From: a virus | Lineage: Duplodnaviria > Caudoviricetes | Direction: 5' to 3' (one strand) | DNA length: 64,000 nt | Virus record (IMG/VR): IMGVR_UViG_3300027766_000001 | Shown here: positions 1 through 64,000 of the stretch, one piece after another | Layout: every line of letters begins with the position of its first letter | Numbering within the stretch: position 1 is the first letter of the stretch | Translations under genes and position numbers: made by a program | The notes under the pieces: generated by a model | What the model was told of the DNA's origin: nothing | Databases searched by the model: none | Seen by the model: only the letters and a program-made list of their open reading frames with translations

Positions 1-324
1 GACCACTATGGTTCGTCACCTGCTCGGTTGGTTGGACCGTTTCACCATTTCATGATGACGTTGTTGGCGATGTATAAGTCTATCCATAACAGCGCTGGCG
101 ATGAAGATGTGGTGTTGGATAACTACATCAACGGGAGCATGGTGACACTGAACGACGCAGCACAGCAGCACCTTCATGTGGTCATGCAATCGATGATGGG
201 GTTGTTAACGCGACTGGGAATGGTGTACGGGGAAATCCACCCAGGGTTAATCCGTAACCTGGTTTTTGACCAAGAGAGCTGGACCTTGCTTATTGAGTTC
301 GGAGGAGAGAATGATCAAGCATGA
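1..324 (+). CDS. hypothetical protein, 5'-truncated by the window edge
   Basis: Frame is open from base 1 to TGA at 324; overlaps the next gene in an operon-like way. Confidence 0.6.
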   Translation, partial: DHYGSSPARLVGPFHHFMMTLLAMYKSIHNSAGDEDVVLDNYINGSMVTLNDAAQQHLHVVMQSMMGLLTRLGMVYGEIHPGLIRNLVFDQESWTLLIEFGGENDQA

Positions 325-739
325 AATGAATGCCATCGTGTTCTCAATATTACCGCAACGTGATGAAGCATTGCATCAACTGGTCCGTCGACATCTGATC
401 AACATCGGCGACATCGATATTAACCTGCTGGTCTACATGGCGCTCAATCAACTGACCATCAATCAGCTGGTGAGTGCAGCACAGACCAAAAATATCGAGC
501 AGCTTTGTCATCAGCATTTGCCGAACAACAGTTACGAACATTATCAGGTTGTGATGTTCGTGTGTGAGCAAATTGCTTTGTTGCTGTACAATGACTACCG
601 TATCGCGATCGAGCAATCCCGGATGCCGTTACCGTCTCGAATGATTGAGGCGAAGTACAGTAACGGTGTGGTCACAATGGTCTTTGAATCGATGGATGAT
701 CAATCATGCGTGTATTCGTACACGACTTTGCTCCAATAG
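311..739 (+). CDS. hypothetical protein
   Basis: GGAGGAG RBS at 301-307 before ATG 311; part of an overlapping gene chain. Confidence 0.7.
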   Translation: MIKHEMNAIVFSILPQRDEALHQLVRRHLINIGDIDINLLVYMALNQLTINQLVSAAQTKNIEQLCHQHLPNNSYEHYQVVMFVCEQIALLLYNDYRIAIEQSRMPLPSRMIEAKYSNGVVTMVFESMDDQSCVYSYTTLLQ

Positions 740-1137
740 TTTCAGGGCTCATGGGTGAGCTGACACAGATGGAAGATGCGTGCGTGACGTATGAAGATGT
801 CATTGACTTCTTACTCGGGAACCGGGAGCCCCTCGACAACCCGTCCGGGTATGAAGATTACATGGTGGATTACTTCTGCGACTGTAAGGATCTGAACATC
901 CACGATCGGCACTTGGTAAGGTCAAGCTACTATCGACTGAAGCCACTGGTTGAATCCCTTTTCCCGCAAGCACACGGTAAATGGGTATGTTGTGGGTTTG
1001 TTGGAACTGTCGGGTATTTTATACACAGCCACCTACCAGATGACCCCACGATAGATTCTCTCCGTGTTGCGGTTACTCAGTCGATTCGATCACTTTGGGG
1101 TTACTATGATTCTCGCCTTACGCACGCCCGCTTTTGA
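706..1137 (+). CDS. hypothetical protein
   Basis: 143-aa ORF overlapping both neighbours; start could be 751. Confidence 0.65.
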   Translation: MRVFVHDFAPIVSGLMGELTQMEDACVTYEDVIDFLLGNREPLDNPSGYEDYMVDYFCDCKDLNIHDRHLVRSSYYRLKPLVESLFPQAHGKWVCCGFVGTVGYFIHSHLPDDPTIDSLRVAVTQSIRSLWGYYDSRLTHARF

Positions 1138-1456
1138 TCGGGTCTTCAACGCCGTGAAACAAGTCGTTGCCACGGATCACCTCTCTGAAAGCATTAACCT
1201 GGGGGTGATCAACGATGTGGTGTATGAGTTGTTTCGCCAATGTACCGAGCGGGTGAACATTGTTGATGTTGATCCCGAATACCAAAGCCTGTATCAGCCA
1301 TTTTATGAAGCACTGAACGAACTGCTATTGCTACACAACGTCCCGGTAATCGCTGTCTCAGGATTATTGGTGGACGGTCCGGATTTCTGGACCATCATCC
1401 TCGTTGTGGATCAGCGGTTAATGTATACTGTCGGGGGATGTCAACATGGGGTATGA
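1106..1456 (+). CDS. hypothetical protein
   Basis: GGGG RBS before ATG 1106; overlaps the next gene. Confidence 0.6.
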   Translation: MILALRTPAFDRVFNAVKQVVATDHLSESINLGVINDVVYELFRQCTERVNIVDVDPEYQSLYQPFYEALNELLLLHNVPVIAVSGLLVDGPDFWTIILVVDQRLMYTVGGCQHGV

Positions 1457-1856
1457 GTTACTGGTCAAAGGAGCAACGGTGGATTTCATCGTTGAGGCAC
1501 CTGAGATCTTAACCAGTGGATTTACGAACGCGAAGATCATGGCTGATCTGGATATGGAAACCGCACAGGCGTTGGGGCTTGATGTGCAAGCCAAACACCA
1601 AAGCCTGTACCCGCTCATTAAAGGAAAGGGCATTGCTGATGACCCGTCTTCATACGGCTACATTCGTGTGCAGAAAGAAAGCGGGTCCATTGTCATGCTC
1701 GGTATTCCATGGATCAAGGAATCCTCCATTGTCGCGAAGCAACGTCGTCGCATCACAGTGGACATTCCTGACGTGGGGACCAATGACATCGCTATCGTGA
1801 AAGCTGCATTGGAATCCAATGGCTATCCAGATGCCGTGGTGAAATTGGTAGATTGA
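1446..1856 (+). CDS. conserved chimallivirus protein (phiKZ gp49-like position)
   Basis: Immediately upstream of the DNA polymerase; DDPSSYGY and LGIPWI motifs; followed by a terminator. Confidence 0.6.
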   Translation: MGYELLVKGATVDFIVEAPEILTSGFTNAKIMADLDMETAQALGLDVQAKHQSLYPLIKGKGIADDPSSYGYIRVQKESGSIVMLGIPWIKESSIVAKQRRRITVDIPDVGTNDIAIVKAALESNGYPDAVVKLVD

Positions 1857-1858
1857 AC

Positions 1859-1896
1859 CATGGGGGCTTAGGCTCCCGTGGTTTTCTTTTATGCCC
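1859..1896 (+). terminator. hairpin followed by T-tract and TTATGCCC
   Basis: CCATGGGGG-cttagg-CTCCCGTGG then TTTTCTTTTATGCCC. Confidence 0.7.
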
Positions 1897-1961
1897 AGCA
1901 TTTATTTTTTGACATTGTTGGGCTATCCAATAGAGACCATTTTCGGCCGTAAGGATATTCC

Positions 1962-4073
1962 ATGGAATTATTCGTTAATAAGGCTAGCGAGTACAAACGT
2001 GACTTGCGCATTCATCACCACTATTGTGAGAATAAAGCCAAATCACTGTCGCTGCTTTTCAATGAGCCGATGGAGAAGACACGTGAGTTCGTCACTCGTG
2101 TCACTGCACCTGGCGGTAAGCATGGGGTAATTGATCCCCGTGTGCGTATTTTGATTCGTGGTAAGAACGGTGACCGCGAACTGAAGTTTACGACCTTTAA
2201 CAAGTTTCTTAATGCGGTGGATAAACGTCAGGCGATTTTGAGTCCGTCGTTAACAGCGTACCTGAACCCAAAAGAAAAAGTATCACAGTACGCGGTATCC
2301 ACTGACAACAACATCAAAGCACGTAAAGTCATTAAGAAAGAGATGTTCCTGGCTGAGCAACGTGGTGACGTCACCACAGCCCAGATTAAAGATATCATGC
2401 AGACGGGTCGTAAGCTGACCAACAACGGAATGTCCGGTGGGTTCTGTACCGCGTCCACACCGTTCTATTGTCGTTCTGCCCACAGTTCGTTAACGTCGTG
2501 CTGTCGTTCTGCAACGTCGTCAACCAACGCCTTTAACGAGAAGTTCTTAGCCGGTAACCGTCACTATCACTCGCCTGAGATTGTGATGGAGAACATAGCC
2601 TCGATCTGTCTGCACTCGAACTATGAGTTGATTGATCAGGCGATGCGTGAATTCAACCTGGCCTACCCAACGGTTGATCAGGTGATCGCGTGTATCTATC
2701 GTGGTTCACGTCGTTACTGGTCAGACCGTCGTTACATGGCGATGATCCATCAGCAAGTCAGTAACATGACACCGGGTGAGCGTGCCGCGTTCATGTTTAC
2801 CAGTGACATGTATCACATGCGTGTGGTCAACCCTGACTTCGTGCGTCAGATGCTGGTTGATATTGCTGAGAAAACCAAAGTGGGTATCAGTGAAGACGTG
2901 GCGCTGAAAGATGGCGATGCTCGTGTACTAGCCACCATGAAGTGTGCGGAAGACATTATCCGTGTCGGTGTGAAAGAGTCTGAGAACTCGGATGAGATCA
3001 AAGACCTGGTGAAAGCCAACTACCAGCTGTCTGTACAAAACATCGAGAAGTACCGTTCGTATGTGCGTGCATTCTTGGTAACACCAAACACCCCTGCGTC
3101 GATTGCCATGATGCCGCACCATGTGCGTGAAGTTGTGTTAGCGTCCGATACCGACTCCTCGATCTTTACTGAGCAGGAATGGGTAGACTGGATTGAGCCA
3201 AACTACGATCTGCGTCAAGAACGTATTCAGGTTAACGCCGCAGTAACCTTCCTGGTTTCTCAACAGGTTGTGCATTTGCTGGCGATTGTGTCGGGTAACA
3301 TCGGTGTATCTGAAGACCAGATGTTCCGCTTGACCATGAAGAACGAATACTACTTTGAGTCGTTTGTGTTGACCAACATGGGTAAACACTACTTTGCCAC
3401 TCAGACGGCGCGTGAAGGGAACTTCTATGCGAAGCCGAAGCTGGAGCTCAAAGGCGTGCACTTGCGTAACTCCAACGTGCCAAAAGAGATTCGTGATCGT
3501 GGTAACAAGATCATCAACGACATCCTGGATAAGTCCAACAGCAACACCCAGTTCTCAGTGGTTGAACTCCTGCAACAGGTGGGTGACATTGAGCGCTTTA
3601 TCATCAACTCGATCCAAAGTGGTGAGCCGGTGTTCTTGGCGAAAGCCACCATCAAGGACAAAGACTCCTACACCAAACCGCTGAGCAACAACTATTACCA
3701 CTACCTCATGTGGGAAGAAGTATTTGCACCGAAGTACGGCCCAGCACCACAGCTGCAGTACTTAGGCTTGAAAGCGAAGTTAGGATTGGAATCGCGTACG
3801 GCTGTGAATGAATGGCTGGATGAGTTGGAAGACCAAGGCTTTGCGCAGCGTATGCGTGACTTCATGGTGAAGTACGGGAAAGACAAGTTGTCACAGGTAA
3901 TCTTACCAGCGGACATCGTTATGACTCAGGGGTTACCGCAAGAGGTGATTCAGGGGATTAACATTCGTCAGCTGATCATGGAAAACCTGGCCATGGTGTA
4001 CTCTTGCTTAGAATCGTTAGGGCTTTACTTTACGAATCCGAATGCAACCCGCCTTGTATCAGACGAACACTAA
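1962..4073 (+). CDS. family B DNA polymerase, C-terminal (fingers/palm/thumb) subunit, phiKZ gp50-like
   Basis: Motif B-like KLTNNGMSGG and motif C ASDTDS; KYYFES/GKHYFA and LELKG palm-thumb motifs; no exonuclease domain; synteny upstream of chimallin. Confidence 0.85.
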   Translation: MELFVNKASEYKRDLRIHHHYCENKAKSLSLLFNEPMEKTREFVTRVTAPGGKHGVIDPRVRILIRGKNGDRELKFTTFNKFLNAVDKRQAILSPSLTAYLNPKEKVSQYAVSTDNNIKARKVIKKEMFLAEQRGDVTTAQIKDIMQTGRKLTNNGMSGGFCTASTPFYCRSAHSSLTSCCRSATSSTNAFNEKFLAGNRHYHSPEIVMENIASICLHSNYELIDQAMREFNLAYPTVDQVIACIYRGSRRYWSDRRYMAMIHQQVSNMTPGERAAFMFTSDMYHMRVVNPDFVRQMLVDIAEKTKVGISEDVALKDGDARVLATMKCAEDIIRVGVKESENSDEIKDLVKANYQLSVQNIEKYRSYVRAFLVTPNTPASIAMMPHHVREVVLASDTDSSIFTEQEWVDWIEPNYDLRQERIQVNAAVTFLVSQQVVHLLAIVSGNIGVSEDQMFRLTMKNEYYFESFVLTNMGKHYFATQTAREGNFYAKPKLELKGVHLRNSNVPKEIRDRGNKIINDILDKSNSNTQFSVVELLQQVGDIERFIINSIQSGEPVFLAKATIKDKDSYTKPLSNNYYHYLMWEEVFAPKYGPAPQLQYLGLKAKLGLESRTAVNEWLDELEDQGFAQRMRDFMVKYGKDKLSQVILPADIVMTQGLPQEVIQGINIRQLIMENLAMVYSCLESLGLYFTNPNATRLVSDEH

Positions 4074-4075
4074 AC

Positions 4076-4117
4076 CGGCATAAGGGTCAGAGGGGGTCAC
4101 ACCCCTCTGACCTGCCG
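4076..4117. terminator. bidirectional terminator between convergent genes
   Basis: GGTCAGAGGGG-gtcaca-CCCCTCTGACC flanked by CGGCATAA (TTATGCCG on the minus strand) and TGCCG. Confidence 0.8.
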
Positions 4118-4125
4118 TCTGATAA

Positions 4126-5235
4126 CTATTTGTCTTTAATACGCTGCCGTATGCTGGCAAGTTCTTTTGTAATAACTTGATCGATACTTTGTGGCATTCC
4201 ACCAATACGAAAGGTATTGTCGTTCTTGATGATGTTCAGGCTGTGTAACACCTCGTTAATCAGAGCACCTTCTTTACGGCCACGGTTAAACGAGTATTCC
4301 ACTTCCAGTAAGAAGTCGACCAACCAGCTGCGTGCAATGATCCACGCCCAACGACTTTGACGCATATCCAAATCAATGGGTAGGCGAATAGCGTTGTAGC
4401 CAGACTGTGTAAAGGTCGGCATCATCATCAGTACGGCTTCCCAATACCGAGGTGTGCGTTTGAGCTCTTTGACGTTGTGCGCAATCACGTTATCGGCCAG
4501 TGTCATGTCATCCATTAGCCAGAACGGTTGACGAGGATTGAGACTGTGGCCTTTAATGCCGCGATACGCTTTGATGGTCCGGTTGATTAAAGCAATGTCG
4601 TTGTGTGACTTCACCAGGTTCTGTACCGGATAGCAGGCTACAAACTGTTGAATGGTCGGGACCGGTTTAGGGTTGGTCTCAGCCACCCACTGGTTGAACT
4701 TGAGCCACTGCAGCGCTAATAAAGGAATGTTAACACTGAGTACAGCAATACCACTTCCACCCATGATCTGACGTTTATCGAGCAGACCGTAGTTGGAGAC
4801 GTCATAAGGGTGACGGTGAACACGCACCGGTTCCATGTCATACCAGGGTGTGGTTAACGCTTCTTCATAGGTAGTCGACGTGGCGATCACAATCTCCATG
4901 ACGCTATCAGGGTAGAAGCTGGATTTACTGATGGTGCCGTAACTGGTACTGGAGGTCATTCCCACGGCATTGGCTAAACGGTAATCACGCAGACGAACTT
5001 CATCGTAGTATTTACGAACATCTTGCGCCGATAATTGTGTAAGCTTGCCCGGTAATTTTATTTGTTTGAGTAGCCTGCAAACCACGTGATTGTTTTGGAC
5101 GTGGAAAGTATTGCGTCTAAAATAATCTTGTGCACGCCCGAGGTTAAGCATAGCAATGTCCCGTAAACGGTCCATCTGCGGGTTCATCATGTTACCATGA
5201 TTGAGCTGCATATCGTTACTGAATAAGGTGTACAT
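4126..5235 (-). CDS. conserved chimallivirus protein (phiKZ gp52-like, putative virion protein)
   Basis: 369-aa minus-strand ORF between the DNA polymerase and chimallin, as in the phiKZ block; GAGG RBS. Confidence 0.65.
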   Translation of the reverse strand: MYTLFSNDMQLNHGNMMNPQMDRLRDIAMLNLGRAQDYFRRNTFHVQNNHVVCRLLKQIKLPGKLTQLSAQDVRKYYDEVRLRDYRLANAVGMTSSTSYGTISKSSFYPDSVMEIVIATSTTYEEALTTPWYDMEPVRVHRHPYDVSNYGLLDKRQIMGGSGIAVLSVNIPLLALQWLKFNQWVAETNPKPVPTIQQFVACYPVQNLVKSHNDIALINRTIKAYRGIKGHSLNPRQPFWLMDDMTLADNVIAHNVKELKRTPRYWEAVLMMMPTFTQSGYNAIRLPIDLDMRQSRWAWIIARSWLVDFLLEVEYSFNRGRKEGALINEVLHSLNIIKNDNTFRIGGMPQSIDQVITKELASIRQRIKDK

Positions 5236-5357
5236 AGCGACCTCGGATATGGCATTCGGTAATAAAAAACATAGTGAGTTATACTATGTGAGATAACATC
5301 TCTCCTCTAGGTTAACGCCTAGTTGCCGAGTGGAGACAGATTCAAACTTTTTACAAC

Positions 5358-5374
5358 CCTATATTACCTAAGTG
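5358..5374 (+). promoter_or_regulatory. early (virion RNAP-type) promoter for chmA
   Basis: CCTATATTAC-ctaa-GTG; matches the TATTAC early consensus of phiKZ-like phages and recurs upstream of other genes in the window. Confidence 0.7.
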
Positions 5375-5452
5375 TAATTACCATGGTAATTTCATTCGCG
5401 AATGTTAAATATAAGTGGCCCCGCCACTGAACACCAAAAAGGAACAAGCAGT

Positions 5453-7504
5453 ATGAAAACTCGTAACGACCAGCCGCAACCAGCTAACAACTCTCTGGCC
5501 GATGCACTGAACCAGGCGAACGCACAGCAGCAGCCTCAGGCACAACCGCAGGCGCAGCCACAACCTCAGGTTCAACAGCCGCAGGGTACTGCTCAGCAGC
5601 AGCCGATCTTCCAGCAGCCGCAACAGGGCTTCGCTGGTCAGGCGCCGCAGCAGGATGGCCAGGATCGTAACTCTAAGATCTTCGGTCTGAACAACCGCAT
5701 GTCGCGTACCTTCTCTTCTCAGACCTATTCTGAGAACTTCAAGATCGCGAACGAAGCGGTGCAGGAATTCTGCAAACCGTACGAAGGTGATGGCTTCAAC
5801 CAGACCTTCTTCGTAATCCCACTGCAGGACCAGAACCTGCACTGTGCTGCACTGATCTACGTCATGGCTATCAGCCAGTCCGCTTACGGCGTGTACACCT
5901 ACATGCTGGAAAACACCGGTAGCCCGCTGAAGCCGCTGGTAGGTAACGACCAGTTCACTGGCGAGCGCTATGAGCTGCCGCGCATGACCGGTTCTCAGTA
6001 CGATGATATCTACTGGGGTGCCGTGAAGGGCGCAGTAATCCGTCATCTGAAACTGCAGAACAACTCTGCTGTCCAGATCATGGAAGCTGGCGCGGGTGTT
6101 ATCCATGCGGAAATGGATTGGAAAGACGGTGGCGCAATCGGTCGTCTGCTGAACAACGCAGAAAACGCCGTGTACGCTTACGCGAACCGCATCTCTGGCT
6201 ACAAGATCGAAGAGCCGCTGAACCTGGCAACTGCGATCAACCCGCTGGTTGACCGTCTGTCCGCTGGTTTCAACTTCAATCCGCAGCCTCTGATTACGGC
6301 TGATGGTCAGCCGATGCGCAACGACGTAGAGATCAAACTGACCGTGTCTTCTGAAGGCAACGTGCAGGTACAGAACTCTGAGCCGTTCACTACCGTTCAC
6401 GGTTACGTGGAACTGGTAAGCGCAGGTCCGCAGCCGGTCATGATCCCGAACGGTTACGGTCAGATGATGCAGGCGCCGCAGCGCTACTACCCGCAGCTGG
6501 CAATCACTGCCGTTGACCAGGGTATCTTCGACGCAGAAGCACCGGAGTTCCAGGTGCTGGGTCTGTACGTAGCCACCCTGTTGCTGGAAAACAACAACTG
6601 GATGAATGCGTTCGCACCACGTATGGTCGGCGGTGTTGATATCAACGATATCGGCGCACTGAACTACGAACTGCGCATGGGCGTGGATCCGCAAGATCCT
6701 AACGCGCGTCCGAAGAAGATCGATACCAAAACGCACGAGTTCAACAACAACGCACTGCAGCAGCTGCTGAGCCAGGCGTGCTTCCCGAACATGTCCGTAG
6801 TCATGGACATCGAAGAAACTGGTCACCGTAACTGGGTGAACTCCATGTTCCTTCAAGCGGGCGGTATCCCGGGTTCTAACGCAACCATGCTGCCGCAGGA
6901 CGGCCGTCTGGCGCACGAAGCAGTTATCGCTGCTGCGAACAACCTGACCAATGGCGAGTTCAGTAAGTTCTTTACTGACACTACCAAACTGATCACTATC
7001 CGTGACGGTTCTCGTATCCAGGGTGGTTACTACCTGAGCGACGATGGTAAGCGTCTGGACGTTCGTAACGTTGACCTGGTAGCAGTACTGAACTTCCTGG
7101 GTGAATCTGATCCGCGTCGCGTTGAAGAATGGAAAATGATCTGTTCTTCTACCTCTGGCCTGTCTGGTCCGAAACGCATCGCACTGCGTCAGCAGTTCCT
7201 GCAGACTATCCTGGGTGCATCGTACGTGCAGAAATGCTACTACGAGCGCGTCATGATTTCCAACGACTTCCTGGCCGCACTGCGTTCTGCAATCATCGCA
7301 GCCGGTGTTCAGGTTCGTCCGGAGAACATGTCTAACCAGTACAACGCCATGTCTTACGGCATGCCGCTGGCCGCACAGTATGGCTTCAACACCCATACCG
7401 CGTCTTCGCTGCAGGCTGCAGGCTACGGTCAGCTGGATCAGCAGGGTCGTGTCGTACAGTTCGGTAACTACCGTACTCCGTTCGGCCACTTCAACGTCCA
7501 GTAA
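5453..7504 (+). CDS. chmA: chimallin, major phage nuclear shell protein (phiKZ gp54-like)
   Basis: About 683 aa from ATG 5453 (AAAGGA RBS); strongest host-optimal codon bias in the window; disordered Q-rich N-terminus; aromatic/Gly C-terminal segments; lies between the gp52-like gene and the nvRNAP beta' N subunit. Confidence 0.88.
   Translation: MKTRNDQPQPANNSLADALNQANAQQQPQAQPQAQPQPQVQQPQGTAQQQPIFQQPQQGFAGQAPQQDGQDRNSKIFGLNNRMSRTFSSQTYSENFKIANEAVQEFCKPYEGDGFNQTFFVIPLQDQNLHCAALIYVMAISQSAYGVYTYMLENTGSPLKPLVGNDQFTGERYELPRMTGSQYDDIYWGAVKGAVIRHLKLQNNSAVQIMEAGAGVIHAEMDWKDGGAIGRLLNNAENAVYAYANRISGYKIEEPLNLATAINPLVDRLSAGFNFNPQPLITADGQPMRNDVEIKLTVSSEGNVQVQNSEPFTTVHGYVELVSAGPQPVMIPNGYGQMMQAPQRYYPQLAITAVDQGIFDAEAPEFQVLGLYVATLLLENNNWMNAFAPRMVGGVDINDIGALNYELRMGVDPQDPNARPKKIDTKTHEFNNNALQQLLSQACFPNMSVVMDIEETGHRNWVNSMFLQAGGIPGSNATMLPQDGRLAHEAVIAAANNLTNGEFSKFFTDTTKLITIRDGSRIQGGYYLSDDGKRLDVRNVDLVAVLNFLGESDPRRVEEWKMICSSTSGLSGPKRIALRQQFLQTILGASYVQKCYYERVMISNDFLAALRSAIIAAGVQVRPENMSNQYNAMSYGMPLAAQYGFNTHTASSLQAAGYGQLDQQGRVVQFGNYRTPFGHFNVQ
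5519..5660 (+). repeat. Q/P/A low-complexity repeat in the chimallin N-terminus
   Basis: Encodes NAQQQPQAQPQAQPQPQVQQPQGTAQQQPIFQQPQQG. Confidence 0.8.
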
Positions 7505-7511
7505 GTTGTTA

Positions 7512-7557
7512 GCATAACCCCATGGAGGAGAGGGAAACCTCTCCTCCTTTTATGCCC
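7512..7557 (+). terminator. strong terminator after chmA
   Basis: GGAGGAGAGG-gaaa-CCTCTCCTCC-TTTTATGCCC, preceded by GCATAA. Confidence 0.85.
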
Positions 7558-7594
7558 TATCACTATTTTTTTACCTGTTGGAAGAGGATAAGTC

Positions 7595-9067
7595 ATGCAG
7601 CCAATAGCCAATGGCGGTGTGTGCGCAACGGTAGCTGATCACGACAAAGCGTTTTTACAGCTGACGTATAGCCCGGTGTTAATCAATGATTTTGATCTTA
7701 GCATCGAAGCAGAACGTGCCAAGCTGAATGCGCAAATGCGTGTGAGCTACGATGCGGACATGTTTAGCGTGAAGCCACGTTGTTTCTGTGGTAAGTTAGA
7801 AGGGGGCGAAAAGGTTGGGCGTGTATGCGGTTCATGTAACACCAAAGTTACAGTGGTAACTGAGGAAGCCATTGAATCACAACTCTGGTTCCAAACACCT
7901 GTAGGCGTTGCCGGCTTTATTAACCCACAGATCTGGACGTTGTTGTTCCAGCCGTTTGTGGTGAAAGGATTCAACCCACTGGAATACTTTGCTGACCGTC
8001 AATATACGCCAGCAAAAAGCAGTGGTGATTACCGTAACAAAGAAATCTACAAACTCTGTAAAGAGATGGGTTTCCCCCGTGGCATGAACAGCCTGGTAGA
8101 GAACTTCGATAAGATCATGACTACGCTGCTGAACTCGTCAGTGGTGCGTGGCAGTAACATCTCATCAGAAGCCCTGCGTAACTATGCGGGTCTCTATCAA
8201 CAATACCGTGAAGTGATCTTCTGTAAGTATCTGCAGCTGCCGTCAAAGCTGGTATTCATTGTTGAATCCAATGCAACCGGTCGCTATGCAGAGCCTGGTA
8301 TGAAGATGGCCCAGGATGCGGCTCTAACGATCTGTGATGCCCGCAAGGAACTCATTGATCAACACGACTTACGGTATAACGAAAACATCGCTATCAAGGT
8401 TGTGCGTGGCCTGGCAAGCTTCTACGCAACCCATGATAAAGATATCTTCGCAGGTAAACCGGGATTGCTTCGTAAGAACATCGGTGGTTCACGCATGCCC
8501 TTTACGGCACGCTGTGTTATCACCTCGAAGACCGGTAATCACGACATGGATGAAGTGGATATCCCGCGGTGTATTGCGATTCCGTTGTTGCGGTTCCACA
8601 TTGCCAACAAGCTGAAGTTACTGGGTTATAATCCGATCCAGATACTGTCGATGATTACCTCATCGATTAAACAGCCGGTGGACGTGATTGATAAGGTGCT
8701 GGATGAGTTAGAACTGGATCCGAACGTTACGGGACCTACAGCACGTCTGATCAAGATCTTCTTGTTACGTAACCCAACCTTACGCTGGTTGTCTAACCGT
8801 CGTTTCTGGGTGCGTATCAACCGCAATCCGGAAGAGATCACCATCAAGATCTCAACCCTGTCTATTATCTCCTCGAACGCTGACTTCGACGGTGATGAGT
8901 TGAACCTGTTAATGGTCACTGATGAAATCATGTCCACGTATGCGGAAGCATTCGGATCCCACAACTGTGTGTTGGATATGAACAGTCCCTTAACCGTATC
9001 GGGTGACATTGCGTTACCGGCTACGTTAATTTCAACCATGAACCGTTGGGCGTACAGTCACGATTAA
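7595..9067 (+). CDS. rpoC: non-virion RNA polymerase beta' N-terminal subunit (phiKZ gp55-like)
   Basis: Zn-ribbon CFCG...CGSC, LRKNIGGSR, LLRNPTL and catalytic NADFDGDE motif. Confidence 0.93.
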   Translation: MQPIANGGVCATVADHDKAFLQLTYSPVLINDFDLSIEAERAKLNAQMRVSYDADMFSVKPRCFCGKLEGGEKVGRVCGSCNTKVTVVTEEAIESQLWFQTPVGVAGFINPQIWTLLFQPFVVKGFNPLEYFADRQYTPAKSSGDYRNKEIYKLCKEMGFPRGMNSLVENFDKIMTTLLNSSVVRGSNISSEALRNYAGLYQQYREVIFCKYLQLPSKLVFIVESNATGRYAEPGMKMAQDAALTICDARKELIDQHDLRYNENIAIKVVRGLASFYATHDKDIFAGKPGLLRKNIGGSRMPFTARCVITSKTGNHDMDEVDIPRCIAIPLLRFHIANKLKLLGYNPIQILSMITSSIKQPVDVIDKVLDELELDPNVTGPTARLIKIFLLRNPTLRWLSNRRFWVRINRNPEEITIKISTLSIISSNADFDGDELNLLMVTDEIMSTYAEAFGSHNCVLDMNSPLTVSGDIALPATLISTMNRWAYSHD

Positions 9068-9073
9068 TCCGGT

Positions 9074-9103
9074 GGGCGGGGTGTAAACTCCCCCGCCTCT
9101 TTT
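9074..9103 (+). terminator. intrinsic terminator
   Basis: GGCGGGG...CCCCGCC followed by TCTTTT. Confidence 0.65.
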
Positions 9104-9115
9104 CGGAGATCTTCC

Positions 9116-9805
9116 ATGTACGAGAAATATAAACACAGGCTATCGGAAGCCGAGTTTATCGATTTGGGCAGAACCATTTACGAACGGGATGGATTCTTTA
9201 ACGCGCCTTACTTTCAATACATCGTGGTAGCCTGTAACCAGCCGTCGTTTGACGCGGTGCTGTACTACCTGGCGGTGGTAAAGAAAGAAGTTCGTTTGGA
9301 GCTGATAGAACGTTACAGTAATGAATACGCACATGCTGGCGGTTATACGTTGCGTTATTACAATGGACAAACCGTGGTAAATATTCTTGGCCTCCACATG
9401 AAGGATGTCGATAATTATAACCACTACAGTGCTGACTCTTTCTTCGACGTTCTAGCGCATGAAATCCAACATCTGCTAATCGCATACTACCAGCGGTTTA
9501 ACATCAACCCGGTGTTGGAAGAAGAACCGCATGCGTATATGTCTGGTCTGCTGATGAGAAAGATCCTGCGTATTGTGCGTGCCAACTACGCCGCTGGGTT
9601 TATTCACGTGCCGAACAAGGTGTACGGTTGTGTGGATGGTTTGGGTTTGTTGCCGACCGCTATGCAACCCAGTGTCTTAACTGTATTGTCAGGGACTGTC
9701 AATCAGATGATGACGAACTCAAGTGGGTTAGTAGGGTACCAAAAAGGTATCTGGCAAGCCACCACATACTTCTCAGGGGGTGAATATGTCGAACGCACTC
9801 GTTGA
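9116..9805 (+). CDS. putative zincin-type metallopeptidase
   Basis: LAHEIQH (HExxH) followed by EEEPHAY as a candidate third Zn ligand. Confidence 0.55.
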   Translation: MYEKYKHRLSEAEFIDLGRTIYERDGFFNAPYFQYIVVACNQPSFDAVLYYLAVVKKEVRLELIERYSNEYAHAGGYTLRYYNGQTVVNILGLHMKDVDNYNHYSADSFFDVLAHEIQHLLIAYYQRFNINPVLEEEPHAYMSGLLMRKILRIVRANYAAGFIHVPNKVYGCVDGLGLLPTAMQPSVLTVLSGTVNQMMTNSSGLVGYQKGIWQATTYFSGGEYVERTR

Positions 9806-10439
9806 GCGTGGGCAACAGGTGATGGATGAGTTTGCACTCAATTGTGCGCCTTTTACTTACCAGGCGTATCTGGTGTTTAACGAACCTGACCTGTTGGCGC
9901 TGAAATCGTATCTGGAAACACTTATCTTACATGACGGTGCGGGGTGGGAAACCTTTAAAGATCTGGATCGCAATTTTGATCTGCTGCATCTTAAAAATGC
10001 TGCAGGCAACAGAGCATTGTCCATCATCTACATGCCGGTGTTTAAGTTCCAGCAACTGGGTACGAACTTCCTGGCGGTGTATCGACGCATAGCGTTACAC
10101 ATCTCTGAGATTGTGTTCAGTGCCGCAGACCTGGCTGGTTATGGTTTAGATAAAAGCCGGGATATGTTTAATCACCTGGTGGGTAACCTGGCCTCGGGTG
10201 CGCTGGTGATGATCGGCCGATACATCGGGGGTAATGTTTGCGCTACGTCAGATGAAGCACGTTTCCTGGACCAGAACCTCACTCGTGAACAATGGTACTA
10301 TGTGGATCGTCTGACACCGACAGCACTGTCTACAGTGGCTCGTGAGCACTTCATGACCGTTACCAATGGACAGGCGTATATCGACTCAAACGGCAATTGG
10401 TTTGCCAAAACTTACTTCCATGACAAACAGCCAGGGTAA
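9786..10439 (+). CDS. hypothetical protein, probable paralog of 9116..9805 lacking HExxH
   Basis: AGGGGG RBS; similar length and N-terminal pattern (NAPYFQY vs CAPFTYQ); both have TYF near the C-terminus. Confidence 0.6.
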   Translation: MSNALVERGQQVMDEFALNCAPFTYQAYLVFNEPDLLALKSYLETLILHDGAGWETFKDLDRNFDLLHLKNAAGNRALSIIYMPVFKFQQLGTNFLAVYRRIALHISEIVFSAADLAGYGLDKSRDMFNHLVGNLASGALVMIGRYIGGNVCATSDEARFLDQNLTREQWYYVDRLTPTALSTVAREHFMTVTNGQAYIDSNGNWFAKTYFHDKQPG

Positions 10440-10453
10440 CCTGGCTTTTATGC
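10429..10453 (+). terminator. hairpin plus TTTTATGC
   Basis: AGCCAGG-gtaa-CCTGGCT-TTTATGC. Confidence 0.7.
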
Positions 10454-10472
10454 TGATTAAAAGGAAACTTGT

Positions 10473-11177
10473 ATGGGTACTTATTACGGCGTTAACATTC
10501 GTCTTAAATTGAAGAAGGATGCACCAACAGCTGTTCAGCAGTTCATGGACAAGGCGTTGATCGAAGCAGAACTCGAACAGGCGTTGACGGAATTAGCGTT
10601 TCAACCTGTCGATGAAACACATGCGGTGAAGATCGCTAATCTTCGTCAGCATGACGAACTGGGCAATCTGTGCAGTATGATTTGTCAGCGTTCTACGCAT
10701 TTCAGTACTTGGTGCTGGAACGTTAAAGAAGACCGCGGTGATCATTGGTTGTATGAAACGCGTGGTGGTTGCAGTAGCCGCCGTATCGACAAAGTGTTAT
10801 TAATGATGCTGGTTGCGGTACTGGCGCCGTATCTTGATACGGGTGACGATGATATCCTGGCACGTATTCTGGGTGAAGAAGACGTTGAGGAAGACGTGCT
10901 GGTGATCGACCCCACTGGTCGTGAAGCTAATTGGTTTGACGGTTATCGTTACGAAACCCTTAGTGGTGATTTGCACGACAGCGATCACCCAGCTCAATCC
11001 TACTACTCTGGTGTTCTGTCTGATGCAGACGACACACAACCCCACACGCGTTTAATCGCTGAAGATGCCGAGTTCACACCACCGTGGAACTACAAGGCGC
11101 TCGAAGAGTTAAACCAAACTAACAAAGCTAAATGGGATGAAGAAAACGCTGCCAACTGGTGGCAATCCCTTAATTAA
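10473..11177 (+). CDS. hypothetical phage protein
   Basis: AAAGGA RBS; 234 aa, acidic. Confidence 0.7.
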   Translation: MGTYYGVNIRLKLKKDAPTAVQQFMDKALIEAELEQALTELAFQPVDETHAVKIANLRQHDELGNLCSMICQRSTHFSTWCWNVKEDRGDHWLYETRGGCSSRRIDKVLLMMLVAVLAPYLDTGDDDILARILGEEDVEEDVLVIDPTGREANWFDGYRYETLSGDLHDSDHPAQSYYSGVLSDADDTQPHTRLIAEDAEFTPPWNYKALEELNQTNKAKWDEENAANWWQSLN

Positions 11178-11189
11178 AAGAGGCAGTCA

Positions 11190-11633
11190 ATGAGTCGTTA
11201 TTATAAGAAGTCAGACAGCAGCTATGGTGGCGAATGGCAGACGGGTGCGATTGTTCGTGACGTGTGTATTTTGTTCGTGGTGTTTATCGTGTTGTCTATG
11301 GCAGGTTGTCCGTATTACCGTGTGTGGGATCAGCAACAAACTGGTAAAGCCGCGTTAGCACGTGCCGTACAAGATCGTCAGATCTCAATCGAAGATGCAC
11401 GTGCTAAGAAAGAAGCGGCTAAGATGTTGGCTGATGCAGAAATTGAACGGGCTAAAGGCGTGGCGGAAGCTAACCGTATCATTGGTAACTCGTTGAAAGG
11501 TAATGACTCGTATCTACACTACCTCTGGTTGGATTCACTGAAAGACACCAAGAACCAGGTGATCTATGTACCGACCGAAGCCAACATGCCTATCATGGAA
11601 GCCGGGCGGATGGTTGAGACTCCAAACAAGTAG
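11190..11633 (+). CDS. single-pass membrane protein with SPFH/band-7-like coiled coil
   Basis: TM helix VCILFVVFIVLSMAG; Ala/Glu-rich coil EIERAKGVAEANRIIG; YLHYLWLDSL tail. Confidence 0.6.
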   Translation: MSRYYKKSDSSYGGEWQTGAIVRDVCILFVVFIVLSMAGCPYYRVWDQQQTGKAALARAVQDRQISIEDARAKKEAAKMLADAEIERAKGVAEANRIIGNSLKGNDSYLHYLWLDSLKDTKNQVIYVPTEANMPIMEAGRMVETPNK

Positions 11634-11636
11634 AAA

Positions 11637-11653
11637 CCTACATTACTACCGTG
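11637..11653 (+). promoter_or_regulatory. early promoter
   Basis: CCTACATTAC-tacc-GTG. Confidence 0.65.
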
Positions 11654-11730
11654 TAGCCTAGTAAAACCGTACATGGTGGACGCATGCTATACGTAGTAAT
11701 GATCAATACCCCTAAAGTTCAGGAGGACAC

Positions 11731-12363
11731 ATGTTCATTCCAGGCGGTTATGATGCCATGGACGCCGTCCTAGGTCATCGACCACAGGAAAGCACGTTGC
11801 AGTATTTTGATAACCAATATCAGAATATGATGGTGGCGGCACAGCAGGTCGGTAACTCGGCATTGCAGCAGATTTACCAGATCGCACAGCAGACGTATAA
11901 CTACGTGATGGATACCCGTCCGTGGGAGATTGCAGAAGCGCTGACTCGCCAAGCTACACACATGTTTAACCCGAACGCAATTCGCAGCTTAGCAACACTG
12001 GCGGATCTGCAAACGGCGAAGCCTGTGATGCAACGCTGGATCATGGCGAACCCAGAAGTGCGTGAGATGTATCACAACAGCCAGATCGACGGCTACTCAG
12101 CCACGTATGAAGATGCACAACCGGGTATGATCGGTGTGAATCATTACGACTGGCGTTTGGCTACGACTGGCATGGTGGAACACAACGTGGTCGACGATCA
12201 ACCAAGCTGGGCTTCAACCACGTACGTGGAAGAACTCATCGAAGGCGATACTGCACTGTCGTTCCAAGACAAGTGCGATATCAAGATCAGTTGGGCCGCG
12301 TGTCAGCATTTCATGCAGACGCAGCAGTACGATCCAACGTCGGTGTGGAACAACAAACTGTAA
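11731..12363 (+). CDS. conserved chimallivirus protein (phiKZ gp59-like)
   Basis: AGGAGG RBS; QRWIMANP, IDGYSATY and YDPTS motifs; position between gp55-like and gp62-like genes. Confidence 0.65.
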   Translation: MFIPGGYDAMDAVLGHRPQESTLQYFDNQYQNMMVAAQQVGNSALQQIYQIAQQTYNYVMDTRPWEIAEALTRQATHMFNPNAIRSLATLADLQTAKPVMQRWIMANPEVREMYHNSQIDGYSATYEDAQPGMIGVNHYDWRLATTGMVEHNVVDDQPSWASTTYVEELIEGDTALSFQDKCDIKISWAACQHFMQTQQYDPTSVWNNKL

Positions 12364-12369
12364 TAAAGA

Positions 12370-12399
12370 AGCCTGGGGTAACACCCAGGCTGTTATGAC
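12370..12399 (+). terminator. hairpin plus variant TTATGACG
   Basis: AGCCTGGG...CCCAGGCT-GTTATGACG. Confidence 0.6.
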
Positions 12400-12417
12400 G
12401 ATCAGAGGTGACTTAAC

Positions 12418-12606
12418 ATGTTTGCAGGCTATGAGCAATTCAACGAGATCTTTGCTGATAAGAAGCAAGAACCCAAGACTCCGCAATACACGCAGGAGCA
12501 TCCTTTATACACCTATGGTTCTGGTACAACCGTAGTGAATGGACAAACGCTGTATACCGCTGGCTCACAACCCCTTCCGAAAGACCAACAACTTTACTCG
12601 TATTAA
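12418..12606 (+). CDS. small hypothetical protein
   Basis: GAGGTG RBS; 62 aa. Confidence 0.65.
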   Translation: MFAGYEQFNEIFADKKQEPKTPQYTQEHPLYTYGSGTTVVNGQTLYTAGSQPLPKDQQLYSY

Positions 12607-12617
12607 GGATAGCTGTC

Positions 12618-12875
12618 ATGAAAGAGCTTATTGAAACCAAACCGCTGGACTCTGCTTGCAGCGATGTTCAGAAGTTAGGTCGTTTGAATCGTCCAAGTGA
12701 AGTAGACCCAGTCATCATGGAAGTAGGTAATTACCTCGCCACTCCACGTGCCATGGGTCCTGGCCCGCAGAACATGCGTGAGGGCCGTGAACTCAAAGAG
12801 CTGCTTGGCAAAGACAAGTGCTGCAATTGCGGTAACAACTGCGCCAGTAAAAAGGACCGCAGCAATGAAGCGTGA
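12618..12875 (+). CDS. small hypothetical protein with C-terminal Cys cluster
   Basis: AAGGA RBS; KCCNCGNNC. Confidence 0.65.
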   Translation: MKELIETKPLDSACSDVQKLGRLNRPSEVDPVIMEVGNYLATPRAMGPGPQNMREGRELKELLGKDKCCNCGNNCASKKDRSNEA

Positions 12876-13032
12876 GTTTCAGGATCAATCTGCTATGGGT
12901 GCAATACTGGCCGAAGATGAAACCGTCATCGATCTTAAACGCCCTGAGCCGCGCATCATCTATCATAAACCTGTCAACGGAGTAGACGTCCATGAGATTC
13001 CCTGGCCGCCGAAAGTACAAGCGCAAAAGTAA
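12865..13032 (+). CDS. small hypothetical protein (55 aa)
   Basis: AAAGGA RBS before ATG 12865; overlaps the upstream stop. Confidence 0.55.
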   Translation: MKREFQDQSAMGAILAEDETVIDLKRPEPRIIYHKPVNGVDVHEIPWPPKVQAQK

Positions 13033-13306
13033 GTGGGGGACCGGGCCGACGTTGTGTATACCGCCTGACCCGGCGCTGGACAATTTGCTGGCTTCATGGG
13101 GTGATCAATGTCTGGGTCGTGTTGATCCTGGTTTAATACCGGGTTCAATGATCGGTGAACTCAAGCGTGGTGATATGTGTAAGATGGGTGCATTAGAAGG
13201 TGGCCCGCTTCTGGCATCTGCCGCACGTAGTCAGTTGTTGCGCGCTCATGTCCAGATGCTTTCTGGGGGCACAGAGAAGACCGGTTTCGAGCACAAGGAG
13301 CAATAA
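12992..13306 (+). CDS. hypothetical protein with basic N-terminus
   Basis: GGAG RBS; TAATG coupling to the next gene. Confidence 0.5.
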   Translation: MRFPGRRKYKRKSKWGTGPTLCIPPDPALDNLLASWGDQCLGRVDPGLIPGSMIGELKRGDMCKMGALEGGPLLASAARSQLLRAHVQMLSGGTEKTGFEHKEQ

Positions 13307-13572
13307 TGTCAACGTCCTTCACGATCAGGCACTATGCTCGCAAACACCGTAGTTGGCGCCATCCGTTATACCACGGTAATGTGTGCGAAGAGCTGTATCA
13401 CCAGATCGCTGAACTCAAGGTTATTCGTCATCACTACGCCTTGCTCCTTAAAACGAACAAGTCTAGTTATAACCGTAATATGTTTGACGCGCTCTGTGTT
13501 AAGATCAAAGACCTGCGTGACCAGTATCATGTCGCGTATCGGGAATCTGATCCTCATCGTAAACCATCATAA
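13306..13572 (+). CDS. hypothetical protein
   Basis: AAGGAG RBS; coupled to the upstream stop; followed by a terminator. Confidence 0.7.
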   Translation: MSTSFTIRHYARKHRSWRHPLYHGNVCEELYHQIAELKVIRHHYALLLKTNKSSYNRNMFDALCVKIKDLRDQYHVAYRESDPHRKPS

Positions 13573-13573
13573 C

Positions 13574-13625
13574 AGGCAGGGGTTTCGACCCCTGCCTTTA
13601 TGCCGTTTCTTTTCTTTTATTTTTA
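13574..13625 (+). terminator. hairpin plus TTATGCCG plus T-tract
   Basis: AGGCAGGGG-tttcga-CCCCTGCCT-TTATGCCG. Confidence 0.85.
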
Positions 13626-13644
13626 AGTTGCAGAAAATCTCAGA

Positions 13645-13661
13645 CCTATATGACTGAGGTG
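13645..13661 (+). promoter_or_regulatory. early promoter variant
   Basis: CCTATATGAC-tgag-GTG, one mismatch to the CCTAYATTAC consensus. Confidence 0.5.
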
Positions 13662-13724
13662 TATAAGAGCAATAAGCTCTGCACATAACCCATTCTTCTG
13701 ATCAATCCAATTAAGGAATTCACT

Positions 13725-13982
13725 ATGAACACCACTGAACTGAACAACGCAACTGTAAACGTAACTGGCCAGGTTGAAGTCGTAGCGGTATCTGCAGCGA
13801 CCAAGAAGCTGAAGAAGATCGCCCTGTTCTCAGTTGGCGCAGCAGCAGCCGGCGTCATCGCTTACCACGGCTACAAGCTGTTCAAGAAAACCCGCGTCGT
13901 TGTCGAAGTAGTCGCTGATCCAACTGTAGACAACGCATCTGAAACTGAAGCAGCGGCGCCAGCAGAAACTGCGCAAGCTTAA
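13725..13982 (+). CDS. small single-pass membrane protein
   Basis: AAGGA RBS; KKLKK-IALFSVGAAAAGVIAY-HGYKLFKK TM segment; host-optimal codons. Confidence 0.75.
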   Translation: MNTTELNNATVNVTGQVEVVAVSAATKKLKKIALFSVGAAAAGVIAYHGYKLFKKTRVVVEVVADPTVDNASETEAAAPAETAQA

Positions 13983-14052
13983 CTTCCTGTTGGCCTCTGC
14001 GGAGGCCTTCCTTTGTATCACCCGTATCACCTTAACCTGTTGGAGTAACACC

Positions 14053-14508
14053 ATGGAATTCTTCGATCGCAACTTCTGGTCCGTCATGACCCTTATGGCT
14101 CTGTTCTGCACCGCCTACGGCGCCTTCATGTACAGCACCACAAACACCCACGCTCACCGTGCTGCTTTAGCATGGATCAGCAAAGAACTCAGCCTGGTCG
14201 ATTACAACTACCAAGCTAACCTGCGTGCCTGCCTGCGTAATCTCGATAAAGACTTGAACTTCTGTCAGTCTGAGAACTTCCTGGCTAACATGCGCAACAA
14301 AGTTAAGCTTATTAACGATGCAGAAGCGGATCTGTTAACCAGCCGTCAGCAGTTGTCTTTACTGGATACTTTATTAGGTACCCACACCAAACAACACCAC
14401 GTACGTAAAATCACTAAGACACGTACCGTACGTGACATCGTTAATATTGCTACCCAACACATGTCTGGCGGTGACCCACGTGTCGCCATCAGTGCACTGT
14501 TTAGTTGA
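14053..14508 (+). CDS. membrane-anchored coiled-coil protein
   Basis: GGAG RBS before ATG 14053; N-terminal TM segment FWSVMTLMALFCTAYGAFMY. Confidence 0.7.
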   Translation: MEFFDRNFWSVMTLMALFCTAYGAFMYSTTNTHAHRAALAWISKELSLVDYNYQANLRACLRNLDKDLNFCQSENFLANMRNKVKLINDAEADLLTSRQQLSLLDTLLGTHTKQHHVRKITKTRTVRDIVNIATQHMSGGDPRVAISALFS

Positions 14509-14535
14509 GGTGGTCATTGCCCGCGCATGCGGGCA

Positions 14536-14569
14536 AGCCCAGCTGTTCCCCTGGGCTCTTTTTTTTTTT
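14536..14569 (+). terminator. intrinsic terminator
   Basis: AGCCCAG...CTGGGCT followed by a long T run. Confidence 0.8.
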
Positions 14570-14612
14570 GTTGATTTATCTCTATGTAGACACGGATAAA
14601 TCAGGAACCATT

Positions 14613-15014
14613 ATGACTCCACAAAAGGTAGTGCCCACGATGTCTGTGGATGGTTGGGTGGTGGGCGTCAAACAGCGCATTGACCGCTTGTTTGCTTATT
14701 GGCTGGCTAACCAAAAATCACAGTCGTATCTGACCGATAGTATCATCTCGTTTCAGTACGATGTGCAGCAATGGGGTGAGAACCCGGATCAGCTGGCCAT
14801 TATCTCCGGTAAGAATCTGGAGAATTACCTGGCCGCCCATTTTGATCAGGTCACGGTTGTTGTTACGGTGAAATACCCGAATGGTGATGGTGTGCCGCCG
14901 TATCACTTGGAGTTCGATGTCAAGCTGGCCGAGAAAGGTGTCGGTTACAATGTTGGTCGAACGTTGATTGAAATCAAAGACGGAACCTTCTTCCGCATAA
15001 TCGAGACTCAGTAA
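14613..15014 (+). CDS. conserved protein (phiKZ gp62-like), possibly T4 gp25-like baseplate/sheath initiator
   Basis: AGGA RBS before ATG 14613; TATG late-type motif at 14583; 133 aa with an alpha-alpha-beta-beta pattern; the fold call is inference. Confidence 0.5.
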   Translation: MTPQKVVPTMSVDGWVVGVKQRIDRLFAYWLANQKSQSYLTDSIISFQYDVQQWGENPDQLAIISGKNLENYLAAHFDQVTVVVTVKYPNGDGVPPYHLEFDVKLAEKGVGYNVGRTLIEIKDGTFFRIIETQ

Positions 15015-15015
15015 G

Positions 15016-15639
15016 ATGGACGAGACACATCCAGATTGGGCTAACTACCAGCGTGGTGTTAGCGGTGAAAGAAAAGTAGCACGTGACTTTTCACGTGTCA
15101 CCAACCCACAGCTGCAAGAATCCGTTTTCCGTAGCGTGTTCTTGCCAATGTTTGTCGGCGGTGGTGAATTCATGAACCGGGATGCCTGGCGTGCAGTAGC
15201 CGGCAGTATGTTAAATGAGGTGGATATCTTCTCAGGTCACGAGTACCTGTTTACGGTGCCGCCGGTTGACCTGGAAGTGACTTCTGCGGTTTCAGCCCGT
15301 GGTCCGGATGGTTCCATGGGAAACACCTTAACCGGTGCGCTGTTAAACGCAGCAGAAGAAGCCAGTGGGTACGAAGCACAGATGCTGGTTAATAGCCAGA
15401 TTGCGCAAGCGCCCTCCATGGTTGTGGATAAGCGTGAAGAATACATGGCACGTTGGGACGCGATCTTTAAACGCTACGGTATCGACTACAAAGAAGTGCG
15501 TCGTGAAGTGGCTATCGCGAAATACGGTGCGGCTGCAGTAGTTGGTGTAAAAGATGACATAGTCGATTCATCTTCTAAGAAGATAGATGAAGGAATTGAG
15601 TTCGATGACTCCGACGACGATGACATCCAAAGTTACTGA
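15016..15639 (+). CDS. conserved chimallivirus hypothetical protein with acidic tail
   Basis: FLPMF, W..VAG...NEVD and F.VPP pattern; core position upstream of the SbcD-like gene. Confidence 0.65.
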   Translation: MDETHPDWANYQRGVSGERKVARDFSRVTNPQLQESVFRSVFLPMFVGGGEFMNRDAWRAVAGSMLNEVDIFSGHEYLFTVPPVDLEVTSAVSARGPDGSMGNTLTGALLNAAEEASGYEAQMLVNSQIAQAPSMVVDKREEYMARWDAIFKRYGIDYKEVRREVAIAKYGAAAVVGVKDDIVDSSSKKIDEGIEFDDSDDDDIQSY

Positions 15640-16780
15640 GTTAAGTAAACTCGTAACGAAAAATCCAAACCGTATCCGTATTCTCCAAACCGGAGATATC
15701 CATCTGTGTCACCGTCGCACACCCACCTCTAACATTCTGCGTACCTTGAACTACATGTTCTTTGAGAACGAGTCGTTAAAAGACGTGGATCTGGTTATTC
15801 TGGCAGGGGATGTGTGGGATGCGCTGACCTCGCAGTCACATGCCGATGCAGAACTGTCGCGTCAGTGGATTCGCTTGTTTGTTGAGGCGTGTTCACAAAA
15901 CGATGTGATCCTGCGTGTGATGGAAGGCACACCCGATCACGACCGTAACCAGTCACGTGAGTTTATCTTGCACCAGACTGGGTGTGACGTGAAGTACATC
16001 GAAACGCTGTGTATTGAACGCATTGAACGACTTGGGTTGGATATCCTTTATATCCCGGATGAGATTCGTATTAACCACGAAGAGATCTGGAAAGCCACCT
16101 GTGAAGTGATGGCAGAGGCAAACCTGACGCAAGTCGATTTAGCAATCATGCACGGTGCGTTTGATTTCCACTTCCCGCCAGGGATGAACATTCCGGCACA
16201 TGACACGTCACGGTACAGTGGTTTGGTTAAACATGCGGTGTTGGTTAACCACATCCATAAAGCAGCCCACAAGGAAAAGGTCTGGGGTCCAGGCTCACCG
16301 GATCGTTTAGCCCATAATGAAGAAGGGCCAAAGGGGTATCACCGCATCACACTGTGCTATCCAGATGATCGGATGGAATTGCAGTGGGTGGAAAACCCGT
16401 TTGCTTGGACCTATCGGGCGATCAACGTTCGCGGTAAAGAACTGGATGAAATCATTCAGGTAGCCAAACTCACTGCTGCGGGTATTCCGCCTGGTTCATG
16501 GGTGCGGTTAGACTTTGGTGACCCAACCGTGATGTCTGGTGCGCTGCACATGCTGCGTCAGGAGTTTCCCCATGTCCAGTGGGAAATCAAGAACGAGAAG
16601 AAGAAAGGTGTGGTGGCTGATAAAACCATCTACAAGCAAGAGCGTTACACCGGTGTGCAAATCACCCGTGACAACGTCCACAACGTCATTACCTCCTGGC
16701 TGCGTAACAAACAACTGTTAGGTGATCACCAGGAGCCGATGTTGGCAAGCTTGCTCAGCACAGCTAACGAGGGGTTGTAA
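15605..16780 (+). CDS. sbcD: SbcD/Mre11-like metallophosphoesterase nuclease (phiKZ gp65-like)
   Basis: GDIH, LAGDVWD, GTPDHD, MHG and NHIH calcineurin-like motifs; start uncertain (15587, 15605 or 15620). Confidence 0.85.
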   Translation: MTPTTMTSKVTELSKLVTKNPNRIRILQTGDIHLCHRRTPTSNILRTLNYMFFENESLKDVDLVILAGDVWDALTSQSHADAELSRQWIRLFVEACSQNDVILRVMEGTPDHDRNQSREFILHQTGCDVKYIETLCIERIERLGLDILYIPDEIRINHEEIWKATCEVMAEANLTQVDLAIMHGAFDFHFPPGMNIPAHDTSRYSGLVKHAVLVNHIHKAAHKEKVWGPGSPDRLAHNEEGPKGYHRITLCYPDDRMELQWVENPFAWTYRAINVRGKELDEIIQVAKLTAAGIPPGSWVRLDFGDPTVMSGALHMLRQEFPHVQWEIKNEKKKGVVADKTIYKQERYTGVQITRDNVHNVITSWLRNKQLLGDHQEPMLASLLSTANEGL

Positions 16781-16781
16781 C

Positions 16782-17582
16782 ATGGAACAGCGTACCATTG
16801 GGATGTTACCTATCTCGGTAGGTACGTCGTTAGCGTTTGAGTCGTTGATTGCCAATCCCAAGCACCAGATCGACAACCTGATGTTGAATGTCTCGACGAT
16901 CTTTCGTAATGTGTTTCAAGCGTACGACACCAATGTGCGCAACACCATTAAGGCAGATCAGCTGTATCAGGACATGATCCAGGACTTAGGTGGGATTCAT
17001 GAGGTGTTGGGTCGGATCAGTAAAAACAAGACCCCTAACATGATTGCCTACTACTGCAGTTATGCGGGATTGGCGAAACGGTTTAAACATGCCAAGATCT
17101 GGACACCGCACAAACCCATTCAGTTAGCGTACGCACAAGTCGAAGACGAAGTTGTCAAACGCTTGTTATCGCAGCTGCGTGGGCACGTACGTTTGTGTGA
17201 TCACACGATCCCCAATGGTCTACGTAATACCTATGTGGTGACCAACCACATTGTGGATCTGGTTGTGCCTAACGGGTACGGTGAGATTACGTTAATCGAA
17301 TCACACACCGCAGCCTTGAAGGAAAAAGACCAGTGGTACACGAAACTTACGGGCGGTAGTAAATTTGAACGGATTCCATTTAATCCTTTGACATTACAGG
17401 TCTTTGGTGACAATTCGACGAACTTCAAATCTAACGACTTTAAATACAAAGCGATTATCCATGAGCTGGCCGAGAAATACAAGTGGACACCTATGACCAC
17501 GGTAGAGCGTGTCAAGCTGGGTATCGCGAGTGTGCAGGATGAAGACCTGCGCGAACAACTTTCACAGATGCTAAATGCATAA
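16782..17582 (+). CDS. divergent 5'-3' (FEN/PolA 5' nuclease-like) protein (phiKZ gp66-like)
   Basis: GAGGGG RBS; LQVFGDNSTN resembles the H3TH LxGDxSDN motif; VVTNHIVDL resembles IVTxDxDL. Confidence 0.5.
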   Translation: MEQRTIGMLPISVGTSLAFESLIANPKHQIDNLMLNVSTIFRNVFQAYDTNVRNTIKADQLYQDMIQDLGGIHEVLGRISKNKTPNMIAYYCSYAGLAKRFKHAKIWTPHKPIQLAYAQVEDEVVKRLLSQLRGHVRLCDHTIPNGLRNTYVVTNHIVDLVVPNGYGEITLIESHTAALKEKDQWYTKLTGGSKFERIPFNPLTLQVFGDNSTNFKSNDFKYKAIIHELAEKYKWTPMTTVERVKLGIASVQDEDLREQLSQMLNA

Positions 17583-17605
17583 CGCCATTAACAGGAGCAC
17601 TACCC

Positions 17606-18349
17606 ATGGCCCGTCCTCAATTTACCCCACGTGAAAAATCGTTCCTGAATGACTGGAACACCTGCATGAAAGGACCGACGCAGAACGGTGCGCAGCATCC
17701 GTCTGAATTCCGTATGGTTATGGCCGGTAACAACGTGGCTATCCAGATCGAAACCAAACTGCGTGATGCCAAGAACTACGGTCGCTTTGAAGTCAAAGTC
17801 CCGTACACCTCTGCAATCGGCGTGCTGGTGACAATCGACTACCTGCTGAAGAACAAAGACAAAGGCAAGCTGTCTTATGCCATGAAAGACTTCGTCTTCT
17901 TCGGCCCGGGTAAACGTTCTGACAGCCCGATGGAGAAAGGTAAGCTGACCGTGGGTCGTGATGCAGACGGTTGTCTGTACATGGGCCTGTCGGGCAAAGA
18001 CATCACTCCGATCAAATTCGTGTTCGTGCCGGCGATGTTCGATGAATGGCTGGATGAAAGCGGTTCACGTCTGGCGCCTGCGCCGCAGTCTGAGCTGGCT
18101 GCAACCATGTTCTACGAAACCTATCGCGGTCTGCTGCCGGTCATCGCAACCATGTACTACAAAGAGCCTGAGAAGAAAGAAGGCGGTAATGGTGGTAATG
18201 GCGGCGGCGGAAACGGTGGCGGCTACGGCGGTGGTAACCGTGGTGGCAATGGTGGCGGAAATGGCGGTGGTGGTAACTGGGGTGGTGGCGGTAATAACAA
18301 CTCTGGTGGCGGTGATTCTGGCGGCTTCGACGACAGCATTCCGTTCTAA
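17606..18349 (+). CDS. chmC: ChmC, nucleus-associated nucleic-acid-binding protein (phiKZ gp67-like)
   Basis: Core gene preceding the gp68-like nvRNAP subunit; beta-rich N-terminal domain plus G/N-rich disordered tail ending FDDSIPF; AGGAG RBS. Confidence 0.7.
   Translation: MARPQFTPREKSFLNDWNTCMKGPTQNGAQHPSEFRMVMAGNNVAIQIETKLRDAKNYGRFEVKVPYTSAIGVLVTIDYLLKNKDKGKLSYAMKDFVFFGPGKRSDSPMEKGKLTVGRDADGCLYMGLSGKDITPIKFVFVPAMFDEWLDESGSRLAPAPQSELAATMFYETYRGLLPVIATMYYKEPEKKEGGNGGNGGGGNGGGYGGGNRGGNGGGNGGGGNWGGGGNNNSGGGDSGGFDDSIPF
18181..18325 (+). repeat. Gly/Asn low-complexity repeat (GGN/GGG)
   Basis: Encodes GGNGGNGGGGNGGGYGGGNRGGNGGGNGGGGNWGGGGNNNSGGG. Confidence 0.85.
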
Positions 18350-18379
18350 GCAGTACCAGTTAATGCGCTAACTCATACG

Positions 18380-18408
18380 GGCAGGACTTCGGTCCTGCCT
18401 TTATGCCG
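18380..18408 (+). terminator. UUCG hairpin plus TTATGCCG
   Basis: GGCAGGAC-ttcg-GTCCTGCC-TTTATGCCG. Confidence 0.85.
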
Positions 18409-18446
18409 GTTGATGGTATGAACTTACTATTGGGTTAGAGGCGTTT

Positions 18447-19217
18447 ATGCTTGAGGCATTATTATCTTCACCGCCTTTAATAAAGGCAGCCCCTGGTCAG
18501 GTACAATATGTCATAGCGGGAACATATTCATGGAAGGTTCCTGATGGGGTGAAATCTATCTGTGCAGTCTGCATCGGGGGTGGGTCACAAGCTTCATCAA
18601 CTGGCGGGTTCTTCGGTGGGATGGGCGCGGCGTTACGTTGGGAAAACAACATCCCTGTCACACCAGGCGAAACCTTGACTATTGTTGTGGCGGCAGGAAA
18701 ACCATCGATTGGCTACACGGGTGCATTGGGTTATTCTGCCGGTAATGATACGATTATCAAACGCGGATCAACCATTTTGCTTAAAGCAGCCGGTGGGCGT
18801 CAAACCAGTGATCAGCAAATTGCTGACTCAGTGGGTGTCAATGGCGGTAATGGTGGGGTACGTATCAGTGCACCCAATAACAACTCGGGTATTCCTGGTT
18901 CAGGTACGGGTGGTTATTTTGGGGACGGTGGCGGTAGTTCAGCGAATGCTCAGCCTACTGATACCACCGCAGGTAAAGCAGGCGGAACAAGTGGCAACTC
19001 TGTAAACGGACAATACATCAGTGGCGGTGGTGACGGCACTGGTGCGTTCCTCACAGGGCAAGGCGGCTCAGGCACACGTTGCGGTGCCGGTGGTGGTTGT
19101 ACTAGCCGTTCGAGTGATTACGCCAAAGCATACGGTCCCGGCGGTACAGGTGGTTGTCGAATCATTTGGGGTACCGATCGTTCGTACCCAAGCAATGCTT
19201 TAGATGTAGCAGCATAA
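18447..19217 (+). CDS. glycine-rich virion/tail-fibre-associated protein
   Basis: GTYSWKVPDGVKSICAVCIGGG ... GGTGGCRIIWG glycine-rich fibre signature; own TATG motif at 18417 and own terminator. Confidence 0.7.
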   Translation: MLEALLSSPPLIKAAPGQVQYVIAGTYSWKVPDGVKSICAVCIGGGSQASSTGGFFGGMGAALRWENNIPVTPGETLTIVVAAGKPSIGYTGALGYSAGNDTIIKRGSTILLKAAGGRQTSDQQIADSVGVNGGNGGVRISAPNNNSGIPGSGTGGYFGDGGGSSANAQPTDTTAGKAGGTSGNSVNGQYISGGGDGTGAFLTGQGGSGTRCGAGGGCTSRSSDYAKAYGPGGTGGCRIIWGTDRSYPSNALDVAA

Positions 19218-19223
19218 TTACCG

Positions 19224-19254
19224 GGCCGGGGAGTCATACCCGGCCTTTATGCCG
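19224..19254 (+). terminator. hairpin plus TTATGCCG
   Basis: GGCCGGG...CCCGGCC-TTTATGCCG. Confidence 0.8.
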
Positions 19255-19342
19255 ATCTGGCGCGGTTTCTCCGTTTTTTCTGACATAAACCCCCTACCTT
19301 ATAAGTGTCAGTATTACGCAATAAAACCAAACATTTTTAAAG

Positions 19343-19359
19343 CCTACATTACTAATGTG
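19343..19359 (+). promoter_or_regulatory. early promoter for the gp68-picA-gp70 operon
   Basis: CCTACATTAC-taat-GTG preceded by an A/T tract. Confidence 0.75.
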
Positions 19360-19386
19360 TGTGATCACCATTGAGGATCTTTACCT

Positions 19387-20922
19387 GTGAACTTAAGTTA
19401 CACATCCAAGCAATCCACATCGGGGCTAATGCTTGCCACGATTCTGGTCAGCCACAACGGTGAATCCATTACGTTTAACCAAGATGGATTCTTCAAGTCC
19501 AGTCAGAAAGATCACCAAGGTACGTTTGACGAATTAAACGGTTATATTGCGGCCTACCTCAACCCGCAACAACAACAGCAGATGTTCAGTGTGTATCAGC
19601 GTATTCGCTACATTCTGGATACTGAGCAGGCAACGCCGAAAACGTTACTGCCAAAGTTGCAACCTCTGGTTCGTGAACTGTATTCGCTGGTGAGTATTAA
19701 TGACGTTAACCTTTACATGTACAACAATAACCTGACCCACATTCCCAGTGGTGTGCATGAAGTTGCGGTGCAGAACAAAGAGTATTCCGATGATACCACG
19801 TACTTAAAAGCCGATTACATCCGTCTGGTCAACTTGTCAGTGTTGTTGCACTTGATGGCACCGGTGATTGCTGACTACGTCAATGCCGTAGGTGCGGTGA
19901 CGGGTGTGCAGTTCAAAGAGATTGCTGCACTGGCGTTGTTTACCTATGCAGACATCTATCACTGCGAAGAGATGGTGAAAGTTCGCCGTTACGTAGAAGC
20001 CCACTGTTATAAGCAGCCTGTGCCGTTGTCCGCAACGCTCGGTGGTTTGTCAGAGGAAAGCTTCCCGAAATGGATGCTGGCTTCTATCATTGCTCGTCGA
20101 CTGTGTATCAACCACGTTCGTCATGATGACACCAGTGGTCACCTGGTGACACAGATCTTCATGCACATTCGCTACAACATCCGTTTAGACGGAAAGTTTG
20201 GTGGCGGTGTGATGGCGAAGAACGGTCGTCATGTGGTGGGCGATGATGAGCAGGAAAAGCCCGTCATTGAAAACTGGAAGACCAAACAGGAGATCTACGA
20301 AACGGATATCCAGATTTGTGAAGAAGGGTACGTTGAACCGTACTTCCCTGCTTCGCATATCGAGCCCGGTCTTTCGCGTGACATGTTAGACAAGTGTTTG
20401 AAAGCCATCCCCACTGACTGGAACTTTGAACTGACCGAGCATCAGGTAATGTTGATGCAATGGGTGAGTGCAAAGTTTACCCCTCCGGCAGCGGTTGAGT
20501 ATTTCAACTTTAACGTCGACATGGTGTTACTGGCGATCACGCAAGCAGTGCTGTGGCATCGTGGGTTCCCACAACTGGCAGCGATTGCCGGCACGTATCG
20601 TGCAGATGTGCAAATCGATGAACTGCCGGTGCCGCAACAGGCATTGCCACAAAACGTGAAAGCTGAACTGGAGAAGATGTACAATATCCAACTGGATAAA
20701 CGTCAAGGCACCAACGACGGTTTAGTGCATCGCACCATTGAAGCGTTTACCCGATCTGTCATGGTCGGTACGTATAAAGTGGTCGGCCCGGATGAGTTAC
20801 TGATCGCATCGCAGATTGTCGATTACGAACGTATCCTGGTTGTACCGAATAACCTGAACTTCTTGATTGCAGACTTAATTCGTTACGTCGCAACCGAAGG
20901 TCAACTTGAAGTCGCTAATTAA
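19387..20922 (+). CDS. non-virion RNA polymerase promoter-specificity subunit (phiKZ gp68-like)
   Basis: 511 aa, GTG start with GAGGA RBS; synteny chmC-gp68-gp69-gp70-gp71/73-gp74-gp75. Confidence 0.75.
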   Translation: MNLSYTSKQSTSGLMLATILVSHNGESITFNQDGFFKSSQKDHQGTFDELNGYIAAYLNPQQQQQMFSVYQRIRYILDTEQATPKTLLPKLQPLVRELYSLVSINDVNLYMYNNNLTHIPSGVHEVAVQNKEYSDDTTYLKADYIRLVNLSVLLHLMAPVIADYVNAVGAVTGVQFKEIAALALFTYADIYHCEEMVKVRRYVEAHCYKQPVPLSATLGGLSEESFPKWMLASIIARRLCINHVRHDDTSGHLVTQIFMHIRYNIRLDGKFGGGVMAKNGRHVVGDDEQEKPVIENWKTKQEIYETDIQICEEGYVEPYFPASHIEPGLSRDMLDKCLKAIPTDWNFELTEHQVMLMQWVSAKFTPPAAVEYFNFNVDMVLLAITQAVLWHRGFPQLAAIAGTYRADVQIDELPVPQQALPQNVKAELEKMYNIQLDKRQGTNDGLVHRTIEAFTRSVMVGTYKVVGPDELLIASQIVDYERILVVPNNLNFLIADLIRYVATEGQLEVAN

Positions 20923-20939
20923 CTTGTAGGAGAGAACAC

Positions 20940-22430
20940 ATGAGCATCGGGACACACGCCGGCGGATTTATCGAAATGGGTTTAATGTGCCGTACCACGC
21001 GGTACCACACGCAATACCGTCGCCCAATGCACGCAAACTTTGGTCAGAACATCAACGCTCTGGCAGAAATTGCAGCAGGCAACGACTTCAGTAAAGAACG
21101 TCTGGCGCCGATTGCAGCGACTTCTCTGACCATGAACCCGCAGATTGAATCAGAAGCGGGTATCATCGGTGGTTGGGGTGAAGAGCGCTGCCTGTTTGCG
21201 CTGAAGATTGTTCACCAAACCAACCATGCGGGTACCATGCGTTTAGTGCAGTACCTGCAAGGTTATACCGACCATATGGGTATGCACATGGGTGCAAATG
21301 GCATCATCGGTGGTTCTGCCGGTAAGATCTCCATTAACCCTGCTATGCGTCTGTTCTTTAACAGCAGCTTAATGTTCCAGGAGCACACGCACGTTAACGG
21401 CTACGGTCAGCAGCAGACCACAGTTACGCCGGTAGAAGCCAGTCAGCTGTTAATGGGTACCACGGCCTCATTGCACCAAGGTACGTACACGCTTCGCCCT
21501 GAAGATGTGTACAGCCTGATGCACACGCAGGAAGTGGTGAACTCGGTTAGCCGTTATCAGGAAAATAACGGTCAGGGTGCACAGGTCAATATGCAAGATG
21601 GTCGTGTGATGTTCCAAAACGGTCAGCCGTTGAAGAAGTCTGCACGCACCAACTTAATCCCGTCTAACTACATGTCACAACTGTTAACCACACCGTCAAA
21701 CATCATGATGGCGTATCAAGGTGAGCAGAACGTTGACGTTGCTAATAAAGCGGCGACATCGTTGTCAAGTGGTTACGTGGCATCTGATCAGACCCTCGGC
21801 ATGATGCTGGAACGCACCGGTCTGTCTGAGAACGGCTCGATCACGTACGGTGAACTGTGTCAGCTGTTCCAGAACGCGGATAACACCATTGTCCGTCTGG
21901 GTATGGAATCAGCTCAAGTTCAAGGTGCTCACGGTCAGAACTCTGAGTACATGAACGGTGCGAACTGGGAAACCATTATCTCGCAGATGCTGCAGAACGT
22001 GGTAGCGGCGCTGATGGTGGAAACCTCCATGCGTAAGATCATGCTGGCAGGTGATAACTTCTCTGGGTCGGACATGATGCAGGGTACCATCGCTGGTCAG
22101 TTCAAAATCAACGCATTGAACGGACAGTCGTTCATTGCCGGTCGTCCGTGGGAATATTCCTGCGAACAGGTGAAGATGCGTTTGATCCAGGAATTCCTGG
22201 TAGGCTTTACTGGTCACAACTACGTGCCAATCGGTTTCTCTCTGTACATTGACCTGTATGGCGAATGCGTCATTGACGTAACGTATAATGGTGGCCCGGT
22301 GACTCGCTACGCTACACCGATGTTTGGTGATAGCCTGTACTCACCAATGTTGACGGATAACCGTGCTACCCTGGCACACATGTCCGCGGAAACCCGTCAA
22401 GTTACACACAACCTTCTCAACGTACTGTAA
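20940..22430 (+). CDS. picA: phage nucleus protein import factor PicA/Imp1 (phiKZ gp69-like)
   Basis: 496 aa directly after the gp68-like gene; TTRYHTQYRRP, GWGEER, YLQGYTD, LRPEDV and P.F.DSLYSP motifs; identification relies on synteny and size. Confidence 0.72.
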   Translation: MSIGTHAGGFIEMGLMCRTTRYHTQYRRPMHANFGQNINALAEIAAGNDFSKERLAPIAATSLTMNPQIESEAGIIGGWGEERCLFALKIVHQTNHAGTMRLVQYLQGYTDHMGMHMGANGIIGGSAGKISINPAMRLFFNSSLMFQEHTHVNGYGQQQTTVTPVEASQLLMGTTASLHQGTYTLRPEDVYSLMHTQEVVNSVSRYQENNGQGAQVNMQDGRVMFQNGQPLKKSARTNLIPSNYMSQLLTTPSNIMMAYQGEQNVDVANKAATSLSSGYVASDQTLGMMLERTGLSENGSITYGELCQLFQNADNTIVRLGMESAQVQGAHGQNSEYMNGANWETIISQMLQNVVAALMVETSMRKIMLAGDNFSGSDMMQGTIAGQFKINALNGQSFIAGRPWEYSCEQVKMRLIQEFLVGFTGHNYVPIGFSLYIDLYGECVIDVTYNGGPVTRYATPMFGDSLYSPMLTDNRATLAHMSAETRQVTHNLLNVL

Positions 22431-22439
22431 GGAATTAGC

Positions 22440-23993
22440 ATGGAACTGTTACAACACTACAAAGCTTTCGTAGAATCGGTCCCGGGTAACATCGTCGACC
22501 AGACCGGTCATGTTCTGCGTGAGACCAGTGAAGGGCTGAAGCCAGTCGTGTGGGTAGGTAAAGAAGTGGTGCTGCCTACCCCTGAATTCCTGGCATCTCC
22601 GGACTGGAACAAATACATTCCTTTCCACCCGATGTGCGAATCCATCGCACGTGGTGAGTCGGACATCATTCAGCTGGCGCAGACCTTTGTGCGTATCTCT
22701 CTGTGGGATCGCTTCATCGATGTTGCGCGTACCCTGCTGCAGATCGCAGCAGATCAGTCACTGCAGACCAAACTGACGCCGGCACAACAGAAACTGCTGA
22801 GTGCAATTTCTGAAGCGGATGCGACCACCCTGGAAAACTTCGGTAAGATCATTGCGAAATCTCGTCATGATTACTCTGAAGGTCTGGATCGTCGTATCAT
22901 CGCGGTGTACTTGCGTCGTGGTGGTTCACAGGACGGCCAGCGTTTCTCACGCACCTTCGTGACGCGCTTCCCGCTGTACAACGAGCTGCTGAAAGCAGAA
23001 GATGCGAAGGATGCCAAAGACCGTAAGGTATTTGATGTCCAACTGCGTGCAAAAGACATCCCGGTGTTGAAAGCACTGCACGAAACCATCTTCCCGGGTG
23101 ACGAGTCGACGTACACCATCGGTACGAACTCTAACCTGGCGCCGTACTACACGGTCCTGCTGAACGGTTATGCAAACATGGCGGGTCAGTTAAACTCGAT
23201 CATCAAGCCGTTTAGCAAAACCAAAGGCGTGAACCTTAAACTGATCGACCTGAGCTGGGACCAAGGTGATGACCTGACGCGTTTCCGTAACGCGATTCCG
23301 GCACTGCCACACAACGAAGGTAACGATCCGGTTGCAGATCCGAACGCGGCACCGCAGGCCACACAGCCGGTTGCTCAACAGCAGCCGACTCTGCAGACCG
23401 CCTTTGCTCAGCCGATGTCACAACCGCTGGCGCAGCCTCAGGCACAACCTGTCGCTGATACCTTTACCAAACCAACGGCAACCATCGGTTCCGCTAATCC
23501 GTCACACGCAGCGCCTAAGCCGGCCGCCAACAACAGCAACACTGTGGGTTGGAATGACCTGGCTAAGCAGAATCAGCCGCAGATGGGTTACGGTATGCCA
23601 CAACAGGGATACGGTTACGGTCAACCGATGATGCCACAGCAGGGTATGCCAATGATGCCGCAACCAGGCATGATGCAACCGCAGGGTATGTATCCGAACA
23701 CCCCGCAGTTCCAACCACAGCAGCCAATGATGCCTCAACAACAGATGATGTATCAGCAACCGCAACCTGGTTTCAGCTACGGCCCGATGATGGCAAACGG
23801 TATGCCGCAACCACCAATGCCACCAACAACGCAGCCTCAGCAGCCGCAAATCATGCAGGGTCAACCTAACATGATGTACCAGCCGCAGATGCCGCAGATG
23901 ATGTACCAGCAGCCGGGCATGCCAATGATGCAGCAACCGGGAATGATGCAGCCGCAGCAGTATGCGCCGCAGTTCCAGTTTGTTACGCGTTAA
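22440..23993 (+). CDS. conserved chimallivirus protein (phiKZ gp70-like) with Q/P/M-rich low-complexity tail
   Basis: About 295-aa globular N-terminal domain (FHPMCESIARGES) followed by about 220 aa of low complexity. Confidence 0.75.
   Translation: MELLQHYKAFVESVPGNIVDQTGHVLRETSEGLKPVVWVGKEVVLPTPEFLASPDWNKYIPFHPMCESIARGESDIIQLAQTFVRISLWDRFIDVARTLLQIAADQSLQTKLTPAQQKLLSAISEADATTLENFGKIIAKSRHDYSEGLDRRIIAVYLRRGGSQDGQRFSRTFVTRFPLYNELLKAEDAKDAKDRKVFDVQLRAKDIPVLKALHETIFPGDESTYTIGTNSNLAPYYTVLLNGYANMAGQLNSIIKPFSKTKGVNLKLIDLSWDQGDDLTRFRNAIPALPHNEGNDPVADPNAAPQATQPVAQQQPTLQTAFAQPMSQPLAQPQAQPVADTFTKPTATIGSANPSHAAPKPAANNSNTVGWNDLAKQNQPQMGYGMPQQGYGYGQPMMPQQGMPMMPQPGMMQPQGMYPNTPQFQPQQPMMPQQQMMYQQPQPGFSYGPMMANGMPQPPMPPTTQPQQPQIMQGQPNMMYQPQMPQMMYQQPGMPMMQQPGMMQPQQYAPQFQFVTR
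23330..23980 (+). repeat. Q/P/M/G/Y degenerate repeats
   Basis: PMMPQQ, GMMQPQ and MMYQQP units repeated. Confidence 0.85.
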
Positions 23994-24002
23994 TCGGTAG
24001 GC

Positions 24003-24060
24003 CGGCATAAGTAAGAGGCGATGTGGGGGAAACCCCACATCTGCCCCTTCTTATTTTTTG
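24003..24060. terminator. bidirectional terminator
   Basis: CGGCATAA ... GATGTGGGG-gaaa-CCCCACATC ... TTATTTTTT between convergent genes. Confidence 0.85.
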
Positions 24061-24062
24061 TC

Positions 24063-24413
24063 TCACTTATTAGTGTAGTGAAGCGTGATCAGCCCTTGCA
24101 GCATTTGATCTGATTCATCGATGACCAACATCCCCTCTCTTAAGAAGTCCCAGATGAACGGATCGATGATGTCGTTAATGCGCATGATCAGCCAGTGCAG
24201 ATGCATTGGCGTACCGAATTCCTTTAACACCATGCGAAAGTCACCACGGTCATTCTCTTGTGCGAGAAGGGACGGTGCCTTATCACCCGTTACCAACGTA
24301 GCACGTGCTTTCAGGAGGTCAATATGTTTCTCCAGCTTAGAGCGAAACACCGGATCGTTGAACAGTTTGTTACTGGGATACTTGATTTTGTTTCTGGCCG
24401 TGATCATCGTCAC
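24063..24413 (-). CDS. putative LysM-like baseplate wedge protein (T4 gp53-like)
   Basis: FGTPMHLHWLIMRINDIIDPF resembles the T4 gp53 YG...LYW.....N...DPF pattern; GGAG RBS; start is 24413 or 24407. Confidence 0.5.
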   Translation of the reverse strand: MTMITARNKIKYPSNKLFNDPVFRSKLEKHIDLLKARATLVTGDKAPSLLAQENDRGDFRMVLKEFGTPMHLHWLIMRINDIIDPFIWDFLREGMLVIDESDQMLQGLITLHYTNK

Positions 24414-24439
24414 CCTGCTCCATCTTAGAATAGCTTAAG

Positions 24440-24455
24440 CCTATATTATCTAAAT
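24440..24455 (+). promoter_or_regulatory. early promoter for the nvRNAP beta/beta'/helicase operon
   Basis: CCTATATTAT, variant of the CCTAYATTAC consensus. Confidence 0.6.
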
Positions 24456-24488
24456 GATGAGACTACACTTGTTTGAGGATAAACCAGT

Positions 24489-26600
24489 ATGACATCCCCT
24501 GTAATTGAAGCCAGTGAACTATCTGCTGACATTCTGTCATCAGTACTTTCGTTGAACGCCACGGTGCACGGTGACTCATCACCGCGTTCAGCGATGTTTG
24601 CCGGTCACGCCGGACAAGCCGTAACCATTGCGGGCGCAACACCCAATCCGTTGAAAACGGGTCAGGAGTATGAGTACGCCAAAGGAACGTTTAAGATTGA
24701 AGCGCCTTGTGACATGTTGGTCATTGATGTGATCCAGCGTTTCTCTGAGACGTGGGGTAAAGGCAGTGTGCGCAGCAACCCGGAAACCTTTGTCTTGTAT
24801 GAACGGGTATCGGATAAGCGTACCGCGTTAGAACAGGCATCTAACGTGTTTGGTGTACTGCGTATTCCTGCGTACCATACGCGTAACCATGCGTTGGGCT
24901 TTAAGTATGTGCATCATGTTGCGAACCAACAACTGTTGCGCCCAGGTAACGTGGTCTTAAAAGGCACTGTGTTTGCTTACTCACCGAACGTAACAGCCGG
25001 TGGGGATTACAAATACGGGCGTTCAACCAACGTTGCCTTTATGTCGATCCCTGAGGTCGAGCAGGACGGCATGGTGGTCACGGAATCGTTTGCACGAGCC
25101 ATGGCCTGTACCAAGATCGAAAGCCGTATTGCCCAGTGGGGTGAAAACAAAGTCCTGCTGAACCTTTATGGTACCGCGGATGTGTACAAACCGTTCCCAG
25201 ATATCGGCGAGAAGATCCGTCCGGATGGTCTGTTGTTTGCGGTGCGTACGATTCGTCCTGGTGTGGGTATTGTTAACCTTACGCCAAAAGCCCTGATGCA
25301 GTTCGACGATCTGTTCGATGAAGGGAAGTACGGCGAAGCCGGTGCCACCATCATTAACATTGCGGTGAAGTCTGACCGTATGCGTACCGGGCGTAGCGAA
25401 GTTCAGTTCTACGACAAACAAGCCGACCGTTATGAGCGTGCTGCTCGTTCGTTCTCGACTCGTCTGCGTGAGAACTACGAAAAGCTATTGCGTCAACATC
25501 CGCACACTCTGTTGCTCGAAGATGAACTGAACCGTATGATGACCGATGCGATTTCGGACACCGGTGGTTTGGATCGTCGTATGAACCATCAGGGTGAAGT
25601 CATCAGCATGGACAAAGGTGCCCAGATTTACAACAAGGTACCGATTGGTGACTGGCGTGCAGAAATCACCTTCGTGAAGAACCTGGAAGCCGGTGTGCGT
25701 TTCAAGATTACGGACGTGCATGGCGGTAAGGGGGTTATCGTTAAGGTGATCAAGGATGAAGATGCACCAACGGACATGAACGGCAACCGTGCTGACGTTA
25801 TCATGGATAACTGTTCTATTACCAAACGTATGAACCTGGGCAAACCGTCTGAGCAGTATATCAACGGGGCGTCGGCGTATGCAGGTAAGGTTGCGCGTCA
25901 ACTGCGTGATGCGGGTGACACAGATGGTGCGTGGAATCACCTGATGAGTTACTACGAAGCTGCAGCGTACGAACAGTGGCAGGCAATGCAGTCGCCGGTG
26001 TATGAAACCAAAACCAACCGTGACTTCCATGTGAACTGGGTGTGCGAGCATGGTGTGGAATTGTTCTGCCCAACAGACCGTAAGTTCTTTGGCGCTGAGC
26101 AGATCCGTCGCATCATGAAACATCACGACTTCCCAACCACACCGGTTCAGTATCGTGCGCCGAACGGTGAAATGGTCTGGACCAAAGATCCGGTGGTGAT
26201 TGCACCAATCTACATCATCCTGCTGGAGAAGATGGGGGAATACTGGGCGTCGTGTGCGATTCCTAAGCTCACGCACTTTGGTATCCTGTCTACCCTGACG
26301 CAAGTCGATAAGTATTCGTTGCCGTGGCGTAATACGCCGACACGCTTTACGGGTGAATCGGAAGTGCGTCTGTTCCTGGCTGCGTGTGGTGGTTGGTTCA
26401 CGAACCGTCTGCTGTCGTTTGCAAACACGCCAACCATGCAGAAAGCCGCTGTGGTGAAAATCCTGCGGGCCAAAGATCCGATGCGCTTACCGAGTATGAT
26501 TGATGAGAAGGAAACCCCGTTAGGTCGTGGTCGTCCTCTTCAGATGTACAAACATATTCAGGCGTGTCGTGGTATTCAATTGGAACGTAGTGCGGCTTAA
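24489..26600 (+). CDS. rpoB: non-virion RNA polymerase beta C-terminal subunit (phiKZ gp71/73-like), uninterrupted
   Basis: SPRSAMF..HAGQA, VAFMS...EQDG, KIRPDGLL, KITDVHGGKGV (K..HGxKG), R.NLG, IYIILLEK and RFTGESE motifs. Confidence 0.92.
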   Translation: MTSPVIEASELSADILSSVLSLNATVHGDSSPRSAMFAGHAGQAVTIAGATPNPLKTGQEYEYAKGTFKIEAPCDMLVIDVIQRFSETWGKGSVRSNPETFVLYERVSDKRTALEQASNVFGVLRIPAYHTRNHALGFKYVHHVANQQLLRPGNVVLKGTVFAYSPNVTAGGDYKYGRSTNVAFMSIPEVEQDGMVVTESFARAMACTKIESRIAQWGENKVLLNLYGTADVYKPFPDIGEKIRPDGLLFAVRTIRPGVGIVNLTPKALMQFDDLFDEGKYGEAGATIINIAVKSDRMRTGRSEVQFYDKQADRYERAARSFSTRLRENYEKLLRQHPHTLLLEDELNRMMTDAISDTGGLDRRMNHQGEVISMDKGAQIYNKVPIGDWRAEITFVKNLEAGVRFKITDVHGGKGVIVKVIKDEDAPTDMNGNRADVIMDNCSITKRMNLGKPSEQYINGASAYAGKVARQLRDAGDTDGAWNHLMSYYEAAAYEQWQAMQSPVYETKTNRDFHVNWVCEHGVELFCPTDRKFFGAEQIRRIMKHHDFPTTPVQYRAPNGEMVWTKDPVVIAPIYIILLEKMGEYWASCAIPKLTHFGILSTLTQVDKYSLPWRNTPTRFTGESEVRLFLAACGGWFTNRLLSFANTPTMQKAAVVKILRAKDPMRLPSMIDEKETPLGRGRPLQMYKHIQACRGIQLERSAA

Positions 26601-26610
26601 GGGGTAGTGG

Positions 26611-28578
26611 ATGCAAACTTATAACTGGCAAGATCTGTTGGCAATGAATGAAGAGCAGATCTGGTCGATTGATACCGGTAACAACCCTACCATTCAGGTG
26701 GTAGCACGGGACAAGTCATTTGAGATCCTTTCTCGACTGGTGATCGTGAGCTGGTATTGTTGGCCACTGCAACGTGCCTTTGCTGGAATGCCGCTGGATA
26801 AGCGGCACTTCGCAACTGCACACCGTTTATCCAACAAAACCATTCTGGGGATTCTGACACAAGGCTACCGCGATTACGTCGATGCCTTCCCAGGAATCTT
26901 TGATGTGGTTGACATTAATAGCCGGGTGGCGAAAGCCGTCAACATCATTAACAACGTGTTCGTGATGAAGATTCCGGAGTATGTGACAACTGCATCGATG
27001 CGTCAGTACATTGAGGTACTTGACGACCCAGAACTGGCAGCAGTACGTAAAGCCATGGAGCCGAACCAGAACTCCATCCGTGAAGGCTATAAGACTGGCT
27101 TGGCAATCATTAAGCGCCCGGAGAAGTTTCTGGGTAATCAGATTGCTGAGGACATCAAACAGGGATCGGTGTCGGACGGTCAGACCTCGCAGGTGTTTAT
27201 TGCGCGTGGGTATCTGACTGACCATAACTCCCGTATCTTTGTGCGACCGGTCATGGCGTGTTATGCGGAAGGCTTGGGGCGGTTCTATGACTCGTTGGTG
27301 GAATCCCGTTCAGCAACCAAAGCGATGCTGTTCCAGAAGAAACCACTGGAAGACTCCGAATGGTTCAACCGTAAGATGCAGCTGGTTGCTCAGGCGGTTC
27401 AGCGCATCCACATGAACCAAGACTGTGGTTCCACGACCACGGTTCCGGTGCTGGTGAAAGATGGTTGGCTCAGTCGTTTAGCCGGTAAGTATTACTACGC
27501 TGACGACAACAAAACCCTGAAATGTGTTTCCGATAAAGACGACCATCTCATTGGCCGCATTATTCATATGCGATCCCCAATGTATTGTAATCATCCGGAT
27601 CGCTCAGGGGTGTGTTCGACCTGTTATGGGAAACTGGCCTTAAGTCTGCCGTACTTTAATGCCTTGAGTGAAGTCGGTCGTAACGAAATCATTCTCGGTC
27701 ATATCAGTGCAACAGAAATCGGTCAGGACCTGTCGCAGAAGATGCTGTCCACGAAGCACCTGGATACATCGTCGACCACCGAGCCATTCATTCCACGTCG
27801 GCAAGATGCCATGTATATTGTAGAGGGACTACGCGATAACGCCGTGCGTTTACACCCGCGTCTGAAGAAAGACAAGGTGAAGTTGAAAGTAAACTTTAAC
27901 AAAACCACGGCATTATCTGACATCTACATGGCTGAAAACCTGGATGAGGTTGCAACACGTGCAGGCGGGTTTACTGAGATCGTTCTGGAGTTTGAACGCG
28001 ACGGTGGTTTCACCGAATCGATTCCCATTCCAACTGTACAAGGCTCACGCCAAGGGCAGTTTACGGTCGACTTCCTGCGCTTCCTGCAAAAGGCGAACTG
28101 GACCAACGCAGAGAAAGGTTTCATTGTGATTGATCTGTCGTCGTTCGAGTATGACATCGATGTGGTTGAACTGCCACTGGTGCATCAGGACATGACGGTC
28201 TACCAGAAACAGATCGAAGCGTTCATCAGGTTCAGTAAAGAGTCTGCGAAGTGGAAAGGTAAGTTCGTGACACCAGAGGATGCCGGTTTAGCACTGAGTG
28301 AATTCTACACCCTGCTGACTGAGCGTTTGAAGGTGAACATCGTGCATGCGGAAATCATGCTGTATTCAGTGATGACACTGGACCCGGCTAACTATGACTA
28401 CCGTCTGCCCCGTGCTAACGAAAACCGTCAGTTCTCTTCGTACCACGAATGTATTGAGTTCCGTTCACTGTCGGTCCAGCTTCTGTATCAAGAGCAGGCA
28501 ACCATCATGGCGAAACCCACCACGTTCCTGGTTAAGAACCGCCAACCTCACCCAGCCGACAGCATCTTTGTTGACTGA
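26611..28578 (+). CDS. rpoC: non-virion RNA polymerase beta' C-terminal subunit (phiKZ gp74-like)
   Basis: EGLGRFYDSLVESRSATKA, bridge-helix-like SEWFNRKMQL, DCGS, Zn site RSPMYC...GVCSTCYG, trigger-loop QKMLSTKH. Confidence 0.9.
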   Translation: MQTYNWQDLLAMNEEQIWSIDTGNNPTIQVVARDKSFEILSRLVIVSWYCWPLQRAFAGMPLDKRHFATAHRLSNKTILGILTQGYRDYVDAFPGIFDVVDINSRVAKAVNIINNVFVMKIPEYVTTASMRQYIEVLDDPELAAVRKAMEPNQNSIREGYKTGLAIIKRPEKFLGNQIAEDIKQGSVSDGQTSQVFIARGYLTDHNSRIFVRPVMACYAEGLGRFYDSLVESRSATKAMLFQKKPLEDSEWFNRKMQLVAQAVQRIHMNQDCGSTTTVPVLVKDGWLSRLAGKYYYADDNKTLKCVSDKDDHLIGRIIHMRSPMYCNHPDRSGVCSTCYGKLALSLPYFNALSEVGRNEIILGHISATEIGQDLSQKMLSTKHLDTSSTTEPFIPRRQDAMYIVEGLRDNAVRLHPRLKKDKVKLKVNFNKTTALSDIYMAENLDEVATRAGGFTEIVLEFERDGGFTESIPIPTVQGSRQGQFTVDFLRFLQKANWTNAEKGFIVIDLSSFEYDIDVVELPLVHQDMTVYQKQIEAFIRFSKESAKWKGKFVTPEDAGLALSEFYTLLTERLKVNIVHAEIMLYSVMTLDPANYDYRLPRANENRQFSSYHECIEFRSLSVQLLYQEQATIMAKPTTFLVKNRQPHPADSIFVD

Positions 28579-28588
28579 GGGGTGATCC

Positions 28589-30142
28589 ATGCGCCATACC
28601 GCAACCATTACGTTAAGCAGTCACGGCTTTCGAGTGACTGACTTTAACAGTGAGTTCGCGGGACATCTCATGCAGTATTGTCGGCGCTTCATTTTGCACA
28701 AGATGGAATCCAAGGTTGTTCAAGGACGAAGAACCTTGGTAAAGATTCCTGACCGTGTATTTGCGTCGGCAACCAAGGACCGCAAGGAGTTGCGGTTCCA
28801 CATTAACTGCTTTGAGGATTTCAAGAACTTCATGCGCAATTGCGGTTACAACACAGACCGCTTTAAGATTGTGCAGCTCGAGGTTCCGGAAGGGAAACAG
28901 GCGCTGTTTGAGTTCGCGATGGACGGCATCGCACCGCGTGAGCATCAAGTGGAATGGCTGGACTACCAGTTAGACCTTAGCCCGACGGATGTGAACACAA
29001 AGATCAACACCTTGCAAACCGGCAAGGGGAAGACCTTCTGTGCGATCTACCAGATGGTGAAGATGCAAAAGCGGACTGTGATTACCTTAATGCCCAAGTA
29101 CATTAACACGTGGTTGGTGGGGTTAGCTGACTTTGTCAAGTTAAATCCTGAAGACATCATGGTAGTGCAGGGGTCGTTAGAACTCAATGCTGCCATGCAG
29201 GCGGCTGACAACGGTAGCTTAAAGGCAAAGATCGTTATTGTATCACTGCCTACCTTCCAGTACTTCATGTCCGAGTACGAAGATAACAACGGGATCATGA
29301 CCCACTACAATTACACCCCGGACCAGTTCTGGGATGTAATGGAGCCTGGGTTACTGGTGGTGGATGAAGGGCACGAATCGATTCATGCGCTTTATCGTTA
29401 CGACATGTACTGTAATGTCCGCAACAAGATCGTACTGAGTGCGACGCTTGAAGCAGACAATCCGTTTATCAATGAGATGTACGGCATCATCTATCCCAAG
29501 GCGATTCGCTTCAGGGGTGGTGAGTACGACAAATACATCGAGTCGATTGCGGTGATGTACGGGTTGAACAACACCAAGAAGATCAAGTTCGGTGGATTTG
29601 GCGGCACCTATTCTCATGTGAAGCTTGAACAGAGCATCATGAAAGACCGACGGATACTCGACGAATACCTGCGCTTCATTGGTGGGGTCGCCGACTTCTT
29701 TTTCTTTAAGGTCAAAGAGGAGGGGCAGAAGCTACTGATCTACTGTGCCACGGTCGACATGTGTATCAAGGTGATTGCTTACCTGCGTCATATTCACAAA
29801 GACAAAGGGTTGGTGATTAACAAGTACACCCAGGAAGACCCAAAGACGACGTTGTATGAATCTGATATCACCGTCTCGACACTGATGTCTGCAGGTACTG
29901 GGGTCGATATCCCAGGGCTGCGCACAGTGATCATGACAGTGGCCATTGGGTCCAAACAAAAGAACGACCAGGCATTGGGTCGTCTACGTCGTTTGAAAGA
30001 CTACCCGAACGTCACGCCAACGTTTGTGTATTTTGTGTGTGGTCAGATTCGTCCACACATGGAGTATCACCGTAAGAAGTTGGAAAACTTCGCGAACAAA
30101 ACGCTGAGCCAACGAACGTTCAACAGCGGCTTCTCACTTTAA
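28589..30142 (+). CDS. SF2 DNA/RNA helicase (UvsW/Rad3-like; phiKZ gp75-like)
   Basis: Walker A LQTGKGKT, motif II VDEGH, motif III LSAT, motif V SAGTGVDIPGL, motif VI QALGRLR. Confidence 0.92.
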   Translation: MRHTATITLSSHGFRVTDFNSEFAGHLMQYCRRFILHKMESKVVQGRRTLVKIPDRVFASATKDRKELRFHINCFEDFKNFMRNCGYNTDRFKIVQLEVPEGKQALFEFAMDGIAPREHQVEWLDYQLDLSPTDVNTKINTLQTGKGKTFCAIYQMVKMQKRTVITLMPKYINTWLVGLADFVKLNPEDIMVVQGSLELNAAMQAADNGSLKAKIVIVSLPTFQYFMSEYEDNNGIMTHYNYTPDQFWDVMEPGLLVVDEGHESIHALYRYDMYCNVRNKIVLSATLEADNPFINEMYGIIYPKAIRFRGGEYDKYIESIAVMYGLNNTKKIKFGGFGGTYSHVKLEQSIMKDRRILDEYLRFIGGVADFFFFKVKEEGQKLLIYCATVDMCIKVIAYLRHIHKDKGLVINKYTQEDPKTTLYESDITVSTLMSAGTGVDIPGLRTVIMTVAIGSKQKNDQALGRLRRLKDYPNVTPTFVYFVCGQIRPHMEYHRKKLENFANKTLSQRTFNSGFSL

Positions 30143-30160
30143 CTGCGTGTCTGACATGGA

Positions 30161-30197
30161 AGCTGAGCCTGTGCTCAGTTTCTGTGTCTTTCTTTTT
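30161..30197 (+). terminator. intrinsic terminator
   Basis: CTGAGC-ctgt-GCTCAG followed by a T-rich run. Confidence 0.65.
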
Positions 30198-30211
30198 ACA
30201 AGGATTTGGGT

Positions 30212-30544
30212 ATGCAAGACAATAATGACGTTGAAGTACGAAGTGATGTAGAGCTTCTGGATTTATTGACCGAAGCACGCAGTGAAAGAAAGGTATTGGT
30301 TGTGGGTCATGATGAACCGGCTTTCCTGCCAAGGAAGCGTCGTGTTGGGATGGTCTCTGGTCTTGCCATGGCTGCGTGTGCATTGGCTGTGCATACCCCA
30401 CGCTTTATTAACTGGGGTTCGGATGAAACCTGGGATGATTACCGTTTGCGTATTCGTCGTGAACAGGTAAGTAAACAAACGCGCATTCCGCCCAAGAAGG
30501 CGCGTTGCAGTGGTCGTCATAAAGGCCGTCGTTTTAAGGGGTGA
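30212..30544 (+). CDS. hypothetical protein with hydrophobic segment and basic tail
   Basis: AAGGA RBS; ends KKARCSGRHKGRRFKG. Confidence 0.65.
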   Translation: MQDNNDVEVRSDVELLDLLTEARSERKVLVVGHDEPAFLPRKRRVGMVSGLAMAACALAVHTPRFINWGSDETWDDYRLRIRREQVSKQTRIPPKKARCSGRHKGRRFKG

Positions 30545-30547
30545 AAC

Positions 30548-31006
30548 ATGTTTGAGCAAAAACCCATGCTATTGTCCAAAGATTTTAAAGCTGCCTCCAA
30601 AGAAGTGGAGACCACCGTTAGTCAGGAAGAATGCGTTGTCATTGAAGAGCCCGACTATGTTGACTTTCTCATCTACGATGGGAACTACGGCAAGTTTACA
30701 GCGCGTTGGCATTCCGAGCGTGAGAACATGTTAGAACCAGGTTACTACTACGCCATGCTGTTGCAGCAGGGGTCGGGTATGGGTCTGGTGCAGTTGCTTG
30801 ATGCCACCAGTGAGAACGAAGCGTACAAACACGCCACCTTTACTGCGCGTGAACTCAATGTACCGGTGTCTGCTATTGATGTGTTCTACTGTATCGAAGC
30901 CGGTGTTAAAGACGCCGTAGTACTATGGGGTAGTCCTTATACGGAAAGACCCAGTGCGGTGACGTTTGAGAAGAACGGCAACGTCATCATTAAATCCATT
31001 CACTAA
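30548..31006 (+). CDS. hypothetical protein
   Basis: GGGGTG RBS; tight operon packing. Confidence 0.7.
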   Translation: MFEQKPMLLSKDFKAASKEVETTVSQEECVVIEEPDYVDFLIYDGNYGKFTARWHSERENMLEPGYYYAMLLQQGSGMGLVQLLDATSENEAYKHATFTARELNVPVSAIDVFYCIEAGVKDAVVLWGSPYTERPSAVTFEKNGNVIIKSIH

Positions 31007-31021
31007 TAAACGAGAACCTGT

Positions 31022-31414
31022 ATGAACACTAAACACCATCTCCGCCGTAGCGTCTCACATTACATCACCAAAAAGACGGTGGTTAATGGTCAGATCGTTA
31101 ATCGCCCCTCACTCTTTCGCACGCTACAAATGTGGCAGCTGAGATTCGGTCACGTGATTGATCTTCAAGCGTATGCCCGTAAGCACCGCATTCCAACCAT
31201 TAACGATATCCTGTTTCCCGATGCACCACGTCGAACCAGTGACGGTGCCGTGACGGCGTTCAGCCTGTCGATGAAGCATTTGGAACAGGGTCTTAATATG
31301 GGTGCAGTCTATCCGCTGGATGAGCGCGGTAAAGTATTGCTTGCCCTGGCCATCCACAACTCAAAAGGACGTCAACCGCATGGCACTCCTGCACTCACTT
31401 TACGCACCCGTTGA
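31022..31414 (+). CDS. hypothetical protein
   Basis: 130 aa; operon packing. Confidence 0.65.
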   Translation: MNTKHHLRRSVSHYITKKTVVNGQIVNRPSLFRTLQMWQLRFGHVIDLQAYARKHRIPTINDILFPDAPRRTSDGAVTAFSLSMKHLEQGLNMGAVYPLDERGKVLLALAIHNSKGRQPHGTPALTLRTR

Positions 31415-31622
31415 TTATCGTCGTTATGCGGACCGCATTCCGGTTGAACCTGTTGTTGAACCCGAACCTGTAAAAACTCCAGAACAACTGTTTTGGGACG
31501 ACTGGTTAAACGACCTGTGTTTTACAGCAGGTCCGTTTGATGGTCCTCAAGCCAGTGTACTTAATCAGCGTGCTAAAGAGTTCCGGCATGCCGGTTTTTA
31601 TCAACGCCAAAAAGGTCACTAA
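31380..31622 (+). CDS. small hypothetical protein
   Basis: AAAGGA RBS before ATG 31380; 80 aa. Confidence 0.6.
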   Translation: MALLHSLYAPVDYRRYADRIPVEPVVEPEPVKTPEQLFWDDWLNDLCFTAGPFDGPQASVLNQRAKEFRHAGFYQRQKGH

Positions 31623-31626
31623 CATC

Positions 31627-32307
31627 ATGGCTAAAAATGCCGATTATTATACCCAGATTCACAACTACGTGAAAGAACTGGGAATGGACCGGGTGGATGC
31701 AGAACAGATCGCTACCACCTTGTCCGTCTTGATCCCCATGAGCCATACCTTCGGTTGCGCCGACGGTAGCTACGCTGAAGCCAATCAGCACGTGGTGGAG
31801 AACATTAAGAAATTGCACCAGGGTAAACCGTATTTCCGTATCTGGCCGCTGGAGCTCAAACTCCCGGTCATTACTGTGGAGTCGTATGGCGATTTGCCGG
31901 GTTCTACAACGTACGGTCAGCAGTACATCATCAGCTCAGACGGTACTCGTCTGGAAACCCGTGAGAACGGCTTGACCGAAGTGGTGAAGTATGTCTCCAA
32001 TCTGCAGATCACCGAACCACTGGGGATCGATCGAGCTCAACTTGCCTTATTGCAAGAGAAAGCCGAGCAACGCGGTATTCAGATCGTGGTCACCAACCGC
32101 AAAGCCGATGATGAGTTCAATGTCATTGGGTTAGCGAAGCTTAGAACCATCCTGGCAGAAAGCACTGAAGTAGCTGAACGTCAGGAGTTAGCTCAATTAC
32201 GCGAAGAAGAACGTGCAGGCTGGTATCAGCCAAAGAAGAAACTGACGTTCCCTAATCGCCCTATCTTACCCCGTACCCGTACGCGCCACCGCGCACCTGG
32301 AGGTTAA
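31627..32307 (+). CDS. hypothetical protein with basic tail
   Basis: AAGG RBS before ATG 31627; ends PRTRTRHRAPGG. Confidence 0.7.
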   Translation: MAKNADYYTQIHNYVKELGMDRVDAEQIATTLSVLIPMSHTFGCADGSYAEANQHVVENIKKLHQGKPYFRIWPLELKLPVITVESYGDLPGSTTYGQQYIISSDGTRLETRENGLTEVVKYVSNLQITEPLGIDRAQLALLQEKAEQRGIQIVVTNRKADDEFNVIGLAKLRTILAESTEVAERQELAQLREEERAGWYQPKKKLTFPNRPILPRTRTRHRAPGG

Positions 32308-32308
32308 T

Positions 32309-33448
32309 ATGTCTCATGCTGGTCCTAATGGCTTAGCCGGTGACTCAATCCCGTTTACCAAATCGGGATGGTTCACTGAAGACCGTGTCAGAAAAGAATG
32401 TCGCGGTGGAAAATGTAAGCTCTTGTTGCTGAACTACAACGAACCGGGTGACCTCTTAGCCTGGGAAGACCTGCAACAACTGGCTTTGCAGAACCCGCTG
32501 GTTGAAGTCGCCAAGTTTGATGTGGCAGGTGGGACCAAAGAAGCGTTCCAGGCGTTTGATCGCGGCGAGTGGGCGCTTGTGGTCAACCCCTGGTACTGTC
32601 ATATTCGTGGCGCGGCATTCTGCTACGATTCCACCGGAGGTTTAACCGGCGCACGTGGTGGTCCAGGATGTAAAGGCTTTGGCGAAGAGATCCTGATGGA
32701 TCACCATATCCTGTTCTCCAACAGCGTCTACAACGTTAAGATCCACCGTAATCAAAGTGCTACGGAGTTTCTTAATCACACCATCGCCAAAGGTGCATAC
32801 TGGGATCTGCCAAAAAAGATCTACGTGGTGCGTCCTGACTTCTACGACGAAGGCACTGAAGAGTTAATCAAAACAGTGCGTAAGCAGTTTGAAGAGCCTG
32901 GGCTTGGCATTGTGCGGGTGGTTGACTTCCCAAGTACGTTGGTCGTGAACCAACTCACCGATGACACCACCTACGTGGCGATTGACACCGACAAAGTGCG
33001 CAATCATTTCGACGAGGTCATGGCAAGCTATAAAGGCTACGGCGTCGGTGATCTGATGGACAAGCTGCGTCGTGACCGCAACAGCACGTTGATGCGTACC
33101 ATCTGGGGTGACCTGGATAAGTATCACCAGAAGTTGTTGATTGGTTGTTTAAGTCGCGCACTTTCGCGCACTCTGAAAAACGATTTATTGCATACCCATC
33201 AAATGGAGATCTTTGATAAAATGTTTGGTAAAGGTGAAACGGCCAGTGCGGTACGTGGAACGCTGCAGATTCTTGCTGCTGCTACGCCGCGGTCTAAAAT
33301 GCTGACATTGGATGACAGCGGTTTTAACCTGACTGGGCCGGACTGGGATGTAGGTGGGTTACCTCTGGCGAAGCGTCCTAAGGGTCCGATCACCATGCCA
33401 GGTTTGGGTGAGCGTAAGAAGAAAGGCAAGACCCGTGCGAAATATTAA
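32309..33448 (+). CDS. hypothetical protein (379 aa) with basic tail
   Basis: GGAGG RBS; ends GERKKKGKTRAKY. Confidence 0.75.
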   Translation: MSHAGPNGLAGDSIPFTKSGWFTEDRVRKECRGGKCKLLLLNYNEPGDLLAWEDLQQLALQNPLVEVAKFDVAGGTKEAFQAFDRGEWALVVNPWYCHIRGAAFCYDSTGGLTGARGGPGCKGFGEEILMDHHILFSNSVYNVKIHRNQSATEFLNHTIAKGAYWDLPKKIYVVRPDFYDEGTEELIKTVRKQFEEPGLGIVRVVDFPSTLVVNQLTDDTTYVAIDTDKVRNHFDEVMASYKGYGVGDLMDKLRRDRNSTLMRTIWGDLDKYHQKLLIGCLSRALSRTLKNDLLHTHQMEIFDKMFGKGETASAVRGTLQILAAATPRSKMLTLDDSGFNLTGPDWDVGGLPLAKRPKGPITMPGLGERKKKGKTRAKY

Positions 33449-33674
33449 AGCGGCTATTCTCTGTCTGGTGTCGTACGCGGCACCAGTTTATGCTGACGAG
33501 CGTCCAAAGACTGACCACTGCGTTGCGACTACCATTGACAGTACGGTTATCACGCAGTGTGACAATGGTACTGTTAGCACGGTTAACAATGTCTCTGGTA
33601 CGATGGTGGTTTGTCAGACGTCGGGATCTAACATACCGTCGTGCACCAAAATTAATCTTCGGGAGAAGTCATGA
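33435..33674 (+). CDS. small secreted Cys-containing protein
   Basis: GTG start with GAAAGG RBS; signal peptide MRNIKAAILCLVSYAAPVYA then D; four Cys in the mature part. Confidence 0.6.
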   Translation: MRNIKAAILCLVSYAAPVYADERPKTDHCVATTIDSTVITQCDNGTVSTVNNVSGTMVVCQTSGSNIPSCTKINLREKS

Positions 33675-34102
33675 CCAAGAACCAACGTAGACGTAAGCAC
33701 GCACAGCGCAAGCAGCACACCAAAGCTCGCTCAAGCAGTGCGTTGCTGCACCTCCTTAATAACAAGCACAAGTTTGTGGATATGCCGGGGCGCTGGCAGG
33801 ACTCAGTGCCGGAAGGTGTCATCTCAGGTGCGGTGGTCAACCCGGATACCGTTTTCCCTATGCCGTGGATGAGCGCACACGAGCTGATTCAACGTATGGC
33901 CGCGGGACAGATCAAACCGGTGGAGTACATGGACACTGAGGGTGTTTTGCATCGTTCAGTTGCTATTGATGTGGAAGCCATGTATCCGCGTACTGGCGAA
34001 GAGTTTGCTGAGCTCTTCATAATGGCGGGTGATGCTGTTCAGCATATCACCATTGACTCGATTCCTAACGACCCCAAAGGGAACGCGCAGCATGAGTTCT
34101 GA
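33671..34102 (+). CDS. hypothetical protein with basic N-terminus
   Basis: GGGAG RBS; MTKNQRRRKHAQRKQH. Confidence 0.7.
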   Translation: MTKNQRRRKHAQRKQHTKARSSSALLHLLNNKHKFVDMPGRWQDSVPEGVISGAVVNPDTVFPMPWMSAHELIQRMAAGQIKPVEYMDTEGVLHRSVAIDVEAMYPRTGEEFAELFIMAGDAVQHITIDSIPNDPKGNAQHEF

Positions 34103-34316
34103 TCACTGGGATCTTACCCAACCCCAACACAATGTCACGTACGAAGACACCATCGCGCATGACATTGACCTGGCGAATGCCTCTGCCTGGGAAGAGCGTT
34201 TCAAGGAGCGTCATGGTCGTGAGCCGCGTTTCGTTGAACGTCCTGTCTTTGCCAAACTCACTATTAAAGACGTAAACGATGTCCTTAAAGAAGCGGGCAA
34301 AGCCCAAGGCCAGTAA
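34092..34316 (+). CDS. small hypothetical protein (74 aa)
   Basis: AAAGGG RBS before ATG 34092. Confidence 0.55.
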   Translation: MSSDHWDLTQPQHNVTYEDTIAHDIDLANASAWEERFKERHGREPRFVERPVFAKLTIKDVNDVLKEAGKAQGQ

Positions 34317-34548
34317 AGCCAAACCTGTGCGCCGTCGGCGGCGAAGTAAGAAGCGTAAGACAACAGCTGCACCAATGGACCATGCGTTGTCGTTTGCGTT
34401 GAATGGGGAGAAGCCCAAGTACGAACCCTGGGAGCCGTTGCGAGAAGGATACGGTAACAACGATGACCTGGGATTTGGGCGGGCACCTACTGCGGAAGAA
34501 CTGAAGTTCCAAAAAGCATTGTCGGCCCGTTATTTGCGTCGTCGATAA
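34279..34548 (+). CDS. small highly basic (protamine-like N-terminus) protein
   Basis: MSLKKRAKPKASKAKPVRRRRRSKKRKTT; last gene before the terminator; weak RBS. Confidence 0.6.
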   Translation: MSLKKRAKPKASKAKPVRRRRRSKKRKTTAAPMDHALSFALNGEKPKYEPWEPLREGYGNNDDLGFGRAPTAEELKFQKALSARYLRRR

Positions 34549-34599
34549 TCAACCCGGTGCTATACTGGGCTCTTTTAAACTCTGTTAATAGAGGTAATC

Positions 34600-35208
34600 A
34601 TGAGTAAGCTTATTGGTAAAGAAACCCGTTTTGATATGGGTGACCTGCGGGTCATTATGGGGATGTACGAAAACGGGCCCTCTACGTCACCGGGTAGCGC
34701 TGAGAATAAAGTCCTGCTACGTTGGGATGGTGTTGATCTGGCCGACGAATCAACGCTGCCTAAAGCCCTCCTGTATGCCTTCAACGCGGTCGTTAACTGC
34801 AAGCTTGAGTTGCACGATCTGTTGAAGAAAGAAGGTGTGCGCACCGAGATTATGAAACAGCTGATGCAGTTAGGTAAATACCTCGGCATCGACAGACTGG
34901 ACAAGGAAATGAACTCTGTGCAGAGTCGGGTTGAACCTAGCGCAGATGTTCGTCAGTTGTTCCAGTCCTGGGATGATGTGCCGCAAGTCTGGGTGACAGC
35001 TAAAGTCAGTTCATCCAATTACAATCGCCCGCTGTTGTTCTATCCCGATCACCCGCTGTTTAATCCGCAAGATGACGGCGTGGTCTTTACCATTAAGCTT
35101 TCAGGTAATGAGAGCACCACAATCAAACGCGATGTACATTGTCCGTCGTGGAACCTGCCGAATATCCAGAAGCTGGTTGATGAGTTGGTAAGACGTCACT
35201 TTGTGTGA
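34600..35208 (+). CDS. hypothetical protein
   Basis: GAGGT RBS; 202 aa. Confidence 0.75.
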   Translation: MSKLIGKETRFDMGDLRVIMGMYENGPSTSPGSAENKVLLRWDGVDLADESTLPKALLYAFNAVVNCKLELHDLLKKEGVRTEIMKQLMQLGKYLGIDRLDKEMNSVQSRVEPSADVRQLFQSWDDVPQVWVTAKVSSSNYNRPLLFYPDHPLFNPQDDGVVFTIKLSGNESTTIKRDVHCPSWNLPNIQKLVDELVRRHFV

Positions 35209-35215
35209 TGTGAAT

Positions 35216-35241
35216 AAAGAGGGCTTCGGTCCTCTTTTTTT
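35216..35241 (+). terminator. intrinsic terminator (UUCG)
   Basis: AAAGAGGGC-ttcg-GTCCTCTTTTTTT. Confidence 0.85.
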
Positions 35242-35277
35242 GTCTGATCCTATGAAACCACTGGATCAGAGGCAGAT

Positions 35278-35931
35278 ATGTTAGACTCCATGATTATGAC
35301 CGGCAAACCATACGCCAACTACTACGTTGATTTAAGCTTCGATAAAGATGCGACTGGGTCGCGCATCTTAATGGATCGAGGTACTGCAGCTGTAACGTTT
35401 ACACGCACAGCCAATAGCGCGGGTGCAAATGACGGGGTTGTCGATGACCCTGTATTTGGTAAGTGTTATTTGTTCGATGGCAACGCTTACTTTGTCGGCT
35501 CTAAGGCATTGAACATCTGGAACAAACAGTACCGGATGCGGCTGAAGTTTGTGCCCAATACCACGTTGTCGCGTGGGATAATAGAAACAGGTAATTACCC
35601 ATCATCAGGCAACATCAAAGCAGGGTGGGCGCTGTCGATTAACCAATACACCCAAACGTACTTTCAGATGTTCATGACCCAGCAAAACGGCGTGTACGCG
35701 CGCTTATTGCCGACAGGCGTTAACCCGGGTAACGCGGTGTTGGAAGACTACGAGATCACCCGTATCGGCAGCACCATTACGGTGAAGAACATGAACACCG
35801 GCCAAACCGCGTCAAACCAGTTTTTGACTAACGGTGAAAACAATATCCATGTTGCCGGTAGCTACACTGGCGGGTTTAATAATACGTTCATTGGTTTACT
35901 CAAATCGTTCCAAATCGAACTCTTGGCGTAG
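35278..35931 (+). CDS. LamG/concanavalin A-like lectin-fold virion protein
   Basis: DPVFGKCYLFDGNAYF ... FIGLLKSFQI LamG-like pattern; TATG motif at 35251; AGAGG RBS; own terminator. Confidence 0.6.
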   Translation: MLDSMIMTGKPYANYYVDLSFDKDATGSRILMDRGTAAVTFTRTANSAGANDGVVDDPVFGKCYLFDGNAYFVGSKALNIWNKQYRMRLKFVPNTTLSRGIIETGNYPSSGNIKAGWALSINQYTQTYFQMFMTQQNGVYARLLPTGVNPGNAVLEDYEITRIGSTITVKNMNTGQTASNQFLTNGENNIHVAGSYTGGFNNTFIGLLKSFQIELLA

Positions 35932-35932
35932 G

Positions 35933-35961
35933 AGCAGGGCTTCGGCCCTGCTTTTATGCCG
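35933..35961 (+). terminator. UUCG hairpin plus TTATGCCG
   Basis: AGCAGGGC-ttcg-GCCCTGCT-TTTATGCCG. Confidence 0.85.
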
Positions 35962-36015
35962 GTCTGTTTCTTTTGACTATTTCTGTACATCTATTACACT
36001 CCAGGAAATTTCACG

Positions 36016-36032
36016 CCTACATTACTAATGTG
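36016..36032 (+). promoter_or_regulatory. early promoter
   Basis: CCTACATTACTAATGTG, identical over 17 nt to 19343-19359. Confidence 0.75.
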
Positions 36033-36083
36033 AATGCATTCCTGCTCATTATCGAGTGACAACCTGTAAGAGGATAATACCCC

Positions 36084-36797
36084 ATGAATCACCAGAACCC
36101 ACACGCTAACAAAAACGTTGATGCTAAAGTTATCGACGGTTCGATTTCAACTATCAACGACCTGATCTTTACGTTGACGGGTAACAACGATATCCATGTT
36201 AACCCTGACGTCGGTTCCGTTCACGGTAAGCGTCGTGTACCTAACGTCCATGGTGAACTGATCACCGAAGAAGCAGTCACCGGCTTTATTGCCTTTGGCT
36301 TTGAGAACTACCAGACTTCTGATGCGTACTTCAGCGACAAGCCGTTTGTGCGTCTGGTCTCACACCTGATCGTGGTTACGCCAAAGAGCAAATCCGATTA
36401 CATCAAAAGCATCGAAGACGCCGAGCATCCGGTAGAAGCCTTTGCGCCAATCTACGTCATGTCCTTAAATGGTCAGATGATCGCGGATGCGTTGATTGTC
36501 GCACTGGACCGCCTGGGTTATGTGGCCGATGTAAAACTGGTCGCTAACGCTCTGAGCAACACGGCGCGTGACAACAACGGCTTTGCGGATAAGAAGCCAG
36601 AAGTCATTAGCATCGTCCGCATTACTGAAAATCTGTTTATCAGCAAGTGGTCCGCGTTCTACGGCGTGCAGCGCAGCAACCTCGATCTGCCAATGCCGTC
36701 TAAGCTGGTTCGTCAACCGCACCCAATGGACGCACTCATCAACAAAACCATTAAATCGAGCGATGAGCTCGACAACCTCAAACCCACTAACGAGTAA
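36084..36797 (+). CDS. early hypothetical protein
   Basis: GAGGA RBS; host-optimal codons. Confidence 0.8.
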   Translation: MNHQNPHANKNVDAKVIDGSISTINDLIFTLTGNNDIHVNPDVGSVHGKRRVPNVHGELITEEAVTGFIAFGFENYQTSDAYFSDKPFVRLVSHLIVVTPKSKSDYIKSIEDAEHPVEAFAPIYVMSLNGQMIADALIVALDRLGYVADVKLVANALSNTARDNNGFADKKPEVISIVRITENLFISKWSAFYGVQRSNLDLPMPSKLVRQPHPMDALINKTIKSSDELDNLKPTNE

Positions 36798-36800
36798 ACC

Positions 36801-37166
36801 ATGACTGACCTTACACGTGACATTTACAAAGCGGTGAGCTGCAAATCAGCCACCAAAGGCACCACGATGTTCATCGATGACTTCGGTGATATCTGGACCA
36901 TGATTCCGCAGGTTAACCGCTTCGGTGAAAACAGCGTGTATCGTCAGTTCACCGGTAACCTCGTGGTGACAGGTACTCCCATGCCTAACGGTATGGGAGG
37001 TAACTACCTGTACGTGGGTGAGTTAGTCCCAACGTATCATTTCAACATTCTCAATCCTTGCCCGTTTATCCAGAACTTGCAGCAACAGGTGTACTACTAC
37101 CTGAACGGTCGTCTGGGTAAAGTGCAAGCCCGTTACAACAAGAAAGCCCTTCGCTTTAAAGGATAA
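36801..37166 (+). CDS. hypothetical protein
   Basis: Operon packing; ends NKKALRFKG. Confidence 0.7.
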   Translation: MTDLTRDIYKAVSCKSATKGTTMFIDDFGDIWTMIPQVNRFGENSVYRQFTGNLVVTGTPMPNGMGGNYLYVGELVPTYHFNILNPCPFIQNLQQQVYYYLNGRLGKVQARYNKKALRFKG

Positions 37167-37172
37167 CTTAAC

Positions 37173-37607
37173 ATGTGGAAGAAACTCATTGCTCTCCTGG
37201 CCCTGGTTTGGGCCTCTGCTGGTTTTGCTGAAGACACAACGATCAACGGCAAAGTGTGGTCAGTGAACTACAACACCGGTTCCGCGTTTTACTCTGCTCT
37301 GGAAGGGAAACAGGAAGTGACCATGGAATGCATGTTAGGTGACATGCGTTTTGGTGCAGTGGATCAGGATACCGGCGATGAATTGATTCCGGGCGATGAG
37401 CAGATCATGCTGCTTATCGACAATGTCTATTACAGAGCGCCTCAAACGCTTGCAGAGCGACGCAAGTTGTACGAGGCAATATCTAACGCCCGAGACAGTT
37501 TCCAGCTGCGTAGTGCGTCTGGCTTCGTCTCCAAGGTGTTCCCTATTAAAGAGCTGCGGGAAATGTTCCGTAGTGTTGAATTTGACCTGTCTGATTGCAA
37601 GGAATAA
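37173..37607 (+). CDS. secreted/periplasmic protein
   Basis: Sec signal MWKKLIALLALVWASAGFA then E; two Cys; AAAGGA RBS. Confidence 0.75.
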   Translation: MWKKLIALLALVWASAGFAEDTTINGKVWSVNYNTGSAFYSALEGKQEVTMECMLGDMRFGAVDQDTGDELIPGDEQIMLLIDNVYYRAPQTLAERRKLYEAISNARDSFQLRSASGFVSKVFPIKELREMFRSVEFDLSDCKE

Positions 37608-37610
37608 CCC

Positions 37611-38027
37611 ATGCGTTCTTTCTACATTAAATCACTGGTCATTGATATCACCATCAATGACTGGACTCGCACGTTCCATGTGGGTGAAAAGAGCCTGAAC
37701 GAAAACCGCGTCATTAGCAATCACAATGCACCGGGTAAACACAAACTGAAGTTTGATGTGCCGTTCAATGGCCTGACCTACCCGATTGAACTTACCCTGG
37801 ATCACCACACCGATCCAACTTGTGGCAAGCTGATACTTTCACATGTGTCTTACGCCGATGTCAAAGGCGCTGATAGTTTCAAACACTCTACTGATGAAGT
37901 GAAGTTCTCCAACCTTCAGGTGGATCTTTTTGAAATGGAAAAACACACACCGATCTGTAAAGTACAGCAGCTCGGTCAGCGCGGCCCACTACCCCACATC
38001 CGTCGTGGTGTTACCGAAAACATCTGA
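37611..38027 (+). CDS. hypothetical beta-rich protein
   Basis: AAGGA RBS. Confidence 0.7.
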   Translation: MRSFYIKSLVIDITINDWTRTFHVGEKSLNENRVISNHNAPGKHKLKFDVPFNGLTYPIELTLDHHTDPTCGKLILSHVSYADVKGADSFKHSTDEVKFSNLQVDLFEMEKHTPICKVQQLGQRGPLPHIRRGVTENI

Positions 38028-38041
38028 CCTGTAGGTGAACC

Positions 38042-38518
38042 ATGGAAGAATTAAGTAAGATAGATCGGTCGAATATCAGCAGAATTGTCTCTGGTCGCGA
38101 CTGCGTGGTTTGGTGTGCGGGTGTGATCGTCGACCTTGCTATGGAAAACGGCTGGCGCTGTGATCGTGTTCACATCCCAATTCCTTACCAAATTGCCCTC
38201 GACCTCCATCGCCACTCTTACGGCGGTGAGGGTATCCGTCACAAAGAAATCACGCTTGACTTTAAAGACCATCGTAACGAGTTACAACAGTTGACGTTTG
38301 AGTTAAGCTTTGATAAAGAGTCTAATGATTCTGAATCGATCTACTTTCCGCGTAACGTAAAGTTAGAGCATTTGAAGTGTAGCGATTACAAGATCAAAGC
38401 CCATAACCCACGTTTAGAAGTAAATCTGGTTTTGGGTCGTCAGCTTATCGGTCATGATGGTTGGACCAATGGGGATTTTGCCAGAACGGATCCTAGTTGG
38501 GAATATCATCAGTACTAG
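38042..38518 (+). CDS. hypothetical beta-rich protein, possible paralog of 37611..38027
   Basis: AGGTG RBS; shared I.D...N.W....H pattern. Confidence 0.7.
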   Translation: MEELSKIDRSNISRIVSGRDCVVWCAGVIVDLAMENGWRCDRVHIPIPYQIALDLHRHSYGGEGIRHKEITLDFKDHRNELQQLTFELSFDKESNDSESIYFPRNVKLEHLKCSDYKIKAHNPRLEVNLVLGRQLIGHDGWTNGDFARTDPSWEYHQY

Positions 38519-38540
38519 CGCTGGTGATTGCAATGTTATA

Positions 38541-38571
38541 ACAGCGGGGATTCACCTCGCTGTTTTTTTTT
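38541..38571 (+). terminator. intrinsic terminator
   Basis: ACAGCGGGG-attca-CCTCGCTGT followed by a T run. Confidence 0.8.
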
Positions 38572-38585
38572 GTTGAGGTGAAGTA

Positions 38586-38996
38586 ATGGCCAAGGTCTAT
38601 AGCAAAATAGTGGCGATCTCCACTGACTTTGCCGGCGACTTCTCGTTTCCCGAATTACGGAAATGTCTGCCTACCGGTATCCGCATCACAGCACTGTACA
38701 ACTTTGCCACCGCTACGCAATTTGCAGCCGATGTAAAAGCGGCTATGAAACGCAGTGACGTTATTGTTGTAGACACCAGTGATCACACCTTACGCTTCTT
38801 ACGTCTGCTGGACATTCCGTATCAGCTGATCTACGCAAGCTACTGTGTGACCGATATTGAACAGCGTCACATCACCAACTGCCGACGCCAGGCCAACTGT
38901 ATCCACACGGAACTGAAAGCCCGAGGCGATTACAAACGTCTGGTATTCGACTTCCGTGAAGATCAGGGATTGTCGGTTGAGCTTCCATCAGCATAA
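38586..38996 (+). CDS. hypothetical alpha/beta protein
   Basis: GAGGTG RBS; 136 aa. Confidence 0.7.
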   Translation: MAKVYSKIVAISTDFAGDFSFPELRKCLPTGIRITALYNFATATQFAADVKAAMKRSDVIVVDTSDHTLRFLRLLDIPYQLIYASYCVTDIEQRHITNCRRQANCIHTELKARGDYKRLVFDFREDQGLSVELPSA

Positions 38997-39048
38997 AAGC
39001 ACGAGGGTCTCTTCTCCCACGACGGGAGAAGAGACACCTCTATGCCGG
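38991..39048. terminator. bidirectional terminator
   Basis: GCATAA ... GTCTCTTCTCCC-acgac-GGGAGAAGAGAC ... CTATGCCG. Confidence 0.85.
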
Positions 39049-39050
39049 CT

Positions 39051-39395
39051 TTATTTATTTGTGTTGATCTGTTCTGCAAAACGCATTGCATGGTACTGAC
39101 GTCCATAAGCCATGTCATCGGTGTGATGATACTTCTTATTGAGGATGGCAGTCTTCAACCCAGCACGAGTAATGCGATCAATGTTGCGCTCGTTATCCAG
39201 CACACTCATTGAAGTACGAATGTGACGATGACCAAACACTTCATGGGTCACTACAGAGCATTCGGTTTCCAGTAACACGGTTCCGATCTTGCTCTTCAGT
39301 GACACAATTACGTTTGAGACATCGACGTCCCGTTTGCCCAGCAGCAACGCTGTGAGACACAACAGGTGTTTCTTTGTGTAATCAATGGCTATCAT
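39051..39395 (-). CDS. hypothetical protein
   Basis: GGAGG RBS on the minus strand; 114 aa. Confidence 0.65.
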   Translation of the reverse strand: MIAIDYTKKHLLCLTALLLGKRDVDVSNVIVSLKSKIGTVLLETECSVVTHEVFGHRHIRTSMSVLDNERNIDRITRAGLKTAILNKKYHHTDDMAYGRQYHAMRFAEQINTNK

Positions 39396-39429
39396 ACCCC
39401 GCCTCCAGGACGGATAAAAAGCGGGTTAC

Positions 39430-39771
39430 TCACCCGCCTTTGATTTGTTTTTGTGCGTCCGCTAATGCTTTCTCCAGTTTAGAGATGTTGGCATTTGACG
39501 AATCGTTGTTTTTCGATGCGTACTCTTTGACTCGAGTAATCATCAACTTCTGTTTGGCGTAGGTGTAAGTCATCCAGGTAGCAAAGTTGATACCCAGATA
39601 CTCTTCTATCTTGTTGTCCAAATACTCATCAAGATAACCACCAAAGCCACTGACCAATAACGAATCCTCTTGCTCGACCTGGCTGGCCAGCGAGAACGGT
39701 GATAAATCAGCATCGTGGTCAACGATGCCGTACGTATCATCGTAGAGCTCCATCAACCGCAAGCGCGCCAT
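39430..39771 (-). CDS. putative tail/baseplate assembly chaperone, C-terminal (GT-like) domain; frame is open upstream to 39948
   Basis: IEEYLGINFATWMTYTYAKQKLMITRVKE resembles the small T-type domains of G/GT chaperones; the reading frame stays open 59 codons upstream of the ATG. Confidence 0.6.
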   Translation of the reverse strand: MARLRLMELYDDTYGIVDHDADLSPFSLASQVEQEDSLLVSGFGGYLDEYLDNKIEEYLGINFATWMTYTYAKQKLMITRVKEYASKNNDSSNANISKLEKALADAQKQIKGG

Positions 39772-39863
39772 TTCCGGATCACCCGCTAAGAACTTGGGAT
39801 CTGTTAAGGCCCGTTCCCAGGCCTCACTCCGGTCTTGGTACGCGCTACCGAAATCGTGGTGAA

Positions 39864-41489
39864 TCAGATGTCGGCTGTGTTGATAGAATTGTTCAGCATA
39901 TTCGCCAAGAGGGTAAAAAAAGCCCTTTCCATGTTTACAGGGGTGTAATCAGGGAACTGGTCATTGACCGCAGGTTGCTTTTGTTTACACGCCTGACAGG
40001 TATAGCGCGGCAGTGCAATCACACCGATGGTGACTTCGTTGATGTACGCGTTCACTTCCTTATAGAAGGATTCTTTGAACGACTCATCTTTGCTCAGTTC
40101 AGCCAGTTGGGTATAGATGTCTTCGCTGCCATCGATATAACCATCAACGTCGCCGTTGGCATCGAGGTAGTCAATGCGTGATACCCAGTGCGAATAGTTA
40201 CGCAGTGCCGAGATCGCCGCCTGCTTGTTGATGTATGCCACACGCTCATCACGGGACATGGTGTCCTTGAAGCTCAGGGTCACCGCATCTTCGATGTTGT
40301 CGATCCAGGCATCACCCGCTTTCATCTTCTCTTCGATCGACGGTGTGGCGAACACAACGCGGATACTCGGAGTGATGTTACGGATGTTGTTGTTCATCGC
40401 CGAGAAGTGCTCCTGGTACGCCAGAACCGACTCCGTGGTATGACCGCTACGACGACGAATGTGTGCACGCTGAGCGTCAGTCAGACGGGCGTTGTCGATG
40501 ATGCTCATGCGGTTGATGTTGACTTTATGAACGGCCACATCACCACACTTCACCGGATCAACCTGGCAAGGCTGCGCCAGTGTGTAACCTGAACGGAAAC
40601 GCGCCGCCATGTAACCAGCGATCAGCAGCGGGATATCCTGCACCTTGATCAGGTTCACCAACTCTTTCTTGTTGGCGTGACCGAGCGAGGTTTGGAAGAT
40701 CATGCCTGACAGCAGTTCCCACAGGTGACGCAGAATAATCACGTCAGAGTTAGAGAACACCAGACCCGCTGTACGACGACCCAATACCGATTTGGTATTG
40801 ATCACACGCGTATGGAAGTTCACCATCTCGTCTTCACCTGCAACCAGCAGCGTTACCCAGATACCGGTGTGCGGCGCAGGCAGTGTGATGAAGTCGCCGA
40901 TGCCCATTTCCTGGCGCGCACGCATCATCGCGTTCTTGCCGGTCAGACGTTCGCCTTTCTTGTGCTTGTCGTCTTTGATGTTCGGACGATGTGCACCGAT
41001 GACTTTGTCGCCAACCAGAATACCCTGCAGCCACTGGGAGTCTTTACGCATCACCGTTGGGGTCAGGCCGTTACGATACGCCATGTGGTTAATGGCGCTC
41101 TGTGTCGCCGCCAACCAGGTCATCGCCGCTTCCGCACCGCGCAGACGAATCATTTCACGAAACATTTCAGTTTCAGCCGAATCCGCCGCACCTTTATCGA
41201 TCTCAGAGATCAGGTCACCGATGGTGATCTGGTCGCCGTGCGCCACATGCAGGATGTCTTTCAGATCTGCATACGGGGTCAGGATCTTTTCCAGGATTGG
41301 TGACTCATACAGCGGGTCCAGTTCCGGGTCAGCTTCCGGCAGAAGATCTTCTTCCGGGTTTTCCGTGTTCAGTTCCGGTTCAACGATTTCGTTATCAACC
41401 GGCAGCGTTTGCTGCTGCGCTTTCTGTTCCAGCACAGCGTTAACGTCGAGTACCGGCTCGTCGTGTTCGTTTGGGATTTCACCTGACAT
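39864..41489 (-). CDS. conserved protein (phiKZ gp77-like), putative tail/baseplate-hub assembly chaperone
   Basis: Acidic N-terminus; CQVDPVKC and RYTCQACK Cys motifs as in T4 gp26/gp51-type hub assembly proteins; TAATG-coupled to the upstream gene. Confidence 0.6.
   Translation of the reverse strand: MSGEIPNEHDEPVLDVNAVLEQKAQQQTLPVDNEIVEPELNTENPEEDLLPEADPELDPLYESPILEKILTPYADLKDILHVAHGDQITIGDLISEIDKGAADSAETEMFREMIRLRGAEAAMTWLAATQSAINHMAYRNGLTPTVMRKDSQWLQGILVGDKVIGAHRPNIKDDKHKKGERLTGKNAMMRARQEMGIGDFITLPAPHTGIWVTLLVAGEDEMVNFHTRVINTKSVLGRRTAGLVFSNSDVIILRHLWELLSGMIFQTSLGHANKKELVNLIKVQDIPLLIAGYMAARFRSGYTLAQPCQVDPVKCGDVAVHKVNINRMSIIDNARLTDAQRAHIRRRSGHTTESVLAYQEHFSAMNNNIRNITPSIRVVFATPSIEEKMKAGDAWIDNIEDAVTLSFKDTMSRDERVAYINKQAAISALRNYSHWVSRIDYLDANGDVDGYIDGSEDIYTQLAELSKDESFKESFYKEVNAYINEVTIGVIALPRYTCQACKQKQPAVNDQFPDYTPVNMERAFFTLLANMLNNSINTADI
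39915..39921 (-). other. candidate -1 programmed frameshift slippery site U-UUU-UUU
   Basis: Minus strand GCT TTT TTT ACC in the gp77-like frame; the -1 frame TTT TTT TAC CCT... is open and continuous with ORF 39430..39771. Confidence 0.65.
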
Positions 41490-41938
41490 TACTGACCTTC
41501 CTTCTGTTGGTTCTGCGCAGCAACCGCTGCAGCGTGTGCGCGCTCGTTAGAATTAAACAGCGGCAAAAAGTAATCGTTGTATACGTTCATCAGTTCACTT
41601 TGAACAAGGACATATTCTTCATTGATCGCTAAGAACTGCTGGACGTCACCTGAACCCAGTGCATACCCCGCACGACCTGCGTGCTTCATGTGCAACTGTG
41701 CCAGCATCGGCTCGACTTTGTTAATGGTGGTCAGGACCGTTTCGATCCAGAGGTTTAAACCAGCAACGTTGTCGTGGAAGCGAATGATGTTAGGGTTCAC
41801 CGCCATCATACAAGCGTTACGGTACTGCGTGATCAGGTCAATCGTATAGACCCGGACGGTGTTATCCAGATATTCCCAGGTAGAATCGACTGGGGGTTTC
41901 ATGGCATCGGCCAGTGAGACAAGCGGTGTAGTAGACAT
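41489..41938 (-). CDS. conserved hypothetical protein (phiKZ gp78-like position)
   Basis: ATG 41938; stop overlaps the start of the next gene. Confidence 0.7.
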   Translation of the reverse strand: MSTTPLVSLADAMKPPVDSTWEYLDNTVRVYTIDLITQYRNACMMAVNPNIIRFHDNVAGLNLWIETVLTTINKVEPMLAQLHMKHAGRAGYALGSGDVQQFLAINEEYVLVQSELMNVYNDYFLPLFNSNERAHAAAVAAQNQQKEGQ

Positions 41939-42033
41939 AAGTTTGACGCCCTTAGAGAACAAAAAAGAATAAACCCTTCATATATTGTTGCGGTATATGT
42001 AATAGAATACCTAATAATGGAGCGAATGATCCC

Positions 42034-42873
42034 ATGAGTGATTTCAGTGAGTTAAACGAATATTTGATGCCAGTCATGGTAGACGTTCGTCGTGATCGCA
42101 TTGTTGAGACCTGCCAGCGTTTGGCCGCAGCCGGTTTAACGCAAGTTCAACCAGATGTCGACCGTCTGCTGAATATGTCCAATGACGGTGAAGCACCTGA
42201 TGTCATCGATGATCTGCATAAAATCATCTTCGATCACCTGTACACCACCACATTGAACCTCGGCTTTATCTGGTCTGAGGATGTCGACTGGACAACTGAC
42301 TTTAACCTGTTGAGTGATGTGCTCAAAGCATTGATCCTGCTTGACGACGTGGAAGACTACGGTGAACTTAATCACATCTTCAACGACGATCTCCTTAGCA
42401 CCGAAGAGAAAGTGATGGAAGTGCTGCAAGTCACGTTGGCAAAAGACATGTCAATCTTGCTGGAACGTGTTGACACTATCACCGAAGAAACGGTTGTCGG
42501 ATTAATGACCTCGGTAAACAACATCTTCCCGGATGAAGACGAACAGCCTGCACAAGACATCGGTTATGTGACTGAACGTCTGGCCAAGTACCAGCCTAAG
42601 ATGTACCAGGGTGTGGCGTATGCGTACATTGCCCTGGGTGGTGGCGTCGGGGTTGATTATGGCAGCTTACTGCAGCTGTTCAACAACGAGCTTGCCCGAG
42701 CAGCGGAAGAAGACCTGACCGTACTGACACAGGAGTTGATTGGCTTTGCGCTGGCCAGCACCATCATCGATGACATGCTGCAAGACGAAGTGTGTAAGCA
42801 GCTTGATATTTACGTGGACGACAAACTGCGCCTGCAGGACCTGGGTGCCATTGTAACAGGATTCTTCGCATGA
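42034..42873 (+). CDS. conserved acidic helical protein (phiKZ gp79-like position)
   Basis: GGAG RBS; ATGA overlap with the vRNAP gene. Confidence 0.7.
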   Translation: MSDFSELNEYLMPVMVDVRRDRIVETCQRLAAAGLTQVQPDVDRLLNMSNDGEAPDVIDDLHKIIFDHLYTTTLNLGFIWSEDVDWTTDFNLLSDVLKALILLDDVEDYGELNHIFNDDLLSTEEKVMEVLQVTLAKDMSILLERVDTITEETVVGLMTSVNNIFPDEDEQPAQDIGYVTERLAKYQPKMYQGVAYAYIALGGGVGVDYGSLLQLFNNELARAAEEDLTVLTQELIGFALASTIIDDMLQDEVCKQLDIYVDDKLRLQDLGAIVTGFFA

Positions 42874-44180
42874 ATCAGAAACAGTATCTAATGGCGGTGA
42901 TCCGAAATCGGGCTTACCGTGAACGCACCTGGGTGTTCAGCGTGTTGTCGATTGCCCAGCACGAATTCAACTGGAACCTGCCTGATCAACCGCAGGGGTT
43001 ATCTCCTTATCAGGTGATTCGCACCGAGGACATGAGCCAGGTTGGCTTCTGGGATCCTGAGGCAGGGCAGATCACCATGTTCGAAGGACTCGATCCGAAC
43101 TTCCCAGTGTTCCGTCCCGATGACGTAATCCAACTGAGCCCAAGCGACTGGGGGATTATTGAAGAACCGATCGAAACCAAATTCGGTCGGGTGCTGGTTA
43201 ACCTGTACTACTTCTACGACGTACTGGGTGACCGTGCACCGTTCTTTAATCAGGAGTTCAACCGTGGGATGTTGGAAGACTTCTTTGATAAGCGCTTCCG
43301 TAATCCAGACCATCCTCGTTTTAGCGATCCGGACACCATTACGTACGACGAGTTTAAGGCGTGCATCAACAATGGCTTTGCCATGGCACCGTTCTCTCGT
43401 GTATGTGTAGCGACTGCGTGCCCGGAAACGATGTACCCGCCGAAGTGGTTGATCGAGATGCGTGACAAGCTCTTTGAAGAGCACAAAGACTCGCTGAGTG
43501 ATCCACTGGTGATGGGGCGTATCCAAGACACCCTGCTGAAGGCGTATAAAGAATTCTTGGCGACTACACCGTCAAAGAACTCCTTCATCAAGGCGAAGAC
43601 CGTCAACGATGCGTTTAACAAGATGTTCCTCAGCGGTGGTATCTCCACTAACTTCGGGGTGTCAACGGTGGTGACCCGTTCGCTCTATGAAGGCTGGGAT
43701 CTGAAACAGCTGCCGGCGTTAGCGAACTCCGCTATCGAAGCCTCCTTTGGTCGTGGCGCGTCCACAGCCGATGGCGGTGAGAAAGTGAAGATGCTGATTC
43801 GTGCCACGCAGAACATCATGATCACGCAGGACGATTGTGGTGCGACACTTGGCATGCCATGGTTGGTAGATCAGCACGTGGTGAAATCGCAAGTCAATGC
43901 CTACGGGTTTATCAATGGTCAAACAACCCTGTTAACCAAAGAGAACCTGAGTGCGATGACGGGCAAGGTCATCATGGTGCGCTCGCCGCAGTTCTGTAAA
44001 AAGTCACACGGCGACACGTGTCGCTATTGTGCAGGTGCGCATAACGCCACCAACGCACGCGGTACGTCTTCAGGGGCATCCGCGGTCGGCTCCAAGATCA
44101 TGCTGCTCTCGATGAAGGCGATGCATAAAGGTTCAAAAATCGACCTGGTCGAACTGGACCTGGACGAGATTTTCTTTTAA
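42870..44180 (+). CDS. rpoC: virion RNA polymerase beta' subunit fragment (phiKZ gp80-like)
   Basis: EASFGRGASTADGG, ITQDDCG, Zn site RSPQFC...TCRYCAG, trigger-loop LSMKAMH. Confidence 0.87.
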   Translation: MNQKQYLMAVIRNRAYRERTWVFSVLSIAQHEFNWNLPDQPQGLSPYQVIRTEDMSQVGFWDPEAGQITMFEGLDPNFPVFRPDDVIQLSPSDWGIIEEPIETKFGRVLVNLYYFYDVLGDRAPFFNQEFNRGMLEDFFDKRFRNPDHPRFSDPDTITYDEFKACINNGFAMAPFSRVCVATACPETMYPPKWLIEMRDKLFEEHKDSLSDPLVMGRIQDTLLKAYKEFLATTPSKNSFIKAKTVNDAFNKMFLSGGISTNFGVSTVVTRSLYEGWDLKQLPALANSAIEASFGRGASTADGGEKVKMLIRATQNIMITQDDCGATLGMPWLVDQHVVKSQVNAYGFINGQTTLLTKENLSAMTGKVIMVRSPQFCKKSHGDTCRYCAGAHNATNARGTSSGASAVGSKIMLLSMKAMHKGSKIDLVELDLDEIFF

Positions 44181-44237
44181 TAAATCATCGTACTTGAATG
44201 TGTCGATACAGAACCTACCAACGTAAGTAATCTTAAT

Positions 44238-44254
44238 CCTACATTACTAGAGTA
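44238..44254 (+). promoter_or_regulatory. early promoter
   Basis: CCTACATTAC-taga-GTA. Confidence 0.65.
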
Positions 44255-44296
44255 GTCCTCCACTTCGGAGGCTACTCCGGTAGTGTCTTTATGCCG
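44250..44296 (+). terminator. hairpin plus TTATGCCG overlapping the early promoter start
   Basis: GAGTAG-t-CCTCC-acttc-GGAGG-CTACTC ... TTTATGCCG. Confidence 0.65.
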
Positions 44297-44377
44297 ATCT
44301 GTGTATTCTTTTACACAAACCGATAAATACCAATAACGGCCCTGATGCCGTATTGACCTGTGAATAAAGGAGATGAC

Positions 44378-45325
44378 ATGTACCATTTATTGATTTTGAC
44401 CGTAGCTGGAACTGCCACGCAATACATGAAAGCATTCCCTGCGGATTCAATTGAAGCCCATCAAGATCGACTGATCAAAGAAGCGCAAGCCAACATCTTC
44501 CCCAACGCACCATTTCAGAGAGCATACAACGACAGCCAGTCTCAGCAGATCGATGCCCAGGTTATCTCGGGTGAAGCCGCCACAACCGGTGTGGTAAGTG
44601 GTTACGCTATCGTTGATAAATTGCTGTCGAATGCCGGTCAGGATATTCGCGTACTGACAAACATCGGCGACTGGGCGGGTATGCCTGGTCTGATCACCCA
44701 CGGCACAGAACCCGCGGTTGCAGTGACCGATGTCTACAAATACATCATCATGCAGGACCTGTTTGCTGCCGCCCTTACTGTGCAGTGGTTACCTGCTGAT
44801 GCGGTAGCACTCAATGAGCCGGTGCAGACTCATCTGCTGGCGCGTGACGAACACTACGACCAGGTGTATCGTGACAGTAACAATCTGCGTCACTTCTTCG
44901 GTTACGTCCGTGTGGGTGAAGACGATCCGATCGGTCATGTCCGCGTAGTGGTCAACGGTTTGACCTACCCGAGCATTGATGCCGCCGCACTGGCGTACAA
45001 CCTGCCGGTCGAATGGGTCTATGAGCGTCTGGATGATGCGAAGTGGGAACAGTGGATCTACGCCAGCAACGTTACTCCTAATCCGGTCATGACCACGGAC
45101 AACGGTGCTGAAGCCGTAGTGCCGAATCATGCCGAGCAAATCACGGGTGGCGGTAACCCCAACGCACGTCGTGTGAGCATCCGCGGTATTGTCTACGGCT
45201 CGATCGTCGATGCGGTGCGCAGTAATGCCGACTGGGACTTAACCGCCTCTGCCATTCACAACGCTTTACGCTCAGGCAACAATGCAGAGATCTTCTACTG
45301 CGACGCCGAAGGCAACAAGCTGTAA
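44378..45325 (+). CDS. degenerate GIY-YIG-like protein with two C-terminal NUMOD1-like HTH repeats
   Basis: PNAPFQRAYN helix; LTNIGDW; VVVNGLTYPSIDAAA and VSIRGIVYGSIVDAV repeats; AAAGGAG RBS. Confidence 0.55.
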   Translation: MYHLLILTVAGTATQYMKAFPADSIEAHQDRLIKEAQANIFPNAPFQRAYNDSQSQQIDAQVISGEAATTGVVSGYAIVDKLLSNAGQDIRVLTNIGDWAGMPGLITHGTEPAVAVTDVYKYIIMQDLFAAALTVQWLPADAVALNEPVQTHLLARDEHYDQVYRDSNNLRHFFGYVRVGEDDPIGHVRVVVNGLTYPSIDAAALAYNLPVEWVYERLDDAKWEQWIYASNVTPNPVMTTDNGAEAVVPNHAEQITGGGNPNARRVSIRGIVYGSIVDAVRSNADWDLTASAIHNALRSGNNAEIFYCDAEGNKL

Positions 45326-45332
45326 TTCACCG

Positions 45333-45360
45333 GGCAGGGGAAACCCTGCCTTTTATGCCG
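45333..45360 (+). terminator. GAAA hairpin plus TTATGCCG
   Basis: GGCAGGG-gaaa-CCCTGCC-TTTTATGCCG. Confidence 0.85.
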
Positions 45361-45380
45361 ACTAAAAAGAGAACCTAAAC

Positions 45381-46247
45381 ATGTCTGAACAAATCAACAC
45401 CAAAAAGATCGCCTTCCTCAACGCCTTCCTTCAGATTGAAGAAAACATCGACAGCATCAGTGAACTCGGTTACCTGCTCCGTGACGACACCAAAATTATC
45501 GACATGTGGTTCGATAAAGCGATCAGTATTTGGAAAGAACTTGATCCGCTGTTGAAACCCGGTGAGTCACATACCTGGCACGTTGTTAGCGAACCACAAA
45601 CAAGGGCCGGTGACACAGTGACCTATGAAAGCATGGGGATTAAAGACTCACGCTACTGGGACAGTAGCCACGCTAATCGACTCCGCCCCAGTGCGTTCCA
45701 CTCACTTCGCCGCGCGGTGTTACATGCTGAGTATCAATGCGACAGCATGGTTTCACGACTGGAAGAGTTTCGCAGACACATTCACACGTTTCTTGCCAAA
45801 ACACCTTTTCAAAGAGATGTGCCGGAAATTGAACCCAACGACCCTATCCTGGCTAAAGACAAGTTAACCATCTTGATGCACCTAACCGGACTCGAAGGGG
45901 TCTTATTGCGTCACAGGGATACAGGTGATCGCTCGGCCGTTATCCGTGGTCAAGTACTTCAGCATCACAGTGCTATGATTACGACGTATGCTAAACTCAG
46001 TCCCAACCTAACCTACGTCTGTGAGGAAGAGCGTGAGGTTTACATCCTCGAGCTGATGTCAGGATCAGAAGGCAGAATGCATGATGGACGCTTCCTGGAT
46101 ATTAATCAGGATCAGGGAATGATGGTGAGTAAATTCGCCTTTGGCACGGTGCGTCAGGTAGTTGAAGATGTTACCGATCTGCGCGTTAATGTTGTCTACT
46201 ACCTTGACTCAATCGTCAAGGCGGTGGAGAAAGAAATCTGGGGTTAG
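45381..46247 (+). CDS. hypothetical protein
   Basis: 288-aa ORF. Confidence 0.7.
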   Translation: MSEQINTKKIAFLNAFLQIEENIDSISELGYLLRDDTKIIDMWFDKAISIWKELDPLLKPGESHTWHVVSEPQTRAGDTVTYESMGIKDSRYWDSSHANRLRPSAFHSLRRAVLHAEYQCDSMVSRLEEFRRHIHTFLAKTPFQRDVPEIEPNDPILAKDKLTILMHLTGLEGVLLRHRDTGDRSAVIRGQVLQHHSAMITTYAKLSPNLTYVCEEEREVYILELMSGSEGRMHDGRFLDINQDQGMMVSKFAFGTVRQVVEDVTDLRVNVVYYLDSIVKAVEKEIWG

Positions 46248-46310
46248 TTAAGTTCGACATAACCGACCTATTAAATGAAAAGGCGGATATAACGAAGTAA
46301 AGGAGAAAAC

Positions 46311-47117
46311 ATGTATGCGTTAGTAAGGCTGACAGTATCAGGGACTGACACGGCCCATCTCTCAGTTATCAATGAAGATGGCAAAGGAGACTTCGCTGGC
46401 AAGATGGCTGGCAATCGCGCACAGAAAGGCGATATCCCGAACGAACAGTTCCGGAACGCGTTACGTGCATCTTCTACTAACCACATCGACGTACAAACGT
46501 TGTTGGGTGAAAACGATCAACCTTGGCCTGAGCTCATTCAAGCCCAAGCCGTTGGTTACACCCTCATCAACACACAGTACACCTGTCCAAAAGACCGAGA
46601 CCTGCGTAACCTCACCAATGCCGGTGACTGGTTACATAAACCCGGTTATCTTGGCTTTGAAGACGGGAGCAAGATCCATACACCCAGCATGATCCTGACC
46701 ATCGACAGCATGAATCTGTGGACCGACTCGGTAACGGTCAATCCGCTGGAGCGTTCGCGTTGGCCTGATGATGCGACAGTGGTCGAAGTCGATACTAGTA
46801 AACCGATTCCGCTGCGTGATGAACGCGAAGATGATTTCGCCTGCATCATGATCAAGCACGATGAAGACCCGGGGTTCGTTGCCTTTGTAACGTCTCGCTT
46901 GAAAGTGTTCCAGGAAAACCCGGAGAAGTTCTACTCCGTGTTACGGCAGAAGCTTCCACGCTTTAACCGTATGTATGAACGCTATCAGGGCATCGGGTTG
47001 TATTACCAGATTATCGTCCAGGGCTCTGAAGGGAAGTGTCGCAGTAAAACCAAAGAGATGCTGGACAAGTATTATCACGACAGCCGTTGTTTAAACTTTG
47101 ATCATGGGGATTGGTGA
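46311..47117 (+). CDS. degenerate GIY-YIG-like protein (paralog of 44378 and 50547)
   Basis: MYxLxxLTVxGT N-terminus shared with 44378; PNEQFRNA; LTNAGDW; AAAGGAG RBS. Confidence 0.55.
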   Translation: MYALVRLTVSGTDTAHLSVINEDGKGDFAGKMAGNRAQKGDIPNEQFRNALRASSTNHIDVQTLLGENDQPWPELIQAQAVGYTLINTQYTCPKDRDLRNLTNAGDWLHKPGYLGFEDGSKIHTPSMILTIDSMNLWTDSVTVNPLERSRWPDDATVVEVDTSKPIPLRDEREDDFACIMIKHDEDPGFVAFVTSRLKVFQENPEKFYSVLRQKLPRFNRMYERYQGIGLYYQIIVQGSEGKCRSKTKEMLDKYYHDSRCLNFDHGDW

Positions 47118-47725
47118 TGGATCGTATTAACAAAGCAGCGCTGGTTGCTAAAACCGCACACAATGCAGTCGGTCAGGTCCGTAAGTTTACTGGTGAACCT
47201 TACTGGACTCATCCGCAGAAAGTAGCCTGGAAAGTTAGTCAGTCAACCAAGGATGAAGATGTTATTTGCGCAGGCTGGTTACATGACGTGGTGGAAGATA
47301 CCCAGGTTAGCAGTAACTTCATCGATCAACAGTTTGGTCCGCAGGTGCGTCGTCTGGTGGAAGAGCTGACTGAGCAAAAGCCACATGACACGTCCAGCAA
47401 AAATGCCATTCACGATATCGCGCGTCTGGCCACAGTGTCGTTGGATGGTAAGCTGTTAAAGCTTGCCGATATCTGGGCCAACATCGATGACATCGGCGGT
47501 GAGAGCGGTGAAGGGTTTGTGCGTGCCTGGCTGCCAACCAAGATTGCAACCGTGTTGGCATTCAAGCGCAAAACGTCTGAGTTCAACCACCTGGTCGATG
47601 AGATCCTTGCATTGGCCAGTGACAAGGTTGCCACTCACTATCCTGAGCTGACCTTTGGCGGGATCTACACAGAAGGTGTTAACCGCCTGAACAAAGCAGC
47701 CAAAGAATACCCGGGGAGCTTCTAA
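47117..47725 (+). CDS. HD-domain hydrolase of the RelA/SpoT-hydrolase/Mesh1 type (small alarmone hydrolase-like)
   Basis: RKFTGEPYWTHP, WLHDVVEDT, LVEELT and LLKLAD motifs; TGATG coupling. Confidence 0.82.
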   Translation: MDRINKAALVAKTAHNAVGQVRKFTGEPYWTHPQKVAWKVSQSTKDEDVICAGWLHDVVEDTQVSSNFIDQQFGPQVRRLVEELTEQKPHDTSSKNAIHDIARLATVSLDGKLLKLADIWANIDDIGGESGEGFVRAWLPTKIATVLAFKRKTSEFNHLVDEILALASDKVATHYPELTFGGIYTEGVNRLNKAAKEYPGSF

Positions 47726-48045
47726 TGCATCAGTCAACCCATGTCATCATGCCCTTGACGTTTGATCAGGATCACCTGGCTTTCTCTAAAGTGATTCAGG
47801 GTATCAACCGTAAAGGGATTCGTCCGACCGTCACCTTGACGGGTTTCGTGGTGTACGACGGTAAGAATGTGGCCGGTCAGGATAACACCCGTCGCATCGA
47901 TCTGTCGCATATCCCGGACCCGACGTTTGGGATGCTGGATGAACAGGAAGTACTGAAGGCGATCAACGCCACGTATGGCAGTACGTTCCCGGATACCTGT
48001 ACCGTTTCGAAAGCGTTGGAGGTAACGTACGGTGAGCCTGCTTAG
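47725..48045 (+). CDS. hypothetical protein
   Basis: TAATG coupling; GGGAG RBS. Confidence 0.65.
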   Translation: MHQSTHVIMPLTFDQDHLAFSKVIQGINRKGIRPTVTLTGFVVYDGKNVAGQDNTRRIDLSHIPDPTFGMLDEQEVLKAINATYGSTFPDTCTVSKALEVTYGEPA

Positions 48046-48397
48046 CGGATACCATAAACCTCGGCGTCTGTGGCGTAATGACTACATGCTGGTTGGTAAT
48101 CCGTTATACAGTGATCGCTTCTTCCAAGCCTGTCAGCGTATCAAGCACAAACGGTACGTGTGTCAGCAGGTGTTCTTGTGTGCGTGGAAGCTTAAGCGCA
48201 ATGGCGTTGTGGTTGATGAACAAGCAGAATGTGCGGTGGATGTCACGGAACTGATGCTTAAGATCACAGCGCCATTAACCCAACAGCAATACGTCGACCT
48301 CGTCAATCGGTGTTTCAACACAGACATTGTGTTGGATGCTGAATCTGACATGACTTTCACTTTTGAATTGCGCTATCGGTACAGGAGTCATCAATGA
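48032..48397 (+). CDS. hypothetical protein
   Basis: GGAGG RBS, GTG start. Confidence 0.65.
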   Translation: MSLLSGYHKPRRLWRNDYMLVGNPLYSDRFFQACQRIKHKRYVCQQVFLCAWKLKRNGVVVDEQAECAVDVTELMLKITAPLTQQQYVDLVNRCFNTDIVLDAESDMTFTFELRYRYRSHQ

Positions 48398-48738
48398 GTC
48401 ATGAGATCATTATTGCAAAGTACAAGAAGCGCGACGCAGCTCCGTTTATCTCCCGCCCTTATCGTGATGCCATGGTCTACGATGAAGTGATTGAAGACAA
48501 AGCCACCATTTTGAAACGGGTAAACGATAACAAGGTTGTCCGGGACATCTTGGTAAAGTGTGTAGGTAATCCAGACGGTGGCAATTATCGGATCATCACC
48601 GGGAATGAGTTAGACGATATCACGCAGTTGCTGGCCAATGCGCGTGACACCGACTACTCTGCTGAGGTTGCGCTGTTTGTTGAGATTAACAAACAAATCA
48701 ATTTCGAAACTGAACGCCTGGTGTTTCGTCTGGCCTGA
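48394..48738 (+). CDS. hypothetical protein
   Basis: AGGAG RBS; ATGA overlap. Confidence 0.7.
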   Translation: MSHEIIIAKYKKRDAAPFISRPYRDAMVYDEVIEDKATILKRVNDNKVVRDILVKCVGNPDGGNYRIITGNELDDITQLLANARDTDYSAEVALFVEINKQINFETERLVFRLA

Positions 48739-48767
48739 TCATATGACCTTACTGATCAGGAGCTGTT

Positions 48768-49124
48768 ATGAAAACTACGTTCCACCTCACGGACGAGTCG
48801 TTTCGTGAAGACATGGACAAACTGTGGAAAATGATTCGTCGCTTGCGTGATGAGTCACAGTACCACGATGTCAAATTCACGCTGCAGAACTGGGTGCTGA
48901 CGTGTGACGGCACTTTAATCAAGTCCGGTGAAAACCAGGGGACTGATCTGACTGCGCTGTTCCAGATGCTGCCGTTCCCACCGACCAACGGTGACGTGCT
49001 GCAGATCATGGCGGCGTACGGTGTCGATGTTGCCACCGATCTCCCAGCGCGCCTGACCTACACGGTAGACGTCGAGTATACCGAAGGCCCGAAGCCGGCT
49101 GAGTCAGAACCCAACGCATCTTAA
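48768..49124 (+). CDS. hypothetical protein
   Basis: AGGAG RBS. Confidence 0.7.
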   Translation: MKTTFHLTDESFREDMDKLWKMIRRLRDESQYHDVKFTLQNWVLTCDGTLIKSGENQGTDLTALFQMLPFPPTNGDVLQIMAAYGVDVATDLPARLTYTVDVEYTEGPKPAESEPNAS

Positions 49125-49125
49125 T

Positions 49126-49180
49126 CGGCATAAAAGAGCCAGGGCTCCCGTCAAGGGCCCTGGACTCTTTATTTATGCAG
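49126..49180. terminator. terminator flanked by CGGCATAA and TTATGCAG
   Basis: CCAGGGC...GCCCTGG stem. Confidence 0.7.
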
Positions 49181-49186
49181 AGGATA

Positions 49187-49297
49187 ATGAATGAGCAACC
49201 TACCAGCAGCCAACTGACAGGGAAGAACACAAAGCGGAACGATCACTTGTTCTATACAATAGCTTTACATCTTTGTATTCTTAGACATGATATTTAA
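49187..49297 (+). CDS. possible 36-aa small protein (not in the ORF track)
   Basis: GAGGA RBS then MNEQPTSSQLTGKNTKRNDHLFYTIALHLCILRHDI. Confidence 0.35.
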   Translation: MNEQPTSSQLTGKNTKRNDHLFYTIALHLCILRHDI

Positions 49298-49441
49298 TTA
49301 GTATAATTAGTGGAGATATTATTCTTATTAAATATATATCGTCATAAATATCCTTCTCGTTAGCGTTAGCTCGCTAGAAATCAATAATGACTTCTATACG
49401 AACAGATGAATTAGTTTGATTTTACAAAAGGTAAATTAACC

Positions 49442-50104
49442 ATGAACGAACAATTAGAAAAGATTGTCCAGAACCTGATTGCAACACTGTGTCGCACCGA
49501 GCTGTCAAGCTACCCGACCTTGCAGGTCTATCGCAACAGCATGCGTCTGTTAAAGACCACAGCACACGAAGGTAACTTCTACTCAAGCTTGTTTGACTGG
49601 GTGGAATTTGATGATCCGTATTTAAAGGATCTGCTCAATTGCTTTAATGCCGAAGTGGTCACACTGAATGATCAGATTACCGGGTTGCGTTTACGCAGTC
49701 ATGATTCCAAGCAGCAACCGATTTTCTGGTTACATGCCAACGATCAACTGCGCGGTCAGGCCATGAGCGAGTTCTACGATCAAGTCACCACCTTTATGGA
49801 AAGCATTCCCGAAGGCAGCCCGGCACACGCTCAGCGGATTGACCTGGTGCCGTGTGGTAATTTGATCACCTGGCGCAGTGTGGTGAACCAGATCCGCAAC
49901 AACCCGGCCGATGCGGTGTTTGGTTCCATGAACCATCCACTGCGAGCATTCAGTAGCGGTACCGATCTGTACGTGCGTGCCCGTGATCGCAAAGATCAAA
50001 CCCCGGTGTCGACTAACCCCAACCTTAATCAAGCTGACTTAGAAGAAGACCAGAAGATTTGGTTTTCCATCAAGCGCCCGATGGTGAACACGCAGGTATT
50101 GTAA
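49442..50104 (+). CDS. hypothetical protein
   Basis: AAAGG RBS; 220 aa. Confidence 0.75.
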   Translation: MNEQLEKIVQNLIATLCRTELSSYPTLQVYRNSMRLLKTTAHEGNFYSSLFDWVEFDDPYLKDLLNCFNAEVVTLNDQITGLRLRSHDSKQQPIFWLHANDQLRGQAMSEFYDQVTTFMESIPEGSPAHAQRIDLVPCGNLITWRSVVNQIRNNPADAVFGSMNHPLRAFSSGTDLYVRARDRKDQTPVSTNPNLNQADLEEDQKIWFSIKRPMVNTQVL

Positions 50105-50109
50105 AATTA

Positions 50110-50156
50110 GACATTCGACATCTATTTAATGGCATCTGGGATGTCGATGTCTTTTT
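50110..50156 (+). terminator. intrinsic terminator
   Basis: GACAT(T)CGACATC ... GATGTCGATGTC followed by TTTTT. Confidence 0.65.
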
Positions 50157-50170
50157 CCAGGAGATGAATC

Positions 50171-50518
50171 ATGTCAGGTAATAACGATGTAGAAGTGATG
50201 CAGTTGATGGATTACGATCCCAACAATCCCCCGGTGGACGCTGATCAGTTTACTGAAGAGCAGAAGCTGACACAAGACCTCGCAATCCGCGCTGACGCAC
50301 GCTATGCATCGTTTGCCGAAGCATGCCGTGAATTACGTGCCACTTGCAAAGAAAGCCCGGAGAATGCGATTGAGGCGTTCTCTGAGCGTATTGTCATGTT
50401 ACACATGGACGGCCGTGTCCCGTTGGCATCTACAGAACAACACAGCAACATAATGAAGCTGCTGTTAAAAGCCGCATTGGCGAATCTGGTGATCAGCCAA
50501 GATCCAGAACGCCCTTAA
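50171..50518 (+). CDS. hypothetical protein
   Basis: AGGAG RBS. Confidence 0.75.
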   Translation: MSGNNDVEVMQLMDYDPNNPPVDADQFTEEQKLTQDLAIRADARYASFAEACRELRATCKESPENAIEAFSERIVMLHMDGRVPLASTEQHSNIMKLLLKAALANLVISQDPERP

Positions 50519-50546
50519 TCAACACAGCAAAAAGGATAACCCAGTT

Positions 50547-51341
50547 ATGTTTATCAGTCATGATGCAAAGCTACTGCACATCGTACGCTTTCGTGGTGAG
50601 CCGTTGATGTACATGACTACGACTGACGATGCTGAATTGTCAGAACGTACGATTAATGAAGAGTTGCGCAATGGGAGCTTTCGTAACCAGGCTTTCCAGA
50701 TGGCCTACGAAGCAAAGAAGACCGAACTCGGTTTGCTTAATCCTCACCCCGCCGAACTCCTGACCCACCAATTCGTGAGCACCGTGGGATTGAGCGGGTT
50801 CGGCACCGGTCACTGGTTACTGCGTGATCTGATCGGTAACAAATACGGTCTTCGTCTGGTTGCCAACATTGGCGACTGGTTAGATGTCGAAGGCTTTATT
50901 GACGTCACCCCGCCCGACCAGGATGCCCGCCGTTATCTGCGTGTCACCGATATCGGCAAGTACTACGACAGCATTGACTGTTTTGAAAAGGGTGTCTACC
51001 CAATCTACATCCTGGCTTGTGAGAACAACCAGATCGTAGCAAACAGTTCTGTTGAAAACCACCGTGATGAACAGCCGAAGACTGTGGGTTACGACCAGGT
51101 TACCTATAAAGGCGATGATGGTCGCACGGTTCTGCTTAGTCACAGCAACGTGTCGATTGACCTGACGGATGATGAAGAGCGTATCATTAAAGATAAGCCG
51201 ATTCATGCTAACGGTCGACTGTACAGCAGCATTGCTCAGTTCGCCATGGCTCGCAATATTCCGACCTGGTTTGTGTTGGAGCAGATCAACGCACCGGCCG
51301 AAGCACGTTACGTTTACTCGCAGGATTGGCGTTTCGTCTAA
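50547..51341 (+). CDS. degenerate GIY-YIG-like protein with C-terminal NUMOD1-like HTH
   Basis: ELRNGSFRNQAFQMAYE; VANIGDW; IHANGRLYSSIAQFA; AAAGGA RBS. Confidence 0.55.
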   Translation: MFISHDAKLLHIVRFRGEPLMYMTTTDDAELSERTINEELRNGSFRNQAFQMAYEAKKTELGLLNPHPAELLTHQFVSTVGLSGFGTGHWLLRDLIGNKYGLRLVANIGDWLDVEGFIDVTPPDQDARRYLRVTDIGKYYDSIDCFEKGVYPIYILACENNQIVANSSVENHRDEQPKTVGYDQVTYKGDDGRTVLLSHSNVSIDLTDDEERIIKDKPIHANGRLYSSIAQFAMARNIPTWFVLEQINAPAEARYVYSQDWRFV

Positions 51342-51383
51342 CACTGATGGTATGTGGCTATCAGTCTTGACAGAGGACCATTT

Positions 51384-52262
51384 ATGGGTAAGCAATCGAA
51401 ACGCAACAAGGAGACCATTGTGTCTGATGAAAACAAACAAAACGAAACCGAGCTCGAGCAGAATGAGTCCGGCAGTGACGCGGCATCTGACGCAACAACT
51501 GCTGAACCAGGGTCCGCGTCCGGTGATGGCGCAGTTTCAGCCAGTGAAGCTGGGAGCGATGACGGCGAAGGCAGCAACGAAGGTGACAGTGTCTCCGTCG
51601 AACCCAATGAATTCGAACACACCGATGAGCCTGGCCCACTGGGTGAACAAGGTGTCGCAGGATCTGATGTCGTAGCCGGTGCCACGGCTGAAGAGATTGC
51701 TGCCGCGGGTGCTGAATCACAGGCCTCCCTAGCGCAAGCTCCTGAGCTGGCTGCCCTTGCACCAGAGACGCCGGTTGTTAAGGAACCGGAAGTTGTAACC
51801 CAGCCTGCACCGATCGTTGCTGCACCGGTGACCGATCACGCCGATGCGATCGTCAATTACATCCGTGCGTACGTAGACAAGATGGATCCGTCTAAGTACA
51901 TGGACGCCAAAACGGGTGTACCAATTCAGAAACGTCTGTACAGCGACCTGACTGAGCTGATGAAGCTTGACTTTATCCAGTTCAAATCCGGCATGGACAA
52001 ACTGCTGACCCTGATCTTTGAATACCGTCATGCGGCGTTCAGCGATCTGTACAGCCGTCGCTTCTTTGAGAACCTGTATCCGTCCATGACGCATGACCAG
52101 GTTCGCGAGTTCGATGAACTTCTGCACATCCTCGTAACGGTAGGCACCCAGTCTAACCGTTCACGTGCAATGTCGCAGATCGATCTCAATGCGGCACTGA
52201 AGTCGGTGAAGAATGCGAAGGCACAGCAGAACATGTCTGCGTACTTCTCAGCACTGCGTTAA
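51384..52262 (+). CDS. putative head/virion protein with acidic low-complexity N-terminal region
   Basis: TATG motif at 51351; E/A/S/G/P-rich first half with many (S/A/G)xE sites; helical C-terminal domain; alternative GTG start at 51420. Confidence 0.6.
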   Translation: MGKQSKRNKETIVSDENKQNETELEQNESGSDAASDATTAEPGSASGDGAVSASEAGSDDGEGSNEGDSVSVEPNEFEHTDEPGPLGEQGVAGSDVVAGATAEEIAAAGAESQASLAQAPELAALAPETPVVKEPEVVTQPAPIVAAPVTDHADAIVNYIRAYVDKMDPSKYMDAKTGVPIQKRLYSDLTELMKLDFIQFKSGMDKLLTLIFEYRHAAFSDLYSRRFFENLYPSMTHDQVREFDELLHILVTVGTQSNRSRAMSQIDLNAALKSVKNAKAQQNMSAYFSALR

Positions 52263-52265
52263 TCA

Positions 52266-52330
52266 GCATAAAGGAGGCACTCTTTCCCTTCGGGGAAAGA
52301 GGCCTCTGTTTTATGCCGTTCTTTTCTTTT
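52266..52330. terminator. bidirectional terminator
   Basis: GCATAA ... CTCTTTCCC-ttcg-GGGAAAGAG ... TTTTATGCCG followed by T runs. Confidence 0.85.
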
Positions 52331-52335
52331 TGCTT

Positions 52336-52857
52336 TCAAACTAGGGTGCCGGTGAAGAGCGATGGGACATCATCCACGAATGGGTTGTAGCGCATGATCT
52401 TGCCTACCGTGAAATCGTAGTAAATGAAATCCAGCAAGCGTAACCCCAGATAATCCCCGCTCATGGTAAAGCTTGTGAACCCATTGCGATTAATCCCGGT
52501 AAACCCTGATCGTGTTTCTGGCGTTGAGAACTTCAGTAAGCAATACTGCTGATTACTGAGGATGTATTGGAACACGTCATCATTAGGACACGCATGACGG
52601 GTGATAGGCGCCCAGCGTGAATCATGGGTAAACCAATCTTTGTACGGTGTGCCCCACATGAGAACCGTGGTTTGAGTTATTTTTATACGTGCATATTTCT
52701 CGGCGTAACTGGACCCTGGTGAAGTATCAGTTACGGAACTATTCATTGCTAAATAGCTGCTTTGATTTTGATCAAGCCAAACAAGAAACGCTGGGTAATC
52801 CATATCCGATGCTGGAGCAGCTTTAGACTGTCCATTGTGCAGCAATAACTCTAACAT
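52336..52857 (-). CDS. putative virion-associated protein (MLE-family), paralog of 52885..53382
   Basis: Shares WGxPYK, GxNRNG and DFIYYD.T.G..MRYNP with its neighbour; AAAGGA RBS. Confidence 0.65.
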   Translation of the reverse strand: MLELLLHNGQSKAAPASDMDYPAFLVWLDQNQSSYLAMNSSVTDTSPGSSYAEKYARIKITQTTVLMWGTPYKDWFTHDSRWAPITRHACPNDDVFQYILSNQQYCLLKFSTPETRSGFTGINRNGFTSFTMSGDYLGLRLLDFIYYDFTVGKIMRYNPFVDDVPSLFTGTLV

Positions 52858-52884
52858 ACCTACATCCTTTTAAGTCACCTCAAC

Positions 52885-53382
52885 TCAAGCCGAGATAGTC
52901 AGATCGAAAGGAACAGGAGTGCTATCCGTCAACGGGTTGTACCGCATCACAATCCCTGTTGTTGTATCGTAATAGATAAAGTCATCACAGTATCCACCCT
53001 GGTAGGACGTGTACGAAGGTGAGCTGTATCCGTTACGGTTCACACCCAGGTAGGAACTACGCGTACTGACATACGTGTTTTTAAACAACATGTACCGCTT
53101 AGCCGACACCGCCTCGCTACCGGCAGCAGCACTGGGCAGTGCGTGCTGTATAATACGGTTTACTACAGAGTCATACGTGTAGTAGGTCTTATAAGGCGAC
53201 CCCCACATTGTTCCCTGGAAAGCAGCGGTGAGTTGAACTTTCAGATATCCAGTGCGTGTGCTTGGCGTGCCGGTTAATGACAACTCCGTCATTTTACCAC
53301 TGTTCTGATTCATCCAGGTAAGGAAGTCAGCATAACTTACCCCGGCTACCTTTTGTTTCCCTCCCAACATCATCTCTAACAT
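52885..53382 (-). CDS. putative virion-associated protein (MLE-family), paralog of 52336..52857
   Basis: Same motifs as its neighbour; GGAG RBS; TATG motif upstream on the minus strand. Confidence 0.65.
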   Translation of the reverse strand: MLEMMLGGKQKVAGVSYADFLTWMNQNSGKMTELSLTGTPSTRTGYLKVQLTAAFQGTMWGSPYKTYYTYDSVVNRIIQHALPSAAAGSEAVSAKRYMLFKNTYVSTRSSYLGVNRNGYSSPSYTSYQGGYCDDFIYYDTTTGIVMRYNPLTDSTPVPFDLTISA

Positions 53383-53413
53383 ATCAACGCTCCAAAGGTT
53401 TTCCTCATAACAT

Positions 53414-53471
53414 CGACATAAAGCCCTCTGACTCCTCGTTAGAGAAGCCAGAGGTCCAACCGACTTTATGC
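53414..53471 (-). terminator. terminator after the polymerase/exonuclease subunit gene
   Basis: CCTCTG...CAGAGG imperfect stem flanked by GACATAAA and TTTATGC. Confidence 0.55.
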
Positions 53472-55190
53472 GGCGTCTAAGTAGTTAAATTCGAGGTTGT
53501 TTTCTTCAGCGTACGATTTAGCCAGTGTCGCCAGGTTCGGTGCTTGGTACACCATCCTTGCTAATTCGCCAGCATTGTTGAAACCACCGGCGGCCAAGTT
53601 CACGGCAACTTGACGGTACTGCGTATCATCCAGTCCTTCGATCTTCGTCATCTCAATCCACGTAGTCTGTTTCCCTACGTTCATGATAACCGTACCCGAT
53701 GGATATGCCCCTTCTACATCGATGTCGTTCGTTGAAGTGCGGACATACGACAACACGTTCGGCAGCTCTTGGAACATTGCCTTACCGTTGTTCGCAACCA
53801 ACTCGGTTGGCAGCATAACAATCCAACCACCCAGACCTTGCAGGTTATCATCAAGATCGGTACGCATCTGATCCGACGTAGTACCCCAGACATAACCCTC
53901 TTTGATCACGTCATAGTGCATGGCTTCGGCAATACGGGTTGGCTGTGAGGTAAAGTTACGATAGTCAGATACACCACAGAACGCGGGCACCGCCATTGAC
54001 AGGTCATTGGTGACCTCATCCATCATCTCAACCACAATGCAGTCAAACAAGTTATACACGACGTATTCGTACTTGTACGTGGTCTGCATCAGTTCGTGTA
54101 AGTCAAGCCCGTGATACCCTTCGGCCTCTTTGAACGAAAGCTTACCAATCCCATCAAGGACTTTGCTGGCAATGTAATCAAGCTTGTAGTTCAGCTCTTT
54201 ACCTTTAGCCGTACGCAGATAGTAGTACGCACACATGGAGTCAGCCCAGCGGAACGACGCCGGTGCATTCACATACGGCCATTTCTCGTAGTTAGCCAGC
54301 GGACGTTTAGTTTCCTTGATCCCGTCGTTCTTCACCTGGTGGGTTTTACCCTGGAAGTATTTGACGTTACGGTATTCTTTCGGTACCGAGGGATCACAGT
54401 AAACATCTTCGGGATTGACACCTGCCATTTCCAGACAGTTGGTAATCACCTGATAATCAAAGTCCAAGCTGTTCCAGCCGGTCATCCAGTCAGGCTTCCA
54501 TTCGTGGGCACGGGCAAACAATTTCACAAAGCCATCAGCCGGATGGTCCACTAACTCGAACTCCATTTTCAAGTTACGTGCCTGGATCACTTCACCGATG
54601 TGTTTGTGTGCACACTCATGCAACTTACGAATGATGTCCTCGTCTTTCTCCCCTGGGAAGAAGCGACGCACCACAAAGGTATACGAGCGGTCTTTAAACG
54701 ACAGCGTACACATCAGCGGTTGGTTCTTGAATTCTTCGTTGACCACATCGGTCTCGATATCGATAACGCTGACCGAGTAGGCTGACATGTTAACATCAGG
54801 GAACTGGGATTCGTAGCGTGCTTTAATAATCGAGGTCGGTTCAATGTCCGCACCGTACACATACGGACTACGACAGATCTGTTTCAGAGGTAGCGAGGTT
54901 GCACCTTTACCTAACGAACGACTGATGTGGTTGGCCAGGTTCCACTGCGGGGTAGAGAACTTCTGCAGCTTCTTCAGCTCTTCGTAATCTTTCTTATCCT
55001 GGTGATCACGAAATGCTTCACGGGTCAAGTAATAATCACGCGGCATGTCTTTTAAGATACGCGTATTCGGTGTGCGATCACCGTTAGGCTGAATGATGTT
55101 CTCTTTCACAAACAGGATATCAGACTTCCCTGACTTGCTTTGGCTGTACATTGCGAACTTACATTCGAATTTTAATTGGTCGTTGCTCAT
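53466..55190 (-). CDS. family B DNA polymerase, N-terminal subunit (3'-5' exonuclease plus motif A), phiKZ gp82-like
   Basis: ExoI VIDIETD, ExoII GWNSLDFD, ExoIII YNLFDC; polymerase motif A DIDVEGAYPS. Confidence 0.88.
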   Translation of the reverse strand: MSNDQLKFECKFAMYSQSKSGKSDILFVKENIIQPNGDRTPNTRILKDMPRDYYLTREAFRDHQDKKDYEELKKLQKFSTPQWNLANHISRSLGKGATSLPLKQICRSPYVYGADIEPTSIIKARYESQFPDVNMSAYSVSVIDIETDVVNEEFKNQPLMCTLSFKDRSYTFVVRRFFPGEKDEDIIRKLHECAHKHIGEVIQARNLKMEFELVDHPADGFVKLFARAHEWKPDWMTGWNSLDFDYQVITNCLEMAGVNPEDVYCDPSVPKEYRNVKYFQGKTHQVKNDGIKETKRPLANYEKWPYVNAPASFRWADSMCAYYYLRTAKGKELNYKLDYIASKVLDGIGKLSFKEAEGYHGLDLHELMQTTYKYEYVVYNLFDCIVVEMMDEVTNDLSMAVPAFCGVSDYRNFTSQPTRIAEAMHYDVIKEGYVWGTTSDQMRTDLDDNLQGLGGWIVMLPTELVANNGKAMFQELPNVLSYVRTSTNDIDVEGAYPSGTVIMNVGKQTTWIEMTKIEGLDDTQYRQVAVNLAAGGFNNAGELARMVYQAPNLATLAKSYAEENNLEFNYLDAA

Positions 55191-55289
55191 GCGGTTTCTA
55201 ATCCTATGTCAACAAGGGTCGTTACAGCACCCTTCTAAGAAGGCTATAACATCACTGGCCGCATTATCTTTTTACACAGGAGAACACCC

Positions 55290-56546
55290 ATGCAACTTGG
55301 CAGTGGCTTAGAAGCCATCGCATTCCAACGCACCCGGCCGCTGTTTAAGCTGCTCACTGCTGAAGTGCAGAAGCTGATGGACCAGATGAAGGCGGATGAC
55401 GTTGTCGTATTAACTGATAAAATGTTAGCCGGTACTAAGATCGCTGAACTGTTGCAGGTGGGTAGCGGGTTTAAAAAGATTACGCTTGTTGCAGACCAGT
55501 CGGCACCGATCAACGCCTTCACTAACCTGATCACCCTGAGTAACATGCATGCGTTTCATGATAGCTTTACCCGCATGGTAATCAGCCAAGCCGATGCTTA
55601 CAATTTGTTCCGTCAATGTAACAACGTGCTGCAAGGTCAGGTCGATCTGGAAACCGGTACCGTCAGCGGTGACTTCGCCAAGATCCCGATCACCATTGGG
55701 ATGGGTAGTCAGATGTTGAATCCGAAATACGGGTTCACTGCTGAAGAGATCGCAGCGGTGTATCTGCATGAGGCTGGGCATGATGTTACCTATTGTTATG
55801 CGCTCCATTACACCTGTACTACCAACCTGGTGTTGCAGCTGGGTGCTAAGGCCATTGTCGCTGCAGATGATGTTAAGCAAAAGCACGCTATCATGTCAGA
55901 CGTGGCCAACACGTTGGGTATCCGTATTGATAACATGGCTGACCTCACGAACTATGACAAGTTCGAGAATTACTACATCACCATGCTCAGCCTTTACCGT
56001 AAGAAAGTCTACGATGCATTGGGTGCGCCGTCTTACAGTTCGAATATGTCAGAGCAGATGGCTGATATGTACGCTGCACGCCACGGCGCGGGTAATGCGT
56101 TGGTGTCGGGCCTCAACCGTATGAACAAGTTGTTTGTTCCTACGTTTAAACAGAAGCTCGAGTACAACTTAAAGACAACGCTTGCTTTCATTCTGTTTAT
56201 GCCGTTTGTGATTCCAATGATGGTTGTGGGTCTACTGACCAATGACTTTATTGCGGGGACTTACGATCTGGATAAAGACCGTTTCATTCGTATTCGTAAT
56301 GAGGCGATTGCCAGCCTGAAGGACACCCAGCTCACGGCTTCAGAGAAGAGAACCATTCTCAATGAAATCGAGCAGATGAACAAAATCATTGCCGAGACAG
56401 ACAACGATTGGTCTGTGCCGGGTCGCATTGCTATTTTAATTCGCAGCAGTCAACGTGACCAGATGCGTAACAAACGTCTGCAGCAAGACCTCGAAGCTTT
56501 GTTAAACAACCCGCTGTACGCCACAGCAGCCAAATACTCCGTATAA
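55290..56546 (+). CDS. virion protein with M48-like zinc metallopeptidase motifs (phiKZ gp83-like)
   Basis: YLHEAGHD, SEQMADMYAARHG.G.AL.SGL, hydrophobic segment LAFILFMPFVIPMMVVGLL; TATG at 55205; AGGAG RBS. Confidence 0.65.
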   Translation: MQLGSGLEAIAFQRTRPLFKLLTAEVQKLMDQMKADDVVVLTDKMLAGTKIAELLQVGSGFKKITLVADQSAPINAFTNLITLSNMHAFHDSFTRMVISQADAYNLFRQCNNVLQGQVDLETGTVSGDFAKIPITIGMGSQMLNPKYGFTAEEIAAVYLHEAGHDVTYCYALHYTCTTNLVLQLGAKAIVAADDVKQKHAIMSDVANTLGIRIDNMADLTNYDKFENYYITMLSLYRKKVYDALGAPSYSSNMSEQMADMYAARHGAGNALVSGLNRMNKLFVPTFKQKLEYNLKTTLAFILFMPFVIPMMVVGLLTNDFIAGTYDLDKDRFIRIRNEAIASLKDTQLTASEKRTILNEIEQMNKIIAETDNDWSVPGRIAILIRSSQRDQMRNKRLQQDLEALLNNPLYATAAKYSV

Positions 56547-56557
56547 AGGAAATGAAG

Positions 56558-57055
56558 ATGATCATCGTAAATGCAACAACTTTAAAAGCCAACGTCATTG
56601 CTGTGCGCGGTATGGGTGAGATCCCGTCAACCCTGCGTGAAGATCTGGTGATCTTTGGTCTGGCCCGTGTGATTGCGTACGGCACTGCAATTCCACCTGA
56701 GCCGGTGGCTAACCCGGTTGCGTTCTTTGATGAGAACTCCGGTGAAGTCAAAGCAACCGTTGCCCAGGTTAACGAGAACACCGTGCTGAACCTGCGTAAA
56801 GTGGTTGAGCTTGCCGGTGTGATCTACCGTGCCCGTTACGATATGGTGCACAACTCTCTGAGCCAACCGGCGCAGGCACTCTGTCAGCAGGCACTGGTCG
56901 CCAGCGGTCAGTACAACTTCCCGCAGGCTATCGCCGATGCACTGTCGCAGTCTGAACAGTCTGATGACCTGGGTCGCTCCATTGGCTTCGCTCTGAACCT
57001 CTTTGCTGTTATCAGCGTACCGGGTGCAGGCGACGTTACCACTGACGAAGAGTAA
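56558..57055 (+). CDS. virion structural protein (phiKZ gp84-like position)
   Basis: AAAGGA RBS; host-optimal codons. Confidence 0.65.
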   Translation: MIIVNATTLKANVIAVRGMGEIPSTLREDLVIFGLARVIAYGTAIPPEPVANPVAFFDENSGEVKATVAQVNENTVLNLRKVVELAGVIYRARYDMVHNSLSQPAQALCQQALVASGQYNFPQAIADALSQSEQSDDLGRSIGFALNLFAVISVPGAGDVTTDEE

Positions 57056-57064
57056 GAGGTTGCC

Positions 57065-58459
57065 ATGTCTTTAGAAATGATTACGAGCTTCATGCAACCT
57101 AACGGCAATGTGCCGAAGTCTGCGCTGACTGTGGTGAAGAAGCCCAACAACGAAGTCGAAACCATTCTACCGGGTGATGACAAAGCCATCACTGCTTCAC
57201 TTGAAGCTGTGCGTGAAGTCATCGTGCTGCGTGACCGTGTTGCCAGTGAAGGTATGTCGCGTGAAGTGATTCGTCAGCTGCAGATGGTTGCACCGTCTGC
57301 CGTGCCCAATGGCTACGGTCTGGAAGCCTTTACTGAGCTGCCAACCAACGTCATGATGAAAGCCGGCATGGAGTCCATGACGGCAACAGTGCTCGATGCG
57401 CTGAACAAGCTGATCAAGTTCCTCATTGAGAAACTGAAAGTCGGTTTTAATCTGCTGATCGATTCGTACAAGTCACTGACCGGTATTTCACCTTCGGCGT
57501 ACAAGCTTGCTAAGCAGGAAGTGTATGCGGATGCCATGATGAAGAACTGGCGTACGGTGATGGGGTCGGATCTGGATGAATGTATCCTCGCGTCTCTGCG
57601 TGCCAGCTCGACCGATGAAGTCGGTGCCCAGTTAACCATCGACGGTTTCTTTAATGACACTGATGGTATCTGTGACAACCTCATTGCATTCGAACCGCTG
57701 ATTGCACAGTTGCAACGTGCCACTGAAGACCTGCTGGTTGAATCCGGCATCAACATGGCTGCGTACAACCGCATCGTGTCCTCTAATCGTCAAGCAGCAT
57801 CTGACGAAGACATGGTGAAAGCAACACAGCGCGTCAGAGGGATGATCGATACGCCTAACATCCAGAAGATCAGTAAGCTGCTGGAACAGTTAGCGAAGAA
57901 GGTGGTCGAGTCTAAGCTGTATAAGCCTGATGACAAAACCGGCAAAGCCATCGTTGACCGTCTGCGCAGTGAGCGCTTCCGTGATATCCTGGTCGGTCTG
58001 CATGATGCGTGTCGTCAGCAGCGCCCCCTGGTGCTGAAGTCCACTGAAGGTTTCATTGAAGCCAAACAGCAGAACTTCGATCAGATCGTTGATCGTCTGA
58101 AGAACTTCACACCGGTTGATGCTAAGAACGCCCGTGAGTTCAAGCAGGAGCTGGATAAGCTGTCTGTGCAACAGAGTCTGGTTGCCGGTGACATCAGTGG
58201 CTTCCCGCAAGCTTGCGCTGACTTCCTGAATCAGCAGAACGACGTGAAGGCTGTGGTTGATGTGGTGCGTGAAATCACCGCCAACTACGCCGAGACCGTG
58301 TTCAAGATGACGGCGTTCCGTAACCGTGTGCGTCAGATCAAAGTCGTGAAGATGGTTTCTGATGATCCGGCGTCACAGGCCTTTGAAGCCAACGAAGAGC
58401 AGATGGACAAAATCCGTAAGTTCGTCAAAGACTGGATCACCCGTGCCACGTCGCTGTAA
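57065..58459 (+). CDS. internal head protein with processed propeptide
   Basis: SLE, GLE and GME (S/A/G-x-E) prohead-protease-type sites in the N-terminal 105 aa; paralogous N-terminus with the next gene. Confidence 0.65.
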   Translation: MSLEMITSFMQPNGNVPKSALTVVKKPNNEVETILPGDDKAITASLEAVREVIVLRDRVASEGMSREVIRQLQMVAPSAVPNGYGLEAFTELPTNVMMKAGMESMTATVLDALNKLIKFLIEKLKVGFNLLIDSYKSLTGISPSAYKLAKQEVYADAMMKNWRTVMGSDLDECILASLRASSTDEVGAQLTIDGFFNDTDGICDNLIAFEPLIAQLQRATEDLLVESGINMAAYNRIVSSNRQAASDEDMVKATQRVRGMIDTPNIQKISKLLEQLAKKVVESKLYKPDDKTGKAIVDRLRSERFRDILVGLHDACRQQRPLVLKSTEGFIEAKQQNFDQIVDRLKNFTPVDAKNAREFKQELDKLSVQQSLVAGDISGFPQACADFLNQQNDVKAVVDVVREITANYAETVFKMTAFRNRVRQIKVVKMVSDDPASQAFEANEEQMDKIRKFVKDWITRATSL

Positions 58460-58468
58460 GGAGCTAAC

Positions 58469-59728
58469 ATGACTACCTTAGCGGACTCTATCCGTAGCAC
58501 GATTAACCTGACCGATGATCTCATTACGTTACTGCAACGCGCTGAGATGCTGGAGACGTTAACCAAAGAGCACACTGAGTTCTCTGGGATGTACGACAAG
58601 ATCCGTGACAAGATCATGTTCATCACCGGCTCCATGGAGTCAATTGATGAGCACGGGATTTCACAAGAGATCATTACCAGCATCCATGTGCAATTGCCAG
58701 GTATCGCTGAAGAGGTACCGGTCAACGGTTACACCCAAGCACTGTCCAGGCTGAACGTGGGTTATGCACTGGAGTCGCTGTCAGACGGTAAGCAGCATCT
58801 CATTGCCGGTGGTATCAGTGGTGTCATTGTTATCATCATCAAAGCACTGAAGTGGTGTCTTGCCACGCTCAAGGGGTATCTGAAGTCACGCCGTGAAATC
58901 AACCGGGTTGGTTTAGCGGTAACCGGGAATGCCAATCGTCTGGGTGCGACTGACACACCGGCAGATATCCTTGATCGTCTGACCAAAAGCAAAGACTTCA
59001 TCGATGCGGCAAACGGCTATAACTGGCTGATCTCTATCCGTGAAGAAACGGATGCGCCGTTTACCTTTGATAGCAACGCGCTTACCGAATGGTGGCCCGA
59101 GTTGTCAAAAGAGATGGTGTATGAGTTTGAAGCCATTAAAGCCATGTACCAGGCCATGGGTGAAGGTGTCCTCATCAAACCCAACGTGTCGACTGTCAAA
59201 GACTCGGCTGCCTTCTGCCGTTTCTTTAAAGCCCTGCCACAAGGTGTGGGTCGTGACGGGAAACCGTTTAGCCGGGATGCCGCGGTCACCGATTTCCAGC
59301 GCAGCCCAACTGTAGCACTCACCAACCTGAACTCCCGTCTGGGTCAGATGTTCTTGTTACCCAAGATTGATGACAAAGACGCGATGGCACGTAACCTGAT
59401 TCGTATTGGTCGCAGCATTGAAACCTATACGTTGATTGACCGTGTGGTGTACGACGGGTTAAACAGTGTGGAAGTCAACCATACCTTTGACCGTCTGCAT
59501 ACCGAGTTCAGTGCGTTCTACAAGAGCTTGCAGTCGCAGAAGTACACGGCGCCGCAAGATCACGTGGATGCCTTTGTTCAAGTGGTGAACAAGTACGCTG
59601 AGAAGATGAACTGCTATTCTCGTCTGATCACCGTGGTTGCCTACCTGGATTCCATGAGTTACACGGCCGGTGCCTCACTGGCTGAGTTCGTGGCACGCTG
59701 GACAGCAGAAATGGAAAGTCGCATATAA
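58469..59728 (+). CDS. internal head protein, paralog of 57065..58459
   Basis: SME and ALE sites; G.S.EII ... GYT.ALS.LN.G.ALES aligns with GMSRE ... AFTELPTN...GMES. Confidence 0.65.
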   Translation: MTTLADSIRSTINLTDDLITLLQRAEMLETLTKEHTEFSGMYDKIRDKIMFITGSMESIDEHGISQEIITSIHVQLPGIAEEVPVNGYTQALSRLNVGYALESLSDGKQHLIAGGISGVIVIIIKALKWCLATLKGYLKSRREINRVGLAVTGNANRLGATDTPADILDRLTKSKDFIDAANGYNWLISIREETDAPFTFDSNALTEWWPELSKEMVYEFEAIKAMYQAMGEGVLIKPNVSTVKDSAAFCRFFKALPQGVGRDGKPFSRDAAVTDFQRSPTVALTNLNSRLGQMFLLPKIDDKDAMARNLIRIGRSIETYTLIDRVVYDGLNSVEVNHTFDRLHTEFSAFYKSLQSQKYTAPQDHVDAFVQVVNKYAEKMNCYSRLITVVAYLDSMSYTAGASLAEFVARWTAEMESRI

Positions 59729-59729
59729 A

Positions 59730-59788
59730 GCACAGAGGCCTCCTCTCCCCGTGAAGGGAGAGGAGTGCCCCTTATGCCGATTATGCCG
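59730..59788. terminator. bidirectional terminator with tandem TTATGCCG
   Basis: CTCCTCTCCC-cgtgaa-GGGAGAGGAG then TTATGCCGA-TTATGCCG. Confidence 0.8.
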
Positions 59789-62735
59789 TGAGGTTGGATT
59801 TGGAATCGCTGTGTTTCAGGAAGTTCACGGTGATGTCTTCTACCACGGTCAAGCCGCCGTTGGAAGTCACATCGAGACGCTTCTTGATTGCACAACGCAG
59901 GGTTGGGTCAGACACGGTCAGTACCTGGATATCCTGATCTGGACCAAAGCCCGGGATACGAATGTCCACGATATCGCTGGTACGGTACTGACGCAGTGCA
60001 TCCACGGTATCGCTGACAGAGAAGGTTTCCTGTGCCAGGATATCCGTAATCACCGTTGGGATCACTGACTTGAGGTTATCACGCAGAGACGTGTTCTTGT
60101 AGCCGGTATCGGTCAAGTACACATCAAAGGAGAACGCCACCGCAGCAGAGATCTGGCGAGCTTCTTTGGCATTCGCTGTCACATCAATGTAGCCCAGCGT
60201 TTGCTTCGGACGGAACACCACCTTGGTGAGGTTAAGCAGCTTCTTCGTCACCACAGGCATGTCGTTGGTTACCCACGACACCAACTGATTGATAACATCC
60301 GTGATGTACGTGGCATCCAGGGAGTTACTGGAGAAGTAGTACGCCGCATCCAGACCTACCATGTCAAACTCATGGAGCACAACACGCTGGTTGATTGGAA
60401 TTGGGTTACCCTGGTCATCGTACTTCACATCACCCTTGTGATAACGGATCATGGTCTGGCCTTCTGCATCGAGACGCAGATCACCTTTGGCATGCAGCTT
60501 GATCGGGTTACCTGATGCATCAAACACCAACTGCTGACGATCGTCACGCTCCCACTCATCCGCCTCGTAACGCCAGAACACATCTTCCTCGTATTTCTTG
60601 TACGCCACATCAGACGGCAGCGGACGAGCACGGGTATACATGTTGTCCAGGGCATCACCAAACTTCAGCTGGTAACGCTGTTCAGTTACTGCCACCATTT
60701 CACGATCCAGGTATTCCCGACCCAGCAGCTTATCACTGTCCGACAGTACTACGTCGTTCGGTGACTTGTTCTTGCTGATGCAGTTCAGAATGGTAAACGA
60801 CCCTGACATCGGTGTTTTCAGTTTCGATGGCAGGTTACCAAACTGACCAAAGGAGGTCAGGATCAACTGGTTCGCTTCGGTGATATCCATGTTGGACGTT
60901 AACTGGAATTCCCAGACACGTTCACGGGTGTCAGTGCGACCCACGATCTTGCCGTTCAGATACGCATAGCTGCTTTCCTCATCCGGTAGGAACAACATCT
61001 GCATCATCACGTCAGCATCATCCAGGTTCTTGTAGTAATCCCCGGAGGCAGTCGTCAGCTTCAGCACATACCCGTTGTCGCCTTTGGCAAACGCGTAGTT
61101 ACCGATCCCCACTTCCACACCAACGGAGTTGTTCTCACTCAAGAACTCACGGTAGGCCACTTCCGGACGGTCCATGTCATAGACGCGGGTCACGAACGCA
61201 TCGTTGTTGGCATCCAGCACATAGTAGAACGGACTGTACAGGAACAGGCCTTTGTTGATCATGACGGCAACGTCTTCGACTTTGCTGCCATTGATCTCAG
61301 CCATCCGGGCATTGGACACCATGGTGTATACACCGTCCACCACTTCGTACAACGCTTTGGGTGAAATGGTAATCCGATTCCCGTTGTCGTGTACTGCGTT
61401 GTTGGTGACCAACTGCTCCATGGTCATCTGTGCTGTGATAATGCCTGTGCCCACTGCAGTAGTGAGTTTCTTGTTCAACTGCGTTCCGACCATGCGGCTT
61501 GCCTGGTAGGTGCGGCTGGTTACAAGGTCTTCCACTTTCAGCACGTCATACCCAAGCTTACTCAGGGTGGCGTTAATCTGACCCGGGGTAATTGGGATAT
61601 CCGTTTGGTTACCGTCGTAGATCACCTGGTTACGCAGATCTGCAAACGACATGGCATTGGTACCACCTGACAGCGTGCCATTCGTGAGAATCGTCTTCTC
61701 GTTGAACACCGTGATCGGTGTAGAAAACTTATCGAGCTGACGCGACTCGTAGTTGAAGTCTAACCACTTAGCCGCAATCTGTGCCCCGGTCACCACTGTC
61801 GGTTCCAGGTACAAGGCGCCTTTTGAGGTATAGATGTCAACACGCACCTGACGCCCAATCCCCACACCGTTGGATATATAGATTTCGGGCAGACGCACTT
61901 CAACGGTATTCTCCAATACCTTCAGCACAAACGTTAAACGGTTAATGTCAAACGTTTGATCGCTGTGGGTGGAATAGGCTTCATCCCAGTCAGCATCCGT
62001 GGAGGTACGCGTCCAGACACGAGCATAGTAGAAGTAATCCCCGTTTAAGGAGAAGGTGTTCTTGTACGCTGTGGCGGCTGTGATCATCCCGTAGTACGGC
62101 GTCGCTGTAAACTGACGCATGCTCAATTCGATGTACAAGTACTCGACGTTGTTCATCGTGGCAATGCGCCAATCGATCTGGTTGGTTTCCAGTGTCAGCA
62201 GCGGAGTGGGTTGTGAGACGTCCCACACCACCATGAACCCGCCGTGCTTCATCACACGGATCTCCAGTGGATACTCCTGACTGAAGTCCGCACCTGCCAC
62301 ACTGTAAACCGAGTTACGTGGGAAGACCAGTTTCGAGTAGACACTGTCAATGTCGTCGTTGGACGATTCGGCAACCCGCACAGCACGCTGGCGCACTTCC
62401 TCGGCGTTGAGGATCAACACAAACGGCAAACGTGATGGTGTGGAGAAACGACCGTCGTAGTCTTCATCGGACATGTGACGGTACAGGTCTTCCTGGCTGT
62501 TGGCTTGCACTGGATAGAAACCGGCGATGGTATCGGCCATTGCCTGCATGCTGGCCGCGTTCATCAGTGCCGACATTTCCATGGCATACCAGAACGGGTG
62601 GTTGGCATCGGGAATATCAATCTCACCGTTCATGGCTTTGTCTAACAGATCCATTGAAAGATCCATCATGCTTGACGGATCATACCGCACGGCTAAAATG
62701 CGGTCCTTCACCGACAGATTTAGTAAGTCACTCAT
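59781..62735 (-). CDS. large virion structural protein, probable baseplate wedge (phiKZ gp87-like)
   Basis: 984 aa, beta-rich; GGTNAMSFADLR resembles the GG...E....R motif of gp6/gpJ-type wedge proteins; synteny. Confidence 0.65.
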   Translation of the reverse strand: MSDLLNLSVKDRILAVRYDPSSMMDLSMDLLDKAMNGEIDIPDANHPFWYAMEMSALMNAASMQAMADTIAGFYPVQANSQEDLYRHMSDEDYDGRFSTPSRLPFVLILNAEEVRQRAVRVAESSNDDIDSVYSKLVFPRNSVYSVAGADFSQEYPLEIRVMKHGGFMVVWDVSQPTPLLTLETNQIDWRIATMNNVEYLYIELSMRQFTATPYYGMITAATAYKNTFSLNGDYFYYARVWTRTSTDADWDEAYSTHSDQTFDINRLTFVLKVLENTVEVRLPEIYISNGVGIGRQVRVDIYTSKGALYLEPTVVTGAQIAAKWLDFNYESRQLDKFSTPITVFNEKTILTNGTLSGGTNAMSFADLRNQVIYDGNQTDIPITPGQINATLSKLGYDVLKVEDLVTSRTYQASRMVGTQLNKKLTTAVGTGIITAQMTMEQLVTNNAVHDNGNRITISPKALYEVVDGVYTMVSNARMAEINGSKVEDVAVMINKGLFLYSPFYYVLDANNDAFVTRVYDMDRPEVAYREFLSENNSVGVEVGIGNYAFAKGDNGYVLKLTTASGDYYKNLDDADVMMQMLFLPDEESSYAYLNGKIVGRTDTRERVWEFQLTSNMDITEANQLILTSFGQFGNLPSKLKTPMSGSFTILNCISKNKSPNDVVLSDSDKLLGREYLDREMVAVTEQRYQLKFGDALDNMYTRARPLPSDVAYKKYEEDVFWRYEADEWERDDRQQLVFDASGNPIKLHAKGDLRLDAEGQTMIRYHKGDVKYDDQGNPIPINQRVVLHEFDMVGLDAAYYFSSNSLDATYITDVINQLVSWVTNDMPVVTKKLLNLTKVVFRPKQTLGYIDVTANAKEARQISAAVAFSFDVYLTDTGYKNTSLRDNLKSVIPTVITDILAQETFSVSDTVDALRQYRTSDIVDIRIPGFGPDQDIQVLTVSDPTLRCAIKKRLDVTSNGGLTVVEDITVNFLKHSDSKSNLTA

Positions 62736-62749
62736 ATCAGCCTCTAAGC

Positions 62750-63823
62750 TTAGAAGTCACCACGGAAACTGCTCTGCGTGGTAGCTTTAGGGTTGGACAG
62801 GTTAAGGTCCTTTGGAACCCACCATTCAAATTCGTTGGTATTGAGATCGATGCGCGGATACCCGACGAAGTTGTACACAGCGTATTCCTGCGGTGTTAAC
62901 TTGCGGTAGAAGTTCGTGCGGTTACCGTCTTTCATCTGCGGGTTGAACATGGTGACACAAGAGTTGAAATCTTGAATCAGCGACATGGTGTTATACCGGA
63001 ACCCGACACATGACCACTGGCAACTGATCTGGTTGTTGGCTTTGATCAGCGGTGTGTCTTTGGTGGTCGCATAATCAAATGCCGCACCGATTGGGTTGGT
63101 ATTACAAATCGCAGAATACGGCGCACCGATCTTGGTCACGTAGCGATACGTTTGATCGAGCACCACACGGTAGATGCGCATGGTGTAGTCGATGTAGTTG
63201 TTCACGATCGCATCCCAGTACGGCACCATCTCACCCAGGTACACCGCTGACCCATAGGTCTGCAGCAAATCCAGGATCATGGTCACCGGGTCACCCGAGA
63301 CGTTACCAAAGGACGCACTCAACTGATACGCTTCATTGAACTCCGATTGACCATCGATCATCTGCCAGGTTTCTTTACGTGCACCGGGTGCTGCGGTAAA
63401 CAAGTCCACCACAATATCCGGAAAGCCCGTTAACGATTCCAGCGTGTTACCCAGGATTGGAACGAAGGCTTGCGCATTATCAAACAGACGACTGTAGGAT
63501 TTACGCTGCACGGTTCCGATCGCATCGAACATTGATCGTATAGCACCGGGAATTGTATCCGGGTTATTTGTGGCCAATGCGTAGAGCTTTTCTTTCCGAA
63601 GAAGATTATCGTATGATAAGTTAAGAATCGGCCGTGTGAAGAAGGTATATCCCATCACGTCACGGTTTATCGGAAGAAATGCCGCGCGGTTACTAAACTT
63701 GTTATAGCCGTAGTAGTTATTTGCAAGAGCGGATGAGACGCTTCCGTGTCCGGCCGCCCGTGCTGCTGCGTCGATTTCATCCATCCATAGGTTCGGGTTA
63801 AAGGTGGTGCTATCGTCGGCCAT
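62750..63823 (-). CDS. virion structural protein, tail-tube/baseplate-type (phiKZ gp88-like)
   Basis: GYTFFTRPILNLS, LESLTGFPD, IDYTMRIYR; synteny. Confidence 0.65.
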   Translation of the reverse strand: MADDSTTFNPNLWMDEIDAAARAAGHGSVSSALANNYYGYNKFSNRAAFLPINRDVMGYTFFTRPILNLSYDNLLRKEKLYALATNNPDTIPGAIRSMFDAIGTVQRKSYSRLFDNAQAFVPILGNTLESLTGFPDIVVDLFTAAPGARKETWQMIDGQSEFNEAYQLSASFGNVSGDPVTMILDLLQTYGSAVYLGEMVPYWDAIVNNYIDYTMRIYRVVLDQTYRYVTKIGAPYSAICNTNPIGAAFDYATTKDTPLIKANNQISCQWSCVGFRYNTMSLIQDFNSCVTMFNPQMKDGNRTNFYRKLTPQEYAVYNFVGYPRIDLNTNEFEWWVPKDLNLSNPKATTQSSFRGDF

Positions 63824-63876
63824 TCCTGAGTTCCTCGAAAATCATTTTAAATTTGTCTCTGAAAGGAGTGACGTAT

Positions 63877-64000
63877 ATGTTACCAGTTGTCACTGGCGTG
63901 GTTACATTAGCTACGACTTTAGCATCGCTGGCTAGTTGGTTTTCCAAAGCCAAAGAGAAAGCAAAAGACGCAGGCATCGATCTGGATAAAACCCTGCAGG
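63877..64000 (+). CDS. head/inner-body protein N-terminus, 3'-truncated (phiKZ gp89-like position)
   Basis: AAAGGAG RBS; MLPVVTGVVTLATTLASLASWFSKAKEK runs off the window. Confidence 0.55.
   Translation, partial: MLPVVTGVVTLATTLASLASWFSKAKEKAKDAGIDLDKTLQ

Follow-up and report, generated by a model that had tools for sequence, protein, structure and literature searches.

A hairpin with a conserved TATG-Y-Y-G tail as the probable transcription terminator of a nucleus-forming jumbo phage

Terminator-like hairpins with a fixed tail

On both strands of the 64-kb stretch of viral DNA analysed here (the window), 22 sites were catalogued that combine a hairpin with a TATG box downstream of it (Table 1). 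The element is probably, at odds we put at about 85%, the standard transcription terminator of the Chimalliviridae, as judged here from motif homology and position and in relatives from mapped RNA 3′ ends. This reading draws on the hairpin statistics, the gene-end context, the type of genome, the mapping in phages phiKZ and 201phi2-1, the orthologous sites and the breadth of occurrence in the family. Elements of this kind have already been published for phiKZ and 201phi2-1, and the novelty implied by an earlier, sequence-only reading of this DNA was too high. The proposed unit, a GC-rich stem-loop of free sequence followed by 1–3 T and a fixed TATG-Y-Y-G tail (TATGCCG here), would halt the multisubunit RNA polymerases of the phage where genes end; for stops on both strands, the tail would be mirrored as CGGCATAA...TTATGCCG around a single hairpin.

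The window belongs to an undescribed chimallivirus (nucleus-forming jumbo phage) of Enterobacterales, as follows from the chimallin and RNA polymerases (RNAPs) it encodes and from its relationships to Erwinia phage pEa_SNUABM_48, Salmonella phage SA002 and phage RAY. Gene 5402-7504 specifies chimallin, the nuclear shell protein (phrog_4795, 2e-148). Split RNAP subunits are encoded at 7595-9067, 24489-26600, 26611-28578 and 42870-44180 (matches to phrog_2987, 3295, 3015 and 2962), the RAY counterpart of the last being annotated as vRNAP beta′, and subunits of both nvRNAP and vRNAP are present, along with two DNA polymerase genes and a helicase. The nearest records are pEa_SNUABM_48 (pEa48) and SA002, with ~77% nucleotide identity and 72–79% identity in chimallin; chimallin identity is 56% to the Agricanvirus group (RAY) and 23–29% to phiKZ, Goslar, 201phi2-1 and others. 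A tblastn search returned no gp123 orthologue in the 64-kb window.

The TATG core occurs at all 22 catalogued sites; the box reads TATGCY in 20 and TATGCCG in 12, and a G follows both pyrimidines in 18. The RNA upstream of the box folds with -13 to -29 kcal/mol at each of the 22 sites, and the spacer between stem and TATG measures 0–7 nt and consists mostly of 1–3 T. Just 2–5 T precede A-T-G-C-C, and a U-rich tract of 7–9 nt is absent. The 22 sites comprise the 16 listed in the sequence-only reading, four more at 7516(-), 19216(-), 49174(+) and 33489(+), and two with variant boxes, CTATGCCGG at 39041(+) and TTATATGCG at 59725(-). Every TTATGC position listed earlier for the + strand proved correct (1889, 7550, 10448, 13598, 18401, 19247, 35954, 44289, 45353, 52311 and 59772), as did every (CG)GCATAA position for the - strand (4076, 24003, 38991, 49126 and 52266); GCATAA is also found at 7512.

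Table 1. Hairpins with a TATG box, and gene-end hairpins with a T tract, in the 64-kb window.
Position	Strand	Element	Gene context	Fold (kcal/mol)	Remarks
7512..7557	+	GCATAA-ccccat-GGAGGAGAGG-gaaa-CCTCTCCTCC-tt-TTATGCCC	between stop of 700-aa gene and next gene		sequence across the sites at 7509..7547(-) and 7524..7558(+)
1850..1897	+	hairpin + TTTATGCCCA	after 1446-1856, upstream of DNA polymerase gene	-21.9	kept in SA002, pEa48
4075..4112	-	hairpin + CTTATGCCGG	after 4126-5235(-), faces DNA polymerase gene 3′ end	-23.1	SA002, pEa48 and RAY orthologues with other stems, same TATGCCG
7509..7547	-	reverse arm + TTATGCTAA	no - strand gene upstream		same hairpin as 7524..7558(+); kept in SA002, pEa48, absent in RAY
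7524..7558	+	hairpin + TTTTATGCCCT	after chimallin gene	-21.5	kept in SA002, pEa48, RAY with changed stems
10429..10456	+	short hairpin + TTTATGCTGA	after 9780-10439, stop codon in loop	-13.3	
13574..13606	+	hairpin + TTATGCCGT	after 13306-13572	-19.8	orthologous sites found
18379..18409	+	hairpin + TTATGCCGG	after 17606-18349	-16.4	
19209..19245	-	reverse arm + TTATGCTGC	overlaps stop codon of 18447-19217; no - strand gene upstream		
19223..19255	+	hairpin + TTATGCCGA	after 18447-19217	-18.2	orthologous sites found
24002..24049	-	hairpin + CTTATGCCGG	after 24063-24413(-), convergent gap	-27.3	orthologous sites found
33465..33496	+	hairpin + TTTATGCTGA	after 32309-33448	-15.1	weakest assignment; ATG of box may be start of ORF 33490
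35931..35962	+	hairpin + TTTTATGCCGG	after 35278-35931	-16.7	
38988..39035	-	hairpin + TTTTATGCTGA	after 39051-39395(-)		box contains TAA stop of 38586-38996
39003..39048	+	hairpin + CTATGCCGG	after 38586-38996	-29.0	same hairpin as 38988..39035(-); variant without first T
44250..44297	+	hairpin + CTTTATGCCGA	110 nt past vRNAP beta′ gene 42870-44180		directly 3′ of CCTACATTAC box
45332..45361	+	hairpin + TTTTATGCCGA	after 44360-45325	-16.6	
49125..49170	-	reverse arm + TTTATGCCGA	faces 3′ end of 48768-49124; no - strand gene <=3 kb upstream		
49134..49181	+	hairpin + TTATTTATGCAGA	after 48768-49124	-22.8	
52263..52306	-	hairpin + CTTTATGCTGA	after 52336-52857(-), convergent gap	-24.5	
52273..52319	+	hairpin + GTTTTATGCCGT	after 51354-52262	-25.6	same hairpin as 52263..52306(-)
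59718..59765	-	hairpin + TTTATATGCGAC	after 59781-62735(-)	-21.3	same hairpin as 59734..59780(+); variant
59734..59780	+	hairpin + CTTATGCCGA	after 58469-59728	-26.8	
9074-9112		T-tract hairpin	gene end		
12370-12400		T-tract hairpin	gene end		has GTTATGACG
14517-14570		T-tract hairpin	gene end		
24020-24056		T-tract hairpin	gene end		
30153-30200		T-tract hairpin	gene end		
35216-35246		T-tract hairpin	gene end		
38540-38575		T-tract hairpin	gene end		
50125-50160		T-tract hairpin	gene end		

The total of TTATGC in the 64-kb window is hardly raised (39 copies versus 29 ± 5 in shuffled sequence); it is the association with folded RNA that sets the motif apart. For 19 of the 39 copies, the 41-nt fold immediately upstream lies in the lowest 1% of random positions, where 0.4 copies are expected, and this bears out the link to hairpins proposed earlier. 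In an unbiased k-mer scan, each 44-nt window was folded on both strands, and k-mers were counted that begin where one of the 1% most stable windows ends. TTATGC came out as the most enriched 6-mer (17 of 39 copies, p=7e-24), TTATGCC as the top 7-mer (13 of 16) and TTATGCCG as the top 8-mer (11 of 13), with p between 1e-20 and 7e-24 for the three; runs of T rank below all of them. The ranking was unchanged with a strict stem finder. A scan for minimum free energy at -14 kcal/mol returned ~480 “hairpins”, largely noise from coding regions, and was replaced by the 1% tail and the strict stem finder. Likewise, coding-region matches diluted a TATG-anchored matrix made at a loose fold cut-off (-12), which is left out of all statements on the consensus. 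No family in Rfam matched anywhere in the 64-kb window.

Placement at the ends of genes

A stop codon on the same strand lies 10–110 nt before the site in 19 of the 22 cases. The box is present in all five convergent gaps and in none of the four divergent ones, that is, the promoter gaps, and half of the boxes (11 of 22) face the 3′ end of an opposing gene. The suggestion that the box is part of a terminator, and not simply the TATG late promoter, agrees with this orientation. Its attribution to termination by phage RNAP is also upheld, by the same-strand stop codons together with a motif that matches mapped phiKZ 3′ ends and resembles motif A of 201phi2-1 (see below). In 11 tandem gaps, 1–268 nt separate the box from the start of the following same-strand gene.

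Three convergent gaps carry the mirrored arrangement CGGCATAA...TTATGCCG around one hairpin. The statement that convergent gene pairs have the motif on both sides holds for the gaps 38997-39050, 52263-52335 and 59729-59780; in 4074-4125 and 23994-24062, the box occurs on the - side only, and the + side carries TGCCGTCTG or a T tract instead. As noticed earlier, some stop codons are embedded in the motif: those of genes 18447-19217 and 38586-38996 lie within GCATAA, and that of the opposing gene 59781-62735(-) within a second TTATGCCG at 59781. In the first of the two exceptional gaps, the tail after the DNA polymerase gene (4084-4125, + strand) is TGCCGTCTG, which corresponds to the distal half of the box minus TA; it may be a decayed or half-strength copy, and RAY has the full TATGCCGTCTG elsewhere.

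The box follows early/middle-type genes (chimallin, polymerases, RNAP subunits) as well as virion-type genes on the - strand, the latter assignment resting on weak virion-protein matches for 4126-5235 and 62750-63823; the box is therefore not bound to one temporal class. Three reverse copies, at 7516(-), 19216(-) and 49132(-), have no same-strand gene to terminate, the nearest - strand gene being 3–16 kb off. These copies (7509-7547, 19209-19245 and 49125-49170) could stop antisense transcription, or could serve only as a pairing arm that lengthens the + strand hairpin; at the site after the chimallin gene, for instance, base pairing is possible between GCATAA at 7512-7517 and TTATGC at 7550-7555. 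Past the bidirectional terminator at 49125-49181 come ~260 nt of AT-rich, gene-free sequence (49182-49441).

A further eight strong hairpins located at gene ends carry a T tract only, with no TATGCC tail (Table 1). The tail is thus not obligatory, and two classes of terminator occur side by side. Among the genes of the window, no obvious tie between terminator class and gene function was found.

Conservation across Chimalliviridae

The same unbiased k-mer test was run on ten phages, each sampled over the ~40 kb that surround its chimallin gene. In SA002, pEa48, RAY, Goslar, Eowyn (Klebsiella), LucasX (Xanthomonas) and phiKZ, TTATGC or TATGCC ranks first among the k-mers that follow hairpins; the phages that share it include chimallins 23–56% identical to that of the window and span GC contents from 37 to 55%. 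The signal is weaker in the sample from RP12 (Ralstonia), and the sampled stretch of 201phi2-1 has the tail variant TATGTCGTTTT, which differs from the tail in the window. In the ~40 kb from Bacillus phage AgentSmith, hairpins are followed by T tracts only and the TATGCC tail was not found.

Six syntenic positions were compared between the window, SA002, pEa48 and RAY, and each of the 26 sequences contains TATGCY. The stems at these positions differ by compensatory changes and still pair, those of RAY being completely different. Stems that diverge but remain paired, next to a constant TATGCY, indicate that selection preserves structure in the stem and sequence in the tail. Since the tail stays constant down to ~25% chimallin identity and over GC contents of 37–55% while the stems drift, some conserved component appears to read its bases; most simply, this reader would be the phage RNA polymerase. 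In the literature that we searched on terminators of the phiKZ and 201phi2-1 type, this family-wide spread of the tail was not found. With the box, the ends of transcription units can be marked with confidence in this phage and in its Erwinia and Salmonella relatives, in whose records almost all genes are annotated as “hypothetical protein”.

Likeness to known terminators

The intrinsic terminator of bacteria consists of a hairpin followed by a U tract of 7–9 nt, and the elemental pause consensus of multisubunit RNAPs is G-10, Y-1, G+1. The element in the window shares with these a hairpin, a U-rich proximal segment and a pyrimidine-then-G step 5–8 nt past the stem, at which the polymerase could pause. 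It departs from the canonical terminator in that the 7–9 nt U tract is missing, the distal half is G/C-rich and fixed, and the enzymes concerned are highly divergent phage RNAPs.

The closest counterpart is found in phiKZ, where 133 termination sites have been mapped by ONT-cappable-seq (Putzeys et al. 2024, Microlife, PMC10914365). In that work, 61 predicted intrinsic terminators have in common a stem-loop that leads into a TTAT region (consensus BCCYCCCCHWWDGGGRRGGBYTTATKYYGT), and examples are classed as intrinsic terminators by ARNold (PMC10914365). In 201phi2-1, motif A (n=59) “strongly resembles” the phiKZ motif, and a motif B lengthens the hairpin; for long stems, the authors put forward an anti-antitermination idea as a hypothesis (PMC11512511). 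The function of the tail is left unexplained in both papers.

The terminator-like units in the window and in phiKZ have in common the GC-rich stem-loop, the 1–3 T and TATG-Y-Y-G(T) at gene 3′ ends, as well as the bidirectional pairing at convergent genes, and both phages are chimalliviruses with RNAPs of their own; one box in the window, TTATGCCGT, is an instance of the phiKZ TTATKYYGT. They differ in that the stems in the window are free in sequence and not of the CCYCCCC/GGGRRGG type, and the tail varies less (12 of the 22 sites have TATGCCG, against K-Y-Y in phiKZ). Moreover, the host clade is Enterobacterales, the GC content is 50% versus 37% in phiKZ, and the units in the window are terminators predicted from sequence. 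As with motif B of 201phi2-1, an upstream GCATAA arm lengthens the hairpin at 7512, 19212, 49128 and 52266.

From the numbers given in the phiKZ paper, we placed three RNA 3′ ends relative to stem and tail, with a resolution of ~2 nt and in cases that have A, not G, after TTAT. The re-annotated small RNA 270595-270485(-), which starts one base past TATG, ends 7 nt after a CCAGGGG/CCCCTGG stem, in TTATATT. An RNA of 141 nt upstream of PHIKZ302, if its length is counted from the G of its TATG, ends ~6 nt past a GCCTCCC/GGGAGGC stem, at TTTATA, and an RNA of ~71 nt upstream of PHIKZ221 ends ~5 nt past its stem, at GTTAT. By these placements, phiKZ 3′ ends fall at or just past TTAT, which would put the CCG part either into the active site or into the downstream duplex.

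Proposed mechanism

For the role of the tail, we tentatively favour a pause or an anti-translocation block. The short UUUAU would form a weak proximal hybrid, and AUG-CCG (G-C-C-G) would act as a sequence-specific pause or block to translocation in place of a distal U-tract, by which the polymerase would be held 5–8 nt past the stem during hairpin formation. A purified phiKZ nvRNAP system exists in which termination by such very divergent multisubunit RNAPs can be approached.

A more specific version of this, which we regard as doubtful, starts from the late promoter of phiKZ. This promoter is 5′-TATG-3′ with transcription starting at the G (PMC4666361), and cryo-EM locates the non-template TATG, at -3 to +1, in a pocket of the beta-like subunit GP123 (PMC12809450). 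A GP123-type beta-lobe pocket might capture the non-template TATG at terminators too, so that one pocket would read both start and stop: at the promoter it would anchor the open complex, and behind a nascent hairpin it would stall the enzyme with the 3′ end at UAU and G incoming, upon which the hairpin would release the RNA. In the GP123 orthologues of pEa_SNUABM_37, RAY and Goslar, seven pocket residues out of 14 are unchanged and another two are still aromatic, at an overall identity of 26%; such conservation is compatible with a start/stop pocket, and far from proof. If the pocket reading were true, the conservation of TATGYYG in phages of Pseudomonas, Xanthomonas, Klebsiella, Erwinia and E. 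coli would reflect co-evolution with the pocket.

Alternative readings of the tail

The tail might act in the RNA and be unneeded for termination: a 3′-terminal UUAUGCC could serve in export out of the phage nucleus, in binding ChmC or another RNA-binding protein, as a block to 3′ exonucleases or in processing. We consider this unlikely. Much of the tail would indeed be kept in the RNA if 3′ ends lie 5–7 nt past the stem, as placed in phiKZ, and its conservation is far above what a weak hybrid needs; yet the RNA would end at or before the conserved G (18 of the 22 sites) and the T that follows CC in relatives, which points to an effect at the DNA level or in the active site. Pairing of UUAUGC with a GCAUAA upstream of it could close off the 3′ end, but such an arm is available at only four of the 22 sites. 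Terminators with a T tract in the same genome lack the tail, and their mRNAs also need export.

Alternatively, the hairpin could end one transcript while the TATG in the tail is a live nvRNAP late promoter that starts the next one. Besides the identity of TATG with the exact core that the phiKZ GP123 pocket binds (PMC4666361, PMC12809450) and the kept pocket residues, the distances to the next gene in the 11 tandem gaps would suit such a stop and restart, and the short gaps 10440-10472 and 45326-45380 are without any other promoter-like box. The four shared bases are presumably read by the same enzyme family. The boxes in the window come with a hairpin, with T before and CYG after TATG, and often face the wrong way for any gene, whereas Yakunina et al. 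reported no conservation downstream of TATG in phiKZ late promoters (PMC4666361), and the model promoter P119L (GCTATGT) has neither the hairpin nor the flanking T and CYG. The box also stays with the hairpin at orthologous sites, and the gaps 13573-13724, 19218-19386 and 35932-36083 have separate CCTAYATTAC boxes downstream of the terminator. Stop and restart therefore fails as the main function on the orientation of the boxes (11 of 22 towards opposing 3′ ends, none in divergent gaps), their conserved flanks and the hairpin-free P119L. As a general reading it is quite improbable, and it could operate at some tandem junctions, such as the two short gaps named above.

That the sites are host-type intrinsic terminators or a dispersed repeat of the REP/MITE kind, with the TATGCC tail as an incidental result of the copies’ shared ancestry, is a very remote prospect. 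The hairpins are GC-rich and intergenic and ARNold places the phiKZ examples among intrinsic terminators, but stems that are unrelated within the window, sites that are orthologous between phages in synteny and the 2–5 T before A-T-G-C-C in place of a 7–9 nt U tract rule out both a mobile repeat and an ordinary terminator of the host type, and phiKZ-type phages transcribe without host RNAP (PMC4666361).

The preferred reading, a terminator for the phage’s own polymerases, would also provide jumbo-phage engineering with a ready-made insulator of 35–45 nt.

Neighbouring boxes and tetramer usage

A sequence CGATCTG(T) follows three of the boxes and recalls the T7 class II signal ATCTGTT. We take the likeness to be coincidental, there being no T7-like RNAP in these phages and the bases being unconserved in relatives.

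Five exact copies of a second box, CCTAYATTAC(TA), occur at 5358-5367, 11637-11646, 19343-19352, 36016-36025 and 44238-44247, all of them intergenic and on the + strand; copies with one mismatch start at 13645 and 24440. Their number is not significant (8 versus 4.4 in shuffles, allowing one mismatch); it is their placement that stands out, as a rule between a TATGCC terminator and the gene that follows it. CCTAYATTAC has the look of a class of phage promoters (cf. the TTAC core found in middle promoters of phiKZ), and is a better promoter candidate than the TATG box, which separates terminators from these promoter-like sequences in the same gaps.

At 44238-44297, a hairpin and TTATGCCG come a few bases after the CCTACATTAC box, 60 nt ahead of gene 44360. 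This arrangement may give rise to a short leader RNA or act as an attenuator similar to T102/T131, sites in phiKZ that halt most transcripts within the 5′ UTR.

Furthermore, T-rich boxes (TTTATTTTTTGAC and ATTATTTTTTTACC, at 1900-1917 and 7562-7577) are located 10–20 nt past terminators, upstream of the genes for DNA polymerase and nvRNAP beta′. Their sequence is kept in SA002, pEa48 and RAY, and they may represent a second promoter class rather than a distal U tract.

In coding regions, TATG on the sense strand reaches 0.69 of the number expected from synonymous shuffles and ranks 13th of 256 tetramers. We rejected this avoidance as specific evidence on the box, since tetramers resembling Shine–Dalgarno sequences and A/T-rich ones are depleted more. 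GAGG and GGAG stand at 0.42 and 0.53 of synonymous-codon shuffles, and A/T runs are depleted along with TATG, a pattern that suggests selection against internal look-alikes of ribosome-binding sites, terminators or promoters.

Follow-up and report, generated by a model that had tools for sequence, protein, structure and literature searches.

In the window analysed here, a 64,000-nt stretch of DNA from a tailed virus (Caudoviricetes; IMG/VR record IMGVR_UViG_3300027766_000001), a long minus-strand gene is followed, after an apparent intergenic gap, by a small ORF. Are these two genes, or a single one whose product is made in a short and a C-terminally extended form by a change of reading frame? 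The upstream protein is a homologue of phiKZ gp77, 201phi2-1 gp136 and Goslar gp081. It corresponds to core gene cg18 of nucleus-forming phages, listed as a "hypothetical protein" (core-gene table, supplement of PMC10299810). In tblastn searches, it gave matches in 210 phage records. It belongs to PHROG 4585, and 1305 cluster representatives match it.

The minus strand reads ATG GAA AGG GCT TTT TTT ACC near the end of this gp77-like gene. The run of seven T lies in the phase X_XXY_YYZ that tandem -1 slippage requires, and the 0-frame stop follows 16 codons past it (Table 1). In the -1 frame, FFYPLGEYAEQFYQHSRHLIHHDFG... stays open across the 92-nt gap, crosses the ATG of the downstream 113-aa ORF and ends at the TGA at 39432-39430. 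Phase calculation and translation bear out the sequence-only reading here, as regards the in-phase heptamer, the stop-free frame through the gap and the sizes of the predicted products, a 541-aa short form and a 686-aa fusion (525+161). The predicted trans-frame junction contains ...ERAFFYPLGEYAEQFYQHSR and would yield the tryptic peptide AFFYPLGEYAEQFYQHSR in the window phage, whereas the predicted phiKZ junction peptide spans ...STFFYFGGLEVK.

A model of the extension, built from a 163-residue query whose first residues are the two slip-site Phe, is helical; its C-terminal helix is long and covers query residues 121-162. In the upstream protein, four cysteines are invariant in alignment A1 and probably form a Cys4 zinc site. 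A hairpin at the end of the extension is likely the operon terminator; in the hairpin scan it appears at 39421-39437 and only on the plus strand.

Table 1 Features of the gp77-like locus in the window
Feature	Coordinates	Strand	Basis
0-frame gene, 541-aa short form	39864..41489	minus	ORF list and translation
Slippery heptamer T_TTT_TTT (U_UUU_UUU), phase GC-T TTT TTT	39915..39921	minus	Sequence and phase calculation
Dual-coding overlap: 0 frame, 16-codon tail TLLANMLNNSINTADI and stop; -1 frame, (Y)PLGEYAEQFYQHSRHL	39864..39914	minus	Both translations
92-nt "intergenic" bridge, -1-frame coding by its pattern of change; carries a portion of H..DFG, a conserved motif	39772..39863	minus	Codon-position differences and alignment
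-1-frame extension, 161 codons and stop; with residues 1-525, predicted 686-aa long form	39430..39915	minus	Translation, homologous extensions
Separately called 113-aa ORF, C-terminal two thirds of the extension	39430..39771	minus	ORF list
Codons of four invariant cysteines: C308 40568-40566, C315 40547-40545, C498 39998-39996, C501 39989-39987	within 39987..40568	minus	Invariant alignment columns
Hairpin GCGGGT-GAGTA-ACCCGC then TTTTTAT, overlapping the extension stop codon	39415..39437	minus	Sequence

Conservation of the two-frame layout

No close DNA relative was recovered when the region was compared by megablast with phages in GenBank. The relatives compared, at 20-90% protein identity, include RAY-like Erwinia phages and a Bacillus phage. 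Named phages are SA002, AH06, Proteus phage 10, 201phi2-1, SL2, phiKZ, LucasX, AgentSmith, JM-2012, SPN3US, PCH45, BONAISHI, RsoM3USA and Moabite. Metagenomic loci (9 Logan and 56 IMG/VR contigs) were retrieved with an alignment of members sharing the motif LWHSG[IF]W, and the layout recurs in 65/65 of them. All of the 80 or more relatives examined have a run of at least five T at the site and an open -1 frame of 150-194 codons. As a control, the +1 frame is typically open for only about 1-20 codons, with some 10 codons before closing. In each relative, the two frames gave tblastn matches with an overlap of 55 nt.

The site itself is constrained. Of 78 relatives, 72 keep T_TTT_TTY in phase; at the first Phe codon, TTT is invariant in the 78 loci, against a background of 38% TTT among the Phe codons of the same ORFs. 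The codon preceding the run has T as its third base in 72/78, across 11 different amino acids (background 29.5% T at third positions). A few relatives carry weaker sites, either G_TTT_TTY or T_TTT_A with five T only. On this comparison, the layout at the T run is not chance, and the claim of recoding receives strong support that reaches well beyond the window phage in which it was made.

The same data bear on whether a homopolymer sequencing or assembly error, or a recent pseudogenising frameshift, has split what is truly one continuous ORF. Homopolymer runs are error-prone with some sequencing chemistries, but the layout recurs across very deep divergence, in over 80 genomes or contigs sequenced independently, and none of the relatives has an in-frame fusion. 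Among the 150 best family representatives, 139 end 8-34 residues past the FF motif (138 within 25) and none is long enough for such a fusion. The comparative data refute the error or pseudogene reading, to which we assign practically no likelihood.

Without recoding, the locus would hold two genes, and the ATG at 39771 would be the sole start of the 113-aa ORF, used through a weak ribosome-binding site or by re-initiation past the upstream stop. This ATG is present in the window phage with a weak GGGTG, and two genes are annotated in all public records examined. However, it is not conserved: at position 49 of the extension, close relatives carry M, L, T or V. The 48 codons that precede it are conserved as protein and change with a third-position bias; in the bridge, pairwise differences at the three codon positions of the -1 frame amount to 0.21/0.16/0.50. 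Homologous extensions of 150-194 aa occur in all relatives examined, and the alignment shows conservation of two motifs near their N-terminus, FFYP and H..FG. In addition, 40 of 57 loci have no ATG, GTG or TTG able to start this conserved N-terminal part, so that it can be reached there only from the 0 frame; 53 of the 57 have no suitable ATG, and in two loci the extension lacks an ATG altogether. The phiKZ annotation covers just a callable remnant of 80 aa, PHIKZ076.4, after an apparent 218-nt gap. The constraint on the T run at synonymous sites also argues against two separate genes, which we consider very unlikely. By its pattern of change, the bridge is in fact coding sequence in the -1 frame and not intergenic, and the comparison of loci shows an extension under coding selection that would be entered from the 0 frame. 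Independent initiation at 39771 may occur on top of the frameshift.

Mechanism of the probable frame change

Taken whole, the best explanation, and in our view a probable one given the comparative sequence data, is that the gp77-family gene makes its 541-aa and 686-aa forms by programmed -1 ribosomal frameshifting. Most ribosomes would stay in the 0 frame and produce the 541-aa protein, while a fraction would slip back one base at GC-U UUU UUU-ACC. At this point, two tRNA-Phe would leave UUU UUU and re-pair with U UUU UU. The slipped ribosomes would read UAC CCU... and continue to the end of the 161 codons, giving a 686-aa form that has its first 525 residues in common with the short one.

The slip could also take place during transcription. 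On the T7 run, the transcribing enzyme (probably the non-virion multisubunit RNA polymerase of the phage itself) would then occasionally add an extra U, and some mRNAs would encode the 686-aa fusion in one frame. Homopolymeric T7 or T8 runs do predominate at the site, and no ribosomal stimulator is conserved. Against this, about 20 relatives have six T followed by C and some have five T, which is short for polymerase slippage, and the T6-only variants retain the in-phase ribosomal heptamer T_TTT_TTC. Furthermore, the run always ends at one codon boundary and is never extended 3', which fits a phase-dependent ribosomal mechanism. Hence we regard polymerase slippage as unlikely and the slip as presumably ribosomal.

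Downstream of the heptamer, the relatives share no conserved RNA structure (consensus energy -1.46 kcal/mol), and the stability of the single sequence is not exceptional (z -0.11). The SD-like GGAAAGG to which the sequence-only reading drew attention is present upstream of the heptamer in the window phage but is not conserved in relatives. Stimulatory elements are not obligatory for -1 frameshift sites, and the lambda G/GT frameshift is not known to require a strong RNA stimulator. Since no stimulator is conserved, ribosomal slipping at the heptamer may be of low efficiency, or low to moderate.

Relation to known frameshift and assembly systems

Tail assembly chaperone genes, among them P2 E/E' and Mu gp41/42, are described as sharing a conserved -1 frameshift (Xu, Hendrix and Duda 2004, as cited in PMC9024508). 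From the window, the two predicted products had been taken for a pair of the G/GT type. The layout agrees with this proposal: as in lambda G/GT, a -1 slip near the 3' end lets one start give a short and a C-terminally extended form, and the arrangement persists beyond detectable sequence similarity. The proteins do not. Neither the upstream nor the downstream part matches the Phage_TAC, lambda G/GT or P2 E/E' families in Pfam or PHROG, Foldseek comparison of both models with PDB and BFVD gave no Phage_TAC/GpE-type fold, and the lambda and P2 proteins have no sequence or fold similarity to gp77-family parts. The suggested agreement of the downstream domain with a short T-type pattern finds no support. 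Lambda G/GT also differs in its upstream part (~140 aa versus 525 aa), in its heptamer (G_GGA_AAG versus U_UUU_UUU/C) and in its location, next to the tape-measure gene, whereas the gp77-family gene stands among RNA-polymerase and helicase genes. In the window, its neighbours are homologues of phiKZ gp78, gp79 and gp80 (RNA-polymerase subunit) together with small ORFs, and the tape-measure gene is not adjacent.

In T7, a -1 frameshift at G_GUU_UUC in gene 10 (10A/10B) extends the capsid protein by ~50 aa. As in the gp77 family, a U-rich slip site with a Phe codon lies near the stop and gives a minor, C-terminally extended form. However, the T7 site is different and known only from T7-like phages, and its extension is short compared with the 161 codons found here.

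Fold comparison suggests a relation of the upstream protein to T4-like baseplate-hub assembly proteins. The model of the 541-aa protein (P0001; pLDDT 83, pTM 0.83) matched about ten T4-like baseplate-hub assembly or hub-subunit proteins in BFVD (Foldseek E 7e-5 to 1e-3, probability 1.0), with TM scores by target of 0.46-0.59 for the T4-like hub assembly proteins. The AFDB fold matches named "baseplate protein" were weaker than those in BFVD. Among the 100 nearest Atlas clusters that are named, 85 carry PF12322 (T4_baseplate), of which T4 gp26 and gp51 are both members, and an Atlas structure row aligns with a PF12322-bearing cluster over 314 residues at a TM of 0.47. PF12322 ranks first among the Pfam families matched by members of the gp77 family, with matches in 3/46 (best E 0.0011, below the gathering score); the 541-aa protein itself has no PF12322 match in the Pfam search. 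Profile-profile comparison of A1 with T4 gp51, gp26 and the gp51/gp26 alignment recovered the CPxC motif alone, at 8-25% probability, and gave no support; the hhalign value for the gp51/gp26 alignment, 25%, is not significant. Likewise, the extension has no significant similarity to the gp51 C-terminus (probability 0.2%). When the sequences of both parts were searched against Pfam, NCBIfam and the PDB, no meaningful match came up, and no solved structure in the PDB matched the fold of the upstream or extension model. The PDB rows obtained were short helical or chance matches, and proteasome rows were rejected (TM <0.1).

The fold matches and weak profile matches suggest that the 541-aa protein is an enlarged, distant relative of T4 gp26/gp51, the link being remote. 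The similarity covers gp77-family residues ~180-512; the family protein is about twice as long as gp26 or gp51 and has an extra N-terminal region of ~180 aa. Conserved cysteine pairs occur in gp26/gp51 as in the gp77 family. The earlier comparison of the upstream Cys motifs with those of hub-assembly chaperones has some basis in the remote PF12322 likeness.

A role in tail (hub) assembly is plausible by analogy, because the upstream protein appears distantly related to the PF12322 family. T4 gp26 and gp51 are proposed chaperones or cofactors (PMC9024508). The phiKZ-type proteins are apparently non-virion, in line with the non-structural roles proposed for the T4 pair in that source: the records of phiKZ gp77 and 201phi2-1 gp136 carry no virion-protein mark, unlike those of their neighbours. 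In the Goslar virion-structure preprint, the hub and inner-baseplate density is all assigned to other proteins, and the name gp81 is absent from its text. The PCH45 Tn-seq preprint does not mention the gp77-family gene. The protein may be pictured as a non-virion assembly factor, which provides a functional lead towards baseplate-hub assembly.

It is possible, though less likely, that the frameshift is real and that the protein acts elsewhere, in transcription, replication or head assembly, its likeness to PF12322 reflecting a shared ancient fold. The conserved neighbours would suit such a role, as they correspond to phiKZ gp80 and gp79 (virion RNA-polymerase subunits), gp78, gp75 (helicase) and gp74 (non-virion RNA polymerase). 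The lack of significance in hhalign and the doubled size relative to gp26/gp51 point the same way. On the other hand, several independent weak signals indicate PF12322 and nothing else, the Goslar and phiKZ hubs are much like the T4 hub (Goslar preprint), and hub assembly in T4 requires gp26 and gp51.

Within the hub-assembly reading, short and long forms would be needed at a fixed ratio, and the extension, being helical and having a long helix at its end, could serve as an added interaction or oligomerisation module. More speculatively, and doubtful as it stands, the gp77 pair would be the hub-assembly counterpart of G/GT in phiKZ-type contractile tails, a PF12322-type chaperone being needed in two forms at such a ratio. 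The two T4 proteins, the short gp26 and gp51 with its additional C-terminal domain, would then represent a two-gene solution, and recoding would be that of the phiKZ-like phages and of Bacillus and marine relatives that lie outside the nucleus-forming group. T4 has two paralogous genes and an internal start, from which gene 26 is annotated to give two nested products, 26 and 26', whereas the gp77 family has a frameshift. If true, two-form chaperones would be a general principle of long-tail assembly, reached in unrelated families, and the core "hypothetical" gene of all nucleus-forming phages would gain a function.

Annotation in public records

We found no description of this frameshift in the public genome records examined or in the searchable literature on Chimalliviridae, jumbo phages, phiKZ and PHIKZ077. 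A recoding layout can be attached to a "hypothetical" core gene of the intensively studied phiKZ-like nucleus-forming phages; the layout is deeply conserved, and the protein family that shows it is not related to the classical tail chaperones. In the genomes that carry the gene, the 210 records found by tblastn, annotation would need correction, the small downstream "gene" representing the C-terminal domain of a trans-frame protein. In phiKZ, the apparent gap and PHIKZ076.4 would together be this domain. The designation "gp77" is used in several papers for unrelated genes of other phages.

Probable slip site and overlapping frames of the gp77-type gene

Near the 3′ end of the minus-strand ORF encoding P0001, the 541-aa homologue of phiKZ gp77, 201phi2-1 gp136 and Goslar gp081, the window reads ...ATG GAA AGG GCT TTT TTT ACC CTC.... 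Counted from the ATG of this ORF, the T7 run falls in the phase GC-T TTT TTT-ACC, that is X_XXY_YYZ, which would let two tRNA-Phe re-pair one base back. The 0-frame stop lies 16 codons past the run. In the -1 frame, the sequence continues as FFYPLGEYAEQFYQHSRHLIHHDFG..., with 161 codons before a TGA; this frame crosses the 92-nt “gap” and runs through the start codon (ATG) of the separately called 113-aa ORF. The coordinates, phase and sizes (541 aa; 525+161 = 686 aa) proposed in the sequence-only reading are correct, as re-derived from the window sequence and its translation.

At the 5′ end of the gene, the 157-aa homologue of phiKZ gp78 ends in TAATG, where its stop and the ATG of the gp77 homologue share one base; this overlap suggests translational coupling of the two. 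The -1 extension's stop codon overlaps a hairpin (GCGGGT-GAGTA-ACCCGC, then TTTTTAT), a probable terminator for the gp78-gp77 operon; 20 nt past it begins the following gene, preceded by GGAGG. In three close relatives, I-TevI-like (PF20987) homing-endonuclease genes lie slightly downstream of the operon at variable positions, pointing to traffic of mobile elements there. The gene at the gp78 position is annotated ‘metallophosphoesterase’ in Halocynthia phage JM-2012 and ‘hypothetical’ at the homologous position everywhere else; the former annotation may be unreliable.

Features of the gp77-type locus in the window and of related loci
Feature	Locus	Coordinates	Strand	Source
gp78 homologue	window	41962..41489		
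TAATG stop/start overlap	window	41487-41491	-	
gp77-type ORF (P0001)	window	41489..39864	-	
T7 run	window	39921-39915	-	window sequence
113-aa ORF	window	39430..39771	-	
TGA of -1 extension	window	39432-39430	-	
Hairpin and T-rich tail	window	39415-39437	-	
Next gene	window	39395..39051		
Homing-endonuclease gene	L012, close relative	5465-5857		
Homing-endonuclease gene	L013, close relative	5472-6272		
Homing-endonuclease gene	L014, close relative	5445-6245		
T7 run, T_TTT_TTA	L018, AgentSmith	5061-5067		
‘Metallophosphoesterase’ gene	L019, JM-2012	2150-2554		
Genes 51 and 27	L084, T4	6480-8404		

Conservation of the layout and of the T-run

In tblastn searches against GenBank phages, the 0-frame protein and the -1-frame peptide were both conserved, at 68% identity in Salmonella phage SA002 and Erwinia phages pEa_SNUABM_37/48, 44% in the Agricanvirus group including RAY, and 32-35% in Proteus phage 10. 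In each of these, the two matches, in different frames, share 55 nt, and the slip site read directly is GCT/GTT TTT TTT ACC. Further loci came from Logan assemblies, 56 IMG/VR contigs retrieved via the family alignment, and distant named phages, among them phiKZ (PHIKZ077), SL2, 201phi2-1 (gp136/gp135), LucasX, SPN3US, PCH45, BONAISHI, RsoM3USA, Moabite, Bacillus phage AgentSmith and JM-2012. In all further loci fetched, a T-run occupies the homologous “FF” site 8-47 codons ahead of the 0-frame stop, and the -1 frame starting from it has no stop for 150-194 codons, specifying a homologous peptide; the control +1 frame is typically open for about 1-20 codons only. Since the layout recurs in more than 80 independent assemblies, sequencing error is excluded. 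P0001 matches 1305 representatives of 50%-identity clusters; among the best 150, 139 end 8-34 residues past an FF motif (138 within 25) and none is an in-frame fusion.

The first Phe codon of the site is TTT in 78/78 loci, and the second, with a few exceptions, is TTT or TTC. The preceding codon has T in third position in 72 of the 78, despite encoding eleven amino acids (A, V, T, I, C, L, G, N, S, Y, H). In the rest of the same ORFs, TTT accounts for 38% of Phe codons and T for 29.5% of third positions. Because synonymous sites are saturated at 20-40% protein identity, these frequencies show that the T-run is under nucleotide-level constraint. Exceptional sites are weaker slippery sequences, G_TTT_TTY in Noxifer-like phages and T_TTT_A, with five T only, in two small groups, and the -1 extension is still present. 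In AgentSmith, a Gram-positive relative, the T7 run is off by one phase (GTT TTT TTA, or T_TTT_TTA) and the 0 frame has VFL in place of the FF of the others; the -1 extension is retained, so the slippery site would have moved within the codon grid while recoding was kept.

Probable translation of the extension and mode of slippage

Among ten close relatives, the bridge from the 0-frame stop to the annotated downstream ATG has change rates of 0.21, 0.16 and 0.50 at -1-frame codon positions 1, 2 and 3, a pattern typical of coding sequence. Several of these relatives have L, T or V in place of the annotated ATG. Across A4, an alignment of 57 extensions, conservation peaks close to the N-terminus, at FFYP followed by H-x-x-x-x-F-G, ahead of any start codon that would be plausible. 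From the preceding -1-frame stop to the near-invariant Phe, 40 of the 57 loci have no ATG, GTG or TTG and 53 have no ATG; two loci lack any ATG in the whole extension, and in others the first comes only past more than 130 codons. In the phiKZ record, the 80-aa remnant PHIKZ076.4 is the only callable part, leaving a 218-nt “gap”. Because of the bridge pattern, the upstream motifs, the scarcity of start codons and the phiKZ remnant, independent initiation of the downstream ORF cannot explain the conservation. We are highly confident that the recoding event is real.

The slippage is likely ribosomal, judging from the T-run itself. Transcriptional slippage, perhaps by the phage's own RNA polymerase, is improbable, because the run always stops at the same codon boundary, is never lengthened 3′, and in about 20 lineages is reduced to T6 with the in-phase heptamer T_TTT_TTC kept. 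Downstream, RNAalifold on 13 relatives gave no conserved RNA structure (-1.46 kcal/mol), and the window's own sequence at the site folds no better than shuffles (z -0.11). The SD-like GGAAAGG pointed out in the sequence-only reading was not conserved when the upstream sequences of relatives were compared, so that the site has no conserved stimulatory element. By analogy with lambda G/GT, the long form would probably be made in the smaller amount.

Possible identity of the two predicted products and known systems

Pfam, NCBIfam and PDB sequence searches returned nothing meaningful for either part, and both fall in PHROGs families of unknown function. In a core-genome study of nucleus-forming phages, the gp77-type gene is cg18 (Goslar gp081, phiKZ gp077, RAY gp267), a “hypothetical protein” (supplement, PMC10299810). 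An AlphaFold model of P0001 with 46 homologues as input was confident (pLDDT 83, pTM 0.83) and had no convincing match among solved structures. In BFVD, its matches were about ten T4-like proteins, each ~250 aa long (E 7e-5 to 1e-3, probability 1.0; TM by target 0.46-0.59), which align to residues ~180-512 and carry names such as baseplate hub assembly protein, chaperone or hub subunit. PF12322 (T4_baseplate) came first among Pfam families in single scans of the 46 members (3 hits, best E 0.0011), is found on 85 of the 100 nearest named ESM-Atlas clusters, and is borne by the cluster of an Atlas structure match (TM 0.47 across 314 residues). Thus, beyond its own family, the weak signals for P0001 all lead to PF12322, which includes both T4 gp26 and gp51, with proposed chaperone or cofactor roles (PMC9024508). 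Since a profile-profile comparison against a gp51/gp26 alignment fell short of significance (25% probability, CPxC motif only), the relationship is remote and not one of membership.

C308, C315, C498 and C501 are invariant in the family alignment, which suggests a Cys4 metal site. The Goslar virion-structure preprint, whose text lacks the name gp81, attributes the whole of the hub and inner-baseplate density to other proteins and emphasises a T4-like hub architecture; in the phiKZ and 201phi2-1 records, the gp77-type protein carries no virion flag while its neighbours do. These observations fit a non-structural assembly factor, and a function in hub assembly is a reasonable reading, slightly favoured overall. 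As the conserved neighbours of the gene are RNA-polymerase and helicase genes, a different role keeps a lesser, rather low probability.

The extension model is helical (pLDDT 80), with a 40-residue terminal helix, and its only matches are small ORFs that other jumbo phages have as separate annotations (Goslar, Psa21, RP12, Eowyn, Phabio, PA7). Structure search gave no match to GpE/E', G/GT or further families of chaperones. A suspected resemblance to the gp51 C-terminal domain gained no support on comparison.

The proposed G/GT-type chaperone pair holds for layout only: like lambda G/GT and other tail-chaperone frameshifts, the gp77-type gene would have one start and two nested products, an arrangement kept far past the limit of sequence similarity. 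It stands outside those families by fold, sequence and size, and also by position, as it does not adjoin a tape-measure gene. Its nearest relatives by fold, remotely, are T4 gp26 and gp51; whereas T4 obtains two products via paralogous genes and an internal start (26/26', by annotation), the gp77-type gene would use recoding. We found no GenBank record annotating the frameshift and no description of it in the openly accessible literature searched. It is a new, deeply conserved case of a known type of mechanism, in a new protein family. In T4, the end of gene 51 (PF12322) shares 1 nt with the hub gene 27, whose frame is -1 with respect to that of gene 51; ordinary coupling is the probable explanation for this overlap.
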